Shown one piece after another: positions 1 through 64,000 of a DNA stretch of 64,000 bases. This DNA comes from Clostridia bacterium (GTDB lineage Bacteria > Bacillota > Peptococcia > DRI-13 > SM3-B62). Position 1 is the stretch's first letter. Each line of letters starts with the position of its first letter. The position numbers and the translations under genes were made by a program. The stretch covers positions 105,234 to 169,233 of the forward strand of contig JAHDSQ010000004.1 in the NCBI GenBank assembly GCA_018432615.1, read 5' to 3'. A model generated the notes under the pieces. That model was given only the letters and a program-made list of their open reading frames with translations, did not search any database and was not told where the DNA came from.

Positions 1-112
1 AGACATTATCGCTCCGGTGATGCTTCCTTTGTCGTTGAAGCAAGATAGATTTGATTGATTTCGGTTTCCAAGCTTGAAATCGATTGTATAAAAAAAGAGA
101 GCAACAGCTTGC

Positions 113-146
113 AGCATAAGCAGCCTAATCGGCTGCTTATGCTTTA
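113..146 (+). terminator. Terminator-like hairpin closing an upstream + strand gene
   Basis: 13-bp perfect stem agcataagcagcc / ggctgcttatgct (113-125 / 131-143) with a 5-nt loop, followed by a short T tract. Confidence 0.45.
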
Positions 147-282
147 TCAAAACAAAAAGTGACCGAGGACCATTATCTTAATATAATTTTTCTTAATTAC
201 ACGCATATTACACTTATGATTTTTTTATTTCCTCTTGATTTATACGCATCAAATGCGTATGATATAATCAAGAGGTGAGGGA

Positions 283-429
283 GTGAAACGGAAAGACTTA
301 ATAAAAATACTAACAAAAAACGGATGGTGGTTAGAAAGGAATGGATTAAAGAACGAACCGATTCCTCGCCACAACGAAATAGATGAAATGCTGGTAAAAG
401 CAATCATCAAACGGCAAGGGCTGAAATAA
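283..429 (+). CDS. hicA: HicA-family toxin, internally shortened (48 aa), probably inactive
   Basis: Not in the ORF track (<60 aa). GTG at 283 follows gaggtgaggga. Translation is VKRKDLIKILTKNGWWLERNGLKNEPIPRHNEIDEMLVKAIIKRQGLK. It has the HicA N-terminus (DLIK.L..NGW) and PRHxEI tail but lacks the G-x-H strand. It lies 46 nt upstream of hicB. Confidence 0.55.
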   Translation: MKRKDLIKILTKNGWWLERNGLKNEPIPRHNEIDEMLVKAIIKRQGLK

Positions 430-475
430 GTGCTTCCTCTAAAATATAATTCACAAAAACAAGGAGGTTCACACA

Positions 476-865
476 ATGAAAAAAGTTTATCCTGTAATAT
501 TAACTCCAAGCAAAAAAGGTTATGTTGCTTATGTGCCGGACCTTGATATTAATACACAAGGCACCGATATAATCGATACCATTGAAATGGTCCGCGATGC
601 GATAGGCTTATGGGGTATTAGCGAAGAAGACGCTGGAAGAACTATCCCTGAGGCTTCACTGAAATCATCTGTTGAATGTGAAGAAAACGAAATTGTTACA
701 TTGGTCGATATTAACTTTGCAGCATATCGTAGGGCTCATGACATGCGAACCATCCGTAAAAATCTTACCCTTCCCAGCTGGCTCAACGATCGTGCAGAAA
801 AGGCTGGTGTAAACTTCTCGCAAATCCTACAAGAAGGATTAAAAGAAAAACTCGGTATTCAGTGA
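476..865 (+). CDS. hicB: HicB-family antitoxin with C-terminal RHH DNA-binding tail
   Basis: N-terminus YPVILTPSKKGYVAYVPDL...GTDIIDTIEMVRDAI is typical of the HicB fold. C-terminus KNLTLPSWLNDRAEKAGVNFSQILQEGLKEKL is RHH-like. RBS aaggagg precedes the ATG. Confidence 0.8.
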   Translation: MKKVYPVILTPSKKGYVAYVPDLDINTQGTDIIDTIEMVRDAIGLWGISEEDAGRTIPEASLKSSVECEENEIVTLVDINFAAYRRAHDMRTIRKNLTLPSWLNDRAEKAGVNFSQILQEGLKEKLGIQ

Positions 866-959
866 CTTAAGAGGTCTTAACTGGTTGCTCATTTATAAAG
901 TTGAGCATGACATACTTGTTTTGACTCTTACTCGCACTGGAACTGTACGCCAAGCTTGA
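864..959 (+). pseudogene. 3' remnant of a YafQ/RelE-family toxin gene
   Basis: The frame reads DLRGLNWLLIYKVEHDILVLTLTRTGTVRQA*. WLLIYK..D.LVLTL.RTGT matches the conserved C-terminus of YafQ-type mRNA interferases. No start codon or N-terminal part is present. Confidence 0.5.
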
Positions 960-990
960 AACGGATTGTATAAAATGTATAAAAAAAATA

Positions 991-1013
991 GAGCAGCCGA
1001 TTGCTGCTCTTTT
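991..1013. terminator. Bidirectional intrinsic terminator
   Basis: Stem gagcagc / gctgctc with loop cgatt, an A8 run upstream and T4 downstream. It sits between the + remnant and the - strand ORF at 1029-1217. Confidence 0.55.
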
Positions 1014-1028
1014 CATTACAAAGCCATA

Positions 1029-1217
1029 TTATCTTCTAATAAACCTTCGCGGCAGAACTTCCCTTTTAATCGGGGTGCTACCCATTGAACGCAACTGTTC
1101 ATCGATATCCTCAATGCGAACTAGGATGGACATTTTGTTGGTATGCTCAGCTGTAAGCCAAGCTTTAACCAAACGGTCACGTTCTGAAAGCAAACGATTT
1201 TGCCGATTATCAGACAT
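1029..1217 (-). CDS. Hypothetical small protein (62 aa)
   Basis: ORF only; no family recognised. The terminator lies just downstream on its strand. Confidence 0.3.
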   Translation of the reverse strand: MSDNRQNRLLSERDRLVKAWLTAEHTNKMSILVRIEDIDEQLRSMGSTPIKREVLPRRFIRR

Positions 1218-1578
1218 ATTAACACCACACTTTTTTCGTAATTGGGTAAAGCAGAATTTTGTTTCTTGTTATTATTATAACCTATAAAATACAAAATGTT
1301 AAGACTTTAAACAAACATAATTATAATTTTAATCATTATTATAAATTTTTGTGTACGTCGCTACAACCCGTATACACTAAGAAATACAAGACAGAAGATA
1401 GCAAACTAGGCTGAAAAAGAAAATCAAATATTTACACATATAAATATTAAACAAGAATTAAATCATATCAAACTTGACAGGGCTTGCGACAACCATTATC
1501 AACAGTATAGTTAATAAACGTTAATAATACTTGACAATACTTCTCGATTCCTCTATCCTTGACTTGGAGGTGTTATTT

Positions 1579-2328
1579 ATGTCCAAAGAACTAATAACCG
1601 CTCAGGACTTGGCTGAAGCTTTAAATCTTTCTGTGGAAACGATTTGGAGGTATACAAGAGAGAATAGAATACCCTACCTTGAATTAGGCAATAAACAGTA
1701 CCGTTACAACCTTAATGAAGTAATCAACGCTTTGGCCGGTACGGTGCGGGAAAAAAAAGCCAGCTATGCAACCGATACCACAAGAAAGTATACCTATCAG
1801 GATTACCTGGAAATACCGGATGAACCGGGTTATCGTTTTGAAATCCTGGAGGGGTTGCTGATCAAAGAACCTGCGCCTAATGTGATGCATCAGCGAGTTT
1901 CCCGGCGGCTTCAACGCTGCCTGGAGGACTATTTCTGGGAGGTCGATCCCACCGGAGAAATATTCAATGCGCCGTTAGACGTAACCTTTCACGATACCAC
2001 CGTGGTTCAACCTGATCTGCTCTATATCTCGGGAGAACAGAAAAAATTGGTCAAAGAGACCCGGATTGACGGCCCGCCTACGCTGGCGGTTGAAATACTG
2101 TCCCCTTCTAGCAGGCGTAAGGATAGGCTGCAGAAACTCAATATTTACCAGAAGGTTGGGGTACGTCACTATTGGATCGTGGATCCCGAGGAAAAAACCT
2201 TGGAGTGTTTCGCTCTTCGGGATGGTGCCTATGCCCTGGTTGCCTCCGGGATGGAGGAGGATGTTGTGGAGCATCCACACTTTGAAGGTCTTGTCGTTTC
2301 TCTGAAGGAATTATGGGCTGTAAATTGA
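1579..2328 (+). CDS. Excisionase/MerR-type HTH fused to a Uma2 (DUF820) PD-(D/E)xK endonuclease
   Basis: ATG at 1579 follows ggagg. N-terminus ITAQDLAEALNLSVETIWRYTRENRIPY is an HTH. The rest matches Uma2: YTYQDYLEIPDEPGYRFEILEGLLI...PDLLYISGE...PPTLAVEILSPSS...DRLQKLNIYQKVGVRHYWIVDPE. Confidence 0.75.
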   Translation: MSKELITAQDLAEALNLSVETIWRYTRENRIPYLELGNKQYRYNLNEVINALAGTVREKKASYATDTTRKYTYQDYLEIPDEPGYRFEILEGLLIKEPAPNVMHQRVSRRLQRCLEDYFWEVDPTGEIFNAPLDVTFHDTTVVQPDLLYISGEQKKLVKETRIDGPPTLAVEILSPSSRRKDRLQKLNIYQKVGVRHYWIVDPEEKTLECFALRDGAYALVASGMEEDVVEHPHFEGLVVSLKELWAVN

Positions 2329-2344
2329 GATAGGAGCTGGTAAC

Positions 2345-2620
2345 ATGGAATTAGCAAAAGTTACTGTTCGAGGGCAAATCACAATACCTAAGGAAATACG
2401 TAAAAAGTTGAATATCAAAGATGGCGACAAAGTGGTTTTCCTGGAAGAAAACGGGAAAATAATCATTGAAAACTCTGCAATGGTTGCCCTGCGAGAGGTA
2501 CAGTACGCTTTCAAAGGCGAAGCGGAAAGGCTTGGTTTGAAGAATGAGCAGGACCTAGTAGATATGGTAAAAGAAGTCAGAAGGGAAATGTGGAAAGAAA
2601 GCCATGCGGATCATGATTGA
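2345..2620 (+). CDS. AbrB/MazE/SpoVT-family DNA-binding protein (antitoxin-like)
   Basis: N-terminal swapped-hairpin motif KVTVRGQITIPKEIRKKLNIKDGDKVVFLEENGKIII. Confidence 0.75.
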   Translation: MELAKVTVRGQITIPKEIRKKLNIKDGDKVVFLEENGKIIIENSAMVALREVQYAFKGEAERLGLKNEQDLVDMVKEVRREMWKESHADHD

Positions 2621-2754
2621 TAGATGAAAGCGCACGCTATAGATAAATATCAGGCTGGGAATTAAATAAGGTTGGATTTATGAGGTTATTTTACTGTATG
2701 TTGTGATATAATCATATTATAAACGGCCTGCAAAGGAGTGGGTTTATTGTGAGC

Positions 2755-2925
2755 ATGGTTAAAGAAGAAGCTAAAAAAATTATAGATAAATTGCCTGAAC
2801 AAGCAACATGGGATGATATAATGTATCAACTTTATGTGAAGAAAAAAATTGAGGCTTCGATCAAAGCTGCTGAAGAAGGAAAAGTTATTTCGCATGAAGA
2901 AGTGAGAAAGAGGTTCATAATGTAA
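2755..2925 (+). CDS. Small antitoxin partner of the downstream RelE/ParE toxin (56 aa)
   Basis: Not in the ORF track. Translation is MVKEEAKKIIDKLPEQATWDDIMYQLYVKKKIEASIKAAEEGKVISHEEVRKRFIM. Its stop overlaps the toxin start (taATG at 2923-2927). An alternative GTG start is at 2749. Confidence 0.6.
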   Translation: MVKEEAKKIIDKLPEQATWDDIMYQLYVKKKIEASIKAAEEGKVISHEEVRKRFIM

Positions 2926-3236
2926 TGAATATACGTTGGTCAGAACCGGCAGTTATGGATTTGGAGAATATAAGAAATTATATTGCCAGGGATTCAGAAT
3001 ATTATGCGGCTGATTTTGTTGCAAGAGTTATAGGGTCTGTAGAAAAACTATGTATATTACCAAGAATGGGAAGAAAAGTACCGGAAATTGATAATGAGAA
3101 AATAAGAGAGATTATTTTCCAAAACTATCGCATTGTATACCGTAAAGAGTATGATAACGAAGTTCTTATATTAGGGATAATACACGCAGCAAGAGAGTTT
3201 AATAGCATTAATCTCCACCCTTGGGAAATCAGATGA
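2925..3236 (+). CDS. RelE/ParE-family type II toxin
   Basis: The pattern W...A..DL..I..YI........A..F...I......L...P..G......IRE....NYRIVYR......V.IL.IIHAAR is typical of ParE/RelE. Confidence 0.8.
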   Translation: MNIRWSEPAVMDLENIRNYIARDSEYYAADFVARVIGSVEKLCILPRMGRKVPEIDNEKIREIIFQNYRIVYRKEYDNEVLILGIIHAAREFNSINLHPWEIR

Positions 3237-3487
3237 TTTCTAAGGGTGTATTTTATTAATTCGTTCTCGTCAGACTATCCCATCTTATATACTGCAATCA
3301 TGGAGGATATCGACTCCTGCACAATTCCCGGCAAAATACATGTAATGTCTCCCGGTTGTAATTTTCCTCCCGATGTTATATTATTTTATCCGGGTAGTAA
3401 GTGCCTGTCTGAATTTACCTGGGTGTCAAGGCAGGAGAAGAACAAGGTGATGTAGAATAGCAACCCTTAAACCGAAAGAGGTAGCTT

Positions 3488-4078
3488 ATGCTTAATAGAC
3501 CCAAGAAGCTCAAAACAGCCACTGTAGTGTTTATGATGCTTTTTTTTACGGCTTTTTCTCTCAAGGCCTATGAGCAGTTGATGACTAAATCCTTCTTCGA
3601 CAACTGGCTGCGGCTGGAGACCTCTTCTGTGGAGCAGCGGATTGAAAACCTTAAGAAGGATTTCTCCGAGATGGAAAAGACGCTTAAAGAGATGCAAAGC
3701 ACTTTATTTACCGAGGTAAAAATAATAATTGGGCAGAAAACCGCCTGGCTGGACGGGAAAGAAACCGCCTTGGACGTGGCTCCCGTAATCAAAAACGACA
3801 GGACCATGGTTCCCGTCCGTTTTATCGGAGAACTTTTCGGAGCTTCCTTCGAGTGGGATAACGAAGCAAGAAAGGTCTCCTTTATCCTGGATGGTACCAA
3901 TATTGAATTATATATTGATAGAAAAAACGCTACAGTGAATAACAAAACTATAGAGCTTGATACCGCACCGGTCATCGTTGATGGCCGTACCCTCGTACCT
4001 TTGAGGTTTGTAGGGGAACAAATGCAGGCCTCTTTTACCTGGGACGGTGAGCAACGAGCCGTTACCATCTTTCGTTAG
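3488..4078 (+). CDS. Secreted copper-amine-oxidase N-terminal-like ('stalk') domain protein
   Basis: Signal/TM segment TATVVFMMLFFTAFSL, a coiled segment, then two repeats of the CuAO-N pattern (LDVAPVIKNDRTMVPVRFIGELFGASFEWD ; LDTAPVIVDGRTLVPLRFVGEQMQASFTWD). Confidence 0.75.
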   Translation: MLNRPKKLKTATVVFMMLFFTAFSLKAYEQLMTKSFFDNWLRLETSSVEQRIENLKKDFSEMEKTLKEMQSTLFTEVKIIIGQKTAWLDGKETALDVAPVIKNDRTMVPVRFIGELFGASFEWDNEARKVSFILDGTNIELYIDRKNATVNNKTIELDTAPVIVDGRTLVPLRFVGEQMQASFTWDGEQRAVTIFR

Positions 4079-4146
4079 CCTGCAAGGTTAGGGACGGTAT
4101 CGGCCGATACCCCCTATAATATATGCAGGTTGGAAGGGTGATGGGA

Positions 4147-5034
4147 ATGAATAAATCAAAACTGACAATAATTGCTCTTTTTTTGTTCATAGTCGTCGGG
4201 GCGGGATACTTTGCCTACGACTCATATTTTCAACTTGAACCGCAAAAAGAAGAAGAAGAGGAAAAAATTCTGGGCTATACCGAAGAGTCTCTTCTCTTCG
4301 ATAAGTTTAATATCCTGATACTGGGTACCGACGGAAGGGCGGGAGTGAATTCCCGTACCGATACGATTATGCTGGCCTCTGTGGACGGCAAAGAAAAAGA
4401 AGCTTTCCTTCTTTCAATACCCAGGGATACACGTGTCAAAGTCAAAGGAGGGTGGGATAAGGTTAATGCCGCCTATGCTTACGGAGGAGTCGAACTGACC
4501 TTGGAAACCGTCTCCGATTTCCTTGACGTCAGGATAGACCGCTATGTAGTGGTGGACTTTACGAGCTTGGTTGAGCTGGTTGACGAAGTCGGCGGTATTG
4601 AAGTGGACGTTCCTCTGCGGATGTACGTTCCGTTGGAAGGTATTGACCTTCAGCCGGGACTTCAATCCCTCGACGGTGAACAAGTCTTGGCCTATTCCCG
4701 TTTCCGCGGCACCAGCGAAGGCGATATCGGCAGGGCCAAACGCCAGCAGGAAGTCGTGTCCCTTCTCTTTGCAAAGCTGCTGAGTCCTTCTAATATCACA
4801 AGGGCACCGCAGCTGATAGATATTTTTCAAGAAAATGTAGAAACAGATATGACCGTAAAAGAAATGGTCGCCTTGCTCCGTATAGCGCCTGCCGTGCAGG
4901 ATAAAGGCATAGCCGCACAGGTTGTGCCGGGGCAAAACAAAAAAATAGACGGTCTCTGGTACTGGGAACCCGACCTGGCGGAATTGGCCGGGCTTTTGTC
5001 CGCCTCTATCGCAGCGGTGGCAGACAGCCGCTAG
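4147..5034 (+). CDS. LCP (LytR-CpsA-Psr) family wall-polymer ligase
   Basis: TM anchor plus FNILILGTDGR...SRTDTIMLASV....AFLLSIPRDT...YSRFR. The start is chosen by RBS ggaaggg spacing; the track ORF begins at 4123. Confidence 0.85.
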   Translation: MNKSKLTIIALFLFIVVGAGYFAYDSYFQLEPQKEEEEEKILGYTEESLLFDKFNILILGTDGRAGVNSRTDTIMLASVDGKEKEAFLLSIPRDTRVKVKGGWDKVNAAYAYGGVELTLETVSDFLDVRIDRYVVVDFTSLVELVDEVGGIEVDVPLRMYVPLEGIDLQPGLQSLDGEQVLAYSRFRGTSEGDIGRAKRQQEVVSLLFAKLLSPSNITRAPQLIDIFQENVETDMTVKEMVALLRIAPAVQDKGIAAQVVPGQNKKIDGLWYWEPDLAELAGLLSASIAAVADSR

Positions 5035-5079
5035 CCTTTGAGGCCGGGCGGTACATGGACAAGTTAGTGGAGGAGTGCT

Positions 5080-6027
5080 ATGGATTCCGAATCGAATGTA
5101 AACCTGCCGCGCCTGCAGCGAAAAAAAAGAAGCAACATCAAGCCGGCCGGAATATGCCTACTATTGATATTTTTCCTTTTATGCGCTATGCTGGGCTTCA
5201 TGGCAGCTCGCTGGTTTTATGACCCCTTGGTGCCTACAGATAAAAAAAGCGATGATACCCAGGCAACTCATGCCTCCGACGATATCCTCAATGTTTTAAT
5301 TTTAGGTGTGGACCAGCGGGAGAATGAGCCTGCCCGTGCCGATACAATCATTTTGGCATTCTTGAACCTGACCAAAAAGGAAGCGACACTGCTTTCGATC
5401 CCCCGGGATACCAGGGTTAAGATTGCCGAAGAAGGAACCATGCGTAAGATTAATTACGCCCATGCCGTAGGAGGCGTGGATATGACGATTGCCACCGTGG
5501 AGAATTTCCTGGATGTTCCCGTTCATTACTATGTTGAGACGAATTTCGACGGTTTTGAAAACGTTATTGACATCCTGGGAGGCGTGACTCTGAATGTAGA
5601 AGAGGTAATGTACTTTCCCGAAGAAGGAATCGACCTTAAAGATGGTTTGCAGACCTTAAACGGCCATGATGCCCTTTCCTATTGCAGGTGGCGTGGTGAC
5701 GGCCAGGGTGATATCGGCCGCATCGCCCGGCAGCAGAAATTCGCCGGTGCCTTACTGGATCAAGCAATCAGTTTATCTACCGTTTGGAAAGTGCCTGAGC
5801 TTTTGGCAGAAATGGATGAGCATTTGAAAACAAATATGAGTCTGCAGAAGATGATTGCCCTGGCCAACAAGTTTAAGAACCTAGAAGAAGTTAAATTCGA
5901 AACCCACATGGTGCCGGGGGCCCCGGACGATGTTAATTACGGGGCAAGCTACTGGATAGCCGACGACAGCGCACTGAAAGTTTTATTGGAAGAGATCCAT
6001 CAAGAAGAGAAGAAAGAGGAAGCATAA
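5080..6027 (+). CDS. LCP (LytR-CpsA-Psr) family wall-polymer ligase, paralog
   Basis: LNVLILGVDQRE...RADTIILAFLN....ATLLSIPRDTRV...YCRWR; TM anchor at the N-terminus. Confidence 0.85.
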   Translation: MDSESNVNLPRLQRKKRSNIKPAGICLLLIFFLLCAMLGFMAARWFYDPLVPTDKKSDDTQATHASDDILNVLILGVDQRENEPARADTIILAFLNLTKKEATLLSIPRDTRVKIAEEGTMRKINYAHAVGGVDMTIATVENFLDVPVHYYVETNFDGFENVIDILGGVTLNVEEVMYFPEEGIDLKDGLQTLNGHDALSYCRWRGDGQGDIGRIARQQKFAGALLDQAISLSTVWKVPELLAEMDEHLKTNMSLQKMIALANKFKNLEEVKFETHMVPGAPDDVNYGASYWIADDSALKVLLEEIHQEEKKEEA

Positions 6028-6084
6028 AAAATAAATAAAAATAATAGCTTGTAATATGGAACTTATATAAGGGGATATGCGTCT

Positions 6085-6822
6085 ATGAAAATAGAGACGG
6101 TTTCCGTTTTAGGTGTCAAGGTGGCCCGGATGTCCTTGCAGCAAGTTGTAGAGTGGATTCGGGTCATGGTAGAACAGGGAAAACCCCGGCATATTGTAAC
6201 CGCTAATGCCGAGGTGATTTACAAAGCCCATGTTGAACCGGAGTATCTTGAACTCCTGCAAAAGTCCGATCTGGTAACAGCGGACGGTTCCGGCGTGGTC
6301 CTGGCAGCAAACATGCTGGGTCAGCCCGTTCCCGAAAGGGTAGCGGGTATAGACCTGGTTGCGGAAGTCTTTGAACTGGCCGCGGAAAAAAACTGGAGCA
6401 TCTATTTTCTGGGTGCGGAACCTGATGTAGTGGAAAAAGCCGTTTTGCATACCCTGGAAAAATATCCGAGCTTGCAGATCAAGGGCTATCGCGACGGCTA
6501 TTATTCCCAGGAGGAAACCGAACAGGTAGTGTCGAATATCAATAAACTAAAGCCGGATATCTTGCTGGTGGCCTTGGGAGTACCCAAGCAAGAGGTTTTC
6601 ATCCAGCAGTATCTTAAGGAACTGGATGTTCCCTTATCCATCGGCGTAGGAGGCTCCTTTGATATCTTAGCCGGGACGGCTACCAGGGCACCCGTCTGGA
6701 TGCAAAGGGTAGGCCTGGAATGGTCCTACCGCCTGTTTAAAGAACCACGGCGCTTCAAGCGAATGCTGGCCCTGCCCAAGTTCGTTTTAGCCGTACTCAA
6801 GCAAAAGTTAACAAGGAAATAA
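6085..6822 (+). CDS. tagA: WecB/TagA/CpsF-family glycosyltransferase (ManNAc transferase type)
   Basis: VLGVKV...IVTANAEVIY.........L.KSDLVTADGSGVVLA...LG...PERVAGIDL...YFLGA.P.V and C-terminal EWSYRL..EPRR..R are family hallmarks. Confidence 0.85.
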   Translation: MKIETVSVLGVKVARMSLQQVVEWIRVMVEQGKPRHIVTANAEVIYKAHVEPEYLELLQKSDLVTADGSGVVLAANMLGQPVPERVAGIDLVAEVFELAAEKNWSIYFLGAEPDVVEKAVLHTLEKYPSLQIKGYRDGYYSQEETEQVVSNINKLKPDILLVALGVPKQEVFIQQYLKELDVPLSIGVGGSFDILAGTATRAPVWMQRVGLEWSYRLFKEPRRFKRMLALPKFVLAVLKQKLTRK

Positions 6823-6930
6823 CGTTCTAGGCAGCTTGACAATACATATAATAGAACGATGAAGACAGCTAAACCGCCAACTTCAAGACGTGGTCCTGGC
6901 TTTCGAATATTATGATATATTTGCAGGAAT

Positions 6931-7044
6931 TTGACATCGAGTGGAGAATGTACTATATTTACAAGGGGTTACAGCTCTTGTCGGAAGCGGTCTCCTTGAT
7001 ACTTCCAATTTTCCTGTTGACTTGAAGTGCTTCTGTGATATAAT
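6931..7044 (+). promoter_or_regulatory. Two candidate sigma-A promoters ahead of a ~280-nt S-layer mRNA leader
   Basis: TTGACA(6931)-17 nt-TATATT(6954), and TTGACT(7017)-16 nt-TATAAT(7039) with a TG-extended -10. There is a 508-nt non-coding gap before the TTG start at 7331. Confidence 0.35.
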
Positions 7045-7330
7045 GTGTTGTAGTGCTTGCCCGTGCATTGGCATAAGGCTTGCATAAAAATAAAAACAAA
7101 ATCTTTGGATTTAGGTTAATTGCTTGACCACCTTTGAAAGGGGGGATACGGCCACAGAGAGCTGGTATAGACTACATAGGTGAGTATGAAAAGGTTCCCG
7201 AAAATGCCTCCGCCAAGCTTGTTGCTTACGGTAGGACGGCAGGAACCAAGCCGGAAAAAAGATAACCGGCGAGACCGTCCATCAAGGATGGAGGGTTCAG
7301 AACCTTTAAAACTTTAAGGAGGGATATAGT

Positions 7331-10066
7331 TTGAAATCTAAAAAATTATTTGCCGTCATGACATTAGTAATGTTCATGATGACTCTGCTTCCCATGGTGG
7401 CATTTGGTGCAGCAGGGGACTTGACTTGTACGGCTACTGCTAATGCCGTTGCGCCTGGTGGCATAGATAATATCGTAAATGCCACAAATACTGCTTGGAA
7501 CTTCGCAGTTGCCACAGATGCTGCTGATCCGGCAATTGCTGATGGTGGCATTTTTGAAATCACCTTACCGGCAGGTTTTGTTTCAACAGGTGCTACTGTA
7601 GCTGCCGGTGGTATTACCGGAAGCACAGGTACACCTTCTACTGCGGTTGCTGTAACAACACCAACTACAAGTAAAATTAAAATCGTAGCAACCACATTTA
7701 CTACTGCAAACGCTGCCGCAGACACATACAACATTGCTGTAACCGGCATAGGTGCTAATGGTTCTACAGTCGGTGCAAATACTGCAACTGTAAATGTTTA
7801 TGCCAATGCAGCTGCGTATACTGCTGGAACGGTTCAAGCTACCGGTACTGCTACAATGGCGCTCGTTGCGGCTGGCCCTGCTAACCGTTTCACATCAATT
7901 GTTGACCAGAATAGAACTACTCAAACAGCAGACGGATCTTCAGTCGTTAAGTTTACCGTCTATGCATTTGATCAGTTCAACAACGAAGTTGCCAATCCGA
8001 CAATTTCAGTTCTGTCCAGCCGTGATGTTGATAATGTTGTGGCTGACGGTACCACCGCAGATAACGCTGGTGCATATACGTTTGATGGTGCTGGTGGAGT
8101 GGTGAAATTCAAGGTTTCTTCGACAGCTGTTGGGACATCAAAGATATACATTGCTTACGGTACTGAGGCATCGTTAAATGGAGCCGGCGCATATATAGAT
8201 GATCCAACAGATGGCAATGCTGCTACTGCACAACTGATTGACGTAAAAAGCATTACTTTCACTGCTGCTGGCATCGGTACATCACAAGGTGTTGCGATTA
8301 GCGGACAGCCAACTGGTTTTAGTGCTGCCACAGACACTGGAACAGGTGTTGATGACACCAATGCATGGTATATGCCTGCTGTAAAAGCAAACGGCATTGA
8401 CACCTATGAAATCGCGTTTAGAGTTCAGACTGATAAAGGTGTTGCTATTGCTGACCAGAATGTTGAATTCACCGTTGAGGATACTGTTGTAAAGCTTAAC
8501 AAGACTACCGCCACCACAAATGCAGCGGGTATTGTTAAGGTAAAGGCTTCTGCTACAAAAGCCGGAACATATTATGTCAAAGCAACAGCTGGTAGCCAGA
8601 GCAAAGAGCAGTACATTAAGTTTGATTCTAGTGGCGTTTATTCTTTAGAGTTGATTACCGCTGATAATCAAAAGGTTGCTAAGGACAGCGACTTCAGCTT
8701 CAAGGTACAATTGTTTGATCAAAGCGGCAACCAAATCGCTGCAAAAGCCGCTGCAGATGCAAATGACATAAACGTACAGAACTCTGTTAAACTTAAGACC
8801 ATAACTAAGCCAACCGATGCAAATATCGATGATGACATCACAGCAAGTGCTAGTACAGCCTATACGGCAACAAAAACTGATGAGGGTTACCTGAATATCA
8901 AGATTGCCGCCAGCAAGATTAACAAAGAAGGCGACTACACTGTCAAGGCTTACCTTGACAACGGGAATTCAGTTGACATGCACTTTGATGTCAAGACCCA
9001 GGGAACTGTAACAAAACTGACTGTTTCCTATTCTGCAGACAGCGTTCCTATGAATACCAAGGTGGGCAAACCGACAGTTAAGCGTTTGGATGATGCCGGT
9101 TATGCTAAAACTATGGATTTAGCCCATCCCAACATTAAGTTCACTGTCAGTGATGTCAGAAGACTTGAGGGAACCATGGGTACAGATGGATCATTCACCA
9201 GTACTAAGGACAAGAATTATGCCGGTGAACTGGTTATCACCGCAATTGACACAGAGAAAAACCTCACTGCAACAGACACCATGACTGTTATGCTACAGAC
9301 CAATGGATTCACACTGACTCCAACTGGTACGGCGGAAGTCGACAAGGCAACCAATGTTGAAATGCAGTTTGTTGATGTCAACGGTGAACCTGTATCGATA
9401 GCTGACCTCTTAGGAAACGGCATCGATATCAGTTTCCAGGTTGCCTCAAAGCCCGCGGGAGCTATAGTTACTACCGGGAAAGCCAGTAGCTATGAGCCGG
9501 ATATCAAGAAAAAAGGTAAGACCAACCTGACCATCAAGAGTGACACAGCTGGCGAAGTTAAGGTTAACGTTATTGCCACTATCAACGCTGGTGGTCCTGC
9601 TCCTGCCGCTGTTTGCACATCAGGGGGCACATACGCTCAGTCTATAACTCTTGATGTCGGTGGAGCTAAGGTCGTTGCCGGAGCTAAGTCCGTTACTATG
9701 TTCATTGGCGCAACAGGCTTCGTACAAGATGGCGCTGCCAAACTTACCGACTTAGCACCTTTTATCCAGGATAGCCGTACTTTCGTAGCAGTTCGTCCGA
9801 TTGCTGATGCTTTCGGTTGCGAAATCGGTTGGGATGAAGCTACCCAGACTGTAACACTTACCCGCGAAGACATGACTCTGACCATCGTAATTGGCTCCAA
9901 TGTCATTACAAAGGTTGCTGACGGCGTAACAACTACGTCCGAAGCTGATGTTGCCGCTTTCATCAAGGATGGCCGTACTGTACTGCCGTTCCGTGCTGTA
10001 GGCGAAGCATTCGGAGCTACTGTTGAATACGATGCAGCTACTCAGGCTGTAAGTTTCACTCAGTAA
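7331..10066 (+). CDS. S-layer-like surface protein: signal peptide, Ala/Thr/Gly/Val-rich Ig-like repeats, C-terminal CuAO-N-like tandem domain; no SLH domain seen
   Basis: TTG start 8 nt after aaggaggg. Signal peptide KKLFAVMTLVMFMMTLLPMVAFGAAG. Low-charge ATGV-rich composition typical of S-layer proteins. C-terminus LAPFIQDSRTFVAVRPIADAFGCEIGWD and AAFIKDGRTVLPFRAVGEAFGATVEYD. Long leader and a strong terminator. Confidence 0.7.
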   Translation: MKSKKLFAVMTLVMFMMTLLPMVAFGAAGDLTCTATANAVAPGGIDNIVNATNTAWNFAVATDAADPAIADGGIFEITLPAGFVSTGATVAAGGITGSTGTPSTAVAVTTPTTSKIKIVATTFTTANAAADTYNIAVTGIGANGSTVGANTATVNVYANAAAYTAGTVQATGTATMALVAAGPANRFTSIVDQNRTTQTADGSSVVKFTVYAFDQFNNEVANPTISVLSSRDVDNVVADGTTADNAGAYTFDGAGGVVKFKVSSTAVGTSKIYIAYGTEASLNGAGAYIDDPTDGNAATAQLIDVKSITFTAAGIGTSQGVAISGQPTGFSAATDTGTGVDDTNAWYMPAVKANGIDTYEIAFRVQTDKGVAIADQNVEFTVEDTVVKLNKTTATTNAAGIVKVKASATKAGTYYVKATAGSQSKEQYIKFDSSGVYSLELITADNQKVAKDSDFSFKVQLFDQSGNQIAAKAAADANDINVQNSVKLKTITKPTDANIDDDITASASTAYTATKTDEGYLNIKIAASKINKEGDYTVKAYLDNGNSVDMHFDVKTQGTVTKLTVSYSADSVPMNTKVGKPTVKRLDDAGYAKTMDLAHPNIKFTVSDVRRLEGTMGTDGSFTSTKDKNYAGELVITAIDTEKNLTATDTMTVMLQTNGFTLTPTGTAEVDKATNVEMQFVDVNGEPVSIADLLGNGIDISFQVASKPAGAIVTTGKASSYEPDIKKKGKTNLTIKSDTAGEVKVNVIATINAGGPAPAAVCTSGGTYAQSITLDVGGAKVVAGAKSVTMFIGATGFVQDGAAKLTDLAPFIQDSRTFVAVRPIADAFGCEIGWDEATQTVTLTREDMTLTIVIGSNVITKVADGVTTTSEADVAAFIKDGRTVLPFRAVGEAFGATVEYDAATQAVSFTQ

Positions 10067-10081
10067 TCTAAACGGATCTGA

Positions 10082-10114
10082 TTAGGAGAGGCCAAGGCCT
10101 CTCCTAATTTTTTT
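10082..10114 (+). terminator. Strong intrinsic terminator of the S-layer gene
   Basis: ttaggagaggcc-aa-ggcctctcctaa followed by T7. Confidence 0.75.
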
Positions 10115-10188
10115 ATATTGACATCTTTCCCTCTCACCTGTAAAATATACACAGACTCTGACCGGTGGGTCGGCGGGAGGTAATACAT

Positions 10189-11301
10189 ATGAAAAAACGA
10201 ACCAAATTGGTTATTGCAGCAATCCTGATGATTGCTTTTGTTATCTCAGCTATACCTGTAAGTGCGAATGATTTGGCATATACCATGACTTTAGGCGAAG
10301 CAAAAGAATTAGCCTTAAAAAACAGCCCTAAGATAAAGCAACAGTTAGCGGGCAATGAGATGGCAGATGTAAACCGAAGGGATGCCTGGATAAACTACGA
10401 GAAGGCAAGGGCTAATTATCAGAACACGGGGGGGATGGTTGAGGCATACAAGGAAGCTATGGATGGTGCCAGACAAGCCTACGATGCGGCGATTAATGCG
10501 GTTGATGATAGCAAGGTGATTCTGGAAAATCTGAAGAAACAGGTAGAATATGAGACAGAAAGCATGTATTTGAACCTGCTTTTAATGGATAGCAACATTA
10601 ACATGATGAAGATAAATTATGACCTGCAGGCCAAGATGAATGAGGTGGAAAACCTGAAGTTGAACCTGGGAATGAGTACGCAGTTTCAGGTTGATGAACA
10701 AAGAAGAAAAGCCATGGAGATGTCCAAACAGCTTCAGGAGCTATATAACACAAAGGAGAACCTGAGGTGGCAGTTTAACAGAAGCCTTGGCAAGGAATCT
10801 ACTTATCAAATCGAGCTTTCTCCCGTTGCCTTCCAGCCTATTGAACATGGTACGATGTCAGAAGGGCAGGATGCTGCGAAAGCAGCCGCTTTGGCAATAG
10901 AACAGTTCAATCGGACAATCGAGGATAAAAGACATGATATTGAAGAAAAGAAAGTTAATGCCTCAGACAAGGTTGAAAAGTTAGAACTGGAGATAAAGCA
11001 ATATAAATTAAACTTGGATGATACGGAATACGGAATAGACCTAATGATGAAAAATCTTCATGAGAAGGCATACCTGGCACAAAAGAGTGTCGTCGATAAT
11101 CGGGCGACCTTTGATATGGCGAAGAAAGAATTTGTCTCACAAGAGCTACAGTACGATATAGGGATGATTTCTAGAATGGTATTCGATGCAGCCAGGGCGG
11201 GATATGAGAAGAAACAGGCGGATTATCAGAAGGCGGTCTACGAATATTATCTGGTTGCCCATGAAATCAAACTGGCGGAAGAGGGGATTTTCCTCGATTG
11301 A
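10189..11301 (+). CDS. TolC/outer-membrane-efflux-protein (OEP)-like coiled-coil protein with signal peptide
   Basis: MKKRTKLVIAAILMIAFVISAIPVSA signal. MTLGEAKELALKNSPKIKQ matches the OEP N-terminal motif. The rest is long heptad-like helical sequence. Confidence 0.6.
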   Translation: MKKRTKLVIAAILMIAFVISAIPVSANDLAYTMTLGEAKELALKNSPKIKQQLAGNEMADVNRRDAWINYEKARANYQNTGGMVEAYKEAMDGARQAYDAAINAVDDSKVILENLKKQVEYETESMYLNLLLMDSNINMMKINYDLQAKMNEVENLKLNLGMSTQFQVDEQRRKAMEMSKQLQELYNTKENLRWQFNRSLGKESTYQIELSPVAFQPIEHGTMSEGQDAAKAAALAIEQFNRTIEDKRHDIEEKKVNASDKVEKLELEIKQYKLNLDDTEYGIDLMMKNLHEKAYLAQKSVVDNRATFDMAKKEFVSQELQYDIGMISRMVFDAARAGYEKKQADYQKAVYEYYLVAHEIKLAEEGIFLD

Positions 11302-11357
11302 GTTTCGCCCGGGTGAGATGGTAATAAAACAGGAAAAAGAATTGAGAAGAAATAAAT

Positions 11358-11383
11358 GAAGCCGGGCGGAATTCCGCCCGGCT
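11358..11383. terminator. Bidirectional terminator between convergent genes
   Basis: agccgggcgg-aatt-ccgcccggct perfect 10-bp stem. Confidence 0.6.
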
Positions 11384-11425
11384 AAAATACATTCCTCCAT
11401 ATTTGCTTTCTTTCTTTACTGCCTG

Positions 11426-11917
11426 CTATTCATTTTGTATAACCGTTATCTGTGCAGATCTACTGCTGATGCGCCAGATTTCGTTTTCTTTTTCTAAGGT
11501 GATTGTTTCAAAGGACCTTACCAATCCTACAAAGCGTTCATCGGTGCTGACGCTATTCTCCTCGGTCACGGCTTCGACAACAGCGGTATCACCCTCTATT
11601 TCCACTTTGTTGATGTTTGTGGAGAGTAATTCCCGGGAAATCTCATTCTCCTTGATGGATTTTTCCAGATTGGGGAGTTTCTTTTCATCATTTAAAAGGT
11701 CTTCTTTTCCTTCCTCGGTCCAGAATTCCAAACCGTCTTCCTTATTGTAGGTATCCCATTCATAGTTCTTGATGCTTTTGAAATACTCTGTAACTACTTC
11801 CTTAATAGCCTCTTCATCCGTCTTTGAACCTGTGACTTCTCCAATTTCTGCTTTTCCGCATCCAAAGAGCGAAAAGGAGATTAAAAGTAGTAATGTGACT
11901 GCTAAAAATTTCTTCAT
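11426..11917 (-). CDS. Lipoprotein of unknown function
   Basis: MKKFLAVTLLLLISFSLFGC has a lipobox (LFGC). The mature part is acidic; no family recognised. Confidence 0.6.
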   Translation of the reverse strand: MKKFLAVTLLLLISFSLFGCGKAEIGEVTGSKTDEEAIKEVVTEYFKSIKNYEWDTYNKEDGLEFWTEEGKEDLLNDEKKLPNLEKSIKENEISRELLSTNINKVEIEGDTAVVEAVTEENSVSTDERFVGLVRSFETITLEKENEIWRISSRSAQITVIQNE

Positions 11918-12041
11918 CCTGACATACCTCCGGTTAAAACAGTGATTTAAACACTACTATTCTCACATAATACGGGATAAATTGCAATGGGTATGTAAGG
12001 GCATTTCTGGTATACTAGGGGGGTAAAGTGTTGATTGTGAG

Positions 12042-13967
12042 GTGAGGTCCTTCTTGAAAAAAGGGAAAACCGTGAGAACCGCGCTGCTGCGGCTTATTGT
12101 GGTGCTGCAGGCGCTATTATTGATGTTAGTTCCTCTGACCGGATGCCAGGGGGAAACGAAAACTATGCAGCCCAGGGAGGCGGAACAAAGTTCATACGAT
12201 GTCATCGTTTTCGGCGGTGAGCCGGAAGGTATCGCGGCAGCAGTATCTGCTGCCCGCAACGGCCTTGAGACGCTGTTGTTGGAGGATGACGAGGCATTAG
12301 GTGGCTTGATGACCTTGGGGGAGCTGAATTTCCTGGATATGAACTACGGGCCTGATAAGGAGCTTCTGACCCAGGGGATATTCCGGGAGTTCTTTGAGGA
12401 AATGGACAACGCCTTTGATATAGAAGAAGCCAAGGAATACTTCCTTTGCCTGGTGGGGAAGGAGGAGAAACTTTCCTTAAAGCTGGGAGCAGAGGTTGTC
12501 GAACCTTTGCCGGAAGGAAACACTCTTACCGGGGTAAGGGTGAAGGATAAAGAAACCGGAGAGATAGAAGAATTCTACGCACGACGCATTATCGATGCCA
12601 CGGCTGATGCGGATTTGGCCGCGGCGGCAGGAGTGCCATACACCGTAGGAGCAGAAGATTACGGACAACCCGGAAAGATCATGGCGGTGACGCTGGTTTT
12701 CCGGGTCAAGGGGGTCAGCTGGCCTCAAGTCTACATACATAATAATTTCAGCCGGGTGGCGAGCAAGCTCAAAGCAGGCTGGGGAGACCCGAATGCGGGA
12801 GCGACCCGGAAGGTGGCCTGGGGTTACGGGGAGCAGGCTTTGCGTTATGAGCCAAGGGATGAGATGTTGAGCTTTCGCGGGCCTAACCTAGCCCGGCAGA
12901 AGGATGGGAGTGTCCTGATCAATGCCCTTTTGCTTTTCGGGGTAGACGGTCTAGATCCGGACTCCAAGGAAGAAGGAATCAAGAGGGGGAAAGAAGAAAT
13001 CCCACATATTATCGAGTTCATGCGGGAGGAATTTCCCGGCTTTGCCCAGGCGGAGCTGGTGAGTACGGCAGAGCAACTGTATGTCCGGGAGACACGGCAT
13101 ATCCAAGGGGAATACCGGCTGACAATTACCGATGTCCTGGAAAACAGGGATCACTGGGACAGGATCGCTCATGGCAGTTATCCGGTAGATGTGCAGCAAA
13201 CCGGCCCCGGAGACTTGGGGAACGTCATCGGCAAGCCAGCCATATATAGCATACCTTTCCGCTGCTTAGTGCCTTTAAAGGTGGACAACCTCCTGGTGGT
13301 CGGGAGGAGTGCTTCCTATGATTCCCTGCCTCACGGCAGTGCCAGGGTCATCCCGGTGGGGATGGCCACCGGGGAAGCGGCAGGAGTTGCCTGTGCCTAT
13401 GGGATAGAAAACGAGATGACCTTCCGTGAGATGACTTCCTCTCGGGAAGCGGTGGGCTGGATTCAGGAGAGGCTCAAGGAAGAGGGGGCCTATCTGGTAG
13501 AGTATGAACCGCCCCGGCCTGAGGTGATGGAACACTGGGCCTATCCCGGAGTGAAGGTGATGCGGGAGCTGGGCTTAGCCGCAGGGGGGTACAGTAACGA
13601 TTACCGCCTGGAGGCCCCGGTATTTTGTTGGGATGCCGATTACCACTTGCAGCAGGTTATCGAGCGGCTGGGGAACTTGAAAGCCGGGGGATCGGAAGGC
13701 GCCGAGGGGTCAGGAGACATAAAGGAAACCGGAATAACTTTGCGTAATGTAAAGTTTCCTGAGAACTTGACAAGAGGTATGTTCCTGGCAGGGCTGGCCC
13801 AGGCCTTGGGGGAAGAAGCGGAGACTCCCCAGGAAGCCCTGGAGTTCTTGCGGGAACGTGGGATCAACCCGGGGATACCGGAGGAACTGCTGGAAGATAC
13901 AGACGGAGCTGCAACCTTCGGGGAGCTCTATGTTCTTTTAAGCAATATTATTGAGCAGATACGCTGA
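12042..13967 (+). CDS. Exported (lipobox LTGC) FAD-dependent-oxidoreductase-fold protein with an SLH-like C-terminal segment
   Basis: Dinucleotide-binding motif YDVIVFGGEPEGIAAAVSAARNG right after the signal. C-terminal HWAYPGVKVMRELGLAAGGYSNDY and LTRGMFLAGLAQAL resemble SLH motifs. Confidence 0.7.
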   Translation: MRSFLKKGKTVRTALLRLIVVLQALLLMLVPLTGCQGETKTMQPREAEQSSYDVIVFGGEPEGIAAAVSAARNGLETLLLEDDEALGGLMTLGELNFLDMNYGPDKELLTQGIFREFFEEMDNAFDIEEAKEYFLCLVGKEEKLSLKLGAEVVEPLPEGNTLTGVRVKDKETGEIEEFYARRIIDATADADLAAAAGVPYTVGAEDYGQPGKIMAVTLVFRVKGVSWPQVYIHNNFSRVASKLKAGWGDPNAGATRKVAWGYGEQALRYEPRDEMLSFRGPNLARQKDGSVLINALLLFGVDGLDPDSKEEGIKRGKEEIPHIIEFMREEFPGFAQAELVSTAEQLYVRETRHIQGEYRLTITDVLENRDHWDRIAHGSYPVDVQQTGPGDLGNVIGKPAIYSIPFRCLVPLKVDNLLVVGRSASYDSLPHGSARVIPVGMATGEAAGVACAYGIENEMTFREMTSSREAVGWIQERLKEEGAYLVEYEPPRPEVMEHWAYPGVKVMRELGLAAGGYSNDYRLEAPVFCWDADYHLQQVIERLGNLKAGGSEGAEGSGDIKETGITLRNVKFPENLTRGMFLAGLAQALGEEAETPQEALEFLRERGINPGIPEELLEDTDGAATFGELYVLLSNIIEQIR

Positions 13968-14023
13968 GCTTGAGGCTGAAGTTGGCGAATATTTGGAGGA
14001 AAAGAAGGAGGGAAACCCCTTTG

Positions 14024-15862
14024 ATGAAAAGAAAGAGGACCGGGATTCTTGGGATATCGGCAATAATATTGCTGGTAGCCGTTTCCTGCGGGATATATTA
14101 CCTATTTGCAAAGAATAAGCCGGCTCCCGGGCCGATGATTGACGGGAAGCCGGGGTATGATGTAATCGTGGTAGGAGGAGAGCCGGAAGGTGTGGCGGCT
14201 GCCCTATCTGCCGCCAGGAATGGGATGAAGACCCTGCTGGTGGAGGATGATGAGGCCCTAGGGGGCTTGATGACCCTGGGAAGGTTAAATTTCCTGGATA
14301 TGAATCACGGACCGCAGGGAGAGCTTCTGACCAGGGGTATTTTTCAGGAAATTTATGATGTTCTCGGCAACGCCTTTGATGTTACACAGGCCAAGGAGCT
14401 GTTCCGGGAAAAGGTGGAGAAGGAAAAGAATATTACGCTGTTGTTGAATACTTCACTGGTGGAGCCGCTGATGGACGGGAAAGAGATTGTTGGTGTCAAG
14501 GTCGAAGAAGAGGGGGTAGAAAAGGAGTATCTCAGTCTTTGTACGATTGATGCCACGGTTGATGCCGATGTGGCGGCAGCGGCGGGAGTGCCTTACACCG
14601 TAGGGGGCGAGGATTACGGAGAAGAAGGTCTTTTGATGGGTGTGACTTTGGTCTTTGAGGTCAAGGGAGTGGACTGGGACAGGGTCATCCAATACTTAAA
14701 GCGTGAGGATGACGATCCTCATTCCGGTGCCGACCAGGTGGCGGCCTGGGGCTATGGAAAAGAAGCTATGGGGTATGTGCCTCATGATGAGCAGATGAGG
14801 TTCAGGGGGCCGAATTTGGCCCGTCAGGATGACGGGAACGTCTTGATCAATGCCCTGTTGATTTTCGGGGTGGATAGCCTGGATGAGGAATCGAGACAGC
14901 TGGGGATCGAACGGGGGAAAAAGGAAATCCCATATATTATTGAGTTCATGCGGGAGAAATTCCCCGGTTTTGCGGAGGTTGAGTTTGTCGATACGGCAGA
15001 AGAGCTGTATGTCAGGGAGACGAGGCATATCCAGGGGGAGTACCGCCTGAGTATCACCGATGTTCTGGAGAACCGAGATCAGTGGGATCGGATCGGACAC
15101 GGCAGTTATCCGGTGGATGTCCAGCCCACGGGGCCGGAGAATTTCGGAAATGTCATCGGGAAGCCCGCTATTTATAGTATTCCTTTCCGCTGTTTGGTGC
15201 CCTTGGAGATAGACGGGCTTTTGGTGGTAGGAAGGAGTGCCTCCTATGACTCCTTGCCCCATGGAAGCGCCCGGGTTATTCCCGTGGGGATGACCACCGG
15301 CGAAGCGGCGGGAGTGGCCTGTGCCTATGCTGTGGAAAATGAAGTGACCTTCCGGCAGATGACGGCTGAGCCGGATGCGATACAATGGGTGCAGGAAGGC
15401 TTGAAGAAGCAGGGGGCCTATCTGGTAGAGTACGAGCCGCCCCGGCCTGAGGTGATGGAGCATTGGGCCTACCCCGGCGTGAAGGTGATGCGGGAGTTGG
15501 GTCTGATTGAAGGAGGATATGTCAACGATTACGGCCTGGAAAGAAGGGCCAATAAATGGAACATCGAAAACAAGTTGAACAAGGTTTTGCGTCTGGCTCA
15601 TGAGAGGAATGAAGGGGTAGAGTTAAGAAGGTTAGAAGTGCCTCTTGAGGTCACCAGAAGGGTTTTCCTGGAGGTGGTAGCCGAGGGCTTGACCGGCAAG
15701 AAGATGGATTACGCCGAGGCGTTAGATTTGCTAAAGGAAGCGGGAATCGTTACTCCTTTTCTGGAAAAGCGCTTTGCGTATGGGGACGAGGCTCCTGATT
15801 TCGGTGAGATGCTGACGGTACTGGCGAATTTGTATAATCATTTGATGGACGGCAAGGTATAA
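14024..15862 (+). CDS. Paralog of the preceding exported FAD-fold protein
   Basis: It shares long identical blocks with 12042-13967 (FRGPNLARQ, YVRETRHIQGEYRL, GKPAIYSIPFRCLVPL, LLVVGRSASYDSLPHGSARVIPVGM, YLVEYEPPRPEVMEHWAYPGVKVMRELGL). It has an N-terminal TM/signal ILGISAIILLVAVSCG. ATG 14024 follows aaggaggg; the track ORF starts at 13970. Confidence 0.7.
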   Translation: MKRKRTGILGISAIILLVAVSCGIYYLFAKNKPAPGPMIDGKPGYDVIVVGGEPEGVAAALSAARNGMKTLLVEDDEALGGLMTLGRLNFLDMNHGPQGELLTRGIFQEIYDVLGNAFDVTQAKELFREKVEKEKNITLLLNTSLVEPLMDGKEIVGVKVEEEGVEKEYLSLCTIDATVDADVAAAAGVPYTVGGEDYGEEGLLMGVTLVFEVKGVDWDRVIQYLKREDDDPHSGADQVAAWGYGKEAMGYVPHDEQMRFRGPNLARQDDGNVLINALLIFGVDSLDEESRQLGIERGKKEIPYIIEFMREKFPGFAEVEFVDTAEELYVRETRHIQGEYRLSITDVLENRDQWDRIGHGSYPVDVQPTGPENFGNVIGKPAIYSIPFRCLVPLEIDGLLVVGRSASYDSLPHGSARVIPVGMTTGEAAGVACAYAVENEVTFRQMTAEPDAIQWVQEGLKKQGAYLVEYEPPRPEVMEHWAYPGVKVMRELGLIEGGYVNDYGLERRANKWNIENKLNKVLRLAHERNEGVELRRLEVPLEVTRRVFLEVVAEGLTGKKMDYAEALDLLKEAGIVTPFLEKRFAYGDEAPDFGEMLTVLANLYNHLMDGKV

Positions 15863-15886
15863 CGGTGTAAGCGGGAGGAAGGAAAG

Positions 15887-17839
15887 ATGGGTGGTTTAAA
15901 GGGCATGAGCGGCCTGAAAAAAACGGCGGTGGTATTGATTATCCTCAGTATGATGGTTTCCCTGGGACTGGACTATTTTCGGGTGCAGGCGGAGATTGAA
16001 TACAAGCAGGTTCAGGTGTTGCTGGATTATGACGAATTGAGGGATTTGGCCGCGGCCCAAGGGATGAGTGTGGAGAAACTGGCTGTTCGTTTTAAAAAAC
16101 AGGGCGCCACGGGAGTTATGATGAGGGAGCGGACCCTGGAGGATTTGGAAAAGTCGGGAGATATCATGCTGGTGGGCGGAGCCGAGGCTCAAATATTACA
16201 GGAGCTGGAGCCCTCGTTTTTGGGCGGAACTGAGCCGATCAAGGAAAACAGGTACATTGTGACGAAGGATAAAGAAGTCTACCAGGGCTTGCTTCGTAGC
16301 TTGCAGGCGGATCCGGGAGATGTGGCCGGGGGAGAAGAGGACGGCTATTATTGGCTGAATTTTTTTGCCTCGGAAAAGGATTTACTCAAGAGGGGTGTGG
16401 GGTTTTTCCCGCAAGATATTAAGCCCCTGGCAGAGGCCGGGCTGAGGGTTGTGCCCCGAATTAGGAGCTACGGCAGTGTCTGCCTTGCAGAGGTGGAGGA
16501 ATATCTGGACCTGTTTACAGAATACGGCACGCCGCTGGTGGCCTTTAACGATGAGGCCATACCCTGCTTGGGAGAGATACCTACTTTAGCCGAAAGGCTG
16601 CAAGAAGCCGGGGCTTATGTGGGAACCTTTGAGTTCTTTGAACAGCAGGGGATGGCCTCCTTAGCCCTGCAGAATGAGAAGAATGTGGTTAGGATTCATT
16701 CAATCAGTGAAAATGAAATGCCCCAATATTTTGAGGAAAAGGCGCTGGAGCGCTTTAACCTGGCGGTGGCGGAAAGAAACATCCGGGCTTTGTATGTGCG
16801 CTTTTTTGGTCTGGAGCAGCCGGAGGCTGCCCTGGAGCGGAATCTGGAATTTGTGGGCAGCATCAAGGCAGATTTGGAAGCCGAAGGATTTGTGATAGGA
16901 GAAGGCCAAGGGCCGGACAGTCCACCCTATTCCGTGTGGTTGATGCTGATTATTGGCCTGGGAGTTATCGGAGGTCTCTTGCTGTGGGGGGAAGCGGTGC
17001 TACCTAAAAAGTTGGTTTGGGCCGGGGGTGTTGCCGGTCTGATTGGTTGGGTGGCCTTGCTGTATCTTACGCCGGTGTTGGCCCGTAAGGCCTTTGCTCT
17101 TTTGAGCGTGGTTGTTTTTCCGGTCATCGGTATAACGGCGGTTGTGAAGCAAAAAGCGGCCGGGGAAGAGAAGAAATTCAAACAAGCGGTGATAATGCTT
17201 TTAAAGATAGCGGGAATCAGTTTGGTGGGTGCTATGATCATGACAGGGCTTTTGGGGGATAAATCCTTTATGCTGAAGATTAACGGGTTCAGCGGGGTGA
17301 AACTGGCGCATTTGCTGCCCCTTGTGGCGGTACCGGCATATTTGCTGTATGATGGGGAAGGTGCCAGAGAAATATTTGTCAAGCTGAAAAAGCTTCTGGA
17401 GAACCCGGTTTTGCTGGGGCAGGTGGTAGGAGGGGCCTTGCTGTTGGCAGCTCTGGCGGTATATCTCTTGCGGACGGGTAACGACAGCGGGGTTTTGGTG
17501 ACCTCTTGGGAGATGAAGATGAGAAGCCTTTTGGACCAGGTGTTGGGCGTGCGGCCCAGGACAAAGGAGTTTTTGCTGGGGCATCCGGCCATGCTGCTTT
17601 TACTGTATTACGGCTATGACAGGAAAGATTTGAAGAAGAATGCCCTGTTGTTGCTGGGTACTATCGGTCAGGTTTCATTGGTCAATACTTATGCCCATAT
17701 CCATACGCCCTTGGTGGTTTCGGTTATTCGTTCCTTTCACGGGCTGTGGCTGGGGGTATTGTTGGGAGTGTGCGCTATAGTGGTTATTAACTTATGCTTG
17801 CGATATCTGCACAATGCGGAGAGTGATGCCGGTGAGTAA
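15887..17839 (+). CDS. Large polytopic membrane protein (N-terminal ~330-aa extracytoplasmic domain + ~10 TM); recalls DUF5693-type proteins that accompany csaB
   Basis: N-terminal TM, a soluble domain, then hydrophobic segments from WLMLIIGLGVIGGLLLW onward. Translationally coupled to csaB. The family name is from memory and not verified. Confidence 0.55.
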   Translation: MGGLKGMSGLKKTAVVLIILSMMVSLGLDYFRVQAEIEYKQVQVLLDYDELRDLAAAQGMSVEKLAVRFKKQGATGVMMRERTLEDLEKSGDIMLVGGAEAQILQELEPSFLGGTEPIKENRYIVTKDKEVYQGLLRSLQADPGDVAGGEEDGYYWLNFFASEKDLLKRGVGFFPQDIKPLAEAGLRVVPRIRSYGSVCLAEVEEYLDLFTEYGTPLVAFNDEAIPCLGEIPTLAERLQEAGAYVGTFEFFEQQGMASLALQNEKNVVRIHSISENEMPQYFEEKALERFNLAVAERNIRALYVRFFGLEQPEAALERNLEFVGSIKADLEAEGFVIGEGQGPDSPPYSVWLMLIIGLGVIGGLLLWGEAVLPKKLVWAGGVAGLIGWVALLYLTPVLARKAFALLSVVVFPVIGITAVVKQKAAGEEKKFKQAVIMLLKIAGISLVGAMIMTGLLGDKSFMLKINGFSGVKLAHLLPLVAVPAYLLYDGEGAREIFVKLKKLLENPVLLGQVVGGALLLAALAVYLLRTGNDSGVLVTSWEMKMRSLLDQVLGVRPRTKEFLLGHPAMLLLLYYGYDRKDLKKNALLLLGTIGQVSLVNTYAHIHTPLVVSVIRSFHGLWLGVLLGVCAIVVINLCLRYLHNAESDAGE

Positions 17840-18953
17840 GGTAGTGATTTCAGGCTACTACGGCTTTGACAACGTGGGGGATGAAAGTATCCTGTACGCG
17901 ATTATTGGGGCGCTGCAAAAGGAAGTACCGGGAGTAGAGATAACGGTGCTTTCCCACGATCCCGAGGGGACAGCGGCCAGGTATGGCGTGAAGGCAGTTA
18001 ACCGCTGGAATCCTGCGACTGTGCTTGAAGCACTGGTGCCGGCGGATTTATTGATCAGCGGCGGGGGCTCTCTTTTGCAGGATGTCAGCAGCAGGATTAG
18101 TCCTTTGTATTACCTGTCGGTAATCCTGCTGGCTAAGATGCTGAGAAAACGAGTGTTGGTTTATGCCCAGGGAATAGGGCCTTTGGAAAAAAGAACGACC
18201 CGGCGTATGACTGCCTCTGTTTTTAACCGGCTGCGTCACATAACGGTGCGGGATGAAGAGTCGAGACAGGAGCTGTTATCCCTGGGGGTCGGGCAAGAAA
18301 TCACGGTGGCTGCGGATCCGGTCCTGGGTCTTTACGGCGGTGATTTTGACGCCGAGGTCGGAAAAAGGATCTTGGAGAGAAACGGCATACAGGACGGTGA
18401 GGGACAAAAGACGATCGGGGTCTTTATCCGTTCCTGGCGCGACAACAGTTTTCTGCCGGCTTTGGCAGAGGCTTGTGATTGTTTAGTGAAGCAGGGGTGT
18501 CGGGTGGTCTTTGTGCCCCTCCATTACCCTCATGATATGGGTATCGCTCAAGAGGCTGTCAAACTGATGCGGCAGAAGGCTTTCTGTCTGCAGGAGGGCT
18601 ATTTCCCCTGGGAGGTTCTTTCCCTAATGAAAAACCTCGACGTTGCGGTAGGGATGAGGCTCCACGCTTTGATTAACGGGGCGGTGGCAGGAATTCCGGT
18701 TGTCGGGATAAGCTATGACCCTAAGGTTGAGCGGTTTTTAGGGCAGATAGGGCAGCAGGCCTTGTCGGCAGACGATCTTGATGCCGCCGATTTGACAGCG
18801 GTCGTTAACGAGGCCTTGGTGAGCGGCGGGAAGACGATGGAGGAGTTGCAAGACCGTTTGGCGGATTTGGCTAAAAAAGCCGTTTTGCCGGCGCAAAGGG
18901 CAGCGGAAATTTTGCGAAAGAAAGAAGCTTCAAGGTATAAGGAATCTGAATGA
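17826..18953 (+). CDS. csaB: Polysaccharide pyruvyl transferase CsaB
   Basis: KVVISGYYGFDNVGDESILYAIIGALQ at the N-terminus and LLISGGGSLLQD are CsaB signatures. The start overlaps the upstream ORF end. Confidence 0.8.
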   Translation: MPVSKVVISGYYGFDNVGDESILYAIIGALQKEVPGVEITVLSHDPEGTAARYGVKAVNRWNPATVLEALVPADLLISGGGSLLQDVSSRISPLYYLSVILLAKMLRKRVLVYAQGIGPLEKRTTRRMTASVFNRLRHITVRDEESRQELLSLGVGQEITVAADPVLGLYGGDFDAEVGKRILERNGIQDGEGQKTIGVFIRSWRDNSFLPALAEACDCLVKQGCRVVFVPLHYPHDMGIAQEAVKLMRQKAFCLQEGYFPWEVLSLMKNLDVAVGMRLHALINGAVAGIPVVGISYDPKVERFLGQIGQQALSADDLDAADLTAVVNEALVSGGKTMEELQDRLADLAKKAVLPAQRAAEILRKKEASRYKESE

Positions 18954-18986
18954 TGATGCTTGAATGACGGTGAAGGAGAGGAAAGG

Positions 18987-20549
18987 ATGGGCGGGGTAGC
19001 AAGAGCAACTTTGGTAATAATATTTATGAACGTGGCCGGCAAGCTGCTGGGCTTTATCCGGGAGACGGTAATAGCCGGGCAGTACGGGGCAACCCATCTG
19101 ACGGATGCTTACCTAGTGGCCTATACTTTGCCCTACTTTCTGCAGACGGTGCTGGGGATGGCTTTGGTCACGGTCATTGTGCCTGTGGTGACCAAGTACC
19201 TGGTCAGGGATGAAAAGGAAGAGGCCTGGCGGATTGCCAGCATTACTTTGAATTGGACGGTGCTCTTCATGGTGGCCTTTACCTTGCTGGGGGTTATCGG
19301 GGCCAAGGTGCTGGTCTATCTGACCGCTCCCGGCTTTGATGAGGCTACTGCCGGATTGGCCCAAACCCTTACTGTCATAATGTTCCCTTCGGTTATTTTT
19401 ATGGGTGCGGGGATGCTGGTCTCGGGGATACTGAATGCTAACAAGTCTTTTGCGGCGGCGGCTTTTGTCCCGGGCTTTATCAGTCTGGTGATTATTCTCT
19501 TCGTCTTGGCGCTGGGACGCTTTGGTGTGGGTTATCTGGCTTGGGGGACTTTGGTCGGCATGAGCGGTTCCTTGTTCATCCAATTACCGGCTTTGCGCCG
19601 GGTGGGGTTTCGCTATTCCTGGGATTGGAGTTTTAAGCACCCGGAGGTCAAAGGGATCTTCGCCAACATCTTTCCTATCTTTTTGGGTACGGCTGTAAAC
19701 CAGTTGTATCTGGCGATCAATCGGATTTTCGCTTCCGGGCTGGCGGAGGGCAGTATTTCCGCTTTGAACTATGCCAGCAAGTTGATGAACCTGCCCTTGG
19801 GGGTCTTTGTACTGGCCGTTTCGTCGGCCATTTACCCTACCTTGGCGGAGCAGGCGGTGCGGGAGGATAAGGAAAAGCTGATTTTAACCTTAAACAGAGG
19901 CTTAAAGATGGTACTGCTGGTTACTTTCCCGGCGGCGGTGGGATTGATGGCGCTGGATGCCCCTATTGTCAAGCTGCTTTTTGAAAGAGGGGCTTTTGAT
20001 GCCCAGGCTACAAAAATGACGGCGCAAGCCCTTTTCTTCTTCGGGACGGGGATGTTTGCCATGGGTGCCAATATGGTGATCACGCGAGCTTATTACGCCC
20101 TGCGGGATGTCAAGACGCCGCTTATGATGGGACTCTTGTCGGTGGTCGTTAATGTCCTGGCCAGTGTGGTTTTTACCCGTTATCTGGGACACAGCGGTTT
20201 GGCTTTGGCTAACAGCGTGGCGGCTATTTTCAATACCGTAGCCCTTTATGCCCTTTTGACCCGGCGCTTTCCCCGCCTATATTTTGCAGAGCTGGCTGTA
20301 TCCGGTGGCAAGTCCCTGGGGGCCTCGTTGCTGACGGGATTGGCCGCCTTTTATACCTATGGCTACCTGGCAGGGGGTGTTCTGGCGGCTCAGGGAAGCA
20401 GGGTGCTGCTGGTGAGAGTCATGGTGGCTGTAACGGTGGGAGTGGCAGTGTACGGGGTAAGCATTATTGCGTTAAGGGAAAAGGAAGCCCTGTATCTCTT
20501 CAAGGCCGGGCTCGATAAAATTAGGGTACGATTGGCAAAAGGTATTTAG
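18987..20549 (+). CDS. murJ: MurJ/MviN-family (MOP superfamily) flippase
   Basis: ATLVIIFMNVAGKLLGFIRETVIAGQYGATHLTDAYLVAYTLPYFL plus 14 predicted TM segments. Confidence 0.85.
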   Translation: MGGVARATLVIIFMNVAGKLLGFIRETVIAGQYGATHLTDAYLVAYTLPYFLQTVLGMALVTVIVPVVTKYLVRDEKEEAWRIASITLNWTVLFMVAFTLLGVIGAKVLVYLTAPGFDEATAGLAQTLTVIMFPSVIFMGAGMLVSGILNANKSFAAAAFVPGFISLVIILFVLALGRFGVGYLAWGTLVGMSGSLFIQLPALRRVGFRYSWDWSFKHPEVKGIFANIFPIFLGTAVNQLYLAINRIFASGLAEGSISALNYASKLMNLPLGVFVLAVSSAIYPTLAEQAVREDKEKLILTLNRGLKMVLLVTFPAAVGLMALDAPIVKLLFERGAFDAQATKMTAQALFFFGTGMFAMGANMVITRAYYALRDVKTPLMMGLLSVVVNVLASVVFTRYLGHSGLALANSVAAIFNTVALYALLTRRFPRLYFAELAVSGGKSLGASLLTGLAAFYTYGYLAGGVLAAQGSRVLLVRVMVAVTVGVAVYGVSIIALREKEALYLFKAGLDKIRVRLAKGI

Positions 20550-20591
20550 AGAGAAATGTAGAATAATGCCAGTGTGAGGTGGTTGGTTACC

Positions 20592-21017
20592 ATGATGGAT
20601 AATGTGAGAATTCAGGAAATTATACCCCACAGGTATCCCTTTATTCTGGTGGACAAGATTGTGGAGTTCGAGGAAGACAAGAGGATCGTGGGAATCAAAA
20701 ATGTTACCATAAACGAGCACTTTTTCCAGGGCCATTTTCCGGGTCAGCCGGTGATGCCGGGGGTTTTGATAGTCGAAGCCTTAGCCCAGACCGGGGCAGT
20801 GCTGGTACTGAACAAGCCGGAGAATAAAGGGAAGATTGCCTTTTTTGCCGGGATAGACAAGTGCCGCTTTAAGCGGCAGGTGGTACCGGGCGATACCCTG
20901 CGTTTGGAGATTGAGGTCATCCGCCTCAAGGGAATTGTCGGCAAATGCCAGGCCAGAGCTTTGGTGGAGGGCGAGCTGGCCTGTGAGGGCGAGCTGATGT
21001 TTGTAATTGAAAAGTAG
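20592..21017 (+). CDS. fabZ: 3-hydroxyacyl-ACP dehydratase FabZ
   Basis: [17 protein letters not shown]...[26 protein letters not shown]. Confidence 0.9.
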
Positions 21018-21145
21018 GGGTCCGGGGAACCACAAGAACCGTCCCCTTGGTTTACCCCTGGCCATGGACAGAATATATGCTCCGTGGTATAATACCCTGG
21101 AAGAATTGTAAGGCAAAATGTATTTTGAGTTAAGGAGGCAACAAG

Positions 21146-22213
21146 GTGAGAGAGACAGCCGTTCCTATACTGCTGGCCTTTGCTGTTGCCATGTTTGGTA
21201 CACCGCTGGTGAGGCAGCTTGCCATTAGAATAAAGGCTTTTGATAATCCTACAGCCCGTAAGGTTCATAACTGTGCCATGCCCTGTATGGGAGGGCTGGC
21301 TATCTGTTTAGCCTTTTGGGTGGCAGCTCTTTATGCTTTCCCTCTTTCCAAGGAATTGGGAGGACTGCTGGTAGGCGGACTTTTGATTTGTCTTGTCGGC
21401 ATAGTGGATGATTTGAGGGGGGTATCCCCTCGGATGAAGCTGGCCGTACAGGTAGTGGCGGCGTGTATTGTAGTAGCCGCCGGAATCAGGGTGGATTTTA
21501 TGACCAACCCCATTGAGGGGGTCTTCAATCTCGGTTATTTGAGTTATCCGGTGACTGTGTTATGGATTATCGGCGTTACTAACGCCGTGAATCTCATTGA
21601 CGGTCTTGACGGACTGGCCACGGGGGTATCTGCCATAGCGGCGCTAACCCTGGGAACCGTGGCGGCACTGGAAGGCTTTGGGCAGGCCGCGATGCTGTCC
21701 TTTATTCTGGCGGCCGGTGCTCTCGGTTTTCTGCGATATAACTTTTATCCGGCTAAAATATTCATGGGGGATACCGGCTCTTTGTTTTTAGGGTTCAATC
21801 TGGCTGTTGTGGCTATCAGCGGACTGACAAAGAGCACGACGGTGATTTCCCTCTTTCTCCCGGTTATCATCTTAGGGATTCCGATATTTGATACTTTGTT
21901 TGCCATTGTACGGCGTTTCCATAACAAAAAGCCTATTTTCTGCGCAGATAAGGAGCATCTGCACCATAGGCTTTTGGCGTTGGGACTGACACACAGGGGC
22001 GCGGTCCTGGCTATGTACGGCGTGAGTGCCTTGTTTAGTGTGTCGGCTGTTCTGATGGCCCTTGTTACCACGGCCCAAGGTATGTTGGTGATGGTCGCGG
22101 TTTCCTTGGGGATTTTTATAGCTGCCGACAGGCTCGGCATCTTAAGGGGTATTACCTGTAAAGAACCTTCCAAACACTATCATCAAGGGAGAGAGAAGAA
22201 TGAAATATCGTAA
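21146..22213 (+). CDS. tagO: Glycosyltransferase family 4 (MraY-like) undecaprenyl-phosphate GlcNAc-1-P transferase, TagO/WecA type
   Basis: VDDLRGVSPRMKL, NAVNLIDGLDGLATG, NFYPAKIFMGDTGSLFLGF, HLHHRL. Confidence 0.85.
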   Translation: MRETAVPILLAFAVAMFGTPLVRQLAIRIKAFDNPTARKVHNCAMPCMGGLAICLAFWVAALYAFPLSKELGGLLVGGLLICLVGIVDDLRGVSPRMKLAVQVVAACIVVAAGIRVDFMTNPIEGVFNLGYLSYPVTVLWIIGVTNAVNLIDGLDGLATGVSAIAALTLGTVAALEGFGQAAMLSFILAAGALGFLRYNFYPAKIFMGDTGSLFLGFNLAVVAISGLTKSTTVISLFLPVIILGIPIFDTLFAIVRRFHNKKPIFCADKEHLHHRLLALGLTHRGAVLAMYGVSALFSVSAVLMALVTTAQGMLVMVAVSLGIFIAADRLGILRGITCKEPSKHYHQGREKNEIS

Positions 22214-22763
22214 TATGATCATTGTTGGGGCGGTATTGTCTATTCTCGTCGGATTCATCGGGGGGAAAATGCTGATGGCAGATTCTCCGACGGCCGGTTC
22301 GGAGGGGGACCCTGTAGTCTCCAAGAGTTACGTGGACGCAGCCCTGGAGGAGCGTATCCAGGAGCTTGAAGCGGAAGTTGCACAGCTTAATGTCAAATCT
22401 CAGGCCATGCAGACCATGATTAATGAGTTGCAGTCCAAGGTGAACAAAACTTCAACGAGTTCAAGCTCTTCAAGCACTTCCGGCAGTTCAAGTACTTCCG
22501 GCTCTTCAAGTACCTCCGGAACATCATCTGGTAGTACAACAACGGATCATAGCGCTATGGTAGGCAAAACGGTCTATGTGCGGCAGGAAAACAATTACGT
22601 AAACATGCGGGACAATCCCAGTACTGTGGACACCACGGTCTTAAAGAAAGTGGAAAAGGGCGAGGCGATGCTCGTCCAGGAGGTAAGGAGCGATTGGTAC
22701 CAGGTAAGGCTTACCGATAGTACGGTGGGCTGGGTGGCCGGCTGGCTTGTAGAGACCAAGTAA
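22200..22763 (+). CDS. Membrane-anchored coiled-coil / Ser-rich linker / SH3b domain protein
   Basis: TM IIVGAVLSILVGFIGG. Low-complexity SSSSSTSGSSSTSGSSSTSGTSSGSTTT. C-terminus YVNMRDNPS....VLKKVEKGEAMLVQEVRSDWYQVRL.DSTVGWVAGWL has the bacterial SH3 pattern. Confidence 0.6.
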   Translation: MKYRNMIIVGAVLSILVGFIGGKMLMADSPTAGSEGDPVVSKSYVDAALEERIQELEAEVAQLNVKSQAMQTMINELQSKVNKTSTSSSSSSTSGSSSTSGSSSTSGTSSGSTTTDHSAMVGKTVYVRQENNYVNMRDNPSTVDTTVLKKVEKGEAMLVQEVRSDWYQVRLTDSTVGWVAGWLVETK

Positions 22764-22797
22764 CCGGATTGTATGGTGTAGAGTGAGGGGAAGTACC

Positions 22798-24372
22798 CTA
22801 TAAAAGTGGTGACAGTAGCCGCGCACCGGATTCTAAGACCCGGTGGTGCAGGGGCTGTTCGGTAAGGGTCTCCATTGTCAGGCGCTCGGAAAACTTTAGA
22901 TCGTTGATAAAGTCCGCTTCAAGTCTGCGGGCTATTTCTTTATCATAAATCAGGGCATTCACCTCAAAATTCAGACTGAAGCTGCGGCGGTCCATGTTGG
23001 CCGAACCCACGGAGGAAACCAAACCGTCGATGATGAGGATTTTGGCGTGCATAAAGCCGTTTTGATAGAAATATATTTCTATACCCGCCTCCATTAATTC
23101 TTCCAGATAGGACATGGCGGCGTAAAAGACGATTCTGTAGTCCGGATTGGCCGGCAGTAATACTTTTATGTCTACGCCGCTGAGGGCTGCTGTTTTGAGG
23201 GCGGTCAGGATGCTTTCGTTGGGCACGAAGTAGGGAGAGGTCAGGTATATTGATTTTTGCGCCGTGGCGATGGCGTAGTAATAGACCTGCATGATGGATT
23301 CCCAGTGGGTGTCCGGTCCGCTGGCGGCGATTTGAACCGGCTTGTTGCCGGGAAGCTGCGATCCGGAGGTTACTGAGGGTGGTGAGCCTGTGGGGAGTTG
23401 TTCTTTCGTAACGAAGAACCAATCCTGAATAAAGATGTTCTGCAGATAATGGATGGTGTCACCGGCAATTCGCAGGTGGGTATCACGCCAGTAGCCGATA
23501 TTGGGATCCCGCCCCAGGTATTCGTCGCCGATGTTGATGCCGCCTACAAAACTTACGGTTCCGTCAATGATGAGGATTTTGCGGTGGTTGCGGTAGTTTA
23601 TCCTGTTATGAAAAAAAGGGACACGGACGGGCAGGAAAGGCTCAATTCTGATACCCACGGCTCTCATTTTTCGGAGGTAGTTTTTGCCCAAAGAGCGGGA
23701 GCCGATGCCGTCAAAGATGACGCGAACCGTAACACCCTTCTGGGCTTTGTCGATGAGAAGCTGTGAAATTTTTGAGCCTATCTCATCGTTCCGGAGGATA
23801 TATGTTTCCAGGTAGATGTATTTTGTGGCACTCTGCAAGGCTTCGATTATGGCAGGGAAGATTTGCCGCCCGTCGGTCAGCACGGTGACCTCGTTATTAA
23901 GGGTGATGGGATATTCGGTGCTATTGCAGATCAATTGTATCAGCCGTTCTTTGGCTTCGGCTGTTTCTGCAAGCTGTTGCAAGCTGCCCTCGTCGGCAGG
24001 AGCATTAAAAGGACAGAGGTAGTGGCTGATTTTTTGTTTCTTGACCGTCAGGCGTCTTTTATGAAACTGACGGCCTAACAGAAGGTAGACGAAAAAGCCC
24101 AACAGGGGAAGAAAGATGAGGATTAACAGCCAGGCCAGGGTAGTTCCCGGGTCGCGTTTTTCCATAATAATGACGATACAGGTGAAAAGAACCAGGGAAC
24201 CCAAGATGACGGAAAAGATATTGGTTATTGTCACCAGGGGCGGGGACGGTGGGGAGATGTGTTTTAAAAGGTCAAAAACATTGGTATATGCGGCATTTAT
24301 GATCAGTACGTTGATTACCAGGATGAAGAGAAACAACACCACCAGCAAGGTGTACTCTGTTTTACGCATCAT
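22798..24372 (-). CDS. cls: Cardiolipin synthase
   Basis: Two PLD HKD motifs (NHRKILIIDG....GGINIGDEY ; MHAKILIIDG....GSANMDRRS), N-terminal TMs and TLAWLLILIFLPLLGFFVYLLLG. Confidence 0.9.
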   Translation of the reverse strand: MMRKTEYTLLVVLFLFILVINVLIINAAYTNVFDLLKHISPPSPPLVTITNIFSVILGSLVLFTCIVIIMEKRDPGTTLAWLLILIFLPLLGFFVYLLLGRQFHKRRLTVKKQKISHYLCPFNAPADEGSLQQLAETAEAKERLIQLICNSTEYPITLNNEVTVLTDGRQIFPAIIEALQSATKYIYLETYILRNDEIGSKISQLLIDKAQKGVTVRVIFDGIGSRSLGKNYLRKMRAVGIRIEPFLPVRVPFFHNRINYRNHRKILIIDGTVSFVGGINIGDEYLGRDPNIGYWRDTHLRIAGDTIHYLQNIFIQDWFFVTKEQLPTGSPPSVTSGSQLPGNKPVQIAASGPDTHWESIMQVYYYAIATAQKSIYLTSPYFVPNESILTALKTAALSGVDIKVLLPANPDYRIVFYAAMSYLEELMEAGIEIYFYQNGFMHAKILIIDGLVSSVGSANMDRRSFSLNFEVNALIYDKEIARRLEADFINDLKFSERLTMETLTEQPLHHRVLESGARLLSPLL

Positions 24373-24454
24373 GATTTCCTTCCTTCACTTTTCTGTAGTA
24401 TAATTCTACATTTTGCGGAGGCAAATGGCAAACACACAAATAGAAAAATCAGTA

Positions 24455-24509
24455 TTGACAACAGTGGTGGTTGGAAATAGAATATACATGTTGACCGACT
24501 GTTCGGTCA
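24455..24509 (+). promoter_or_regulatory. Promoter of the RND operon with a candidate TetR operator
   Basis: TTGACA(24455)-17 nt-TAGAAT(24478), then the palindrome TGACCGA-ctgt-TCGGTCA (24492-24509). Confidence 0.45.
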
Positions 24510-24574
24510 GTTTGTCAAGACTTACAATGTATTAGACTTACAATGTATTAGGTTGTACAAAAGGAGGAGCATTG

Positions 24575-25606
24575 ATGCGCAAAGGGAAAATAATAGCCGT
24601 GGTACTGGTAGTAATTGCGGTGATTGCGATAGTGGTATTTGGAGCGGGCGGGCTTTTGAACAATTCCGAGCCTGTCGAATCTACAGAGGAAGTTGATAAG
24701 ATCCCGGTCAGTGTTGAAACGGTACAAAGAGACAATCTTAACAAGACCATTCTTTTAGGCGGGCTGCTTGCGCCAAAGGAAGAGGTATTTCTGGCTGCCA
24801 AGAATCCGGCCTTGAAGGTGTTAAGCGTGCCGGTGGAGGTAGGAGACAGGGTGGGAGCCGGAACAACCGTGGTAGTCTTTGACTCCCGCAGTCTTGACCT
24901 GCAGTTGGAACAAGCCCGGAGCGATTATGAAAGGAATCTGCAGCTCTTTGAAGCCGGTGCGGTTTCTAAGTATCAGCTTGAGCAGCTTGAAAATGCCTTG
25001 GATAATCTCAGGATTCAGAAGGAGGACATGGTTTTGACCAGCCCGATCAGCGGAGTGGTTTCGGCGGTAGGGGCTGTTGAGGGTCAAATGGCTGGCAGTT
25101 CGGTGTTGGTTTCCCTTGTCAATGTAGACGAATTGGAGCTTGAGGTACAGGTCAGTGAAGCCAATATCAGCAAGGTGCAAGTGGGAGGCGAAATGCCTGT
25201 TTACATAGCGGCGGCATCCCAAGGGATTTATCCGGCCAGGGTGGTAAGTGTTGCCCCTCATGTTGATGCTAGAACCAAGGCCTATCCCGTTACTCTTAAG
25301 ATTAAAAACGAAGACGGTCTTATCAAAGGCGGGATGTACGGGGAGGTAGAGCTGGTTGTGGATAGCAAGGAAGGAGTCCTTGTTGTTCCGCAGTACGCCG
25401 TGCTGGAAAGAGAACAGGAAAAGATTGTTTACACAGTAGAGGAAGGCAAGGCGGTAGAAAAATTAGTCGAGATAGGCTTGACTTTAGGAGATGAAGCCGA
25501 AGTCGTCAGTGGGTTAAAAGAAGGCGATCTGCTTATCGTGGAAGGACAGTACGGAGTGCAGGACGGCAGTGAGGTCATCATCCCGGCAAGGGGTGAAAGG
25601 CAATGA
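24575..25606 (+). CDS. Efflux RND periplasmic adaptor (membrane fusion protein)
   Basis: TM anchor, coiled-coil hairpin (LQLEQARSDYERNLQLFEAGAVSKYQLEQLENAL) and beta-barrel region. Stop overlaps the pump start. Confidence 0.85.
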   Translation: MRKGKIIAVVLVVIAVIAIVVFGAGGLLNNSEPVESTEEVDKIPVSVETVQRDNLNKTILLGGLLAPKEEVFLAAKNPALKVLSVPVEVGDRVGAGTTVVVFDSRSLDLQLEQARSDYERNLQLFEAGAVSKYQLEQLENALDNLRIQKEDMVLTSPISGVVSAVGAVEGQMAGSSVLVSLVNVDELELEVQVSEANISKVQVGGEMPVYIAAASQGIYPARVVSVAPHVDARTKAYPVTLKIKNEDGLIKGGMYGEVELVVDSKEGVLVVPQYAVLEREQEKIVYTVEEGKAVEKLVEIGLTLGDEAEVVSGLKEGDLLIVEGQYGVQDGSEVIIPARGERQ

Positions 25607-28600
25607 AGATAGCTAATATTTCTGTCAAACGCCCTGTAGCCGTCATCATGGTTTTTCTTGTCATCCTGCTTTTAGGATTTGTTTCATTGATGGATCTGAA
25701 TTTGGACCTTTTTCCGGAGATGGATCTGCCGATGGCCATAGCCCTAACCCAGTATTCCGGAGTAGGACCGGAAGAGGTGGAAAACCTCGTTACCAGGCCA
25801 ATTGAGGGAGCAATGGGTACGGTCAGCGGGGTTCAGGAGATCTATTCTTCCACCAGTCGGGGACAGTCGATGGTTTATGTGGAGTTTGCTTGGGGTACGG
25901 ATATGAATTTTGCCGTCTCCCAGATGAGGGAGAAGATTGATCTGGCCTCCAGCTATTTTCCTGATGATGTCAGTAAGTCCACCCTTTTTAAGCTGGACCC
26001 CAATATGATGCCGGTCCAGGTGCTGGGACTAAGCGGTGATATGGACATGGCGACCCTGGATAGATTGGCCAATGATGTGGTCAAGCCGCAATTAGAAAGG
26101 ATCGAAGGGGTAGCCCAGGTCGATGTAATGGGAGGCGTGGAAAAGGAGATTCGCATTTCTGTAACGCCTCATAAGCTCTTAGCCTACGGGCTGTCCATGG
26201 ATTCGATAGTTTCTTATCTGAGGATGGAGAACAGGAATACCTCGGTCGGGACCTTGGAGGAAGGCGGACGGGAACACACGGTACGTGTTACGGGGGAATT
26301 CAAAGACGTACAGGAGATTGAAAATCTGCAGGTTCCGCTTTCTGCCGGGGGCTACGCACGTCTGGGAGATATTGCCCGGATAGAAGATACGTATAAGGAT
26401 AGGGACGTTTATGCCTACATGGACGGAGTGCCCTGCGTGCAGATCTCTATCAGCAAACAAACCGATGCCAATACCGTTAAGGTAGCGGATGCGGTGAAGG
26501 AAAAATTAGCGGAGTTTGAGGAGACACTGCCGGAAAAAACAGAAATCTTGGTGGGCTTCGACCAGTCTGATTTTATCCACATGTCCCTTAACAATGTGAC
26601 TAGGAACGCTTTTCTGGGAGCTTTTTTAGCCGTGGTGGTACTTCTTTTGTTCCTGCGGAACATTCGCAGTACCCTTATTATAGCTATAGCCATTCCTATC
26701 TCGGTCATTGCGACTTTTACTCTGATGTATTTCGGTGGCCTGACCTTAAACATAGTGTCGTTAGGAGGGTTAGCCCTGGGTGTCGGCATGATGGTCGACA
26801 ACTCTATCGTTATCCTGGAGAATATTTATCGCTACAGGCAGGAAGGATATTCTCGTATCGATGCCTCAACAGAGGGGGCTAATGAGGTGGGTGTGGCGAT
26901 TACCGCTTCGACCCTGACTTCAATGGCCGTTTTTCTGCCGATTGTTTATGTGCAGGGTCTGGCCTCTCAGGTTTTTCGTCCCTTGGCCTTAACGGTTGCC
27001 TTTTCGCTTCTGGCTTCATTGTTTGTGGCCCTTACCCTGGTGCCGATGCTTTCTTCTAAGTTACTGAAGGTAAATCGTAACGGTAATGGCAACGGTAACG
27101 GAGAAGGTAACAGACGCTGGAGGGTTTTCAGGAAAGCGGCGGTCAAGTGGGGGAAGGCCCTGGAAAGGTTAGAGGAATTCTATGTCAAGATATTAGGTTG
27201 GTCAATTGAGCATAAGAAGAAGCTGGTTTTCTTCGTTATGTTGCTGTTTGTGGTCAGTATAGGGATGATTTCCATGATTGGGATGGAATTTATGCCTAAG
27301 CAAGACTCCGGGGAGTATACTGTAAGCATAGCTTTGCCTAACGGTACATCGCAGCAGGAAACTGAACGTGTTACGGAGCAGGTCATCCAATACATCCATG
27401 AGTTGCCCGAACATGATTGGACGATTTATACGGTCGGTTCATCGGGGGCCATGATGATGGGTTCAAGCACTTCAGAAAGGGCCAGTATCAGCGGGATATT
27501 GAAGGATAAAAGCCAGCGGACCCGTGGTATAGAAGAGATCCTTGACGAATTGCGTGAGAAGTGTGCCCTTATTCCCGGGGCTGAAATAGAGATCGCCTCC
27601 CAACAGATGATGATGACCAGCACGGGCTCTTTAATCAGTATTGATCTGAAGGGGGATGACCTTGAAGTTCTGAAAGCCTTTGCACAGACAGTGGCTGAAC
27701 GGGTCAAAACCGTGGAAGGGGCCAGAGAAGTCAAAACCAGTTTTGAGGACGGCAGGCCGGAAATACATTTGAGTCTGAACCGTCAAAAAGCGGATCTATA
27801 TGGTATTAGTGGGGCGCAGCTTGCGAGCACATTGGCTACGGCAGTCAATGGTTCCACCGCTACGCAATACCGTCTGGGCGGCGAAGAAATAGATGTGACC
27901 GTCAGGCTGGAAAAAGAGTACCGTCAGGATATTAACGACCTAAAGGACTTGATGATAACTTCTCCTACGGGGGCCATGGTGACCTTGGGGGATTTGGCCG
28001 AACTGACGGTAACTACCGGACCGACAAGCATAGAAAGGGTCAATCAGACGAGGTATGTCAGTATAACAGGTGATGTAGTAGGCAGGGATGTTCGGAGCGT
28101 GACGCTGGATATTCAGTCTAAATTGGAAAATCTCAATGTGCCGCCGGGGATAATCATCGAATACGGCGGTGCCAACAAGGAGATGATGGATGCCTTTATC
28201 GACTTGTTTAAAGCTTTGCTGATGGCTATTCTTCTGGTTTACATGATTCTGGCTTCACAGTACGAGTCACTGCTTTATCCCTTTGCCATCATGTTTTCCA
28301 TGCCGCCGATGGTCACCGGGGTGGTGCTGTCGCTTCTGCTGACCGGGCGTACCTTTAACGTCCCGGCCTTTATCGGTGTCATTATGCTGGCCGGTATAGT
28401 CGTAAACAATGCCATTGTGCTTGTGGATTACATTAACACCTTACGCAGAAGGGATGAGATGCCGCGGAAGGAAGCAATTCTCTTGGCCGGAAAGACCAGG
28501 CTGCGGCCTATTCTGATGACGGCCCTGACGACGATACTGGCCATGCTTCCCTTGGCTATAGGGCTTGGTGAAGGTGCGGAATTATCCGCGCCCATGGCGA

Positions 28601-28764
28601 CTGCAGTGGCAGGAGGGCTGATCTTTTCTACCTTCCTTACCCTTGTCTTGGTGCCTTGCATGTATATCATTCTTGAGAATATCGGAGATAAAATTAAGGG
28701 GTTTGTCGGCAGAAAGAAGAAGACACATTCGCTTGAGGATGGGCCTTCCGTAAGGGGAGAGTAA
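25603..28764 (+). CDS. RND (AcrB/HAE1-type) efflux permease
   Basis: 1053 aa. N-terminus SVKRPVAVIMVFLVILLLG; LGGLALGVGMMVDNSIVILENI; duplicated 6-TM architecture. It has an unusual NGNGNGNGEGN linker after TM6. Confidence 0.9.
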   Translation: MKIANISVKRPVAVIMVFLVILLLGFVSLMDLNLDLFPEMDLPMAIALTQYSGVGPEEVENLVTRPIEGAMGTVSGVQEIYSSTSRGQSMVYVEFAWGTDMNFAVSQMREKIDLASSYFPDDVSKSTLFKLDPNMMPVQVLGLSGDMDMATLDRLANDVVKPQLERIEGVAQVDVMGGVEKEIRISVTPHKLLAYGLSMDSIVSYLRMENRNTSVGTLEEGGREHTVRVTGEFKDVQEIENLQVPLSAGGYARLGDIARIEDTYKDRDVYAYMDGVPCVQISISKQTDANTVKVADAVKEKLAEFEETLPEKTEILVGFDQSDFIHMSLNNVTRNAFLGAFLAVVVLLLFLRNIRSTLIIAIAIPISVIATFTLMYFGGLTLNIVSLGGLALGVGMMVDNSIVILENIYRYRQEGYSRIDASTEGANEVGVAITASTLTSMAVFLPIVYVQGLASQVFRPLALTVAFSLLASLFVALTLVPMLSSKLLKVNRNGNGNGNGEGNRRWRVFRKAAVKWGKALERLEEFYVKILGWSIEHKKKLVFFVMLLFVVSIGMISMIGMEFMPKQDSGEYTVSIALPNGTSQQETERVTEQVIQYIHELPEHDWTIYTVGSSGAMMMGSSTSERASISGILKDKSQRTRGIEEILDELREKCALIPGAEIEIASQQMMMTSTGSLISIDLKGDDLEVLKAFAQTVAERVKTVEGAREVKTSFEDGRPEIHLSLNRQKADLYGISGAQLASTLATAVNGSTATQYRLGGEEIDVTVRLEKEYRQDINDLKDLMITSPTGAMVTLGDLAELTVTTGPTSIERVNQTRYVSITGDVVGRDVRSVTLDIQSKLENLNVPPGIIIEYGGANKEMMDAFIDLFKALLMAILLVYMILASQYESLLYPFAIMFSMPPMVTGVVLSLLLTGRTFNVPAFIGVIMLAGIVVNNAIVLVDYINTLRRRDEMPRKEAILLAGKTRLRPILMTALTTILAMLPLAIGLGEGAELSAPMATAVAGGLIFSTFLTLVLVPCMYIILENIGDKIKGFVGRKKKTHSLEDGPSVRGE

Positions 28765-28765
28765 G

Positions 28766-29374
28766 ATGTGGAAATGTAAGGATGCTCATACGAAACGGGA
28801 ATTAACAAAACGAGAATTGATTTTGGCGGCTGCTCTGGAGGTTTTTGCGGAAAAGGGTTTCCACAATGCCAAAATTAAGGAAATTGCTCAACAGGCGGAG
28901 GTTGGCAAGGGTACGGTGTATGAATACTTTAAGAGCAAGCAGGAGTTGTTTCAACAAGCACTGCTGGAGGGGATGAAGGAATTCGACGGCGAGGTCGCAA
29001 AAGAGCTCGCCGCCTGTAATACCGCCCGGGAGAAACTGGAAAGGCTGATAGAGGAAACTATCAGGATCGGCGGCAGTATTTTTCATTTCGCACGGATAGC
29101 TGCAGCGGAAATCAGAATGGATGATAAATTGTTTCACGGCTGGGTGCGGGAAATACACGAGGTAAGGTTAGGTTTTATCAAAGATATCATTGACGAGGGT
29201 ATTGCTAAAGGGGAATTTAAAAAAGTGGACAGCCTGTTGGCGGCCAAAATATTCTACGGTGGAGTTGCTACTCTCTTAACCCCTTTTGTGGGTATTAAGG
29301 AGGGACAAGACTGTCAAAAGGTTGAACCTGAAAAGTTCGTAGATATCTATCTGGAAGGTATCCTCTTAAGATGA
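28766..29374 (+). CDS. TetR/AcrR-family repressor
   Basis: ILAAALEVFAEKGFHNAKIKEIAQQAEVGKGTVYEYFKSKQELF. Confidence 0.85.
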   Translation: MWKCKDAHTKRELTKRELILAAALEVFAEKGFHNAKIKEIAQQAEVGKGTVYEYFKSKQELFQQALLEGMKEFDGEVAKELAACNTAREKLERLIEETIRIGGSIFHFARIAAAEIRMDDKLFHGWVREIHEVRLGFIKDIIDEGIAKGEFKKVDSLLAAKIFYGGVATLLTPFVGIKEGQDCQKVEPEKFVDIYLEGILLR

Positions 29375-29406
29375 GATTAGAATAATACCTCTGAAAGGGG
29401 AAAGTT

Positions 29407-29766
29407 ATGTTATTAGGAGATTTTAAACAGGAGATTTTAAAACTTAATAACAAGGTCAATATGGAAATGTTCGGATTGGGACTGCGCTGGCAAAAGATAG
29501 AGGTTATGGACGATAAGGCCATTATTATTGCCAATAATAAACGGGTTAAGGCCTTGTCTGCCATTGATCATAAGGATGCCATCACCTCAAAGCTGATTGA
29601 TATTGCCTTAATCCTGGAGTTTAAGGAGCGGTTCATCAAAGAGGTGGAGAATGCTTTGGGTGTTAAAGCACTGGCTCATTTAAAAGACTATGACCCGGGA
29701 ACAGAGATTTCATTCAGTGTGACGATTTTTGAAAAGGATATAGAAAAACTAATCCATGAAATATGA
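29407..29766 (+). CDS. DUF2294-like small protein
   Basis: The pattern ...IIIANNKRVKALSAIDH...LIDIALILEFKERFIKEVENALGVKALAHLKDYDPGTEISFSVTIF resembles DUF2294. Recalled from memory, not verified. Confidence 0.5.
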   Translation: MLLGDFKQEILKLNNKVNMEMFGLGLRWQKIEVMDDKAIIIANNKRVKALSAIDHKDAITSKLIDIALILEFKERFIKEVENALGVKALAHLKDYDPGTEISFSVTIFEKDIEKLIHEI

Positions 29767-30211
29767 AAAAAAGATGCGATAAAAGAAGGAAATATCATAA
29801 TTATGTAGAATAAGAAACCTTAGAATAGTAAAAATATATTAAGATTGTTGATATACGAAGGCTTGTTTGTAAACAGCCGGCTGAGGGGAGATCGCATAAA
29901 GATAGCCCGCTAAGACCGCTGATTTCGCACTAGACGAGGGGGCTATCCTGTTCCGGTTGTTGCGTTTCGGCGTTTTTTAATGTCTGAAAGGGGTAAGGCT
30001 TTACGGACGGTCTAGTATTGCTTTGGGGAGTGTTTTTCTTTAAATAGGGGGGGAGAGTCTACAGTTTAACCACTCATCATTGATGAACTGCCACTGATTG
30101 CCGTGAAGCTCACATAATTGTCGATACTGGCATTAACGGGAGGTGTGAATAAAAACTAAATATTAACAAGAGATTTATTATATTCGAAAAAAGAAGGAGA
30201 GGAGAGAGGTT

Positions 30212-31231
30212 ATGTCAAAAAAGATACTTGTCAAAGATGTCGTTGAGGCTTTGGACAAGATTACCGGAGGCAGGGTGGTGAAATCCCCTGAGGACTATAC
30301 CAGCGGAAAGAATCCCTTTGTGGTGACAAAGTCCTCCAATATACCTGGGAAAGCCGTTACAGAGACACCGGGGCTTGTTTGTGGCAACTTGAATCAAGAG
30401 GTTAAAAAGATTGCGGTATTAATGACCCTCACAGAAAGTTGTATTGAACTGGCGGGTGCAACAGGTGTGGATGCCATCATCGCGCATCATCCGATGGCCG
30501 ACGCCGCAAATGCCGGTGGTGTTCTTTTGAATACCTATCTAGGGCTTTATAACATAGCTGCTTTTGAATTGCATGAGGCTTTTCACGGTCTTCATCCCGG
30601 ACTTTCCTATTTACATGGACACAAGGCGTATCACGTTGACATCAGATACAAGGGTATTCCCGGAAACATTCTTTACGTTGGCGATGCATTACCGGAGATC
30701 AAGACGGTGGGTGATATGTTAAACCGCCTGAACTCCTTAATGAATACGAAGCAGGAGGATGAACTGCTCGATTATGAGTGCAAGCTCAGGTGTTGTCAGG
30801 ATATTTGCGAGACCAGCGTCAGTGCCCAGGGGGAGATTATAGTCGGCGAACCTACAAACAAGGTGAGCAAGGTTATCCATATGTTCCCGCACACCGGTTT
30901 TACACCGGAGCATTTGGAATGTGCGGTACAGGAACACCCTGGTGTTGACACATTGTTAGCAACGATCAGTAGGGTCTATCCGGGAAATCCGCTGATCGAT
31001 AAAGCTAAGGAGTTGGGTCTCAATTTCCTCTGTGGTAATTCCCATGCCTTAGAAATCATGGAAAATGGGATGCCCCTAGCCCGGGCGGTGCAAACGCTCC
31101 TGCCGGAAGTGGAGGTGGTGTTGTTTAAGGAACGAGTTACCAGTGTACCCTTGGATGCTTTTGGGACAAAAGAAATCCAGGATTATGCCCGGCTTATCAC
31201 CGAGCAGTTCCTTCTCCCCAAAAACAACTAA
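30212..31231 (+). CDS. Nif3-like (dinuclear metal centre, YbgI-type) protein, divergent
   Basis: VKKIAVLMTLTESCIELAGATGVDAIIAHHPM (Nif3 'IITHHP' motif) and distal FLCGNSHALE. RBS aaggagaggag. Confidence 0.55.
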   Translation: MSKKILVKDVVEALDKITGGRVVKSPEDYTSGKNPFVVTKSSNIPGKAVTETPGLVCGNLNQEVKKIAVLMTLTESCIELAGATGVDAIIAHHPMADAANAGGVLLNTYLGLYNIAAFELHEAFHGLHPGLSYLHGHKAYHVDIRYKGIPGNILYVGDALPEIKTVGDMLNRLNSLMNTKQEDELLDYECKLRCCQDICETSVSAQGEIIVGEPTNKVSKVIHMFPHTGFTPEHLECAVQEHPGVDTLLATISRVYPGNPLIDKAKELGLNFLCGNSHALEIMENGMPLARAVQTLLPEVEVVLFKERVTSVPLDAFGTKEIQDYARLITEQFLLPKNN

Positions 31232-31255
31232 GAACATTTGAAAGGAGCATGTACA

Positions 31256-32344
31256 ATGAGTGAAATTAAAACTTCCCCCAACCCGGAAAAGAGGGGAATG
31301 AAAACTATTGAGATTGTTGGTCTTGTTCTGGTTGCTTTATCTTTATTAGCACTTCTTTTCAGCCCGGAGCACGTTGCCGGTATTTTCAACGCCATGGTTA
31401 ATAGAGTAAAACCGATTGTCGTTGACACCACCCTGATGGGAACGTTGGGCGTCTCCATTATGTGTAGTGTGTTGATGGGCCGGGTTTTGGAACGCTTAGG
31501 TTTTACCGATGCCTTGATGAGAATCTTCCTGCCGGTTTCCAAGCTGGTTAAAGTTAACACCGCAGTTCTCATTCCTTCTATTTACAATATCCTGGGAGAT
31601 ATCAACGCTGCCGGTAGAATCGCTGCGCCAATTTTGGTTAAAGCCGGTGCCACCAAGGATGAGCAGAAAATTGCTATCTGCACAATGGTTCAATCCCAGC
31701 AGTCATTTTCTACCTTCATGTTTGGTATCATTGCCTTGACCGCGTGCGGAGCAAAAGTTTTTCTCGTGATACTCTTAGCACTTTTCCTTCCTCTTCTCAT
31801 CGTACCTTGGCTGTTGAGGTTGGTGATTTGGCGTGATGCCAAATATGTACCCCTTGATGATATGCCGACATTCACGCCAACGAAAGCCCCTCTTGCCACA
31901 CTTTTTGACTCTACCAGAGAGGGTGCCGAACTCGTTTTCCTTTTGATTATCCCGGCATATGTTGCGGTATTCTCGGTTATTGGGGCTCTTGATTACGTGG
32001 GAATTTGGCACTTCATTGAGAGCGGTCTCACGGCTATGCTGACCGCTTTAGCAATCGATCCTACTTCAGGGATGGTCAGCATCCTGGCCTCGCCTACTCT
32101 GGCTATGTCCCAGTTGAAGGATGTCGCCGCTTCTCTGCCTCCCCAGTTGGTTATCGGTTCTGTTGTCCTGGGAGCTTCAGGGTTCCCGCTTTCCGTTATC
32201 TTCGCTCAGATACCCGTTATTTGGTCAGGCGGGGTAACGGATCTCACACACAAGGAAGCTATGGGAGCAGCCGTACTGGGTGCTGTAATGAGGATTATCA
32301 CGGCAGGTCTGGTCGCTCTCTTGTTGACACCTATCCTTATCTAA
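31256..32344 (+). CDS. Polytopic membrane protein, possible transporter (gate/nucleoside-recognition-like?)
   Basis: About 9 hydrophobic segments. It starts 25 nt after the Nif3-like stop, behind aaggag, so it is likely co-transcribed. The family assignment is tentative. Confidence 0.5.
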   Translation: MSEIKTSPNPEKRGMKTIEIVGLVLVALSLLALLFSPEHVAGIFNAMVNRVKPIVVDTTLMGTLGVSIMCSVLMGRVLERLGFTDALMRIFLPVSKLVKVNTAVLIPSIYNILGDINAAGRIAAPILVKAGATKDEQKIAICTMVQSQQSFSTFMFGIIALTACGAKVFLVILLALFLPLLIVPWLLRLVIWRDAKYVPLDDMPTFTPTKAPLATLFDSTREGAELVFLLIIPAYVAVFSVIGALDYVGIWHFIESGLTAMLTALAIDPTSGMVSILASPTLAMSQLKDVAASLPPQLVIGSVVLGASGFPLSVIFAQIPVIWSGGVTDLTHKEAMGAAVLGAVMRIITAGLVALLLTPILI

Positions 32345-32391
32345 AATGGTTTGAACTTGTAGTGTGTAATGTAAAATAGGGATTATTAAGG

Positions 32392-32440
32392 GGAGTATCG
32401 CAAAGCTGCTTTTTCAAGCAGCCGGTGATACTCCTTTTTT
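32392..32440 (+). terminator. Intrinsic terminator (nested hairpin + T6)
   Basis: Outer stem ggagtatc/gatactcc, inner stem gctgctt/aagcagc, then tttttt. Confidence 0.65.
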
Positions 32441-32913
32441 ATGACAGACTTGTTCGGGAAGTCCGAACCCGTGAAAATTGGGAGGAGTGGATTGTCTATA
32501 TTCTTACCGGTATTGAGGAAACAGCAGAAGAGACCTTGAGGTTGGTAAAAAGAATCAATGCCGAAGTTGAAACCATGAGTGCAGAGATTAAAGAAAAGCT
32601 ACCTAAAATATACTCAAAGAAATTGATTGATTTGCTGTTCTATGAGTTCTATACAAAAATCGCATATATTGAAAGAGGCTTGTCAGTAACAAGAAAAACA
32701 GCGGTTAATTACTTGTCTTCTCTTGAAAAAGGGGACTTTCTTACTTCTGAGAAAATAGGCAAGGAACGGATTTATCAAAATAAAAGGCTGTACGATCTGG
32801 TCAAGTACGGCAATAAAGAAACACAGGCTGCAATTGATGATGTCAACAACAACCGCAACATGAGCAAAACATTTGATAGTGTCAACGCTTTGATGGAGGA
32901 CCTAAACGCTTAA
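32437..32913 (+). pseudogene. 5'-truncated Fic-family gene (C-terminal wHTH part only) with a DinJ/RelB-like tail
   Basis: FYDRLVREVRTRENWEEWIVYILTGIEETA...ISRKTAVNYLSSLEKGDFLTSEKIGKERIYQNKRLYDLV matches the post-Fic-motif region. No HPFxxGNGR motif is present. The tail AIDDVNNNRNMSKTFDSVNALMEDLNA looks like an antitoxin C-terminus. Confidence 0.55.
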
Positions 32914-33010
32914 AACCGTGATGGAATATAAAAAAGGACGGCTTAATCCTGATGCGGAAAAAACCGTCAATATATGGGAGGCAAGAAAATTGCCTAAGAA
33001 TTGATCCTCT

Positions 33011-34030
33011 TCATTTTATTATTCTCATTTTATTATTCGGGATGTTGTACTCCATCATCTTACTATACAGTGTTTTCCTTGAGATTCCCAACACGCTGGC
33101 CGCTTTTGTAATATTGCCGCTACATTGTTTAACCGCTTCATGAATGACCTCGCGCTCAGCTTCCTTGATGGTAACGGCCCGCGGCTTTTTAGCGGGTTTT
33201 CTTGTTTTAGAAAGTATATATAGCGGCAATTGATCGGGTAGTATGGTTGAGGCCGGACAAAAGCTTACGGCTCTTTCAATGGTATTTTCCAGTTCACGCA
33301 CGTTGCCCGGCCAGTCATAGCTTATCAAAACATTCATTGCTTTGGGATCAATCCTGTATTTGACTCCACGCAATGCTGAATGCTTATCAATAAAATGGTT
33401 CGTCAGGGTAATGATGTCGTCTTTTCTTTGGACAAGAGGCGGGATATTGATGTGTATAACGTTGATACGCCAGAATAAATCGGCCCGAAAATTGCCCTTT
33501 GTCATTTCGCGGCTAAGGTCCTTGTTTGTGGCGGCGATAACTCTGATATCAACAGGGATAAAAGCTCCTCCGATACGACTTATTTGTTTTTCCTGCAATA
33601 CTCTGAGCAGCCTTACCTGCATATCCGGCGGCATTTCACCAATTTCATCAAGAAATATGGTTCCTCCCGAGGCCAGTTCGAATTTTCCCGGGTTTCCGCC
33701 TTGGCGAGCCCCGGTAAAGGCACCGTATTCATAACCAAACAGTTCGCTTTCGACCAGTTCACGGGGAATCGCTCCACAATTAACAGCTACAAAGGGACCC
33801 GCGGAACACATGCTTTGGTTATGGATCGCCTGGGCCAAGAGCTCTTTTCCTGTTCCGCTGTCTCCGGTAATCAGGATACTGGAATCGCTCCCGGCGACAA
33901 GAGAAGCCTGTTTTTTTATCTCCTGCATTTCCCGGCTCGACCCAATGATGTCTTCGAAGGTGTAACGTGCTTCCATGCCATGGTTTGAAGACTGCAACGG
34001 CCTGTTGTTCCTTTTTCTGTTCTTCACCAT
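33011..34030 (-). CDS. Sigma-54-dependent activator (AAA+ EBP + Fis-type HTH) without an N-terminal sensor domain
   Basis: ILITGDSGTGKELLAQAIH (Walker A), GAFTGA loop (YEYGAFTGA), GTIFLDEI (Walker B), WPGNVRELEN, C-terminal GNITKAASVLGISRKTLYSKM. Only ~25 aa precede the AAA+ core. Confidence 0.85.
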   Translation of the reverse strand: MVKNRKRNNRPLQSSNHGMEARYTFEDIIGSSREMQEIKKQASLVAGSDSSILITGDSGTGKELLAQAIHNQSMCSAGPFVAVNCGAIPRELVESELFGYEYGAFTGARQGGNPGKFELASGGTIFLDEIGEMPPDMQVRLLRVLQEKQISRIGGAFIPVDIRVIAATNKDLSREMTKGNFRADLFWRINVIHINIPPLVQRKDDIITLTNHFIDKHSALRGVKYRIDPKAMNVLISYDWPGNVRELENTIERAVSFCPASTILPDQLPLYILSKTRKPAKKPRAVTIKEAEREVIHEAVKQCSGNITKAASVLGISRKTLYSKMMEYNIPNNKMRIIK

Positions 34031-34060
34031 TTCAAAGTCACCAACATTCTATAGGAATCA

Positions 34061-35323
34061 TTAAACAATAATTCCCTTAAAGATGAGCGGTACATAAACG
34101 ATCATTAACAATACCACGATAAGTCCTATCAGGAACGGGATAACGGCTTTGCTGATCTTTTCAATAGGCAGTCCCGATACCGTACTGGCTACATAAAGGT
34201 TTATGGCAACCGGCGGGGTAATCATGCCGATGGCCAGTCCGATGACGATTATCAGGCCAAAATGGACAAGGTTGACGCCCAGTTCCGTGACTAACGGCAA
34301 AAAGACCGGTGTCAGAATGATTAGGGCTGAGGCTGTTTCCATGAAGACCCCGCTTATCAGGATGACAATACTAATCAACAGCATCAGAATGAATTTGTTA
34401 GACGAGAAGCTCAGTATTGCGGCAGCAATCTGGCTGGGGATCTGCCAGTTGGCCAAAACCCAGCATAAAGCGCTGGAAGCGGCTATGACAAACATGACTA
34501 CCGACATGGTGATGGCCGATTTAATGAAGGTTTGCATGAAATCACGCCAGCCCATATCCCTGTAGACGAAAAGGGAAACCAAGAGGGCATAGTCGACTGC
34601 TATTACCGCTGCTTCCGAAGGGGTGAAAAATCCGGAAAAGATACCTCCCAGGATAATGACAGGAGTCAATAGTCCCCAGATGGATTCAAAAAACGTTTTT
34701 CCGATGTTCTTTAAAGAAAAACGCGAGCCTCGCGGATAATTATTACGGCTGGCAATTGATAAGGCAATGCTGATTAAAACCAGGCCCATCAGAGTGCCGG
34801 GGACAAAACCGTTTAAAAACAGCCGTGCTACGGACTGGTCGGCGATTACCGCGTACAATACCATAGGAACCGAGGGAGGTATAACGACTCCGATGCAGCC
34901 TCCTGCCGCAATCAAAGCGGCAGAATATGCAGGCTCGTACTTCTTTTTACTGAGTTCAGGGATCAAAGGCGTTCCGACTGCTGCCGTAGTGGCGGCTCCT
35001 GAACCAGAGATGGCCGCAAAGAACATGGAGGCCAGGACGGCCACTACCCAAAGACCTCCTTTTAAAAAGCCTAAGATCGAATCGGCAAATTGCACCAATT
35101 TTTCAGAGGTCTTGCCTCGGGCCATCAAATCACCGGCCAGGATAAAGAAGGGTACGGCAACCAAGGGAAAGGAGTCCACACCGGCGAACATCCGCTGAGG
35201 TATTACTATCAGGGAAATATCCTGTGAAAGCAAGATAAACAATACGGTCAGCCCAATGGAAATCGCGATGGGGATACCTAATAATAACAAAAGGGCGAAG
35301 GTTCCGAATAAAATTACTATCAT
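34061..35323 (-). CDS. dctM: TRAP transporter large permease
   Basis: 420 aa, 12+ TM. The N-terminus MIVILFGTFALLLLLGIPIAISIGL and length are typical of DctM. It overlaps dctQ by 4 nt. Confidence 0.9.
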   Translation of the reverse strand: MIVILFGTFALLLLLGIPIAISIGLTVLFILLSQDISLIVIPQRMFAGVDSFPLVAVPFFILAGDLMARGKTSEKLVQFADSILGFLKGGLWVVAVLASMFFAAISGSGAATTAAVGTPLIPELSKKKYEPAYSAALIAAGGCIGVVIPPSVPMVLYAVIADQSVARLFLNGFVPGTLMGLVLISIALSIASRNNYPRGSRFSLKNIGKTFFESIWGLLTPVIILGGIFSGFFTPSEAAVIAVDYALLVSLFVYRDMGWRDFMQTFIKSAITMSVVMFVIAASSALCWVLANWQIPSQIAAAILSFSSNKFILMLLISIVILISGVFMETASALIILTPVFLPLVTELGVNLVHFGLIIVIGLAIGMITPPVAINLYVASTVSGLPIEKISKAVIPFLIGLIVVLLMIVYVPLIFKGIIV

Positions 35324-35838
35324 ACTTCTATCTCCTTTTCAGTACGGACGGGTGTACTTGTTCTTGTTACCTCTGTCAATACCTCACTGAGGGCGTGTAT
35401 CATCATAATGAGCATGCTTACGGGAATGCAACCGTAGACATACCTCATGGGCAGAAACAAGGCCGGAGAGATCTGGGATACCTGCATCTTCATCATTTTT
35501 AGGGCGTAATAGGCCACCGAAACAAAGAAAAATATTGCCAGAACATGAGTCAGGATGATAACGGACAGCTTTATTCCGCGGGGAAGCTTATCAACGATAA
35601 ACTGTATGCTGATATGGCTCCCGCGTTTATAAGCGAGGGTTGCGGCAAAAAAGGTTCCCCAGACCAAAAAATAGCGGGACAACTCTTCGGTCCAGGACAA
35701 CGCTGCAAAGAATTCTCTGCAGACGACCTGCAGGGTGGTGGTTGTAACCAGGCCGACCATAATTGCTAACACGAAGTAAGAAACAATCTTGTCAACATAA
35801 TCGCTGGTTAGTTCAAGGCCTGATACTAATCGCGTCAT
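35320..35838 (-). CDS. dctQ: TRAP transporter small permease
   Basis: 172 aa, 4 TM, positioned between dctP and dctM. Confidence 0.8.
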   Translation of the reverse strand: MTRLVSGLELTSDYVDKIVSYFVLAIMVGLVTTTTLQVVCREFFAALSWTEELSRYFLVWGTFFAATLAYKRGSHISIQFIVDKLPRGIKLSVIILTHVLAIFFFVSVAYYALKMMKMQVSQISPALFLPMRYVYGCIPVSMLIMMIHALSEVLTEVTRTSTPVRTEKEIEV

Positions 35839-35912
35839 TTACACTCCTCCAATCCATTAACCGCTGCGGCGTTATAGAGCGCCGCAGACGGTTATTGTTC
35901 GTCCTTAACCTG

Positions 35913-36971
35913 TTATTTTGCCCGCTCAATTTCATCCAAAAGGGCGCCGAACTGAGAACCATACTTCTCATAAACAGGCTTAACCGCATCCTGGAAGGCT
36001 TTGAGATCCGGGTCTTCAATTATTATCATGCCGTTGTCTTCAAGTTCCTTCAATTGAGCTGCCATCTGTTCGGCGTTATCTTTTCTTTCATGCGCTGCAG
36101 CGTCTTGTGCGGCTTTTTTCACGATATCTTGCAGATCCTCGCTTAAGGAGTCGAAGAGCTTTTTGCTCATCAGGAAAACGGCAGGAGCGTAGGAATGTTT
36201 GCTCATGGTCAGGTAATCCTGGGTTTCGTTTAACTTATATGAATAAATTACATTGATTGGGTTTTCCTGTCCGTCAATGGTCTTTTGCTGAAGGGCGGTC
36301 AAGGCGTCGGTCCAGGCCATGGGTACGGCATTTGCCCCCAAGGCATTGAAAGTATCAAGGTAGACAGGGTTTTCCATCACCCTTATTTTCAGGCCTTCAA
36401 TATCGGCCGGGCTCCTTACGGGTGTTTTGGAATTGGTTAGATTGCGGAACCCCCTTTCGGCATAAGCAAGTCCGACTAAATTGATACCTTTCAGGTTTTC
36501 CAGGATGTTTTGCCCGACTTGGCCATCTAAAATCTTGTAGGCTTCCTCTGCAGAGGCAAAGAGGAAAGGCATTTCAAATACGGCTATTTCAGGTAGGAAA
36601 TTTGCCACGGGACCGTTGGTGATTACGCCCATATCGATTGTGCCGACCTGCATCCCTTCAATTAAGGTGCGCTCATCACCCAATGTGGCGTTGGGATAGA
36701 TTTCAATCTTCAAATTGCCTTGGCTTTGTTCTTCCACCAGTTCTTTAAACTTGACTGCCGCGACATGGAAGCCGTCTTTTTCATTTACCACATGTGCAAG
36801 CTTAATGGTGATTGGCTGGTTTTCGTCGGCTTCCTCGGAAGTACCGGGGCTGCAAGCAGTCAGTGAGAAAGCAATAAGAAGAATGACGGCAGTAAAGAAG
36901 ACAGCAGTTTTTTTGATACTCACTTTACGAATCCTCCTTTTAATTCCAAATAGTAAATAAATAAAGAACAA
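35913..36971 (-). CDS. dctP: TRAP transporter substrate-binding protein (lipoprotein-type signal LTAC)
   Basis: IKLAHVVNEKDGFHVAAVKFKELVEEQSQGNLKIEIYPNATLGDERTLIEGMQVGTIDMG is a DctP-family pattern. The true start may be internal. Confidence 0.85.
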   Translation of the reverse strand: MFFIYLLFGIKRRIRKVSIKKTAVFFTAVILLIAFSLTACSPGTSEEADENQPITIKLAHVVNEKDGFHVAAVKFKELVEEQSQGNLKIEIYPNATLGDERTLIEGMQVGTIDMGVITNGPVANFLPEIAVFEMPFLFASAEEAYKILDGQVGQNILENLKGINLVGLAYAERGFRNLTNSKTPVRSPADIEGLKIRVMENPVYLDTFNALGANAVPMAWTDALTALQQKTIDGQENPINVIYSYKLNETQDYLTMSKHSYAPAVFLMSKKLFDSLSEDLQDIVKKAAQDAAAHERKDNAEQMAAQLKELEDNGMIIIEDPDLKAFQDAVKPVYEKYGSQFGALLDEIERAK

Positions 36972-36986
36972 AAAATTATTATCTGA

Positions 36987-37712
36987 TTATTCTCCCCCTT
37001 TCCCATTTGTTTTCACCCATTCCGGACTTAATACCTTTTGTGCAAAACGCAAGTGATTCTCCATTTCCTTGCGCGCCAACGCCGGATTCTTTGCATAAAT
37101 GGCTTGATATATTGCACAATGCTGGTCGTAGATTTGTCTTACGCCTCTATTTTTTTCCTTCACGAGAAGCTTCCAATTCTCACTGGAAATCTGGCTGATA
37201 TATCCTGTAAGGATATGAATTAGATTTGCGAGAAGAGGATTTCCGGTAGAAGAACCGATAATAGTATGAAAATTTACATCAAATTCTGAACCGACGGCAG
37301 GGTCTTCGGTCTTTATCAGTTCGGACAAACTAGTCTTCATCATCTTCAGGTCTTCCTTTGTTCTGTTGATTGCACTCAACTCGACGGAGGCTGTTTCCAG
37401 GATTCTTCGAACCTCAATAATCTCTTCCCTTTCTCCCTGTTCAAGCATGATTAATAATGATAAGGCTTTGGACGGGTTTTGAAAATCAAACGGAACCAAA
37501 TAGGTTCCATCACCTTGCTTGCATCTGAGTATCCCCAGTATTTCCAAAGCTGATATCGTTTCTCTGATTTTCCCCCGGTTGATACCCAGAATATTAGCTA
37601 ATTGATGTTCGGAATAGATTTTTTTGTCAGGCTTGAAGGTACCCTTAACAACACATTCGATTATTTTGTTTAGGATTACGTCATGTTTAGTCACCGTTCC
37701 TTTTGATTTCAT
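36987..37712 (-). CDS. GntR/FadR-family transcriptional regulator (wHTH + FCD domain)
   Basis: SEHQLANILGINRGKIRETISALEILGILRCKQGDGTYLV. The start at 37712 is supported by GAGGTG 9 nt upstream. The track's 303-aa version adds an unlikely N-terminal extension. Confidence 0.8.
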   Translation of the reverse strand: MKSKGTVTKHDVILNKIIECVVKGTFKPDKKIYSEHQLANILGINRGKIRETISALEILGILRCKQGDGTYLVPFDFQNPSKALSLLIMLEQGEREEIIEVRRILETASVELSAINRTKEDLKMMKTSLSELIKTEDPAVGSEFDVNFHTIIGSSTGNPLLANLIHILTGYISQISSENWKLLVKEKNRGVRQIYDQHCAIYQAIYAKNPALARKEMENHLRFAQKVLSPEWVKTNGKGGE

Positions 37713-38013
37713 TACTATTAACACCTCAAATGCGAAAATTCGCCTTTGTATGTGATTATATAAATTCTCTATTATTTCATCTGTTCCTTTACTTGTTAAC
37801 AAGTTTTTTGCGATTCTTTGGTCAATTGCACTTTTTTTATCACTGTGAAAGAATTCCACAATGTTCATTTTTTGCAGGGCCACAAAGAAACACGGCATTA
37901 CAAGCGGCTGAGAGGTATCAATTGTTTAATATTTAGTCATTGAGTGAGAGATTGATATCTCGGTATAAACGAAAAAGCGCCTGATATCAGGGGCTTTCGC
38001 CATTTGCGAGTTT

Positions 38014-38057
38014 TGGCATAATGCTTGCGTAAATAAATACCTGGCTTGCGGCTCGCA
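38014..38057 (+). promoter_or_regulatory. Two tandem sigma-54 (-24/-12)-like elements upstream of ilvC
   Basis: TGGCATaatgcTTGCg (38014-38029) has exact consensus spacing TGGCAC-N5-TTGC. cTGGCTtgcggcTCGCA (38041-38057) has GG/GC spaced 12 nt. Confidence 0.35.
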
Positions 38058-38168
38058 GCTTGAAATAACTATCAACACTATGGAAGGAGTGGAGTCCGGT
38101 GTAATAACAAAGAAGCATCCTCGGGAGTTTAACACAATAATTTTAGATCAATAAGGAGGAGTTTGTTT

Positions 38169-39176
38169 ATGACAAAGCTGTACTATGATAATGACTGTAA
38201 CATTGCCTTGCTGCAGGATAAGACGGTGGCGGTCATCGGGTATGGAAGCCAGGGTCATGCCCAGGCCCAAAACCTTCAGGAAAGCGGACTTAAGGTGGTA
38301 GTCGGCCTGCCGGAGGCCTTCGTTGAGGAAAGGGAGAAGGTTACTAATGACGGCTTGAAAGTTGTCAATACGGATGAGGCCGCCAAAATTGGCGATGTAA
38401 TAATGATCCTTACACCGGATCATATCCAGCCGTCCGTGTATGAAAAGGATATTAAGGGCAATCTGGAAGCCGGAAATGTTTTGATGTTTGCTCATGGCTT
38501 TAATATTCATTATTCACAGATTGTTCCGCCCAAAGATATCGATGTAATCATGGTAGCCCCCAAGGCTCCCGGCCACACTGTCAGGAGCCAGTACGTGGAA
38601 GGCATGGGAGTTCCTTGTCTGGTGGCCGTACACCAGGATTATTCAGGAAAGGCAAAAGAGTACGGCTTGGCCTATGCCAAAGGCATTGGGGCAGGACGTG
38701 CCGGAATTCTGGAAACCACATTTAATGAAGAAACCGAAACGGATTTGTTTGGTGAGCAGGCCGTCATCTGCGGTGGTGTAACAGAATTAATGAAAGCGGG
38801 GTTTGAAACCCTGGTTGAGGCCGGATATCAGCCGGAAATTGCCTATTTTGAGTGCATCAATGAAATGAAGCTGATAGTAGATCTGGTTTTCCAGGGCGGG
38901 TTTAAACTCATGCGGTATTCCATCAGTGATACGGCAGAGTTTGGTGACTACGTTTCCGGGAAAAGAATCATAACCGCAGAGACCAGAAAAGAAATGAGGA
39001 AAATATTGGCCGAGATACAAAGCGGTGTTTTCGCGACAAAATGGATCCAGGAAAACAATGCCGGTGGAAGAGCCGAGTTCCTGGCAATGCGCAGAAGAGA
39101 AGCAGAGCATCAGCTCGAAAAGCTGGGAGAGAAACTAAGAGGGATGATGAGCTGGATTAAGAAGGTCAAGATATAA
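38169..39176 (+). CDS. ilvC: Ketol-acid reductoisomerase
   Basis: [38 protein letters not shown]...FAHGFNIHY...[11 protein letters not shown]. Confidence 0.92.
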
Positions 39177-39341
39177 CAGTAGATATATGCGGGGAAAAGG
39201 GGAGTGTTGCAGGACTGTTTGGGGGCAGCTTGCGACGTTCCCCTTTGATACTGAGTTTGCCATGGTGCTTCCGCCTATGATCTGATTCCACTCATGATGT
39301 TTACAAATACCGGGTGAAAATGATAAAATGGCACTTGAACA

Positions 39342-39821
39342 TCAAACCGCCTTGCAGGATTGTGACTCGCGGCTTAAAAGTGAACCGAGGGGCATGGAGA
39401 ATTGGCCTCTTTTTTCCCAAGTAACGGGAACGTCAGGCCGTGCCAGATGGATGTCAAAAGTTTGGCCTTGGCAAAAGCCGCGCAGGCTGAAATTATGTTT
39501 TAACTCTGCGTAGTCCAGCACCCTATTGCTGGTTATTTTTAGCTTAAGGGAGGGTAAAATCCCGTCTGCAAGCCGGATGGGTTTTGCAGGTAGGGCCTCA
39601 AAGGGTTCCATAACAGGCAATGTTTGGTAGGTCCCTTCCCGTCCGCTGGCGGATACGATTTTGTGGGGAAGGATGCAGCAGTTCAAATCGTAATAATCTT
39701 TGCCGGTTCCTTGGGTTAAAAGTTCGTCGCCGGCATAAAGCTCCAAGCGGAAATAATGGTCGGGCCTTATTGTCAGTGTGAGTTCACTGACTAGTTCTAC
39801 GCCAAAGTTCATCATAATCAC
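39342..39821 (-). CDS. Hypothetical protein (159 aa)
   Basis: ORF between convergent/divergent housekeeping genes; no family recognised. Confidence 0.4.
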   Translation of the reverse strand: MIMMNFGVELVSELTLTIRPDHYFRLELYAGDELLTQGTGKDYYDLNCCILPHKIVSASGREGTYQTLPVMEPFEALPAKPIRLADGILPSLKLKITSNRVLDYAELKHNFSLRGFCQGQTFDIHLARPDVPVTWEKRGQFSMPLGSLLSRESQSCKAV

Positions 39822-39960
39822 CTCGAAATAAAATTTCCATTCTCTTTATCCGCAATATCTTACGTGCTGTGAAAAAAAAAGTGCCTGTTTGACTGAAAAC
39901 AGTTTAGATATATATTTATAAGTATTTTAAGAAGTAATTTAAGAAAGAGGGGATTTACTG

Positions 39961-41169
39961 ATGGCGGAAAAAATTAGCATAAAAAACGGTAAGCTTGTTG
40001 TACCGGATGAGCCTATAATTACATATATCGAGGGGGACGGCACCGGGCCGGATATTTGGCTGGCCACGAAGCAGGTAGTTGAAGCCGCGGTAGAAAAGGC
40101 CTATGCGGGAAAAAGGAAAATCGAATGGCTTGAGGTCTTAGCCGGTGAAAAGGCCTATCAAGCAGTAGGAGAATGGTTGCCGCAAGAGACGATTGATAAA
40201 ATACGGGAACACGTAGTTGCTATCAAGGGGCCCTTGACTACTCCGATAGGGGGAGGCTTCCGCAGTCTGAATGTTACACTGCGTCAGGTCCTTTCATTAT
40301 ATGCTTGCATCCGACCGGTGAAATGGCTGCAAGGCACGCCGAGCCCGGTGGTTCATCCTGAATGGGTGGATATTGTGATTTTCAGGGAAAATACCGAGGA
40401 TATTTATGCGGGGTTGGAGTGGGAGTGCGATGACGAGGCAGCTCGGCAGGTCCGCAGTTTTCTCAATGAGAAAATGTCATGTGATATCCCCGCGGACGCC
40501 GGCATAGGGATAAAATATATCAGCAGAACGGCTACGGAACGGATCATGCGTAAGGCGCTCAATTACGCTCTGGACAACAAACGTAAGACGGTGACGATAG
40601 TACACAAGGGAAACATCATGAAATACACAGAGGGGTCTTTTAAGAATTGGTGCTACGAGCTTGCACTGCGGGAGTTTAGGGAATATGTTATCACAGAAGA
40701 AGAGTTGCAGGTCGAAGGGGAAAAAGCCCGGGAGGGAAAAATCCTGGTTAATGACAGGATTACGGATAATATGTTGCAGCAGCTCTTGCTGCGCAGCAGA
40801 GAGTACGATGTCCTGGTTGCGCCAAACCTTAACGGAGACTATCTTTCCGATGCCGCAGCCGCCCAGGTGGGCGGCTTGGGGATGGCACCGGGAGGGAATA
40901 TCGGGGATTATACCGCGGTATTTGAGGCGACACATGGGACTGCCCCTAAATATGCGGGTCAAGATAAGGTCAATCCCGGTTCGCTAATCATGTCGGCAGG
41001 GATGATGCTGGATTATCTGGGCTGGCATGAAGCGGTGTGGATAATGGAGAGTGCCGTTGAAAAGACTATTATACAAAAGAAGGTCACCTATGATTTAGCC
41101 AGACAAATGAGAGGAGCTATAAAACAGAAAACCTCAGAGTTTGCTGAGGCGGTGGTAAATAACATGTAA
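39961..41169 (+). CDS. icd: NADP-dependent isocitrate dehydrogenase (homodimeric type)
   Basis: [15 protein letters not shown]...[22 protein letters not shown]...[27 protein letters not shown]. Confidence 0.9.
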
Positions 41170-41325
41170 AATCCGCCCGGCGGGATAAGGTAGAATAGTG
41201 TGAGAAATTGCCGGATGATTGCCGGATAAGAGCTTGAATAAATCCTTGTCGCGGGGTATAATCATCTTTATATAAGTGCGGCATAATCATTGTTGTTATG
41301 TTCTAGCAAGAATTGGAGGGTATCT

Positions 41326-42738
41326 ATGATGAGAGATAAGAGGAAAATAGGAATTACTGATACAACCTGGCGAGACGGGCACCAATCGCTTTTGGCCACC
41401 AGAATGAAGGTTGATGATATGCTGCCCATCGCTGAGAAGATGGATAAGATCGGGTTCCACTCTATGGAGGTCTGGGGAGGAGCAACCTTTGATACCTGTA
41501 TGCGGTTTTTGAATGAAGACCCTTGGGAAAGGCTTGATAAAATCAGGGCAGTATTGAAAAATACTAAGATCCAGATGCTGTTGAGAGGGCAGAATCTGGT
41601 GGGATATAAGCATTATGCCGACGATGTGGTAGAGGAGTTTGTCAAAAAAGCGACACAGCACGGGATCGATATTTTCCGGATTTTCGATGCCATGAATGAC
41701 GTTCGCAATATGCAAAAGGCCATGGAAATAGCGAAAAAAGAAGGGGCCCATGTACAGGCAACGATATGCTATACGATTAGTCCGGTGCATGATAAGGAGT
41801 ATTTCCTAAAAATGGCTGGGGAACTGGCTGAATTAGGGGCGGATTCCTTCTGTATCAAGGATATGGCGGGGATTCTCAAGCCTTACATTGCTTATGACTT
41901 GGTCAGCACCTTAAAAGAACAATTCGGTTTGCCGGTTCAGATGCACACCCATTACACCAGCGGGATGGCTTCCATGATGTATCTGAAGGCCATTGAAGCA
42001 GGAGCCGGAGTGGTTGATACCGCCATTTCAACTATGGCGATGGGCACATCGCAGCCGCCGACCGAGTCGTTGGTAGCCACCTTAGCCGATACTCCGTATG
42101 ATACGGGCCTCGAGCTGAAGGCTTTGAAGGAGATAGCCGAATACTTTAAAGAGATAAGGGGCAAATACAAGGAGTTTGATGTTTATACGGCGGGAGTAGA
42201 CACTAATGTCCTGCTTTACCAGGTGCCCGGCGGGATGCTGTCGAACTTTTATACTCAACTTCAGCAGCAAAATGCCTTGGATAAATTGCCTGAGGTCTTG
42301 GCAGAGGTTCCCAGGGTGAGAAAAGACTTGGGTTATCCGCCCTTGGTAACGCCTACCAGTCAGATCGTAGGAACTCAAGCGGTTATGAATGTATTGCGAG
42401 GCCGATACAAAATGGTGACCAAAGAGGTGCGTGCCTATCTGCAGGGGCTTTACGGCAGGACGCCTGCGCCCGTTAACGAGGAAATCAGAAAGCAAGTCAT
42501 CAAGGATGAAGTGCCCATTACTCACAGGCCGGCGGATGATATTGAACCACAAATGAAACAAGCCAGGAAGGAAATCGGTATTTATTTGGAAAAAGAAGAA
42601 GACGTCGTCTCATACGCCATATTTCCTCAGGTCGCTCAAAAGTTCCTGGAGGAACGTTATGCGGCAAAAACCAACGTGGATTACAACCTGGCTCAGGAAA
42701 ACGAGGCCACAATGGGAGCTAAAGTTTATCCGCTGTAG
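41326..42738 (+). CDS. Carboxyltransferase (oxaloacetate decarboxylase alpha / pyruvate carboxylase B / transcarboxylase 5S type) lacking a biotinyl domain
   Basis: IGITDTTWRDGHQSLLATRM...EVWGGATFD...RGQNLVGY...HTHYTSGMA. The C-terminus ends ...ATMGAKVYPL with no AMKM biotinylation motif. Confidence 0.85.
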   Translation: MMRDKRKIGITDTTWRDGHQSLLATRMKVDDMLPIAEKMDKIGFHSMEVWGGATFDTCMRFLNEDPWERLDKIRAVLKNTKIQMLLRGQNLVGYKHYADDVVEEFVKKATQHGIDIFRIFDAMNDVRNMQKAMEIAKKEGAHVQATICYTISPVHDKEYFLKMAGELAELGADSFCIKDMAGILKPYIAYDLVSTLKEQFGLPVQMHTHYTSGMASMMYLKAIEAGAGVVDTAISTMAMGTSQPPTESLVATLADTPYDTGLELKALKEIAEYFKEIRGKYKEFDVYTAGVDTNVLLYQVPGGMLSNFYTQLQQQNALDKLPEVLAEVPRVRKDLGYPPLVTPTSQIVGTQAVMNVLRGRYKMVTKEVRAYLQGLYGRTPAPVNEEIRKQVIKDEVPITHRPADDIEPQMKQARKEIGIYLEKEEDVVSYAIFPQVAQKFLEERYAAKTNVDYNLAQENEATMGAKVYPL

Positions 42739-42770
42739 GGCGGCAGGGCTTGAATATAAAGCACAATGTC

Positions 42771-42801
42771 GAAAAATCCGGGAACTACGTCCGGGTTTTT
42801 C
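42771..42801 (+). terminator. Terminator-like hairpin
   Basis: gaaaaatccgg / ccgggtttttc arms (one G-U pair) around a 9-nt loop. Confidence 0.45.
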
Positions 42802-42884
42802 CGCGTTATTTCCCTCTTTCAGGCAGGAGATAGCCGTAAAATAAAGAATAAATTAAGTAAAATGCGGATTATTGGTGATAAACG

Positions 42885-44015
42885 ATGAAAAGAAGCTTGG
42901 AGAAAGTAGTTACCGAAACACTGGCCGCCGTAGAAAAAGGGAAAAACCAGATCTATGACATCGCGGAAAACACCAGGTCGGAGGCCGAACGGGTCAAAAG
43001 AGAGCTGGAGGAACTTCACAGACAGGTCATGACCACGATAGATAAGGTTGATTATCTCGAAAGAAGGGAAAAAGCAGCGCGAATGCGTTTAATGAGGGTC
43101 AGCCGCAATTTCAATGAATACACTGAAGAGGATGTACGGGACGCTTATGAGAAAGCCAGGGATCTGCAGGTAGAGTTGAGTTCTTTGCGGGAGAGAGAAC
43201 ACCAGCTTAAGCTGAGACGTAATGAATTGGAGAGAAGCTTGCGAAAGCTGGTGGATACGCTGGACAAAGCCGAAGGCTTTATGACTCAGGTCGGGGTGGT
43301 GCTGGATTATCTGGGAGGTAATCTGGAATGGATCAACAATGAATTGGAGATAGCTAATCAGAAGCGTCTTCTTGCTCCGAGAATTATTCAAGCCCAGGAG
43401 GAAGAACGAAGACGTGTGGCACGAGAGATACATGACGGACCGGCTCAGTCCATGGCAAATGTTGTCATGCGCTCGGAAGTTTGTGAAAAGTTTATGGAGA
43501 CCGATCAAGTAGCGGCTTGCCGGGAATTGCGGGAATTGAGAGAGATTGTTAAGCTGAGTTTGCAGGATGTGCGCCGGATAATATTCGACTTGCGTCCGAT
43601 GGCCTTAGATGATTTGGGTCTGGTGCCTGCTCTGTCACGTTATCTGGAAAAGCTGAAGGAACGATACGACGTGCCTGTTGAGGTCAAGTGCAAGGGTGCT
43701 CAGTGCAGGCTGAACTCACTCATTGAAGTAGCCCTTTTTAGGGTAGTGCAGGAAGCGGTGCAGAATGCTGTAAAACACGCTAACGCAAAAAAGATTGTTG
43801 TCAAGCTGGAATTGGAACCACAGCACATTATAGCGGTAATAGAGGATGACGGAATCGGTTTTGATTGCGAGGAATATTTGCGACAACCAAGAGAGAACAG
43901 TTATGGTTTGGTAGGGATGAAAGAAAGATTAGAGATTTTAGGGGGACAGTTATCGGTTAAATCGAATCCGAGTAATGGGACGGAAGTGTTGGCTATCTTG
44001 CCGTTAGACGTATAA
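42885..44015 (+). CDS. degS: Cytoplasmic sensor histidine kinase, DegS type (HisKA_3 + HATPase)
   Basis: Long N-terminal coiled coil with no TM segment; EERRRVAREIHDGPAQSMANV H-box; C-terminal DDGIGF...GLVGMKERLEILGG. Confidence 0.8.
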   Translation: MKRSLEKVVTETLAAVEKGKNQIYDIAENTRSEAERVKRELEELHRQVMTTIDKVDYLERREKAARMRLMRVSRNFNEYTEEDVRDAYEKARDLQVELSSLREREHQLKLRRNELERSLRKLVDTLDKAEGFMTQVGVVLDYLGGNLEWINNELEIANQKRLLAPRIIQAQEEERRRVAREIHDGPAQSMANVVMRSEVCEKFMETDQVAACRELRELREIVKLSLQDVRRIIFDLRPMALDDLGLVPALSRYLEKLKERYDVPVEVKCKGAQCRLNSLIEVALFRVVQEAVQNAVKHANAKKIVVKLELEPQHIIAVIEDDGIGFDCEEYLRQPRENSYGLVGMKERLEILGGQLSVKSNPSNGTEVLAILPLDV

Positions 44016-44029
44016 AGGAGGGGATATGT

Positions 44030-44692
44030 ATGCAACAGGATAAGATAAAAGTAGTAATAGTCGATGACCATCCTTTGGTAAGGGAAGGGCTGCGCAAGGT
44101 GTTGGCTATGGATGATGAGATTGTGGTGGTAGATGAAGCCGGCGACGGACAGGGAGCAATAAATATTGCGCGCAAGCTTCGACCGAATGTAATCCTTATG
44201 GACATTAACATGCCCGGTACCAACGGTATTGAAGCTACCAGAGTGATAAAAAGAGAACAGCCCAGGATTGGGGTAATAGCTCTAACGATTCACGAGGACG
44301 AGGAATACGTCTTGGAATTGGTCAGAGCGGGAGTTTCCGGATACGTGCTCAAGGACATTGCTCCGGCCAAGTTGTTGGATACAATCAAAACCGTAGCTTC
44401 GGGGAATTCGGTAATTGACCCTAGTATTACTAATAAGATTTTTTCTGAAATCAATCGCCTCTCCCGGCACCGCAAACAAAGGGGGGATTGGGAAAGGCTG
44501 ACTGATCGTGAGATGGAGGTTTTACAGCTCATGTCGAAAGGACAGAGTAATAGAGATATAGCCAAGCATTTGACCATTAGCGAAAAAACAGTCAAGAATC
44601 ATATAACGAACATCTTCAGGAAACTCCAGGTGGAGGATAGGACTCAGGCCGTGCTTTTTGCCTTGAAAAATCATTTGGTCGAGCTGCAATGA
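44030..44692 (+). CDS. degU: NarL/LuxR-family response regulator, DegU type
   Basis: KVVIVDDHPLVREGL...DVILMDINMPGTNG receiver, plus LTDREMEVLQLMSKGQSNRDIAKHLTISEKTVKNHITNIFRKL. Confidence 0.85.
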   Translation: MQQDKIKVVIVDDHPLVREGLRKVLAMDDEIVVVDEAGDGQGAINIARKLRPNVILMDINMPGTNGIEATRVIKREQPRIGVIALTIHEDEEYVLELVRAGVSGYVLKDIAPAKLLDTIKTVASGNSVIDPSITNKIFSEINRLSRHRKQRGDWERLTDREMEVLQLMSKGQSNRDIAKHLTISEKTVKNHITNIFRKLQVEDRTQAVLFALKNHLVELQ

Positions 44693-44755
44693 ACATTTGC
44701 CGTTCCCTGCGCATATATACTGGATAGGTGGTAAAACTCATCTTGCCTGAGGGGA

Positions 44756-45046
44756 ATGGCTGTGGGAATCTTGCTGATGCTGGCGGGTGTAATAATAATT
44801 ACTATTTTTGGTTTATACAAAATCCTCAAGGAGCTTAAGGCCGGGGATATTTATACCTTATATCTTATTGTTAAAGATCAGGAAGATTATGTTGAGGGTT
44901 ATCTCAGGAACGTGGTGAAACGAATCAAGCGGGAGGGGATACCCGGACGCCTAGTGGTATTAGTCGGGGCATCCCGTGACCAGACGGGGGCAATAGTTCA
45001 GCGCCTGGCAAGAAAGCTGTCGTTTATTGTCCGGGAAATAAATTAA
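44756..45046 (+). CDS. Small membrane-anchored hypothetical protein
   Basis: One N-terminal TM (ILLMLAGVIIITIFGLY); no family recognised. Confidence 0.4.
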   Translation: MAVGILLMLAGVIIITIFGLYKILKELKAGDIYTLYLIVKDQEDYVEGYLRNVVKRIKREGIPGRLVVLVGASRDQTGAIVQRLARKLSFIVREIN

Positions 45047-45125
45047 GGAATAATATAGTTTATATCTTCCGAAAGGAATTTTATTATATAATAGTGTCAG
45101 GGTTTGTATTGGAAGGAGTGTTGTA

Positions 45126-45464
45126 ATGGAAGATAAATTACTTAATATAATGGAAAAAATGTATAATGAGATTAATGACATGAAGACGATAATGGCAACA
45201 AAACAGGATATAACTAACATGAAGACGATAATGGCAACAAAACAGGATATAACTAACATGAAGACGATAATGGCAACAAAACAGGATATTACTAAAATTG
45301 AAATTAAAATAGAGAATGAAGTTGTTGATAAGGTTCGTGCTCTTTATGATAATAGAGAGATACAATCCGAAACAAACGAAAAAATATTAAATACTATAAA
45401 CCGCTTAGAGACAAAAATAGATGTACTGCAGAAGGAAACGGCACATGTTCGTAGAGTTAAATAG
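45126..45464 (+). CDS. Coiled-coil hypothetical protein with three tandem 13-aa repeats
   Basis: MKTIMATKQDITN is repeated 3 times. Visibly AT-rich gene with a strong terminator downstream. Confidence 0.5.
   Translation: MEDKLLNIMEKMYNEINDMKTIMATKQDITNMKTIMATKQDITNMKTIMATKQDITKIEIKIENEVVDKVRALYDNREIQSETNEKILNTINRLETKIDVLQKETAHVRRVK
45180..45296 (+). repeat. 3 x 39-bp perfect/near-perfect tandem repeat (in frame)
   Basis: Units start at 45180, 45219 and 45258 (atgaagacgataatggcaacaaaacaggatataactaac). The third unit differs at its 3' end. Confidence 0.9.
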
Positions 45465-45497
45465 CCTTGAATTGAAATTAAGATTTTATTATACAAA

Positions 45498-45529
45498 AGG
45501 GCTTGAGCCATAGGACTCAAGCCCTTTTT
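45498..45529 (+). terminator. Intrinsic terminator
   Basis: gggcttgag-ccatagga-ctcaagccc followed by ttttt. Confidence 0.7.
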
Positions 45530-45676
45530 GCACGGGTCGTGTAGTAGCAAAAAAATGGGGACTATTTGCTGATAAAAAATGAGTCGCTAGATTGATTACA
45601 TATATAAATAATTGTAATACAATTACGAAGAAAAGGACTATATTGTCTTATTAAGGTTAAGAAAGGGGCTGATTCC

Positions 45677-45847
45677 ATGTTGTTGATGGCTAAAAGGCTT
45701 ATCTTTGAAGAAGAAGGACAGGGGATGGCTGAGTACGGACTGATTCTGGCTCTTGTGGCCCTGGTGGTTGCCGTTGCTTTAACAGCGCTTTCCGGAGGCT
45801 TGGGAACGCTTTTCGGAAGGGTAAATGACGCGCTGCAAAATCCTTAA
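45677..45847 (+). CDS. flp: Flp-family type IVb pilin (56 aa)
   Basis: Not in the ORF track. Translation is MLLMAKRLIFEEEGQGMAEYGLILALVALVVAVALTALSGGLGTLFGRVNDALQNP. It has the Flp processing motif G/xxxxEY followed by a hydrophobic helix. RBS gaaagggg. Confidence 0.8.
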   Translation: MLLMAKRLIFEEEGQGMAEYGLILALVALVVAVALTALSGGLGTLFGRVNDALQNP

Positions 45848-45967
45848 GGCCTAAGCAGGTGGGTACCATATTCAAACGGCTCTGCTCGAGGGTGGTATTG
45901 TGTCTTTGAGCAGGGTCGCTTTTTCCCTGAGCTGGGCGGGAATTGGTGCGGGAAGGAGCCTTGCGTG

Positions 45968-46474
45968 ATGGATGGGGTTTTATGGGGATTGCTGATTATT
46001 TCCGGATATACGGATTGGAGATATCGGAAGATTTATAATAAAGTGCTTTTGCCGGCAGCTTTGGCTGCTTTTGCTTATCATTTCGCGACAGCGGGATGGC
46101 AAGGATTAATATACAGTGTTCAGGGTTTGTCCGTTGGGCTGGTTTTGCTATTGATCCCCTTTTTATGGGGAGGGATAGGTGCCGGAGATGTTAAACTGCT
46201 GGCAGTCATCGGTGCCTTGAAGGGAGCAGGTTTTGCCTGTTGGACTTTCCTGGCAGGTGCGATAACAGGCGGTATGATGGCAGCTTTTTTCCTGCTGTCT
46301 AACAAGAGGTTTTACTCAACTTTATCTTGTCTGCACCGGGGGATTCAAACTACGGTGTTATCCGGCTTTAGGGAGTTTGACGGTTTAAGGTATCAAAAGG
46401 ACGAGGAAAGTATTTGTATACCTTACGGAATAGCGTTGGCGGTTGGTGCTGCTGCGGCATTTTGGATGGTTTGA
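45968..46474 (+). CDS. cpaA: Prepilin peptidase, CpaA/TadV (A24) family
   Basis: SGYTDWRYRKIYNKVLL (first Asp) and GGIGAGDVKLLAVIGA (second Asp motif). Confidence 0.8.
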   Translation: MDGVLWGLLIISGYTDWRYRKIYNKVLLPAALAAFAYHFATAGWQGLIYSVQGLSVGLVLLLIPFLWGGIGAGDVKLLAVIGALKGAGFACWTFLAGAITGGMMAAFFLLSNKRFYSTLSCLHRGIQTTVLSGFREFDGLRYQKDEESICIPYGIALAVGAAAAFWMV

Positions 46475-46475
46475 A

Positions 46476-46877
46476 ATGAGTGGGGCGAGGGGCATGATTA
46501 AGAATAAAAAAGGACAAGCCCTGGTGGAGTTAGCCTTGATGCTGCCGTTACTGCTTCTTTTGTTGTTTGGCATTATAGAGTTCGGGCGGGTTTTCGGAAC
46601 AGAGCTTATGATTACCCACTGTGCCCGGGAGGGGGCGCGCTACGGTGCGGTAGGAGCAGATGACAGTGAAATCGTGAGCAGAGTTAAGACTGCGGGTGTT
46701 GTACTGGATGAGAATTTGTTCACTGTTGTGATCGATCCGGCGGAAGGCACCAGGGCCCGCGGTGGTGAAATTGGGGTTTCGGTAAGATATCCGCTGACAA
46801 TCGTAGCTCCTTTTATTTCGGTAATAACAGGGGAAACGGTCACTATAGAATCCTCTTGCGTGATGCGGGTGGAATGA
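46476..46877 (+). CDS. TadE-family pseudopilin/pilus assembly protein
   Basis: KKGQALVELALMLPLLLLLLFGIIEFGRVF is the TadE N-terminal motif. An alternative start is at 46494. Confidence 0.7.
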   Translation: MSGARGMIKNKKGQALVELALMLPLLLLLLFGIIEFGRVFGTELMITHCAREGARYGAVGADDSEIVSRVKTAGVVLDENLFTVVIDPAEGTRARGGEIGVSVRYPLTIVAPFISVITGETVTIESSCVMRVE

Positions 46878-46890
46878 GGAGGGCGAAGGG

Positions 46891-47811
46891 ATGAAAAACC
46901 TGAGGGAGTCGCAAAAAGGATCTGCTCTGATTATGGTTGCTTTGGCTATGACTGTGTTGGTGGGGATGGTTTCTTTGGTGACAGACGCAGGGTTGCTGTA
47001 TCTGGGGAACCAGCAGCTTTCAAACGCTTTGGATGCGGCGGTCCTTGCCGGGGCCCAGGTGTTGCCCCAGGACCCTCAGGGGGCTGTTGTCCTTGCCAAG
47101 GAGTACGCCGAGAAAAACGGTTTGCAGCAAGATGAAGTACAGGTGACGATAACGAATGGTAACAAAGTCATAAGTGTCAGCGGGAATAAGCAGGTCAATT
47201 ATTTTTTCGCCCGGATATTCGGATATGATAGGGCGGAATTAGATAAAACGGCGGAAGCAGGGATAGGAAGTCTGGCGGAATATACGGGAATCGTTCCGTT
47301 GAGTATAGACGAACGTGAGCTATACTATGGCGAGGAATATGTTTTGAAATACGGTGCCGGAGAGGATCCAGAGGGAATCTGGCATTCCGGGTGGTTCGGG
47401 ACATTGGCCCTTGGCGGCGGCGGGGCTGATATCTACCGGGAGAATCTTTACTCCGGGTACCTGGAAAACGTAAAGGTCGGAGACGTGCTGGAGCTTGAAA
47501 CGGGCAATATGTCGAACCCGACTACGGAGGGTGTGGAATACAGAATGGCGGAATGCCGGCATACGCCGCAATGCACCTTCGATAATTATCAACCGGGTTG
47601 CGACCGGATCATGATCGTGCCTGTTATCAAACCCTATGGTCATAAAACGGTAGAAGTGACAGGGTTTGCCGCCTTCTTTTTGGAAGGCGTCGGCGGGCAG
47701 GGAAACGAGAACTACATTTACGGCAGGTTTATACGGTTTCATGTGCCGGGAGAGTTTTCAACCGGCCAGAGCGGGGATTATGGGGTATACGGAGTATATT
47801 TGCGGGGCTGA
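46891..47811 (+). CDS. TadG-like (Tad_N) pilus assembly protein
   Basis: QKGSALIMVALAMTVLVGMVSLVTDAGLLYLGNQQLSNALDAAVLAGAQ. Confidence 0.65.
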   Translation: MKNLRESQKGSALIMVALAMTVLVGMVSLVTDAGLLYLGNQQLSNALDAAVLAGAQVLPQDPQGAVVLAKEYAEKNGLQQDEVQVTITNGNKVISVSGNKQVNYFFARIFGYDRAELDKTAEAGIGSLAEYTGIVPLSIDERELYYGEEYVLKYGAGEDPEGIWHSGWFGTLALGGGGADIYRENLYSGYLENVKVGDVLELETGNMSNPTTEGVEYRMAECRHTPQCTFDNYQPGCDRIMIVPVIKPYGHKTVEVTGFAAFFLEGVGGQGNENYIYGRFIRFHVPGEFSTGQSGDYGVYGVYLRG

Positions 47812-47851
47812 AGAATTTGGCGGAAATGTAAAATGTTCGGAGGTAGTGGCC

Positions 47852-48571
47852 TTGAGAAATAAAGGAATCATCATTTCAGCCGTACTTTTTGGTGTGCTGA
47901 CAACATATTTTGCCTATGATTACCTAATCGGGGTCGAGAGGAAGCTGACGGATGACCGCTATGGGCAGGTTGTTGTTACGGCAGCGGACATCTCTCCTCA
48001 CACGGTATTGACCGCGGGAATGCTGGAGGTAAAAAAACTCCCGGAGGAATACATCCATCCGTTGGCGGTTAAAGAGCTTGAGGACGGGGTGGGGAGAGCT
48101 GCGACGGCGGAGATGGTAAAGGGAGAGCAACTGCTGACGGTAAAAACGGCAAAACAGGGCGATGTCAAGGAAGGGCTGGCTTATGTGGTGCCTGAAGGCA
48201 AACGCGCCTTGACCCTGCCTGTTGATGAGGTCAGCGGTATTGCAGGATTGATTAAGCCCGGAGACCACATTGATGTGGTTGCCGTGGTTAACGTTCACGA
48301 CAGAGAGACGCAGAAGGAGATTCCTTATGGGGTAGTTTTACTGCAGAATTTGCAGGTCCTGGCGATAGATAAGGAATTAGAAAACAAGGATAAGATACGG
48401 GAGGAAGGGTACACCACCGTGACGGTTGCTGTAGAGGTTAAGGATGCCCTGCCTTTGGTTTTGGCAGGGCAAAAGGGAACAGTTCGCTTAATCCTGCGTT
48501 CGCCCTTTGATAAGGGAACTACGAAGACGATGCCCTTTGAGGCTGCAGATTTCCTAAAGGCGGGGGGTTAA
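47852..48571 (+). CDS. cpaB: Flp pilus assembly protein CpaB (SAF + RcpC domains)
   Basis: TTG start 8 nt after ggagg; TM IIISAVLFGVLTTYFAY; VVVTAADISPHTVLTAGML SAF-like; GKRALTLPVDEVSGIAGLIKPGDHIDVV. Confidence 0.75.
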   Translation: MRNKGIIISAVLFGVLTTYFAYDYLIGVERKLTDDRYGQVVVTAADISPHTVLTAGMLEVKKLPEEYIHPLAVKELEDGVGRAATAEMVKGEQLLTVKTAKQGDVKEGLAYVVPEGKRALTLPVDEVSGIAGLIKPGDHIDVVAVVNVHDRETQKEIPYGVVLLQNLQVLAIDKELENKDKIREEGYTTVTVAVEVKDALPLVLAGQKGTVRLILRSPFDKGTTKTMPFEAADFLKAGG

Positions 48572-48574
48572 GAA

Positions 48575-49789
48575 ATGGAAAAGATTCGCGTATTGCTGGT
48601 AGATGATGTAGAAAGTACAAGGAAGAATATGCGCAGGATGCTTTCCTTCGCTAAAGAAATAAAAGTCGTGGGAGAAGCAGCCGACGGCCTGGAAGCCGTG
48701 GAAAAGGTCCAGGAAATGAAGCCGGATGTGGTGCTGATGGATATTAATATGCCGCGAATGGACGGGATAGCGGCTACGGAAAGGATTAGCGCTTACCACC
48801 CGGAGTGTGCCATCGTGATAGTCAGCGTTCAAGGGGAGAGCGAATACCTGCGGCGGGCGATGCTGGCCGGAGCCAGGGAATACCTGACCAAACCCTTTGA
48901 GATGGACGATATGTTGAATACCATCCGGGGGGTGCACGAGCGCGGAGTTAAGCAACGGGAAAGGCAAAACGGTTCTCAGGGGGAAAAGCCTAAACCGGAG
49001 GTCATCACTGTTTTCGGGACCAAGGGAGGGGCAGGCAAAACTACATTGGCCGTAAATTTAGCCGTATTGTTGGCCAAAAGGAATAAAAGAGTGGCCCTGG
49101 TGGATTTGGACCTGCAGTTTGGAGATGTTTCCACCTTCTTAAACCTGATGCCCCAGCGGACCATCTCTGAGCTTGTCCAGGAAGGAGGCGAGCCGGACGA
49201 AGAGCTCTTGAACACTTATTTGATGCCCCATATTTCGGGCATCAAGGTTCTGCCCGCACCGGGACGGCCTGAATACGCGGAGTTGGTGATGTCCCGGCAT
49301 GTCGAGGAAATCATCAGCTTATTAAAAGAGACTCATGACTATGTGATAATCGACACACCTCCTTCATTCAACGAAACGAACCTGACGGCCATTGATTTGT
49401 CGACACAGATTTTACTGGTAATGTCGATGGATTTGGCCACGCTCAAAAACGTTAAATTGAGCCTGGAGCTTCTCGAATCACTGCATCAAAAGGGGAAAAC
49501 AAAGCTCATACTCAACCGTGCCTCCGAGGAGATGGGGATTAGGGTTGCCGATGCCGAAGAAGCCTTGAATTTTTTGATAGCGGCTCGTATCCCCAGTGAC
49601 GGCAGGCTGGTGGTTGCGGCTTTGAATAAGGGGATACCCTTTGCCATGTCACACTCGGCGGCGAAGGTTACTCTTGCCATCAAGAGTGTTAGCGAAATGG
49701 TCATTCAGGATAAGGGGTACCAGCAAGACTTGAAAGAGGGTAGAAAGTCTCTGCGGCTCGGACGTGTGCTGAAGAGAGTCATCAAGTGA
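48575..49789 (+). CDS. cpaE: Response-regulator receiver domain fused to a CpaE/TadZ-type ParA/MinD ATPase
   Basis: IRVLLVDDVESTR...DVVLMDINMPRMDG...KPF receiver, then VITVFGTKGGAGKTTLAVNLA deviant Walker A. Confidence 0.8.
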   Translation: MEKIRVLLVDDVESTRKNMRRMLSFAKEIKVVGEAADGLEAVEKVQEMKPDVVLMDINMPRMDGIAATERISAYHPECAIVIVSVQGESEYLRRAMLAGAREYLTKPFEMDDMLNTIRGVHERGVKQRERQNGSQGEKPKPEVITVFGTKGGAGKTTLAVNLAVLLAKRNKRVALVDLDLQFGDVSTFLNLMPQRTISELVQEGGEPDEELLNTYLMPHISGIKVLPAPGRPEYAELVMSRHVEEIISLLKETHDYVIIDTPPSFNETNLTAIDLSTQILLVMSMDLATLKNVKLSLELLESLHQKGKTKLILNRASEEMGIRVADAEEALNFLIAARIPSDGRLVVAALNKGIPFAMSHSAAKVTLAIKSVSEMVIQDKGYQQDLKEGRKSLRLGRVLKRVIK

Positions 49790-49829
49790 CACAAAGAGAG
49801 AGTATAAAAGTTGATGGGGGAATTGAAGG

Positions 49830-51194
49830 ATGTCGCTGCTGAAACGTCTGGAAAAAGAGAAGGGCTTGCAAGAAAAAGAAAAAACCAAGGGACAAAAGAA
49901 ACCGCAAAATACGGTCGATCCATACGACGACCTCAAGGTGCGGATACATAAGGAGGCCATCGAGAAGCTGGAGGACGAGGCTAAAGGGAGAAAGAATCAA
50001 CCTGCCTCGAACCTTGCCGGTAAGGAATTGGCCGCCAGGGTAGAAGATTTGGTAAATGAGATTGTCGACAGGGATGCGGCCAGCTTGCCAAGGGCGGATC
50101 GGCATAAAATAACGCTGGAGATAATGGATGAGGTTTTGGGCTTCGGACCAATCGAACCATATATCAGGGACGAGGAAGTATCGGAAATAATGGTGAACGG
50201 GCCCAAACAGATTTTTGTGGAGAGAAAAGGTAAGCTGACAAGGGTGTCCGGCGCTTTTCGGGATAACGAGCATGTCATCAGAATCATCGATAAGATCGTT
50301 TCCCCTTTGGGCCGCAGGATAGATGAGGCCATGCCCATGGTCGATGCCCGGCTACCGGACGGTTCCAGGGTCAATGCTGTGATTCCCCCTATTTCGCTGG
50401 TGGGGCCGGTCATCACCATCCGTAAATTTTCCCGTGACCCTTTGACCATGAAAGACCTGGTCGGCTTCGGTACGCTTTCTCAGAAAATGGCCCTTTTTCT
50501 CGAGGCTTGTGTGCGGGGGCGTTTGAATATTATCATTTCCGGAGGTACCGGCAGTGGTAAAACCAGCACTCTGAACGTCCTTTCCTCCTTTATACCTGAG
50601 GAAGAGCGGATAGTGACGATTGAAGATGCCGCTGAGCTGCAGCTACACCAGGAGCATGTGATAACCATGGAGAGTCGTCCTCCTAATATTGAGGGCAAGG
50701 GAGCTGTGAGTATCAGAGATTTGGTCCGCAATGCCTTAAGGATGAGGCCGGAAAGGATTATCGTGGGGGAGGTTCGTTCCGGTGAAGCCCTAGACATGCT
50801 TCAAGCGATGAACACCGGGCACGATGGTTCGCTGACTACCGGACATGCTAACTCGCCGCGGGATATGCTGGCTCGCCTGGAAACCATGGTTTTAATGGCA
50901 GGAATGGAGCTCCCGATCCGGGCTATCAGAGAGCAGATGGCCTCCGCTTTTGATATGATCGTGCAACAGGCCCGGCTGCAGGATGGTTCCCGCAAGATAA
51001 CGCACATCTCGGAGGTAGTGGGGATGGAAGGGGACATCGTCACCCTGCAGGATATATTCCGCTACGAAAGTGCGGGGATGGATGACAGAAACAGGCTTAA
51101 AGGGAAATACCGTGTGACGGGGGTCAGGCCGCGGTTTTTAGAGAAGCTGAAAGCAGCCGGTGTGATTCTTGCGGACGATTTGTTCCTGGAGTAA
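49830..51194 (+). CDS. cpaF: CpaF/TadA secretion ATPase
   Basis: NIIISGGTGSGKTSTLN (Walker A), RIVTIEDAAEL, RMRPERIIVGEVRSGEALDMLQAMNTGHDGSLTTGHAN. Confidence 0.9.
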   Translation: MSLLKRLEKEKGLQEKEKTKGQKKPQNTVDPYDDLKVRIHKEAIEKLEDEAKGRKNQPASNLAGKELAARVEDLVNEIVDRDAASLPRADRHKITLEIMDEVLGFGPIEPYIRDEEVSEIMVNGPKQIFVERKGKLTRVSGAFRDNEHVIRIIDKIVSPLGRRIDEAMPMVDARLPDGSRVNAVIPPISLVGPVITIRKFSRDPLTMKDLVGFGTLSQKMALFLEACVRGRLNIIISGGTGSGKTSTLNVLSSFIPEEERIVTIEDAAELQLHQEHVITMESRPPNIEGKGAVSIRDLVRNALRMRPERIIVGEVRSGEALDMLQAMNTGHDGSLTTGHANSPRDMLARLETMVLMAGMELPIRAIREQMASAFDMIVQQARLQDGSRKITHISEVVGMEGDIVTLQDIFRYESAGMDDRNRLKGKYRVTGVRPRFLEKLKAAGVILADDLFLE

Positions 51195-51225
51195 ACTGGA
51201 GTAATCCGGAATAACCTGTGATGAT

Positions 51226-52218
51226 GTGGGGTGGAGAATGATGACGGTTGTCCTTATATGCCTCTTTCTTTTTCTTACAGTTTTTTGTTCCTTGCTGGCC
51301 TTGGGAAGATGGTTTTTTCGGGACGAAAGACAGATTTACATGCGGCTGTTCGGCCAGGTAAAGGGCGGAAAAGGGGGAAAAATAAACGCAAGTGAGAGGG
51401 AAGGCTCCGCTTCGGGGCCGGACTTAAAACGGTTCTTGCGTAATGTGAGTGGTATCTTTGCCCCCCAGGGCCTGACAAAAAGGCTGGAAAAAGAACTGCT
51501 CAAGGCGGATATCCCCCTGCGAGGTGAAGAGTATTTGACCCTCAGAGTTCTTGCCGTTCTCGTTCCCGGAGCCGTGATACTGGTTGTAGCACGGCAAGTC
51601 ATTCTTAGTCTGGTTGTGTGTGCCGCGGGTTTTTTTCTCCCCGGTTTGCTGGTTAGTATTGCACAACGCAAAAAACTAGCGAAATTCGATCACCAATTGG
51701 TGGACAGTCTTTCGATAATTGCTAATGCCCTGCGGGCGGGATATAGCTTTTTGCAGTCTGTGGAGCTTGTCAGCCGTGAAATGCCCGACCCTATCGGCGG
51801 TGAATTTGCCAAAACCTTTCGGGAGATAAGCCTGGGGACCTCGACGGAGGAATCTTTACAGAATTTGGCGGCGAGGGTAGGCAGCGATGATCTGGAGCTG
51901 GTTGTTACGGCGGTGCTTATTCAGCGCCAGACCGGGGGGAACTTAGCCGAGATTTTGGAGAGTATCTCCCTGACCATCAGGGAACGGGTGAGAATTCAGG
52001 GTGAAGTGAAGACACTGACGGCCCAGGGCAGGATTTCCGGACTGGTCATCGGCTTAATACCGCCGGGTCTGGTGCTTTTGATTTCGCTGATAAATCCGGT
52101 ATACATGAAACCCCTGCTGTCGACACCTGTCGGTTGGGCTTTGCTGGCAGGGGGAGCCGTCAGCGAACTTTTGGGTGTCTTGATTATCAGGCGGATAATT
52201 GCTATTGACTATATTTGA
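51226..52218 (+). CDS. tadB: TadB (type II secretion system F-domain) membrane protein
   Basis: LRAGYSFLQSVELVSREMPDPIGGEF has the T2SSF pattern and TM topology. The start is uncertain (ATG at 51238/51241). Confidence 0.8.
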   Translation: MGWRMMTVVLICLFLFLTVFCSLLALGRWFFRDERQIYMRLFGQVKGGKGGKINASEREGSASGPDLKRFLRNVSGIFAPQGLTKRLEKELLKADIPLRGEEYLTLRVLAVLVPGAVILVVARQVILSLVVCAAGFFLPGLLVSIAQRKKLAKFDHQLVDSLSIIANALRAGYSFLQSVELVSREMPDPIGGEFAKTFREISLGTSTEESLQNLAARVGSDDLELVVTAVLIQRQTGGNLAEILESISLTIRERVRIQGEVKTLTAQGRISGLVIGLIPPGLVLLISLINPVYMKPLLSTPVGWALLAGGAVSELLGVLIIRRIIAIDYI

Positions 52219-52254
52219 CAATTAACTTATCGATCGTCTGGGAGGGAACTGTTA

Positions 52255-53181
52255 ATGAAAGGGTTTCTCGTATCCGTGTTTTTTTTCTCCGCATTACTGG
52301 CCTTTTGGTTGCTGAGGCGGTTCTTTGGGGAGAGGCTTGTCATTATCGGAAGGCTAAAGAACGCCGCTTTTGACAGAGCGTCCTCCAAAAGACAAGAGGA
52401 AGACTTGTTGAGCAAGCCTTTTTCGGAACGTGTGATTCGTCCGGTGCTGGCCCGGTTGTCGGGGGCAACCTCGCGCCTTTTACCGGCCAAAAGCTTTGAG
52501 AAGCTGGAACGGGCTTTACAGTACGCCGGGAACCCCGGAAATTTGAGCCCTCAGGAATTTCAGGCCATACAATACTTTCTGGCGGGAGCTTTGGCCTTAG
52601 TCTTTTTGGTTGTAGCAGTGTTCGGACATCAAGGAATGATGACGGGAGTTTTTCTGTGCCTGGCCGGAGGAGGAGCGGGCCTTTTAGGTACTAAATATTA
52701 CCTGGCGAAAAAAGCAGGTGTCAGACAGCGTTCGATTCGCCGGGGTCTGCCTGATTTGCTTGATTTATTGAGTGTCAGCCTTGAAGCCGGGTTAGGCTTT
52801 GATGCCGCTCTGTTCAAAGTTGTTGAGAAATCTAAGGGTGAGCTGGCAGATGAGTTGAGGAAAACATTGCAGGAAATGCAGATGGGGGTTTCAAGGCGGC
52901 AGGCTCTGCGAGGGCTGGGGGAACGTACAGGCGTGGAAGAGCTGCAGGCCTTTGTCGGGGCCATGATTCAGGCCGACCAGCTCGGCGTGCCGGTGAGCAA
53001 GGTTATTCGTATCCAAGCGGAGCAGGTCCGTCTGAAACGGCGGCAGTTGGTTGAGGAAAAGGCCATGAAAGCCCCGGTGAAAATGCTGTTTCCCTTGGTT
53101 TTTTTCATTTTCCCCAGTATCTTCATCGTCCTGCTGGGCCCTGCCGCAATGCAGCTCGTTAAAACACTGGGGGGAAACTGA
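52255..53181 (+). CDS. tadC: TadC (type II secretion system F-domain) membrane protein
   Basis: [22 protein letters not shown]...[38 protein letters not shown]. Confidence 0.8.
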   Translation: [308 protein letters not shown]

Positions 53182-53183
53182 CG

Positions 53184-53528
53184 GTGATGACGTTGAAATG
53201 CTTTTGCCAAGGGGAATTGGTAGCAGGGAAGGTTATATGTGCAGACGGATTTTTTCCTCGTTTGGCAGGCTTATTAGGCAAAAAGAAGCTTCTTCCCGGC
53301 GAAGGGATATGGCTGAAGCCCTGTCGACAGGTGCATACGATGTTCATGTCTTTTCCGATAGATGTCATTTTTTTGGATGAGAAAGGCAGGGTAATAGGCC
53401 TGGTCGAAAACATGAAGCCTTGGAAAATAAGCCGTTATTTTTCTAAGAGCGTTGGCGTTTTGGAGATTGCGGCCGGACGTGCGGCAGAGTGCCGGATCAG
53501 AGAAGGAGAAATACTTGAACTGCGGTAA
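53184..53528 (+). CDS. DUF192 domain protein
   Basis: ADGFFPRLAGLLGKK.L..GEGIWLKPCRQVHTMFMSFPIDVIFLDEKGRVI....MKPW matches the DUF192 pattern. Confidence 0.7.
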   Translation: MMTLKCFCQGELVAGKVICADGFFPRLAGLLGKKKLLPGEGIWLKPCRQVHTMFMSFPIDVIFLDEKGRVIGLVENMKPWKISRYFSKSVGVLEIAAGRAAECRIREGEILELR

Positions 53529-53646
53529 GACAAAAAATCGCGGCAAAACACAAAAATCCGCTACAAAATTTACAATATAAGTTTATAATACTAAATGATG
53601 GCAATACTACTAACAACAACTAAAAATCAATAAGGAGGAAAAAACA

Positions 53647-54390
53647 GTGGAAATGCAGTTGTTGTTAGAAAAAACCAGGGTCCTGCACCAGTTGTTGCAG
53701 AAATCAGCCGCACAGGCCCTTGACTACCCTGCGGTAGCGGAAGAATTGTCGGGCATGCTTGAATCAAATGTTTATATTGTCGGCAAGAAAGGAAAGCTTT
53801 TGGGTAAGGGAGAGGTGAGCTCGCTACATGGCGGCCTATTCCCATACTCCGAACTGGAAAAAGGGGAGTTTTCGGAGGAGACCCAGCAGTGGTTATTTGG
53901 CTTTATCCACACAGAGGTCAATCTCGTCCCCCTGGAGAGTGATTTTTGCACGATTCTCGCTCCGGTCTTCGGAAGCGGGGAAAGGATGGGGACGGTGGTT
54001 TATGCCAGAGAAAACCGTGCTTATACCCCGGCGGAGACCATTTTAGCCGAGTATGGCGCCAGCGTTGTCGGGATGCAGATCTTGAAAAATGCCAGTCAAA
54101 AGCTGGAGAACGACGCCCGCAAGAAAACAGTTGTACAGTTGGCCTTGGAGGTGCTGTCCTATTCCGAACTGGAGGCGGTTAAATACATCTTCAGCGAAAT
54201 CGAAGGAAGCGAAGGCTTCCTTGTAGCCAGCAAGCTGGCCGAGGAGTACAAGCTGACCCGTTCCGTAATCGTCAATGCTCTGCGCAAGCTAGAGAGCGCA
54301 GGTGTTATAGATGCCCGCTCCCTGGGAATGAAGGGCACCTATATCAAGATTTTGAACGATTACCTCTATGAGCAGTTGGCTCAAATCTAG
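53647..54390 (+). CDS. codY: GTP/BCAA-sensing global regulator CodY
   Basis: LLEKTRVLHQLLQK at the N-terminus, a GAF-like core, and a C-terminal wHTH ELEAVKYIFSEIEGSEGFLVASKLAEEYKLTRSVIVNALRKLESAGVIDARSLGMKGTYIKILN. Confidence 0.9.
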   Translation: MEMQLLLEKTRVLHQLLQKSAAQALDYPAVAEELSGMLESNVYIVGKKGKLLGKGEVSSLHGGLFPYSELEKGEFSEETQQWLFGFIHTEVNLVPLESDFCTILAPVFGSGERMGTVVYARENRAYTPAETILAEYGASVVGMQILKNASQKLENDARKKTVVQLALEVLSYSELEAVKYIFSEIEGSEGFLVASKLAEEYKLTRSVIVNALRKLESAGVIDARSLGMKGTYIKILNDYLYEQLAQI

Positions 54391-54525
54391 TGTTCTTTTC
54401 CCGCCTGAAGTCTGTAAAGTGAAAGCGGGAAAAATGTAACGCAGAAACAGAGGAAATAAGTAGAATCAAAAGATATATGGAAGAAGGCGAGACACACGCC
54501 CTTGGGCGGAAGTCTCGCCTTCTGC
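54310..54525 (+). repeat. Repeat copy A: authentic codY 3' end + downstream region with a 12-bp-stem hairpin
   Basis: Direct repeat of 56660-56794 and 57615-57825. Hairpin agaaggcgagac/gtctcgccttct at 54482-54523 has no clear U-tract. Confidence 0.85.
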
Positions 54526-54604
54526 ATATCTCTACGCTAAGGATTGTGGGTTTTGGTTGATAGTACAAATGCAATAAGTTATTTAGTAGCGCACTCACTC
54601 TTTA

Positions 54605-54653
54605 ATAAGTAAACATCTAAATGAGAAATTTTCTCATTTAGATGTTTACTTAT
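54605..54653. repeat. 49-nt perfect palindrome immediately upstream of the AAA-ATPase promoter
   Basis: ataagtaaacatctaaatgagaaa-t-tttctcatttagatgtttacttat, followed by a -10-like tataat at 54667. Confidence 0.85.
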
Positions 54654-54700
54654 CCTGAATTCCGAGTATAATATATAGTGAACCGAGGGGAGTGTTAAAG

Positions 54701-55972
54701 ATGCTTTTACAATTTAACTTTAAAAACTTCAAGTCATTTCGTGATGCCACAACGTTAGATTTAACTGCCACTAGAATTACAGAGTACAATAACCACGTAA
54801 TTTCTGTTGGTAACGAGAAAGTTTTGCCTATTGCTGCAATCTTTGGTGCTAATGCCAGCGGTAAGTCAAATGTTCAAGAAGCCTTGAGGTACATGACTAC
54901 TTATGTTGTCAGCTCATTCGGGTACGGTGGTGATGAGTCGGGCAAAAAAAGTAAGTCCGAGTTTTTAAAGCCGACACCATTCTTGCTTAATCATGATAGT
55001 AAGAATGCCGAATCCTCATTTGAAGTATATTTTATTTCTTCCGAGGAGAATGGAGCCAAGTCATATAATTATGGATTTACTGTTGGTCAAAATGGAATAA
55101 ATGAAGAATGGCTGAATTATAAATCCAAATCTTCACGAGGCGACTACAAGAGAATATTTTATAGGAACGGCAAAAGTTTAGATTTATCAGGTATTGCGCC
55201 TAAGAGTCAAGAGAACATTAAAATAGCTCTTGAAAAGGAAGCGTTGATTGTATCTCTTGGCGCGAAATTAAAAGTTTCGAAATTGAAGCTAATACGCGAT
55301 TGGTTTCTTGATAATGAATTCGCAGATTTCGGGCATCCAATTGAGAATTATTTCTTGTGCGAGCAGTTACCTGATGATTTTGTTGATAGCAAGGAAGTGC
55401 AGCAAAAAGTTGTTGATTACTTCTCTGCATTTGACCCTTCGATTATAGGTTTCGAAGTTGAAACCATTGAAAGTGGAGATGACAAAAAGTCCTCAAAGGT
55501 AAGAATTGATGCAGTTCACAAAATGATAGATTCAGATGAAACGGCAATAATTCCTTTAAAATCAGAATCAGCAGGAACGCTAAAAATGTTCGCACTTTAT
55601 CCATTGTTGCAAGAAGTGTTGGAGACCGGTGGTGTGTTGTTTATAGATGAATTGAACGCACGACTGCATCCTTTGCTTGTTCGTTCTTTTGTGATTACGT
55701 TTCTCAATCCAGAAACTAATAAAAAACACGCCCAACTCATTTTTACGTCACATGATTCATGGCAACTTAATAGTAATATTCTGCGCCGCGATGAAGTATG
55801 GTTTACTGAAAAAGCCGATAATGGCATATCAACACTCTATTCGCTGGCAGATTTTATTGATGAAGATGGCGTGAAAATCAGGAAAGATGAAAATTATGAA
55901 AAAAATTATCTTCTCGGCAAATACGGTGCGATTCCCACTATGAAGCACTTTGATATGTTTAAGGGGGAATAG
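54701..55972 (+). CDS. AAA/ABC-type ATPase (AAA_15/21-like) of a two-gene RloA/RloB (AbiL-like) cassette
   Basis: FKNFKSFRD...IFGANASGKSN (Walker A), VLFIDELNARLHP (Walker B), IFTSHD (H-loop). ATG 54701 is 8 nt after gaggggag. Confidence 0.8.
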   Translation: MLLQFNFKNFKSFRDATTLDLTATRITEYNNHVISVGNEKVLPIAAIFGANASGKSNVQEALRYMTTYVVSSFGYGGDESGKKSKSEFLKPTPFLLNHDSKNAESSFEVYFISSEENGAKSYNYGFTVGQNGINEEWLNYKSKSSRGDYKRIFYRNGKSLDLSGIAPKSQENIKIALEKEALIVSLGAKLKVSKLKLIRDWFLDNEFADFGHPIENYFLCEQLPDDFVDSKEVQQKVVDYFSAFDPSIIGFEVETIESGDDKKSSKVRIDAVHKMIDSDETAIIPLKSESAGTLKMFALYPLLQEVLETGGVLFIDELNARLHPLLVRSFVITFLNPETNKKHAQLIFTSHDSWQLNSNILRRDEVWFTEKADNGISTLYSLADFIDEDGVKIRKDENYEKNYLLGKYGAIPTMKHFDMFKGE

Positions 55973-55974
55973 TC

Positions 55975-56631
55975 GTGGTAGAAAGAAATGGAAAGCGAAA
56001 AACCCGTGAGCAGCTATCAAAGCGCCGAATCCCTAAGCTTGGGTATTATTTCATTGTTATCGATACAAAAGAAACCGAACAGAACTATATGATTGGCTTG
56101 CGAGAGTCAATACCTAAAGAACTGCAAGGGAAACTGGTAATAAAGGTTTGTAAAGCAAAAACAGTTGAACTTGTTAATGAAGCTCTAAATATGGCCTCAT
56201 TACAACCCCAATACGGAGAGCCATGGATTGTATTTGATAGAGATCGGGTAAAAGGTTTTAATCAAATTATATCCTTAGCAAAGGAAAAGGGCATTAATGT
56301 GGGATGGTCCAACCCCTGCATCGAAATATGGTTTAGCGCATATTTCGGTGCAATGCCTGCATATCAGGATTCAGTGTCATGTTGTGGCGGCTTTGAAGAA
56401 AGTTATCTTAAAATTACCGGTCAGAATTATCAAAAATCCGATGTTGAAATTTATTCAAAGCTATGTCGGTTTGGCGATGAAAAGCAGGCATTTGTTATCG
56501 CAAAGCAAAAGCTCCAAGAAAACCAGCGCAATGGCAGGACCGCTCCGTCACAAATGTGCCCTGCTACTACTGTATTTGCTTTGGTCGAAGAAATTAAAAA
56601 TAAAATTGAGAGGCGTCTATTCACATCATGA
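55975..56631 (+). CDS. RloB-like (Toprim-related) protein
   Basis: YYFIVIDTKETEQNYM and PWIVFDRDRV..F...I..A...GINVGWSNPCIEIWFSAYF match RloB hallmarks (CEGxKTEPxYF ; FDxD...SNPCFExW). It starts 3 nt after the ATPase stop. Confidence 0.8.
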   Translation: MVERNGKRKTREQLSKRRIPKLGYYFIVIDTKETEQNYMIGLRESIPKELQGKLVIKVCKAKTVELVNEALNMASLQPQYGEPWIVFDRDRVKGFNQIISLAKEKGINVGWSNPCIEIWFSAYFGAMPAYQDSVSCCGGFEESYLKITGQNYQKSDVEIYSKLCRFGDEKQAFVIAKQKLQENQRNGRTAPSQMCPATTVFALVEEIKNKIERRLFTS

Positions 56632-56659
56632 TCTGAAGCAGGACGATACTATTCTTGAC

Positions 56660-56794
56660 AAGATTGAAGGGTACCTATATCAAGATTTTGAACGATTACC
56701 TCTATGAGCAGTTGGCTCAGATATAGTATTTTCGCCTAAAGTATGTGAAGTTAAAGCGGGAGAAATGAGAAGCAGAAACAGAGATAATAAGGAG
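56660..56794 (+). repeat. Repeat copy B: diverged partial copy of the codY 3' end + proximal downstream sequence
   Basis: gggtacctatatcaagattttgaacgattacctctatgagcagttggctcagatatag... aligns by eye to 54329-54460. It lacks the hairpin. Confidence 0.85.
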
Positions 56795-56835
56795 TATGTG
56801 ATATAATACTTTCAAGATAGAAGGTGGGTGATTAT

Positions 56836-57162
56836 ATGAGTCAGGATATTGAAAAGCTGACTAATGGGATTGTTGACAAATTTAACCCCCAAAAAATAAT
56901 ACTCTTTGGATCACATGCACGAAAAGAAGCAACCGAAAATAGTGATATTGATATTTGTATTATTGTAGATATCGAAGAGGAAAATGTTAGATCATTACGA
57001 AGGAATATCCGTGGTTATATTCATAAGCCAGAAGGGCTTAATTACCTTGATAGACCGGTAGATATCATATTGTATACACCACAACAATTTGAATATATTT
57101 CAAAAAAGGCTGGAACAATGGCCAGTGTCATTGCCAAGGAGGGTGTGGTTGTACATGGTTGA
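56836..57162 (+). CDS. Minimal nucleotidyltransferase (MNT, NTP_transf_2)
   Basis: KIILFGSHARKEATENSDIDICIIV (GS-x9-DxD motif). It overlaps the HEPN gene by 8 nt (ATGGTTGA). Confidence 0.8.
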   Translation: MSQDIEKLTNGIVDKFNPQKIILFGSHARKEATENSDIDICIIVDIEEENVRSLRRNIRGYIHKPEGLNYLDRPVDIILYTPQQFEYISKKAGTMASVIAKEGVVVHG

Positions 57163-57547
57163 TAGTACAAATTATCCTGACTGGATGGAAAGGGCGAAGC
57201 AGGATTATATATCTGCCAAAATAATACTTGATAATGATGGACCAACTAATGTTGCGGCTTTTTTGCTACAACAAGCAATAGAAAAAGTATTAAAGGCATA
57301 TTTATTACATCAATCAGGGGAATTAGTTAAAGGACATTCAATAGGGACTTTACTGGGGCTATGTATTAAATACGAGCCGCTATTCAAGCAATATCAAGAA
57401 GATTGTGCCGCGATAGATGATTATTATATTGAGACAAGGTATCCGCCTGATGTCCCGTTTGAAATTAATAAGGATGAAGTGGTTTATGCGGCAGTGATAG
57501 CGGAAAAACTACATACAATAGTAATGGACAAGATTTCGATTACTTAA
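57155..57547 (+). CDS. HEPN domain protein, partner of the MNT
   Basis: WMERAKQDYISAKIIL.....NVAAFLLQQAIEKVLKAYLL......KGHSIGTLL...YYIETRYP is the classic HEPN pattern. Confidence 0.8.
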   Translation: MVDSTNYPDWMERAKQDYISAKIILDNDGPTNVAAFLLQQAIEKVLKAYLLHQSGELVKGHSIGTLLGLCIKYEPLFKQYQEDCAAIDDYYIETRYPPDVPFEINKDEVVYAAVIAEKLHTIVMDKISIT

Positions 57548-57614
57548 TAATCATTATTAAAATAGTAAGTCCAAAGGCCTGGATTTTCTGTTCGGCATAC
57601 TCGTTAGCTTCCTT

Positions 57615-57825
57615 GATGCTCGTTCCCTGGGGATGAAGGGCATCTGTATCAAGACTTTGAACGATTACCTGTACGAGTAATTGGCTCAGATCTAGTATTT
57701 CCGCCTGAAGTCTGTGAAGTGAAAGCGGGATAAATGAGAAGCAGAAACAGAGGAAATAAGGAAAATCAAAAGATATATAGAAGAAGGTGAGGCACACGCC
57801 GCTTGGTGGAGGCCTCGCCTTCTTT
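57615..57825 (+). repeat. Repeat copy C: diverged codY 3' end (with an internal stop) + full downstream region including the hairpin
   Basis: gatgctcgttccctggggatgaagggcatctgtatcaag...ctgtacgagTAAttggctcag...gaagaaggtgaggc...gcctcgccttct aligns to 54310-54525. Confidence 0.85.
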
Positions 57826-57923
57826 ATGTCATTATGTGATGAGCATACTCACAAATACTTTCCAGGGGCATATTGACATCATATATAATGTCATTCTACA
57901 ATCTGTATTAATAAAGCAGAGGA

Positions 57924-58325
57924 GTGATTAAGGTGGGAAAAAACCTTGAATATTACATGGGACTCAATTACCCCTTTAATGTAAAACCAGATCTTGATGA
58001 CGGCGGATATGTTGCCGAATTTCCTGATCTGCGCTATTGTGTTGGAACCGGAGATACAATTAATGAAGCAATTGAAGATGCTATGATTGCAAAAGAAGAA
58101 TGGATTAAGGCTGCATATGAATATAATGCAACTATTCCGGAGCCGACAAGTAACGAAAGCTATAATGGTCGCGTGACCCTTCGTTTGCCCAAATCGCTCC
58201 ATAGAAATATCATTGAAAGTGCCAAAAATGAAGGTGTAAGCGCAAACCAATTTCTTCTCCATCTAATCAGTTTAGGTATGGGGAATAAAAACGTTAGAAC
58301 AAAATCAAGGAGCCGTCATTCCTAA
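57924..58325 (+). CDS. hicB: Solitary HicB-family antitoxin (HicB fold + RHH tail)
   Basis: YPFNVKPDLDDGGYVAEFPDLRYCVGTGDTINEAIEDAMIAKEEWI and GRVTLRLPKSLHRNIIESAKNEGVSANQFLLHLIS. No adjacent hicA. Confidence 0.7.
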   Translation: MIKVGKNLEYYMGLNYPFNVKPDLDDGGYVAEFPDLRYCVGTGDTINEAIEDAMIAKEEWIKAAYEYNATIPEPTSNESYNGRVTLRLPKSLHRNIIESAKNEGVSANQFLLHLISLGMGNKNVRTKSRSRHS

Positions 58326-58552
58326 ACCTGTTTCGGTCTATTCTGAGTATTCGCCTGCGAAAGCTATTTTGTAATTGGTGCCATCGAAATAAACGTCATA
58401 ACGGCTCTGGCTTCACGACGTTCCGGAGCCGACTCGGTTGGCGAAAGGGTGTGGCTCGTACACTTGAGTCTTACCCAAAAGAATTGTTTCGTTGAACTCG
58501 CTTAACGCGCCCGGAAGCGTGAAACTGTTGATATCTGACTTCACGTTTACTG

Positions 58553-58581
58553 TTTACACGTGTTATAACACGTGCTATAAT
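58553..58581 (+). promoter_or_regulatory. hicAB promoter with an embedded 18-bp perfect palindrome (candidate HicB operator)
   Basis: TTTACA(58553)-17 nt-TATAAT(58576). The palindrome cacgtgttataacacgtg (58557-58574) fills the spacer. Confidence 0.5.
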
Positions 58582-58807
58582 GACTATGTACCCTGGAGTA
58601 AAGGATGTGTTTCCGGTGACATCATACTCATCAAAGGAAATACTACAATTAATAGCTAAAGATGGTTGGGTTATAAAAAGGCAACGAGGATCTCATTTAC
58701 AGCTTGAACATCCGACTAAAAAAGGTAAAGTTACTGTCCCTCATCCTGAAAAAGACTTAAAGCCTAAAACCGTTTCAACTATATTAAAACAAGCTGGTCT
58801 AAAATAA
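58580..58807 (+). CDS. hicA: HicA-family mRNA interferase toxin
   Basis: KEILQLIAKDGWVIKRQRGSHLQLEHPTKKGKVTVPHPEKDLKPKTVSTILKQAGL. The true start is probably GTG 58607 or 58616, because the predicted promoter -10 overlaps 58580. Confidence 0.8.
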   Translation: MTMYPGVKDVFPVTSYSSKEILQLIAKDGWVIKRQRGSHLQLEHPTKKGKVTVPHPEKDLKPKTVSTILKQAGLK

Positions 58808-58829
58808 TTACTTGGAGGTAGATTTTATT

Positions 58830-59258
58830 ATGGAAAGATATATCTATCCTGCTATATTTGAACGCGATGAAGATGGCTATTCTATTACTTTCCCTGACCT
58901 GCCTGGTTGCATCACTTGTGGTGATAGTTTAGAAGATGCTTATCTTATGGCAAGAGATGCTCTTGAACTGCATTTATATGGAATGGAAGAAGATAATGAT
59001 GATATTCCTTCACCATCTAAACCTGAGAGGATTACAGTAAACTCGGATTCGTTTATAACTTTGGTCGAAGCTTATATGCCATTGATTCGTGATGAAATGG
59101 CAAACAAAGCAATAAAAAAAACGCTTACAATTCCAAAATGGCTTAATGATTTAGGTGAAAATAAAAAGGTCAATTTCTCTCAGGTCTTACAAAACGCACT
59201 TAAAGAAAAAGTGGGTGTCTATGACTACTATAGTAAAAAAAGCAAAAGCAAAGTTTGA
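58830..59258 (+). CDS. hicB: HicB-family antitoxin with RHH tail
   Basis: YIYPAIFERDEDGYSITFPDLPGCITCGDSLEDAYLMARDALELHL and KKTLTIPKWLNDLGENKKVNFSQVLQNALKEK. The tail is paralogous to HicB at 476-865. Confidence 0.8.
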   Translation: MERYIYPAIFERDEDGYSITFPDLPGCITCGDSLEDAYLMARDALELHLYGMEEDNDDIPSPSKPERITVNSDSFITLVEAYMPLIRDEMANKAIKKTLTIPKWLNDLGENKKVNFSQVLQNALKEKVGVYDYYSKKSKSKV

Positions 59259-59372
59259 CTAATAGAAAACTAGGTTTGGCCTAGTTCTTTCTTTTTTAGG
59301 TGATGTCAGATGACTCCATGTCTTCTTTAAATACTTTTCGGCTTGTGGGGAATATTTTACCGGTAGCATTTA

Positions 59373-59756
59373 TCAGTCCCCCGGCCCAAAGATGTCCCGG
59401 TGCCTTTCTTCATCGGTTCTTTCATCTTTTTCGGCGTACCCTTTGGCTTCCTGCATGAAATGGCTTCCTGCCGATTTCATGCCCGATCTTACCTCCCGGA
59501 ATCTTTTTATTAATTCTTTTCCTTCATATCCCTGGCTTATTAAATCTTCTAAGATAAGATCAGAAAAATCGTCATTCTGCATTTTGGTTAATCTGCGAAT
59601 AACTATTTCATCATCCCGTACGGTGCATTCAACTTCCTTTCCCAAGTTCAGAAGTTCGACGTATTTCTTAGGTATTGTTATTTGATTCTTTGAACTTACA
59701 CGGATAATCTTGGAATCCTCCATATTGTCCATCTCTTTTGTTAAAATCATACTCAT
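59373..59756 (-). CDS. AbrB/MazE/SpoVT-domain protein
   Basis: IIRVSSKNQITIPKKYVELLNLGKEVECTVRDDEIVIRRL. Confidence 0.7.
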   Translation of the reverse strand: MSMILTKEMDNMEDSKIIRVSSKNQITIPKKYVELLNLGKEVECTVRDDEIVIRRLTKMQNDDFSDLILEDLISQGYEGKELIKRFREVRSGMKSAGSHFMQEAKGYAEKDERTDEERHRDIFGPGD

Positions 59757-59940
59757 ATTTTATGCACCTCCCTTGGAAAAAATACAAGAAAACAAGAAAT
59801 CATATAATCTTTAAATCTTTACTCCTTGGTTATAGGATACAATAAAAACATGAAAATGCAAATAAGATGGATATGATGGCAAACCCCCGCCGTACGTAAA
59901 AGTAGCGGGGGTTTTATTGACAAGCATGGTTCCCTTTGTT

Positions 59941-61851
59941 TTAATATTCGTTTACCTGGAAAGTGAGGATTTTATCAAATACGATATAATCCTTTCTGCT
60001 GATGAAAGGCCCTGTGTTGTAAGTAATATTAAAGGAGTAGTATGGAGAACCCGAGCCTGCAGAAATCCCTTCAAACCAACTGACGAAAGCATTGACTTGA
60101 GGCATAGTCAGGTCATATTCTTTTTCTGTTCCGTTAGCCAGGATGATTTCGAGCAAAGCGTTAGTGGAGGTGCCGGGTGTAGCGGAGGCTTCATTGGAGT
60201 TGTCGCTTTCACTGCCGGAGGAAACGGAAGTAACGACATAATAGTAAGTGGTACCGTTGACTACGCTGTCATCTTGACAACTGGTAGAGGTAACATCATT
60301 TGCAATCGTGGTATAAGGGCCGCCGGAGGTTTCAGCTCGTTTGACATTGTAGCTGTTGGCATCGTCCACGGCGTCCCAATTAAGAAGCACTAGCCCATCA
60401 CCGGGTGTTGCGGTGAGATTCGTGGGGGCGGGTAATGGTGTTGCTACACTGGGCGTAGCGGAAGCTTCATTGGAGTTATCGCTTTCACTGCCGGAGGAAA
60501 CGGAAGAAACAACGTAATAGTAAGTGGTGCCGTTAATTACGCTGTCATCTTGACAACTGGTAGAGGTAACATCATTCGCAATCGTGGTATAAGGGCCGCC
60601 GGAGGTTTCAGCTCTTTTGACATTATAGCTGTCGGCACCAGTCACGGAATCCCAATTAAGAAGCACAAGCCCGTCACCGGGCGTTGCTGTGAGGTTCGTG
60701 GGGACGGGTAATGGTGTAGTAAATAGATTGAAATCTATTTGTACGGGGGTGTGCCTTTCAGTTGTCGTACCGTCCCCTAACTGACCACAGTCATTTTTTC
60801 CCCAAGCCCAGACTGTGCCGTCATTTGCTACTGCAAAACTATAGTAACCTCCTGTCGAACAGATAGAAATGTTACTCAGAGATGTGATATTAATAGGTGC
60901 ATGTCTATTAGTCGTCGTACCGTCTCCTAAATTTCCATAACCATTATATCCCCAAGACCAAACTGTTCCGTCGCTTTTTATTGCCATATTGTGACCTTGA
61001 CCAATGCTGTAAGAAACAAAGTCGCTTAAGGCAGAAACCTGTACAGGGGTGTGCCTTTCAGTTGTTGTGCCATCACCTAATTGACCTTTATCATTATATC
61101 CCCAAGCCCAGACCGTCCCGTCATCTTTTAAAGCAATATGATGGGAGCCTTTGCCGGCAATTAATACTACATTGCTCAAATTGGAAACCTGTACTGGTGA
61201 GTGCTTTTGAGTTGTCGTACCGTCTCCTAGTTGTCCAAAATTATTATATCCCCAAGCCCAGACCGTCCCGTCATCCTTTAATGCTATACTATGATTTGCT
61301 CCGCCAGCAATTGATACTACATTACTTAAATTAGGAACCTGAATAGGTGTTAAGCGATCGGTAGTAGTACCATCCCCTAATTGACCCGTATAATTATGTC
61401 CCCAAGCCCAGACTGTACCATCGTTCTTGAGTGCTAAAGAAAAATAGGAGCCTGAAGATATGGCAATGACATTTGTTAAGGAGGGGATTTGGGTAGGAAC
61501 ATTCATATTGGTGGTATTGCCGATTCCAAGTTGTCCATGACCATTATGTCCCCAAGCCCAAACAGTTCCGTCATCCTTTAAGGCTAGACTATGAAATTTT
61601 GCAGAAATTGCTATAACGTCGCTTGTTATTTGCACCGGTGTTGTTTTATCAATGTTTGTACCGTCCCCTAACTCTCCATATTCATTACTACCCCAAGCCC
61701 AAACAGTTCCGTCGTCCTTTAAGGCCAACGTATGGGTGTCACCTCCGGATATTTGCGGTGTTACCGTCCCTGAGGCCTGGACCCCCAAGGGGCACAAAAA
61801 TACCGCTATCATTGTAAAAAAAACAATAAACAGATTTAAAGCTCTTTTCAT
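59941..61851 (-). CDS. Secreted RCC1-repeat beta-propeller protein with two FN3 domains and an unassigned ~75-aa C-terminal domain
   Basis: Signal peptide MKRALNLFIVFFTMIAVFLCPLGVQASG (ATG 61851 after gagaggaga). Seven DGTVWAWG.N..GQLGDGTT blades. Two PxPTNLTATPGDGLVLLNWD...SYNVKRAETSGGPYTTIA...TTYYYVV units. Confidence 0.8.
   Translation of the reverse strand: MKRALNLFIVFFTMIAVFLCPLGVQASGTVTPQISGGDTHTLALKDDGTVWAWGSNEYGELGDGTNIDKTTPVQITSDVIAISAKFHSLALKDDGTVWAWGHNGHGQLGIGNTTNMNVPTQIPSLTNVIAISSGSYFSLALKNDGTVWAWGHNYTGQLGDGTTTDRLTPIQVPNLSNVVSIAGGANHSIALKDDGTVWAWGYNNFGQLGDGTTTQKHSPVQVSNLSNVVLIAGKGSHHIALKDDGTVWAWGYNDKGQLGDGTTTERHTPVQVSALSDFVSYSIGQGHNMAIKSDGTVWSWGYNGYGNLGDGTTTNRHAPINITSLSNISICSTGGYYSFAVANDGTVWAWGKNDCGQLGDGTTTERHTPVQIDFNLFTTPLPVPTNLTATPGDGLVLLNWDSVTGADSYNVKRAETSGGPYTTIANDVTSTSCQDDSVINGTTYYYVVSSVSSGSESDNSNEASATPSVATPLPAPTNLTATPGDGLVLLNWDAVDDANSYNVKRAETSGGPYTTIANDVTSTSCQDDSVVNGTTYYYVVTSVSSGSESDNSNEASATPGTSTNALLEIILANGTEKEYDLTMPQVNAFVSWFEGISAGSGSPYYSFNITYNTGPFISRKDYIVFDKILTFQVNEY
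60170..60721. repeat. Tandem 276-bp duplication encoding the two FN3 domains
   Basis: agcggaggcttcattggagttgtcgctttcactgccggagg at 60181 recurs at 60457 (period 276 nt = 92 codons), with few substitutions along the unit. Confidence 0.85.
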
Positions 61852-61962
61852 TAAAATCTCTCCTCTCATTTCCTTATATTGTTTTCCTTTTTGAGTATAG
61901 CACATACAATTCGAGACTATTGTCACAATTTGTCGAAAGACATAAAAAAAGCCACTAACATC

Positions 61963-62002
61963 CCGCTTCTAAAACGGTAATATTAGTGGCATTTGATAAT
62001 CT
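61963..62002 (-). terminator. Intrinsic terminator after mazF (minus strand)
   Basis: gccactaa...ttagtggc stem. On the minus strand it is followed by tttttt. Confidence 0.55.
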
Positions 62003-62040
62003 GTATAAGATTTGGCCGTACAAATAGCGAAAACTGACAT

Positions 62041-62388
62041 TTATAGGTTTAAATATATCTTTATAGCCATTCTTATCTGTTCCTTTATTTCCTCAGAGCA
62101 AATAATGCCGCATTTTTCACCGAGACGTTCCTTGGCAATTGCTCTTATCTGATGTGCCATTGCTATTGAATCGTTAGGTAATCCGGTCGCCTTTGTATTC
62201 AGTAATACTTCGATCGGATATACTCTTCTACCCGGTTTTACCGATGTTAGGGACAATACAGTAACTATCGATAATGACTGGTTGACTTCTTCTGCTGATA
62301 CAACAAGTACCGGTCTTGTTCCTGATTGTTCAGATCCTTTTGTCGGTTCTAAATTTGCCCAAAATATTCCCCATTGGTATTCTACCAC
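62041..62388 (-). CDS. mazF: MazF/PemK-family endoribonuclease toxin
   Basis: WGIFWANLEPTKGSEQSGTRPVLVVS...LSIVTVLSLTS...P..V.L......GLPNDSIAMAHQIRAI. Confidence 0.85.
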   Translation of the reverse strand: MVEYQWGIFWANLEPTKGSEQSGTRPVLVVSAEEVNQSLSIVTVLSLTSVKPGRRVYPIEVLLNTKATGLPNDSIAMAHQIRAIAKERLGEKCGIICSEEIKEQIRMAIKIYLNL

Positions 62389-62654
62389 TCCTTCTCCCTC
62401 CCTATTATCTCAAGGTCAGAAGATTCAAAGTCCCGCATGCTTTCCTCCAAATCCTGAATAAACAGCGGGTCTTTTGCAGCTTTCATCATTTCCTTTTTCA
62501 ATTTTTCCTTTTCTATCTTCACAGAATATTCTTCGAGCGCTTCTTTTACTCCGGCGTTTACTGAGTTTATATAACTATTCTTTGCATAAGCTCTATACCT
62601 TTCCATCAAATCGGTCGGTAACGAAAAAGTAACATTCTTGACTTTTTTCACCAT
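62382..62654 (-). CDS. Cognate antitoxin (RHH-like N-terminus)
   Basis: KNVTFSLPTDLMERYRAY beta-strand/helix start and an acidic C-terminus. It overlaps mazF by 7 nt. Confidence 0.6.
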   Translation of the reverse strand: MVKKVKNVTFSLPTDLMERYRAYAKNSYINSVNAGVKEALEEYSVKIEKEKLKKEMMKAAKDPLFIQDLEESMRDFESSDLEIIGREKEW

Positions 62655-62811
62655 GATGAACACCCCTGGATATAATATTGTTTAAACACATTGTAATATA
62701 TTCAATATAAATATGCAATGTTATATTAAATCACATTACAATATGGTATAATATCCCATAAGAGGAATCGTGTCGGAAATAAGAAGAATAGCGAATCGCG
62801 GGGGTTGTGAC

Positions 62812-63549
62812 ATGGCATGGCGAAAGTGGCGGGACGCCCTTTATGAATTGCTTTTTCCGGGGAGCCATCAGTGTTTTTTCTGCTGGAAAGAAGTTGAGGG
62901 ACAAGTGGTCAAGGGAGTGTGCGAAGAGTGCGAAGAGAAGATCATGGCCTTGCATAAGGAACTGTCCGGTTGCCCGCGGTGCGGGCATTTTACGGGAGGA
63001 AAGGAATGCCCAAATTGTTACGATTGGGGCGATGTTCCCGGAAGAATCTTGAGCGTTGTACCATACAGCGGTATCTACAGGGACATGGTGTATTCCTTAA
63101 AATACGGGGGAAGGGAGGAACTGGCGGATCCTTTGAGTTATCTGATGGCTCAAAGGTACGATGCCTCCGAGTTGAGCAAGGGAGTCGACCTTATCATGTC
63201 TGTGCCCCTTCATCCGGACAGGGAAGAGGAACGGGGATATAACCAGAGCGCCTGGTTGGCCCGGCGCGTGGCAGGATGGCTGGGGAAAAGGTATGACGGA
63301 GAGAATCTTGTCAGGTTGCGTTATGAGAGGGCACAAACAGGATTGAAGAGGGAAAAGCGGAAGGAGAACATGGCCTTTGCTTTCGGAGTTGCGTTTCCGG
63401 AGAAGGTGAGGAATAAAAGAATAATCCTGATAGATGATGTGACAACGACGGGGGCTACCCTTAATGCCTGTATGCGCGTGCTTTACGAGGCCGAGGCGAA
63501 GGAGGTTGTGGCCTTGACCTGGGCGGCAGGATACGAAAAAATTGTTTAA
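62812..63549 (+). CDS. comFC: ComF-family protein (ComFC-type Zn-finger + phosphoribosyltransferase fold)
   Basis: CFFC...CEEC...CPRCG...CPNC cysteine pairs and IILIDDVTTTGATL PRTase motif. Confidence 0.8.
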   Translation: MAWRKWRDALYELLFPGSHQCFFCWKEVEGQVVKGVCEECEEKIMALHKELSGCPRCGHFTGGKECPNCYDWGDVPGRILSVVPYSGIYRDMVYSLKYGGREELADPLSYLMAQRYDASELSKGVDLIMSVPLHPDREEERGYNQSAWLARRVAGWLGKRYDGENLVRLRYERAQTGLKREKRKENMAFAFGVAFPEKVRNKRIILIDDVTTTGATLNACMRVLYEAEAKEVVALTWAAGYEKIV

Positions 63550-63647
63550 TGAAGCAGGAAGAAAGTCCTTTCATAGAGAATAATGGCGGTAAGAGGGAAG
63601 AAACACGGTCAAATTTGTGGGGAGAAGTGTTATAGGAGGTAGGGAGA

Positions 63648-64000
63648 ATGGAACTGAGAAATTGTCCTGAGTGTGGGAAGGTCTTTACATATATCAGAAC
63701 AAACCTGTGTCCCGCCTGTCAGGAAAAAGACGAGAAAAACTTTCGTCTTGTGCGGTCTTTCATTGTTAGAAATCCTAGTGCGAATATCAAGATCGTCAGT
63801 GAAGAAACGGGTGTGAGTGAGACCAGTATTTTACGGTATCTCAAGGAAGAACGGATTAGTCTTGCCAGCAATGTGGTAGAAGGAAAACTGACCTGTGAAA
63901 TATGCGGTGCCACTATTTCCAGTGGCAGACTCTGCAAGGCTTGTGCTGAGAAATTGACAACGGGAATAAAAAGGGAATTCAAGGAGGAAAACGAAAGGCA
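63648..64000 (+). CDS. YvyF-like flagellar-operon zinc-ribbon protein (partial, runs off the window)
   Basis: MELRNCPECGKVFTYIRTNLCPACQEKDEKNFRLVRSFI...LTCEICGATISSGRLCKAC. RBS ggaggtaggga. It follows comFC as in Bacillus. Confidence 0.6.
   Translation, partial: MELRNCPECGKVFTYIRTNLCPACQEKDEKNFRLVRSFIVRNPSANIKIVSEETGVSETSILRYLKEERISLASNVVEGKLTCEICGATISSGRLCKACAEKLTTGIKREFKEENER

Follow-up and report, generated by a model that had tools for sequence, protein, structure and literature searches.

A probable S-layer gene with a Cu_amine_oxidN1 end inside a predicted CsaB wall-polymer locus

In an uncultured, spore-forming anaerobe of the Bacillota (class Peptococcia), a gene for the ketal-pyruvyl transferase CsaB lies 7.7 kb downstream of a gene for an S-layer-like protein in which a sequence-only reading had seen no SLH domain. 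This raises the question of how the protein is attached at the cell surface, and of what CsaB serves. The sequence-only reading offered two answers: that the C-terminal copper-amine-oxidase-N-like (CuAO-N) domain of the protein is the wall anchor, possibly on the same pyruvylated polymer, or that CsaB serves other SLH-like proteins of the cluster. Both were followed up in the window, the whole 64-kb stretch of DNA analysed, and in related loci. All features described below are on the + strand, and most of the elements that had been described were found where they had been placed.

The locus and its S-layer-like gene

Profile searches found TagO, TagA, two LCP ligases, CsaB and the MOP flippase MurJ all within 3488–22213. 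The gene order is small CuAO-N protein, LCP, LCP, TagA, S-layer gene, TolC-like gene, two FAD-like genes, DUF5693, CsaB, MurJ, FabZ and TagO, and by this content it is predicted to be a conserved secondary cell-wall polymer (SCWP) locus. The small CuAO-N gene (3488–4078; PF07833, E 2.4e-55) encodes a membrane-anchored protein with an N-terminal TM segment, a coiled coil and one Cu_amine_oxidN1 domain. It heads an operon with two LCP (LytR-CpsA-Psr) glycopolymer ligases (4123–5034, PF03816 E 3.6e-46; 5080–6027, PF03816 E 1.2e-43) and a TagA/WecG-type ManNAc transferase (6085–6822; PF03808, E 3.3e-65). Both this leading position and the order of the five genes as far as the S-layer gene are kept in at least nine species. 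The gene that follows the S-layer gene (10165–11301) encodes a secreted TolC/OEP-type protein with a coiled coil, which scores 21 bits against PF02321, slightly below the cut-off; its homologue in the relative L012 scores E 2.7e-15. In the relatives it is invariably 3' of the S-layer gene and co-varies with it.

Further downstream, two PF12831 paralogs, the DUF5693 gene and csaB form a block that is conserved in the relatives. The DUF5693 gene (15887–17839; PF18949, E 1e-164), which has a 26-nt overlap with csaB and adjoins it in every relative examined, encodes a polytopic membrane protein. The csaB product (17814–18953) scores 287.5 bits against TIGR03609 (S_layer_CsaB; cut-off 213.1) and matches PF04230 (PS_pyruv_trans, E 2.2e-41), an equivalog score and a domain that confirm its membership of the CsaB family, and tagA, tagO, a MOP flippase and LCP ligases are nearby, as is typical of CsaB linkage. 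Next are a MurJ/MOP-family flippase (18960–20549; TIGR01695, 339.5 bits, cut-off 235.6), which is placed as csaA is in the csaAB operon of B. anthracis, a housekeeping FabZ-like dehydratase (20574–21017; PF07977) and a TagO/WecA-type GlcNAc-1-P transferase, the SCWP initiation enzyme (21146–22213; PF00953 E 2.2e-44, TIGR02380-like).

The S-layer-like gene (7331–10066, TTG start) encodes 911 amino acids: a signal peptide (MKSKKLFAVMTLVMFMMTLLPMVAFGA), a hypervariable N-terminal region, Ig-like (Big_1) repeats and the C-terminal CuAO-N domain. With its Sec signal peptide, acidic pI (4.62), Ala and Thr richness (14.9% and 14.1%, 29% together) and only 3 Cys, it has the general make-up of S-layer proteins, as it does in joining a conserved, putatively anchoring end to a hypervariable body that would be exposed. 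Its Ig-like domains match intimin and 4uid, which was deposited as a ‘surface layer protein’. These properties, the expression signals described below and the precedent of Syntrophomonas wolfei Swol_0133 make it a probable S-layer protein. Swol_0133, an acidic, predicted S-layer protein, exceeds all other envelope proteins of S. wolfei in abundance (PMC3582634); it is likened to the 911-aa protein by description, its sole recognisable domain being a C-terminal CuAO-N domain (IPR012854).

The tandem promoters, leader of ca. 280 nt, strong ribosome-binding site and terminator that had been claimed for this gene were all located, as consensus matches. The sites P1 (TTGACA-17-TATATT, 6931–6959) and P2 (TTGACT-16-TATAAT with an extended -10 TG, 7017–7044) are each 11/12 sigma-70-like matches. 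Promoter-like sites occur at chance level in the scanned region (9 found, 9.6 expected from shuffles), and the two sites are credible mainly because P2 is conserved in relatives: it is kept in L010, L001, L008, L009 and L017, while P1 is common to the closest relative, L010, only. The leader implied by these sites (7052–7330), ca. 280 nt long, ends with the ribosome-binding site AAGGAGGG before the TTG start. It has blocks that are invariant in 9 species while the encoded proteins diverge, and some compensatory pairs (RNAalifold); no Rfam family matched it. The promoter, like the leader, is conserved across these 9 species. An intrinsic terminator (10080–10109) with a 13-bp stem, a 4-nt loop and a T-run follows the gene. 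Like the gene as predicted here, S-layer genes are usually monocistronic, have a long 5' UTR and are framed by a strong promoter and a strong terminator.

The C-terminal domain as a putative anchor

SLH-anchored S-layer proteins have three tandem PF00395 repeats at one terminus, and the 911-aa protein has none. PF00395 was absent at E<=10 from the whole protein and from three overlapping pieces of it, a search of the six-frame ORFs with a purpose-built SLH HMM (--max) found no SLH in it, and its family profile aligned to an SLH-trimer profile with a probability of 0.09% (hhalign). The sensitive search that might have overturned the sequence-only reading thus left it standing. There is no canonical SLH domain anywhere in the 64 kb, and PF07833 was found in two genes, 3488–4078 and 7331–10066.

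The only terminal module of the 911-aa protein is one Cu_amine_oxidN1 domain, the putative envelope-attachment module (residues 801–908, 9731–10054; PF07833, 97 bits, E 8e-28, gathering cut-off 24.2). It had been described as a tandem domain; it is a single Pfam domain of two internal half-repeats. Its AF2 model (pLDDT 89.8) has the amine-oxidase N-domain fold, matching the N-domain of E. coli amine oxidase (6grr, 1oac) with a probability of 1.00 and an rmsd of 2.3 A over 78 residues. Among solved structures the model matches only this stalk domain, and shows no similarity to a carbohydrate-binding domain.

The conservation of the domain exceeds by far that of the remainder of the protein, and is also higher than that of the adjacent TagA and LCP enzymes. 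Together with its modular, terminal placement on many different secreted proteins, this is the evolutionary signature of an anchor. Its mean identity across homologues is 82%, versus 26% for the N-terminal body. Between this locus and L010 the flanks are 95–97% identical, the S-layer body 30% and the C-terminus 91%; the body of the gene has been replaced as a cassette, with the CuAO-N end retained. Near copies of the domain are found on diverse secreted proteins with Big_1, peptidase, PG-hydrolase, LRR or lectin domains, and never with SLH in the 61 closest representative homologues. Wall hydrolases of D. reducens also carry PF07833 (PMC4137172). The literature experiments found on PF07833 concern homodimerisation (PMC10432803) and absent cell labelling (bioRxiv 10.64898/2026.09.23.753664), and none concerns wall binding. 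In the latter, P. thiaminolyticus cells were unlabelled by a CuAO-N probe, a weak negative, as a canonical SLH trimer likewise failed.

SLH-like tails and the candidate clients of CsaB

The two PF12831 (FAD_oxidored) paralogs immediately precede DUF5693-csaB and apparently share its operon. Paralog 1 (12042–13967; E 1.3e-96) begins with the lipoprotein signal LTGC and ends in a tail of ca. 150 aa (13437–13964); paralog 2 (13970–15862; E 3.3e-98) has an N-terminal TM anchor and a corresponding tail (15365–15859). For both tails the best fold matches in the PDB are SLH trimers (Foldseek). The AF2 model of the paralog 2 tail (pLDDT 92.5) matches the SLH trimer 3pyw with a probability of 0.99 and a TMq of 0.50, but an E of 0.059; further matches are 7sv5, 6cwl, 6cwn and 6cwc (TM about 0.5), and the top matches include SpaA-SLH with bound pyruvylated ManNAc. 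The best PDB match of the tail profile is also an SLH protein (8bz2), weak at E 0.43, and the tail and SLH profiles align at 67% over 47 columns (hhalign). No single sequence test is significant: the paralog 2 tail scores 12.4 bits against PF00395, below the cut-off of 20.8, and the paralog 1 tail has no match. These weak but convergent signals suggest that the tails carry a divergent SLH-like fold.

An important, conserved feature of SLH is the TRAE-type motif, whose Arg recurs in every repeat. The consensus of 34 tails shows no conserved Arg where this motif aligns; its invariant positions are H23, W24, A25, Y26, R33, L35, G40, G41, Y42, N44 and Y46. Because the tails lack this conserved Arg, it is doubtful that they would bind pyruvylated ManNAc in the canonical way. 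In two relatives, L012 and L018, canonical SLH-trimer proteins adjoin homologous CuAO-N S-layer genes.

Because the paralog tails appear SLH-like and canonical SLH proteins occur in these two relatives, CsaB does not need the CuAO-N domain as a client, and the most likely users of its product are SLH-type modules rather than that domain. The second of the two answers, that CsaB serves other SLH-like proteins, is therefore the more directly supported: in its favour are the SLH-like fold matches of the tails and the SLH proteins of the relatives, and against it are the sub-threshold sequence scores and the missing TRAE Arg. The first holds as far as anchor-like conservation and modularity go, and its suggestion of the same pyruvylated polymer is weakened by the acidity of the domain and by a model that matches only the E. 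coli stalk domain.

The reading preferred here, with a probability of roughly 0.55, is that the 911-aa S-layer protein is held by its CuAO-N domain instead of SLH, and that the CsaB polymer serves SLH-type modules. It is built on the observed fold similarity of the tails, gene and domain content, conservation and synteny. The ORF would be transcribed alone from a strong, conserved promoter with a long, conserved leader, and the protein would be exported by Sec; its hypervariable N-terminal region and Ig-like body would form the exposed layer, and the conserved C-terminal domain would replace SLH in holding it to the envelope, with peptidoglycan, the SCWP or a protein partner as candidate ligands. 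The locus would make and ligate a TagO/TagA-primed, CsaB-pyruvylated SCWP, the clients of which may be the two extracytoplasmic PF12831 paralogs, through their divergent SLH-like tails, and canonical SLH proteins elsewhere in the genome; the lack of a canonical SLH protein in the 64 kb speaks against this.

Three other explanations were weighed. The CuAO-N domain could be a protein–protein module, forming a homodimer within the lattice or pairing with the membrane-anchored small CuAO-N protein as a membrane tether. A crystallographic study identified PF07833 as a homodimerisation domain in the secreted Cys-less Cu/Zn-SOD of Paenibacillus lautus, where it is N-terminal (8imd; PMC10432803), and it is a predicted dimeriser in multi-flavinylated proteins (PMC11334425). 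8imd is the nearest PDB sequence match of the CuAO-N domain, a weak one (E 0.047), but its fold departs from that of the E. coli domain, and the model, a good match to the E. coli domain, is a poor match to 8imd. At the head of the locus, every species examined encodes a TM-anchored protein with CuAO-N as its single domain. However, the domain of this small protein is much less conserved (32–62% identity outside the closest relative, versus 53–87% for the S-layer C-terminus), which is not what obligate, co-evolving partners would be expected to show, and a membrane protein of 196 aa would be unlikely to span a Gram-positive wall. The presence of the domain on many unrelated enzymes is also more in keeping with a shared wall ligand than with a part in building the lattice, and a protein–protein role is considered unlikely.

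The domain could alternatively be a functional analogue of SLH that directly binds the CsaB-pyruvylated ManNAc-GlcNAc polymer, which would explain a gene between tagA and csaB. The S-layer gene directly 3' of TagA and the small CuAO-N gene at the head of the LCP-LCP-TagA operon are consistent with this, as are the extreme conservation of the domain, which fits a conserved glycan ligand, the invariant Arg residues of the two half-repeats (R816, R822, R882 and R888), the absence of SLH from the 61 sampled CuAO-N proteins and a window without a canonical SLH protein. Yet the domain is acidic in 8 of the 11 homologues (pI 4.3–4.9), unexpected for a binder of an anionic polymer, and resembles no solved carbohydrate-binding domain; CsaB has other plausible clients, in the relatives and in its own operon; and E. 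coli, whose amine oxidase has the same Pfam domain, has no such polymer. Direct binding is thus rather improbable. Similarly improbable is a broader proposal, in which PF07833 is a second Bacillota envelope anchor of SLH-independent origin that uses the same pyruvylated polymer. If this were true, leader, variable body, CuAO-N anchor and TolC-like partner would make up an S-layer cassette, retained between tagA and csaB since anchor and polymer cooperate, and the PF12831 pseudo-flavoenzyme pair would dock on the polymer via degenerate SLH-like tails and process it.

Least probable is that the 911-aa protein is no S-layer protein but a large adhesin or other surface protein of the usual Ig-repeat kind, near csaB by coincidence. 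Adhesins typically have Big_1 and invasin-like repeats such as these, but the expression signals, the conserved long leader, the composition and a cassette-like hypervariability between conserved ends are characteristic of S-layer genes, its place in the wall-polymer locus is fixed in at least nine species, and Swol_0133 is a precedent.

Related loci and proteins

Relative to known systems, what is new is a probable S-layer gene inside a predicted pyruvylated-SCWP locus with a CuAO-N end and not SLH, Swol_0133 being the precedent for such an end. Comparable loci of Paenibacillus and Bacillus have SLH-type S-layer genes. The Paenibacillus SCWP, a pyruvylated ManNAc-GlcNAc polymer, is made by TagO, TagA and CsaB and ligated to the wall by LCP enzymes (PMC6030368; bioRxiv 10.64898/2026.09.23.753664). 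The P. alvei SpaA and P. thiaminolyticus SlsA locus (spaA, orf1, csaB, tagA, tagO, fabZ) likewise has its S-layer gene amid csaB, tagA, tagO and fabZ, the fabZ gene flanking it there also (bioRxiv 10.64898/2026.09.23.753664). Unlike SpaA and SlsA, the S-layer protein described here has a C-terminal PF07833 domain instead of an SLH trimer, and the locus has further genes, for a small CuAO-N protein, a TolC-like protein and two PF12831 paralogs whose tails are SLH-like. In the sap/eag and csaAB region of Bacillus anthracis, CsaB also adjoins a MOP-family flippase near S-layer genes. The pyruvylated SCWP is the anchor ligand there (PMC7759979). Sap and EA1 have N-terminal SLH trimers (3pyw), whereas here the SLH-like fold is on the two FAD-like paralogs only.

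PF07833 is also the single non-cohesin module of the cell-surface protein OlpC of C. thermocellum and of the scaffoldin ScaG of Acetivibrio cellulolyticus, which has the architecture of OlpC (PMC3413522). Unlike the 911-aa protein, these are cellulosome scaffoldins and not S-layer proteins, and their PF07833 domain is N-terminal to a single cohesin.

Gene content of the locus and the 911-aa protein

Many Firmicute S-layers follow the textbook arrangement, in which SLH domains bind pyruvylated secondary cell-wall polymer (SCWP), and CsaB, the ketal-pyruvyl transferase of this polymer, is taken as its marker. In Peptococcia and related Clostridia the complete pyruvylated-polymer locus is kept, yet the S-layer gene ends in a different module. 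The S-layer/SCWP locus is itself known; what is new here is that the putative anchor module has been swapped.

A series of + strand genes occupies 3488–22763; they were identified by Pfam and NCBIfam scans. The first encodes a small protein with a TM segment, a coiled coil and a single Cu_amine_oxidN1 (CuAO-N, PF07833) domain (3488–4078; Pfam and sequence). It is followed by two LCP ligases (4123–5034 and 5080–6027; Pfam), TagA/WecG (6085–6822; Pfam), the 911-aa S-layer-like protein (7331–10066; Pfam and sequence) and a secreted, weakly TolC/OEP-like coiled-coil protein (10165–11301; Pfam). The remainder encodes two PF12831 'FAD_oxidored' paralogs, FAD1 and FAD2 (12042–13967 and 13970–15862; Pfam), DUF5693 (15887–17839; Pfam), CsaB (17814–18953), MurJ (18960–20549; NCBIfam), FabZ (20574–21017; Pfam), TagO (21146–22213; Pfam and NCBIfam) and an SH3 protein (22200–22763; Pfam). 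An ORF at 11403–11750 (+) was rejected as a gene: its translation is of low complexity, and it lies antisense to a conserved 163-aa gene (11426–11917, − strand). Upstream of the locus, 1531–3236 holds a toxin-antitoxin/nuclease cluster (a HTH-Uma2 fusion, a MazE-like antitoxin and a ParE toxin), in the place of which the homologous locus of one relative (L001) has sporulation, MreB and flagellar-rod genes.

The sequence-only reading had placed csaB in a cluster with an S-layer-like gene that has no SLH domain, and both parts were confirmed. CsaB scores 287.5 bits against TIGR03609, above the cut-off of 213.1. Neither Pfam, run at E ≤ 10 on pieces that overlap, nor an unfiltered SLH HMM over all six-frame ORFs detected an SLH domain in the 911-aa protein; hhalign put the probability that its family profile matches one of bona fide SLH trimers at 0.09%; and a PDB profile search returned no SLH protein, the matches being intimin Ig domains and 4uid, deposited as 'surface layer protein'. 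An SLH domain hidden within the protein was dismissed after these four independent searches. Behind its signal peptide the protein carries Big_1 Ig-like domains, and a single PF07833 match (97 bits) covers residues 801–908. The C-terminal CuAO-N-like module noticed by eye is thus present, but it is not in tandem: it is a single Pfam domain of two half-repeats. The mature protein has a pI of 4.6, 29% Ala+Thr and three Cys. A published precedent is Swol_0133, a predicted S-layer protein and the envelope protein of highest abundance in Syntrophomonas wolfei; the one domain recognised in it is CuAO-N-like and C-terminal (PMC3582634).

Replacement of the S-layer-like gene and conservation of its leader

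Eleven homologues of the 911-aa protein, 40–66% identical overall, were used to compute a conservation gradient. Mean identity is 79% in the signal peptide, 26% in the N-terminal region, 33–44% in the Ig-like middle and 82% in the C-terminal 131 aa. The locus was sought in a single genome for each species, which gave 13 loci, and at least nine species share an identical order: small CuAO-N protein, LCP, LCP, TagA, leader, S-layer-like gene, TolC-like gene. In the closest relative (L010, MAG 'Clostridia bacterium SM3-B6.2'), the flanking genes are 95–97% identical to those of the window, the body of the S-layer protein 30%, its C-terminal domain 91% and the downstream TolC-like gene 22%. The body has thus been exchanged as a cassette while the ends were kept, a pattern to be expected of an S-layer gene.

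The gene for the secreted, half-size TolC/OEP-like coiled-coil protein always follows the S-layer gene and diverges in step with the S-layer body; the two appear to move as a single cassette. Their joint variation suggests that the two proteins are functional partners, in a presumably monoderm organism. In L010 a further secreted protein (479 aa; 12687–14123 in that locus), with CuAO-N at its N-terminus, is encoded between these two genes.

The expression signals claimed for the S-layer gene (tandem promoters, a ~280-nt leader, a strong RBS and a terminator) were all found as predicted sites. Two promoter-like sites, each matching at 11 of 12 positions, lie upstream of the gene; the total of such sites across the scanned region is at the level of chance, and it is conservation in relatives that lends these credibility. 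The RBS, AAGGAGGG, precedes a TTG start, and the terminator stem is 13 bp. Leader, RBS and TTG start are almost invariant between species, and the leader (7052–7330) is kept in nine of them: that of the window and those of loci L010, L001, L008, L009, L011, L013, L016 and L017. The invariant blocks are TTTAGGTTAATTGCT, GAAAGGGGGGAT.CGGCCAC, TACATAG, GGAACC and GGTTCAGAACCTT..AGGAGGGATATAGTTTG, and there are small hairpins with a few compensatory pairs. Rfam at the gathering threshold found no family anywhere in the window, leader included. The leader may be an mRNA-stabilising or regulatory element not described before.

The CuAO-N domain as a putative anchor

Most likely, the 911-aa protein is an S-layer protein held by its PF07833 module, a putative anchor, and is encoded within a pyruvylated-SCWP locus. 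The proposal that CuAO-N is the wall anchor, perhaps on the CsaB polymer, is partly supported, by conservation and by a modular distribution that excludes SLH. Across species the CuAO-N C-terminus is 53–91% conserved, compared to 52–70% for TagA and 43–63% for the LCPs. When 1.84 billion representatives were searched exhaustively, the domain turned up in 31,485 clusters, and the best matches were overwhelmingly proteins of 700–900 aa with the domain at the extreme C-terminus. A Pfam scan covered 61 of 123 full-length representatives: none of the 61 had SLH alongside CuAO-N, about half (32) had Big_1, and single cases had M28 or trypsin peptidases, a cell-wall hydrolase, LRR, lectin or beta-helix. 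Such a distribution would be expected of a surface-display module. Published carriers of PF07833 include wall hydrolases from D. reducens (PMC4137172) as well as the cell-surface protein OlpC and the scaffoldin ScaG (both PMC3413522).

The part of the proposal that concerns a wall ligand found no direct support. The only structural match to the AF2 model (pLDDT 89.8) is the E. coli amine oxidase stalk domain, and the domain is acidic in most homologues. A PF07833 domain homodimerises in a single structural study (PMC10432803), and P. thiaminolyticus cells were not labelled by a CuAO-N probe, though a canonical SLH trimer likewise failed in that experiment. For these reasons a second explanation is still live, that CuAO-N is a protein-protein module, possibly pairing with the membrane-anchored small CuAO-N protein. 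An obligate pair is harder to reconcile with the small protein's CuAO-N domain, which is far less conserved than the S-layer C-terminus. It is unlikely that PF07833 itself reads the pyruvylated polymer. With its extremely conserved 131-aa domain, the locus is a compact handle on what the widespread PF07833 binds.

The probable csaB operon and the candidate clients of CsaB

FAD1, FAD2, DUF5693, CsaB, MurJ, FabZ, TagO and the SH3 protein form a block conserved in Peptococcia. The complete Thermanaerosceptrum fracticalcis genome has this block too, with no S-layer gene in the ~8 kb upstream of it; csaB thus belongs to a housekeeping wall-polymer locus, and the S-layer cassette sits beside it. Similarly, csaB, tagA, tagO and fabZ flank the S-layer gene in Paenibacillus, but there the S-layer is of the SLH type. 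The product of CsaB is most likely used by SLH-type modules, namely the degenerate SLH-like tails encoded in the csaB operon and putative canonical SLH proteins from outside the window.

The spacing of the genes (2 nt between FAD1 and FAD2, a 26-nt overlap of DUF5693 and csaB, 6 nt between csaB and murJ) suggests a single operon from FAD1 to MurJ. The PF12831 paralogs are a conserved pair upstream of DUF5693-csaB, and both are extracytoplasmic, one with a lipobox (LTGC) and the other with an N-terminal TM segment. Both have GGEPEG in place of GxGxxG, as at least 77 of 120 PF12831 homologues have GGEPEG or GGDPEG, with lipoprotein signals or TM anchors present; these proteins may therefore lack canonical FAD binding. 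A PDB search with the FAD-like domain returned generic Rossmann segments only.

The C-terminal ~150 aa of both proteins contain an invariant motif, HWAY...R.LG...GGY.N.Y. Four signals, each weak, converge on an SLH-like assignment of these tails: Pfam SLH at 12.4 bits, a best PDB profile match to the SLH protein 8bz2 (E 0.43), an hhalign probability of 67% with bona fide SLH trimers, and the AF2 model (pLDDT 92.5), whose best PDB fold match is the SLH trimer 3pyw (probability 0.99, E 0.059, TM 0.50), with SpaA-SLH bound to pyruvylated ManNAc also among the top matches. The tails do not conserve the TRAE-motif Arg, which makes canonical ligand binding uncertain. In Thermotalea metallivorans and one Bacillota MAG (L018), genes for canonical SLH-trimer proteins, confirmed by Pfam, directly adjoin the homologous CuAO-N S-layer genes, so that both anchoring systems coexist in related genomes. 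The idea that CsaB serves other SLH-like proteins, the FAD-fold paralogs included, thus gains from the tails and from these neighbouring trimers, and is weakened by the missing Arg.

Read by eye, DUF5693 begins with a large extracytoplasmic domain and continues in many TM helices, and it adjoins csaB in every relative examined; a PDB search found no relative of solved structure. In P. alvei, the uncharacterised 'orf1' that lies upstream of csaB might belong to this family. Two PF12831 proteins with SLH-like tails, then DUF5693 and CsaB, are flagged here as a conserved operon.

Elsewhere in the window, a 661-aa protein (59941–61926, − strand) combines seven RCC1 repeats with an fn3 domain, and neither an SLH nor a CuAO-N anchor was detected in this protein. 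A Tad/Flp-type pilus cluster lies between 45965–53181 (prepilin peptidase, TadE, TadG-like, RcpC/CpaB, a response-regulator-ParA ATPase, a T2SSE ATPase and two T2SSF), with DegS/DegU-type two-component genes upstream of it (42885–44692).

Follow-up and report, generated by a model that had tools for sequence, protein, structure and literature searches.

A recombinase-free array of codY tails

How do defence and toxin-antitoxin (TA) cassettes come to be stacked behind a housekeeping regulator gene, each followed by a further copy of that gene's 3' end, at a locus with no recombinase? The question is raised by a 64,000-nucleotide stretch of a Clostridia bacterium contig (JAHDSQ010000004.1), hereafter the window. 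It contains an intact codY (53647-54390, forward strand, stop codon 54388-54390) coding for a 247-aa protein with a CodY GAF domain and HTH_CodY (Pfam), in the tadC-DUF192-codY synteny also found in relatives. Using blastn and a repeat search of the 64-kb window, we observed that the last 81 nt of codY and its 3' UTR are present three times in direct orientation, all on the forward strand, and no fourth copy was detected across the window. Copy A (54310-54535) is the live tail, in which the end of codY is followed by a small stem (54396-54433) and a large hairpin (54482-54523, arms 54482-54501 and 54504-54523). This hairpin, made of a 12-bp outer and a 4-bp inner stem (z=-4.6), is probably the codY terminator. 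Copy B (56665-56797) corresponds to codY from position 54329 to about 54466 and lacks the hairpin, with a possible weak continuation up to 56828. Copy C (57615-57835) is full length, carries the hairpin (57782-57823, z=-4.4) and has an in-frame TAA (57678-57680) where codY has CAG (54373-54375), and it is a decayed tail, probably the oldest. The hairpin shows a compensatory change, GAGAC/GTCTC in A being GAGGC/GCCTC in C and in a sister species.

The similarity of the three segments is highly significant in formal alignment: A and C share 84% identity over 214 nt (E=7e-64), A and B 84% over 141 nt (E=7e-39), and B and C 88% over 129 nt (E=2e-42). The preliminary description of this DNA, which had reported the triplicated tail, a shorter B without hairpin and a dead but full-length C, is thus borne out at essentially the same coordinates, with the limits of B refined. 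A and B are identical over a 47-nt run (54337-54383 and 56673-56719), the longest identical runs of the older copy pair are 20-21 nt, as expected after decay, and a 15-nt block (54351-54365) is identical across all copies. Tails A and C have a GC content of 0.44-0.46, near that of the host, against 0.36-0.38 for the cassettes. In codY coordinates, the displaced tails begin at 54310 and 54329, 19 nt apart, and end at unequal positions (about 54466-54490 and about 54560), so that the duplicated stretch measures ~160-180 nt with limits differing between the two events.

Contents of the island

The interval between A and B contains AbiLi (54701-55972, forward strand, 423 aa, AAA_21 ATPase; PADLOC 1e-89 and Pfam; identical protein P0001) and AbiLii (55975-56631, forward strand, RloB; PADLOC 1e-18 and Pfam), in agreement with the AAA-ATPase and RloB first proposed from the sequence. 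By gene content, these adjacent genes make up a predicted AbiL abortive-infection system. They are preceded by a perfect 24-bp palindrome (54605-54653, z=-9.9), which overlaps the -35 element of a TTTACT-16-TATAAT promoter (54645-54672); in all contexts in which the conserved AbiL module occurs, this palindrome lies at its left border. The right end is a mosaic, running from the end of AbiLii into 55 nt of internal sequence from an unrelated gene (56612-56667, forward strand) and then into codY from 54329. The fragment matches positions 9211-9265 of another locus (L162) with 85% identity (E=1.5e-12), inside a 318-aa gene that sits 3' of AbiL there. The alignment indicates that it is the scar of a ~780-bp deletion and truncation, and fusion to it has changed the final residues of AbiLii. 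The gene fragment is joined to copy B at a 3-nt microhomology, TGA (56665-56667). Since a truncated foreign gene is fused to codY at such a microhomology, this is an illegitimate join and not an att site. The AbiL module was found in nine other contexts, none of them with the tail or a flanking repeat. These results, together with the unequal limits of the copies, do not support the initial view of the cassettes as self-contained: they are not discrete and lack defined ends.

Between B and C, Pfam confirmed the expected MNT and HEPN genes. An MNT nucleotidyltransferase (56836-57162, NTP_transf_2, 1.8e-12), the antitoxin of the MNT-HEPN pair, is followed by the HEPN toxin (57155-57547, HEPN, 3.8e-24); both are on the forward strand and are supported by gene calls in an independent contig (L163), and their 8-nt overlap fits an MNT-HEPN TA pair. 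A candidate extended -10 element (TGATATAAT, 56799-56807, forward strand), read from the sequence and alignments, lies at the B/MNT junction and precedes a putative RBS (56820-56828), which would align with the left arm of the hairpin. We found no match for the 67-nt spacer (57548-57614) separating the HEPN stop codon from copy C.

The island extends to 62750, far beyond the region first described. According to ORFs and Pfam, the rest of the low-GC insert (57836-59900) contains HicB-like (57933-58325), HicA (58607-58807), HicB (58830-59258) and AbrB/MazE-like (59373-59756, reverse strand) genes. Then come, on the reverse strand, a gene for an RCC1/FN3 secreted protein (59941-61926) and a MazF/PemK toxin gene (62041-62388) with its upstream partner (62382-62663; pair 62041-62663). 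The core genome resumes with a comFC-like gene (62770-63549, forward strand), which in relatives borders the empty site on its right.

Comparison with relatives

Twelve Peptococcia relatives share the gene order tadC-DUF192-codY-comFC, their codY and comFC lying no more than 112-650 bp apart. As codY adjoins comFC in these genomes, the 8.4-kb low-GC stretch is an island, and the codY 3' end is an insertion point, as had been suspected. The RCC1/FN3 protein is ancestral here, since another locus (L081) likewise has it between codY and comFC. A sister species (93% DNA identity) is arranged differently: it has MNT-HEPN between two tail/hairpin copies, and it lacks AbiL and most of copy B, which agrees with MNT-HEPN having arrived earlier and AbiL recently. 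Its second tail copy is 78% identical to C, a level at which orthology is not clear. A short native spacer lies 3' of the hairpin of copy A (54527-54560, forward strand). Its TCTCTACGCTA (54529-54539) is found again in the sister contig, past what is presumed to be the 3' end of an intron; only its position supports this 11-nt match. The preliminary proposal of a hotspot behind codY thus holds for an insertion site with variable content, documented in one lineage only: the tail/cassette structure is known from two genomes, both metagenome-derived.

Copy A is identical to the sister species over 105 nt (54307-54411), starting at the left limit of C (P about 0.003). Moreover, codY has a dS of 0.136 between the window and the sister, against 0.28-0.35 for neighbour genes (Fisher P=7e-5), and the codY promoter region shows a single difference in a 118-nt intergenic stretch. 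The low codY dS would fit a role of codY as a recombination anchor between lineages, and could also be simply codon bias.

Origin of the displaced tails

The preliminary description supposed that each event brings a replacement tail. We compared B and C with the live tail. Copy B differs from it by three synonymous and no non-synonymous changes (P=0.007 under neutrality), its protein tail being identical to that of A; 3 of 62 sites differ in the coding part and 15 of 71 in the non-coding part (Fisher P=0.01). Copy C has six synonymous and three non-synonymous changes in addition to the stop (P=0.005). The pS values of the B and C tail alleles (0.28-0.37) are comparable to the dS of about 0.3 with the sister species. 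This substitution pattern indicates that B and C are once-functional tails of diverged live codY alleles and not in-situ duplicates, supporting the idea that each event brought or displaced a functional tail.

Search for a recombinase

Consistent with the preliminary description, no integrase or transposase was found by Pfam among the ~30 ORFs of the window, nor by Pfam and PADLOC among the island ORFs. Neither cassette contains an integrase, an excisionase or a remnant of one; each consists of two genes plus a 55-nt or a 67-nt scrap. No tRNA was detected in the window, and no Rfam family reached its gathering score there. At codY, no integrase-type element was seen in the 12 close relatives, in which the site is empty, and, judging by synteny, no integrase-bearing element in the 160 loci retrieved. 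No codY tail or att was found in viral contigs. Direct repeats including the codY 3' end bound each unit, as in cis-mobilizable (CIME-type) elements, and their limits vary, with no constant att core or fixed element ends. An integron or CALIN array was rejected because the repeats hold codY coding sequence, B has no hairpin and there is no intI; by inspection, no GTTRRRY was present at the cassette borders, and the cassettes have their own promoters.

A model for serial integration

The scars at the joins suggest that ordinary host recombination, and not a mobile-element enzyme, stacked the cassettes. We propose serial host-mediated integration combining a homologous crossover in the conserved end of codY with illegitimate joins, a reading to which we give a probability of roughly one half. 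The donors would be related lineages already carrying a defence or TA cassette behind their own codY; one exchange would be homologous, in the highly conserved codY 3' end, and the other would be an illegitimate join at a microhomology of a few bases. Most likely, this would have been the single-crossover (Campbell-type) integration of a re-circularised fragment bearing a partial codY tail and the cassette, since such a crossover duplicates the homologous segment on each side of the insert. A direct duplication of the shared segment around the insert is what we observed, and the 47-nt identical run of A and B is long enough for a homologous (RecA-mediated) crossover. The variable sites of A and B are compatible with a reciprocal mosaic, a pattern that is not decisive in 200 nt. 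Two events would account for all six repeat ends. The first would have brought MNT-HEPN, with C as the displaced old tail, since decayed; the second and later one would have brought AbiL, with A as the live tail and B as a displaced one that is still pristine. In this model, the order of the two events, the involvement of RecA and the circular intermediate are inferred. Serial insertion behind codY, as first proposed, is retained on the basis of once-functional displaced tails and a site empty in relatives, without the discrete elements that it had assumed. Neither a donor allele (codY-tail-AbiL-gene 3) nor a pre-AbiL allele was observed, which counts against our model, and the left limits, only 19 nt apart, are closer together than would be expected if illegitimate joins fell at random, which may hint at a preferred site. 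Also against it, just two metagenome-derived genomes have the structure, the second tail of the sister is not clearly the orthologue of C, and a recombinase may be encoded outside the 64 kb of the window.

Could the structure be simpler than this? An assembly artefact, in which strain variants of the locus were concatenated via a shared repeat, is hardly credible. The source is evidently a metagenome assembly, k=31 contigs break in the run shared by A and B, and in a de Bruijn graph alone an excised circle alongside a chromosome without AbiL looks the same as the tandem form. However, two independently assembled Logan contigs from sample SRR13787012 match the window at 100% over 54354-56702 (L161) and 56690-60291 (L163), and one of the Logan contigs is present in two samples. 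The junctions of the gene fragment with B, of B with MNT, of the HEPN spacer with C and of C with HicB are unique sequence in these unbranched contigs. The contigs break solely within the 47-nt identical run of A and B (k=31), so that the cassette-to-tail junctions are read-supported, and ordinary reads span this run. Copies diverged by 12-16% are not collapsed repeats, and a related structure occurs independently in the sister genome. A tandem duplication of the codY tail in situ, with the cassettes inserted independently between the copies afterwards, has a parallel in one locus (L006), where a 219-bp, 100% identical tandem duplication lies just after the codY stop (10751-11208). We disfavour it as very improbable, because the all-synonymous coding changes of B are not those of a dead copy decaying neutrally and because the cassettes would have had to hit the duplication joints exactly, twice.

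Two further explanations, both unlikely in our estimation, deserve more weight. In site-specific accretion with a recombinase acting in trans, the codY 3' end would be an attB in which tail-mimicking attP elements integrated serially, having then lost their integrase or always having been mobilised by one elsewhere; the copies would be attL, a hybrid att and attR. Direct repeats with a gene 3' end around each unit and the live tail at the left form the classic tandem accretion layout (PMC5704250), and the neighbouring left limits, the 15-nt invariant block and the 105-nt identity with the sister from the left limit of C are in line with it. Nevertheless, the cassettes are free of integrase genes, one of them ends in a truncated foreign gene joined at microhomology and not in an element terminus, the repeats are 135-225 nt long at 84-88% identity with variable limits and no short identical core, no integrase-bearing element was seen at codY in the 160 loci, judging by synteny, nor a codY tail in viral contigs, and the AbiL module occurs in its nine other contexts without flanking repeats. 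Rather less probable still is that the codY tail and hairpin serve as the attachment site of a cassette-capture system, with a recombinase located elsewhere or of an unrecognised kind, that inserts and excises defence/TA modules in an integron-like manner at the end of a housekeeping gene; we leave it open in view of the near-coincident left limits, the interspecies identity and the sister's tail/hairpin copies around cassettes. The other doubtful candidate, closely related to our model, is homology-anchored 3'-end displacement, or strict homology-facilitated illegitimate recombination (HFIR). A linear fragment of another allele would have recombined homologously in or upstream of codY while its far end was joined illegitimately within the recipient codY tail, so that the old tail and its cassette ended up further downstream, the route put forward for the orphan arrays of Rhs, CDI and T6SS loci. 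The illegitimate junction and the once-functional tails suit this mechanism equally, codY and its promoter region, being unusually like the sister's, could be an imported tract, and strings of orphaned 3' ends provide a precedent (PMC5361080). It would, however, require an illegitimate join twice within the last 80 nt of codY, and experimentally HFIR mostly deletes recipient DNA: in an E. coli study, true HFIR gave deletions, and where 109-950 bp of the homologous locus had been duplicated, this was traced to a single crossover by re-circularised molecules (PMC3240628).

Relation to known systems

Arrays formed by accretion or by 3' displacement are already known, and the codY array is one variant of them. 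Orphan 3'-end displacement arrays occur in Rhs, CDI and T6SS effector-immunity loci (Jackson 2009; Poole 2011, PMC3150448; Kirchberger 2017, PMC5361080). There as here, displaced, formerly functional 3' ends follow a full-length gene, and behind each of them lies a cassette of its own; the most recent end adjoins the live gene, and older ones have been pushed further along. Again in both, no integrase takes part, and the proposed mechanism combines homology-anchored with illegitimate recombination. In those arrays, the ends encode variable toxin tips and the immunity genes are kept by selection, whereas the codY locus combines the conserved tail of a housekeeping regulator (the CodY HTH end) with unrelated defence and TA cargo. 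At codY, there is no variable 3' region that codes for a polymorphic toxin domain and is accompanied by a cognate immunity gene. As the codY tail is conserved and the protein tail of B equals that of A, the displaced tails are pure footprints.

Integrative elements and CIMEs also accrete in tandem at a gene 3' end, as ICESt1/ICESt3 do at fda (Pavlovic 2004; Bellanger 2011; review PMC5704250), with units devoid of recombination genes serially stacked at one gene end. CIMEs have defined attL/attR, a constant short core and an ICE or IME ancestry, in contrast with the variable limits, the microhomology-joined truncated gene and the want of an integrase-bearing relative at the codY site. Campbell integration of re-circularised DNA (PMC3240628) likewise leaves a partial-locus direct duplication flanking the insert, of 109-950 bp there and ~160-180 nt here, with limits set where the incoming molecule broke and rejoined. 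That case comes from laboratory plasmid conjugation in E. coli, while at codY the process would be deduced from natural sequence, with homeologous partners and two successive events.

Finally, horizontal gene transfer hotspots lacking mobile genetic elements have been described (Oliveira, Touchon and Rocha 2017, PMC5635113). They share with the codY locus a variable island between core genes, the lack of a recombinase, a flanking core gene with signs of recombination, and an adjoining competence gene (comFC here). Their model is a double crossover in both flanks that replaces the content without duplication, whereas content was added at codY and the end of one flank duplicated. Many defence islands and transfer hotspots are devoid of mobile-element genes, and the way in which they gain genes is still argued mainly from statistics. 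Comparable footprints being known from toxin loci and from integrase-driven accretion, the value of this locus is illustrative and not surprising. It keeps the scars of two successive gains, namely once-functional ends, an illegitimate junction, a site that is empty in relatives and, in the sister species, an intermediate state, and thus offers a concrete, testable model in which islands grow additively through a single crossover in the conserved end of a gene, as opposed to replacement only by double crossover, and in which a conserved regulator gene can act as the homologous handle.

Three direct copies of the codY tail

The preliminary description reported the 3' end of codY three times in direct orientation, and pairwise blastn bears this out (E=7e-39 to 7e-64). 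The live tail is copy A (54310-54535). It takes in the last 81 nt of codY, with the stop codon at 54388-54390, and a further 135-145 nt of 3' UTR, at the end of which stands a strong hairpin with arms at 54482-54501 and 54504-54523. In copy B (56665-56797), the sequence starts at the equivalent of codY position 54329 and ends short of the hairpin, at the short similarity AATAAG.AG.AT. Copy C (57615-57835) starts at the equivalent of 54310 and has its own hairpin (57782-57823). With these refined limits, B remains the shorter, hairpin-less copy. The left limits of B and C thus lie 19 nt apart on the codY sequence. Identity is 84% over 214 nt between A and C (E=7e-64), 84% over 141 nt between A and B (E=7e-39), and 88% over 129 nt between B and C (E=2e-42); A and B have an identical 47-nt run in common, a 15-nt block is invariant across all copies, and the 64-kb window holds no fourth copy. 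The hairpins fold far better than shuffled sequences (z=-4.6 for A, z=-4.4 for C), and their arms differ by a compensatory change, with GAGAC/GTCTC in A but GAGGC/GCCTC in both C and the sister species. An Rfam search with the 3' UTR and hairpin gave no match.

Two Logan contigs, assembled independently from run SRR13787012, cover positions 54354-56702 and 56690-60291 at 100% identity and break only within the 47-nt run identical in A and B. Because this independent assembly matches the window, the odd junctions are not the product of one assembler, and a chimera of the locus is disfavoured both by these contigs and by the related structure in the sister species.

Cargo of the island and the empty site

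Between A and B lies the AbiL phage-defence pair, AbiLi (54701-55972; PADLOC 1e-89, Pfam AAA_21) and AbiLii/RloB (55975-56631; PADLOC 1e-18, Pfam RloB), in agreement with the AAA-ATPase and RloB cassette first recognised there. The toxin-antitoxin pair described between B and C is likewise recovered with Pfam as MNT (56836-57162) and HEPN (57155-57547); no match was found for the 67-nt spacer 3' of HEPN. Copy C is followed by a HicB-like gene (57933-58325), HicA (58607-58807) and HicB (58830-59258). The minus strand then has an AbrB/MazE-like gene (59373-59756), a gene for an RCC1/FN3 secreted protein (59941-61926) and MazF (62041-62388) with its partner (62382-62663), and comFC (62770-63549) closes the series on the plus strand. 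The HicB-like gene (57933-58580 region) has no partner toxin, and after it come about 250 nt of GC-richer, ORF-less sequence, possibly a decayed gene. GC content drops twice from ~50%, to 36-40% between 54400 and ~59900 and once more between 61800 and 62700. The cassettes had been described as free of recombinases, and indeed neither a recombinase nor a transposase was found among the island ORFs or the ~30 ORFs scanned across the window, which also holds no tRNA gene and no Rfam family at gathering score.

In 12 relatives, all Peptococcia metagenome genomes with CodY 70-82% identical, the order is tadC-DUF192-codY-comFC with a codY-comFC gap of 112-650 bp, and this arrangement is the empty site. 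In locus L081 the RCC1 gene likewise separates codY from comFC, which makes this gene ancestral in this sub-lineage. Since the site is empty in relatives and the RCC1 gene is ancestral, the foreign material thus comprises 54536 to ~59900 and the MazEF pair. In L006, a more distant relative with a long-read assembly, the larger gap (647 bp vs 333 bp in close kin) is due to a perfect 219-bp tandem duplication (10751-11208) 7 nt past the codY stop. The proposal of an insertion hotspot stands in that the site is empty in the 12 relatives and its content varies with respect to the sister species; the array itself is documented in two genomes only, both metagenome-derived. Duplicated codY tails were not met with more widely: a CodY-based fetch from genome and metagenome collections yielded 160 loci, with the sister's codY contig (L001) as the only close relative and no further duplicated tail among them. 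An exact look-up of the window CodY with both candidate start codons gave no match, nor did the non-coding tail motif when metagenome contigs were scanned for its exact pattern. In viral contigs the codY tail was not found as an att site, and the only matches were phage proteins similar to the HTH domain of CodY; for several IMG/VR contigs (among L175-L182), the identity of the encoded protein to the C-terminal HTH part (residues ~170-237) is 37-47%.

Copies B and C as former codY tails

Copy B differs from A at 3 of the 57 coding nt compared, all synonymous (P=0.007 under neutrality), and the peptide KGTYIKILNDYLYEQLAQI is encoded identically by both; non-coding sites differ more often (15/71) than coding ones (3/62; Fisher P=0.01). 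Copy C shows 6 synonymous and 3 non-synonymous differences (P=0.005 for at least 6/9 synonymous) and has TAA at 57678-57680 in place of the CAG of the live gene, and is thus the dead codY tail it was taken to be. At synonymous sites, B and C have diverged from A by 0.28 and 0.37, respectively, matching the window-sister dS (cpaF 0.35, tadB 0.32, tadC 0.32, DUF192 0.28; genome-wide ~0.3). Because their differences are biased towards synonymous sites and their divergence resembles this dS, B and C are displaced former tails and not neutrally decaying local duplicates, most of their divergence having accrued within working codY genes of diverged alleles. In-situ duplication of the tail is disfavoured by the synonymous-only changes of B and the former functionality of both copies. 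Judged by these substitutions, C has decayed after its displacement and B has not, which, in agreement with the sister genome, gives the order of events.

The ends of the AbiL cassette

The AbiL module occurs in nine other contexts (L162, L167-L174) at 84-91% DNA identity, with neighbours that include a tRNA gene, RelB, PNPOx and CBASS genes. The unit common to all extends from 54604/54612 to 56609/56611, just short of the AbiLii stop, and its left limit is a perfect 24-bp palindrome (54605-54653) overlapping a TTTACT-16-TATAAT promoter. These sharp limits are unchanged in ten unrelated contexts and the module is recombinase-free; the sequence of the palindrome drifts across contexts and its palindromicity is kept. 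The final 19 nt of the AbiLii ORF and 36 nt beyond (56613-56667) do not belong to AbiL. Their match is nt 9211-9265 of L162 (85% identity, E=1.5e-12), in the interior of a 318-aa gene located 520 bp downstream of AbiLii there. This fragment directly abuts codY sequence from 54329, and the parents have only TGA in common at the join (L162 ...CAAGATTGAcgatgg, codY ...GGGAATGAAGGGCACC, window ...CAAGATTGAAGGGTACC). Because a foreign-gene fragment is fused to codY at TGA, the end of the cassette is not the terminus of a defined element but a double scar of illegitimate recombination. The earlier view of self-contained elements inserting serially, each with a replacement tail, therefore holds for the displaced former tails and not for the AbiL end, a truncated-gene scar. 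Neither flanking repeats nor a tail duplication was found around the same cassettes elsewhere, and the AbiL cassette DNA matched nothing in plasmid and phage collections; on viral contigs, AbiLi has only distant relatives (52-67%), on three contigs.

Variation of the locus in the sister species

Among the relatives, only the MAG GCA_018433675.1 is close (CodY 98% identical, DNA 92.5-94% over 10 kb). Its codY contig shows the tail, the hairpin and an element starting GTGCGCCCGG, inside which the contig ends. This element lies 3' of both codY-type hairpins of the sister (L001 10883-11008; 2782-2907 of L164, its 2.9-kb contig), with both contigs ending 140 nt in, and is absent from the window. 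Its score for Rfam group-II-D1D4-3, 31.6 bits, falls just short of the gathering threshold (32), and it resembles a group II intron that targets terminator hairpins. L164 starts with the presumed intron 3' end, followed by TCTCTACGCTA, the same 11 nt as after window hairpin A, by sequence equal to window 56784-56821 (92%), by an IS110-family insertion, and by MNT and a HEPN truncated at the 57463 equivalent (94% identity). The truncated HEPN is fused at a TGAA(G) microhomology to a tail 3' UTR with hairpin, and the intron 5' end then follows again. The IS110-family insertion (156-2023; DEDD_Tnp_IS110 and Transposase_20) sits between the -10 box and RBS of MNT-HEPN and probably silences the pair. 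HEPN 57448-57461 (ATCCGCCTGATGTC) matches the codY 3' UTR at 54399-54412 / 57694-57707 (TTCCGCCTGAAGTC) in 12/14 positions, and the sister HEPN-to-tail deletion lies a few bases downstream of this similarity.

The sister thus has MNT-HEPN flanked by two tail/hairpin copies, only the last ~40 nt of B and no AbiL cassette, so the two genomes differ in structure. In a phylogeny, the second of the sister's tail copies does not clearly come out as the orthologue of C. Of the two events, that of MNT-HEPN probably predates the window-sister split, or else was recurrent, and that of AbiL is confined to the window's lineage. IS110 and the group II intron are rejected as agents since both occur in the sister genome only and are cargo-less.

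The codY gene itself is closer to the sister than its neighbours are (dS 0.136 vs 0.28-0.35, Fisher P=7e-5). In the comparison of window 53529-54411 with L001, the intergenic/promoter DNA upstream shows 1 difference in 118 nt, and 105 nt (54307-54411), beginning at the C left limit, are identical (P ~0.003, post hoc). Inter-lineage recombination or strong constraint may explain this closeness. A ~430-bp stretch (45045-45475) is not in the sister; it holds an ORF (45126-45464, no Pfam match) on three 39-nt tandem repeats (45168-45298). Conversely, L001 has ~690 extra bp (7892-8587) between tadB and tadC, missing opposite window 52221-52233.

Formation of the array

We propose two successive integrations of molecules that each carried part of a codY tail beside a cassette, which would account for all six repeat limits. 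The first would have carried the tail equivalent of 54310 to ~54490 with MNT-HEPN, and the second 54329 to ~54560 with AbiL and the fragment of the foreign gene. One crossover in the common tail would leave the cargo flanked by hybrid tails, with the exchange expected in the 47-nt run identical between A and B; variable sites among the copies are too few for placing the crossover points. In E. coli conjugation, a single crossover of re-circularised, partly deleted molecules produced inserts between duplicated stretches (109-950 bp) of the homologous locus, and strict homology-facilitated illegitimate recombination gave deletions (PMC3240628). As a near variant of this Campbell form, the 3' end could be displaced through anchoring by upstream homology, the mechanism suggested for the orphan arrays of T6SS, Rhs and CDI loci (PMC5361080); this would fit the low codY dS to the sister (0.136 vs ~0.3) and the near-invariant promoter region (1 difference in 118 nt). 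We give accretion by host recombination, both variants taken jointly, a probability of roughly 0.5-0.7 and prefer the Campbell form.

Site-specific accretion with a recombinase acting in trans, as for the CIMEs at the streptococcal fda gene (PMC5704250), would give the same gross picture, and the left limits just 19 nt apart, the invariant 15-nt block and the 105-nt identity beginning at the C left limit speak for it. However, the repeats are long, diverged and variable in their limits, one junction is a truncated gene, no recombinase or remnant was found, and codY carries no integrase-bearing element in relatives or viral contigs, which makes this explanation unlikely. An integron-type array was rejected.

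In the way it works, the codY locus is comparable to the orphan 3'-end arrays known from polymorphic toxin loci, but their defining polymorphic toxin tip is missing. The locus also looks like integrase-driven tandem accretion, but without the recombinase and constant att core that define it. Oliveira et al. (PMC5635113) described hotspots without mobile elements in statistical terms, and the codY locus is a concrete example, although it shows additive stacking with a duplicated flank instead of double-crossover replacement.

Other observations in the window

A second toxin-antitoxin-type cluster lies at the window start (476-3236), with a HicB-like gene (476-865), an HTH and Uma2 nuclease (1531-2328), an AbrB-like gene (2345-2620) and ParE (2925-3236). 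Finally, ORF 32425-32913 matches SoFic-like adenylyltransferases in their C-terminal domain only and may be a gene fragment.
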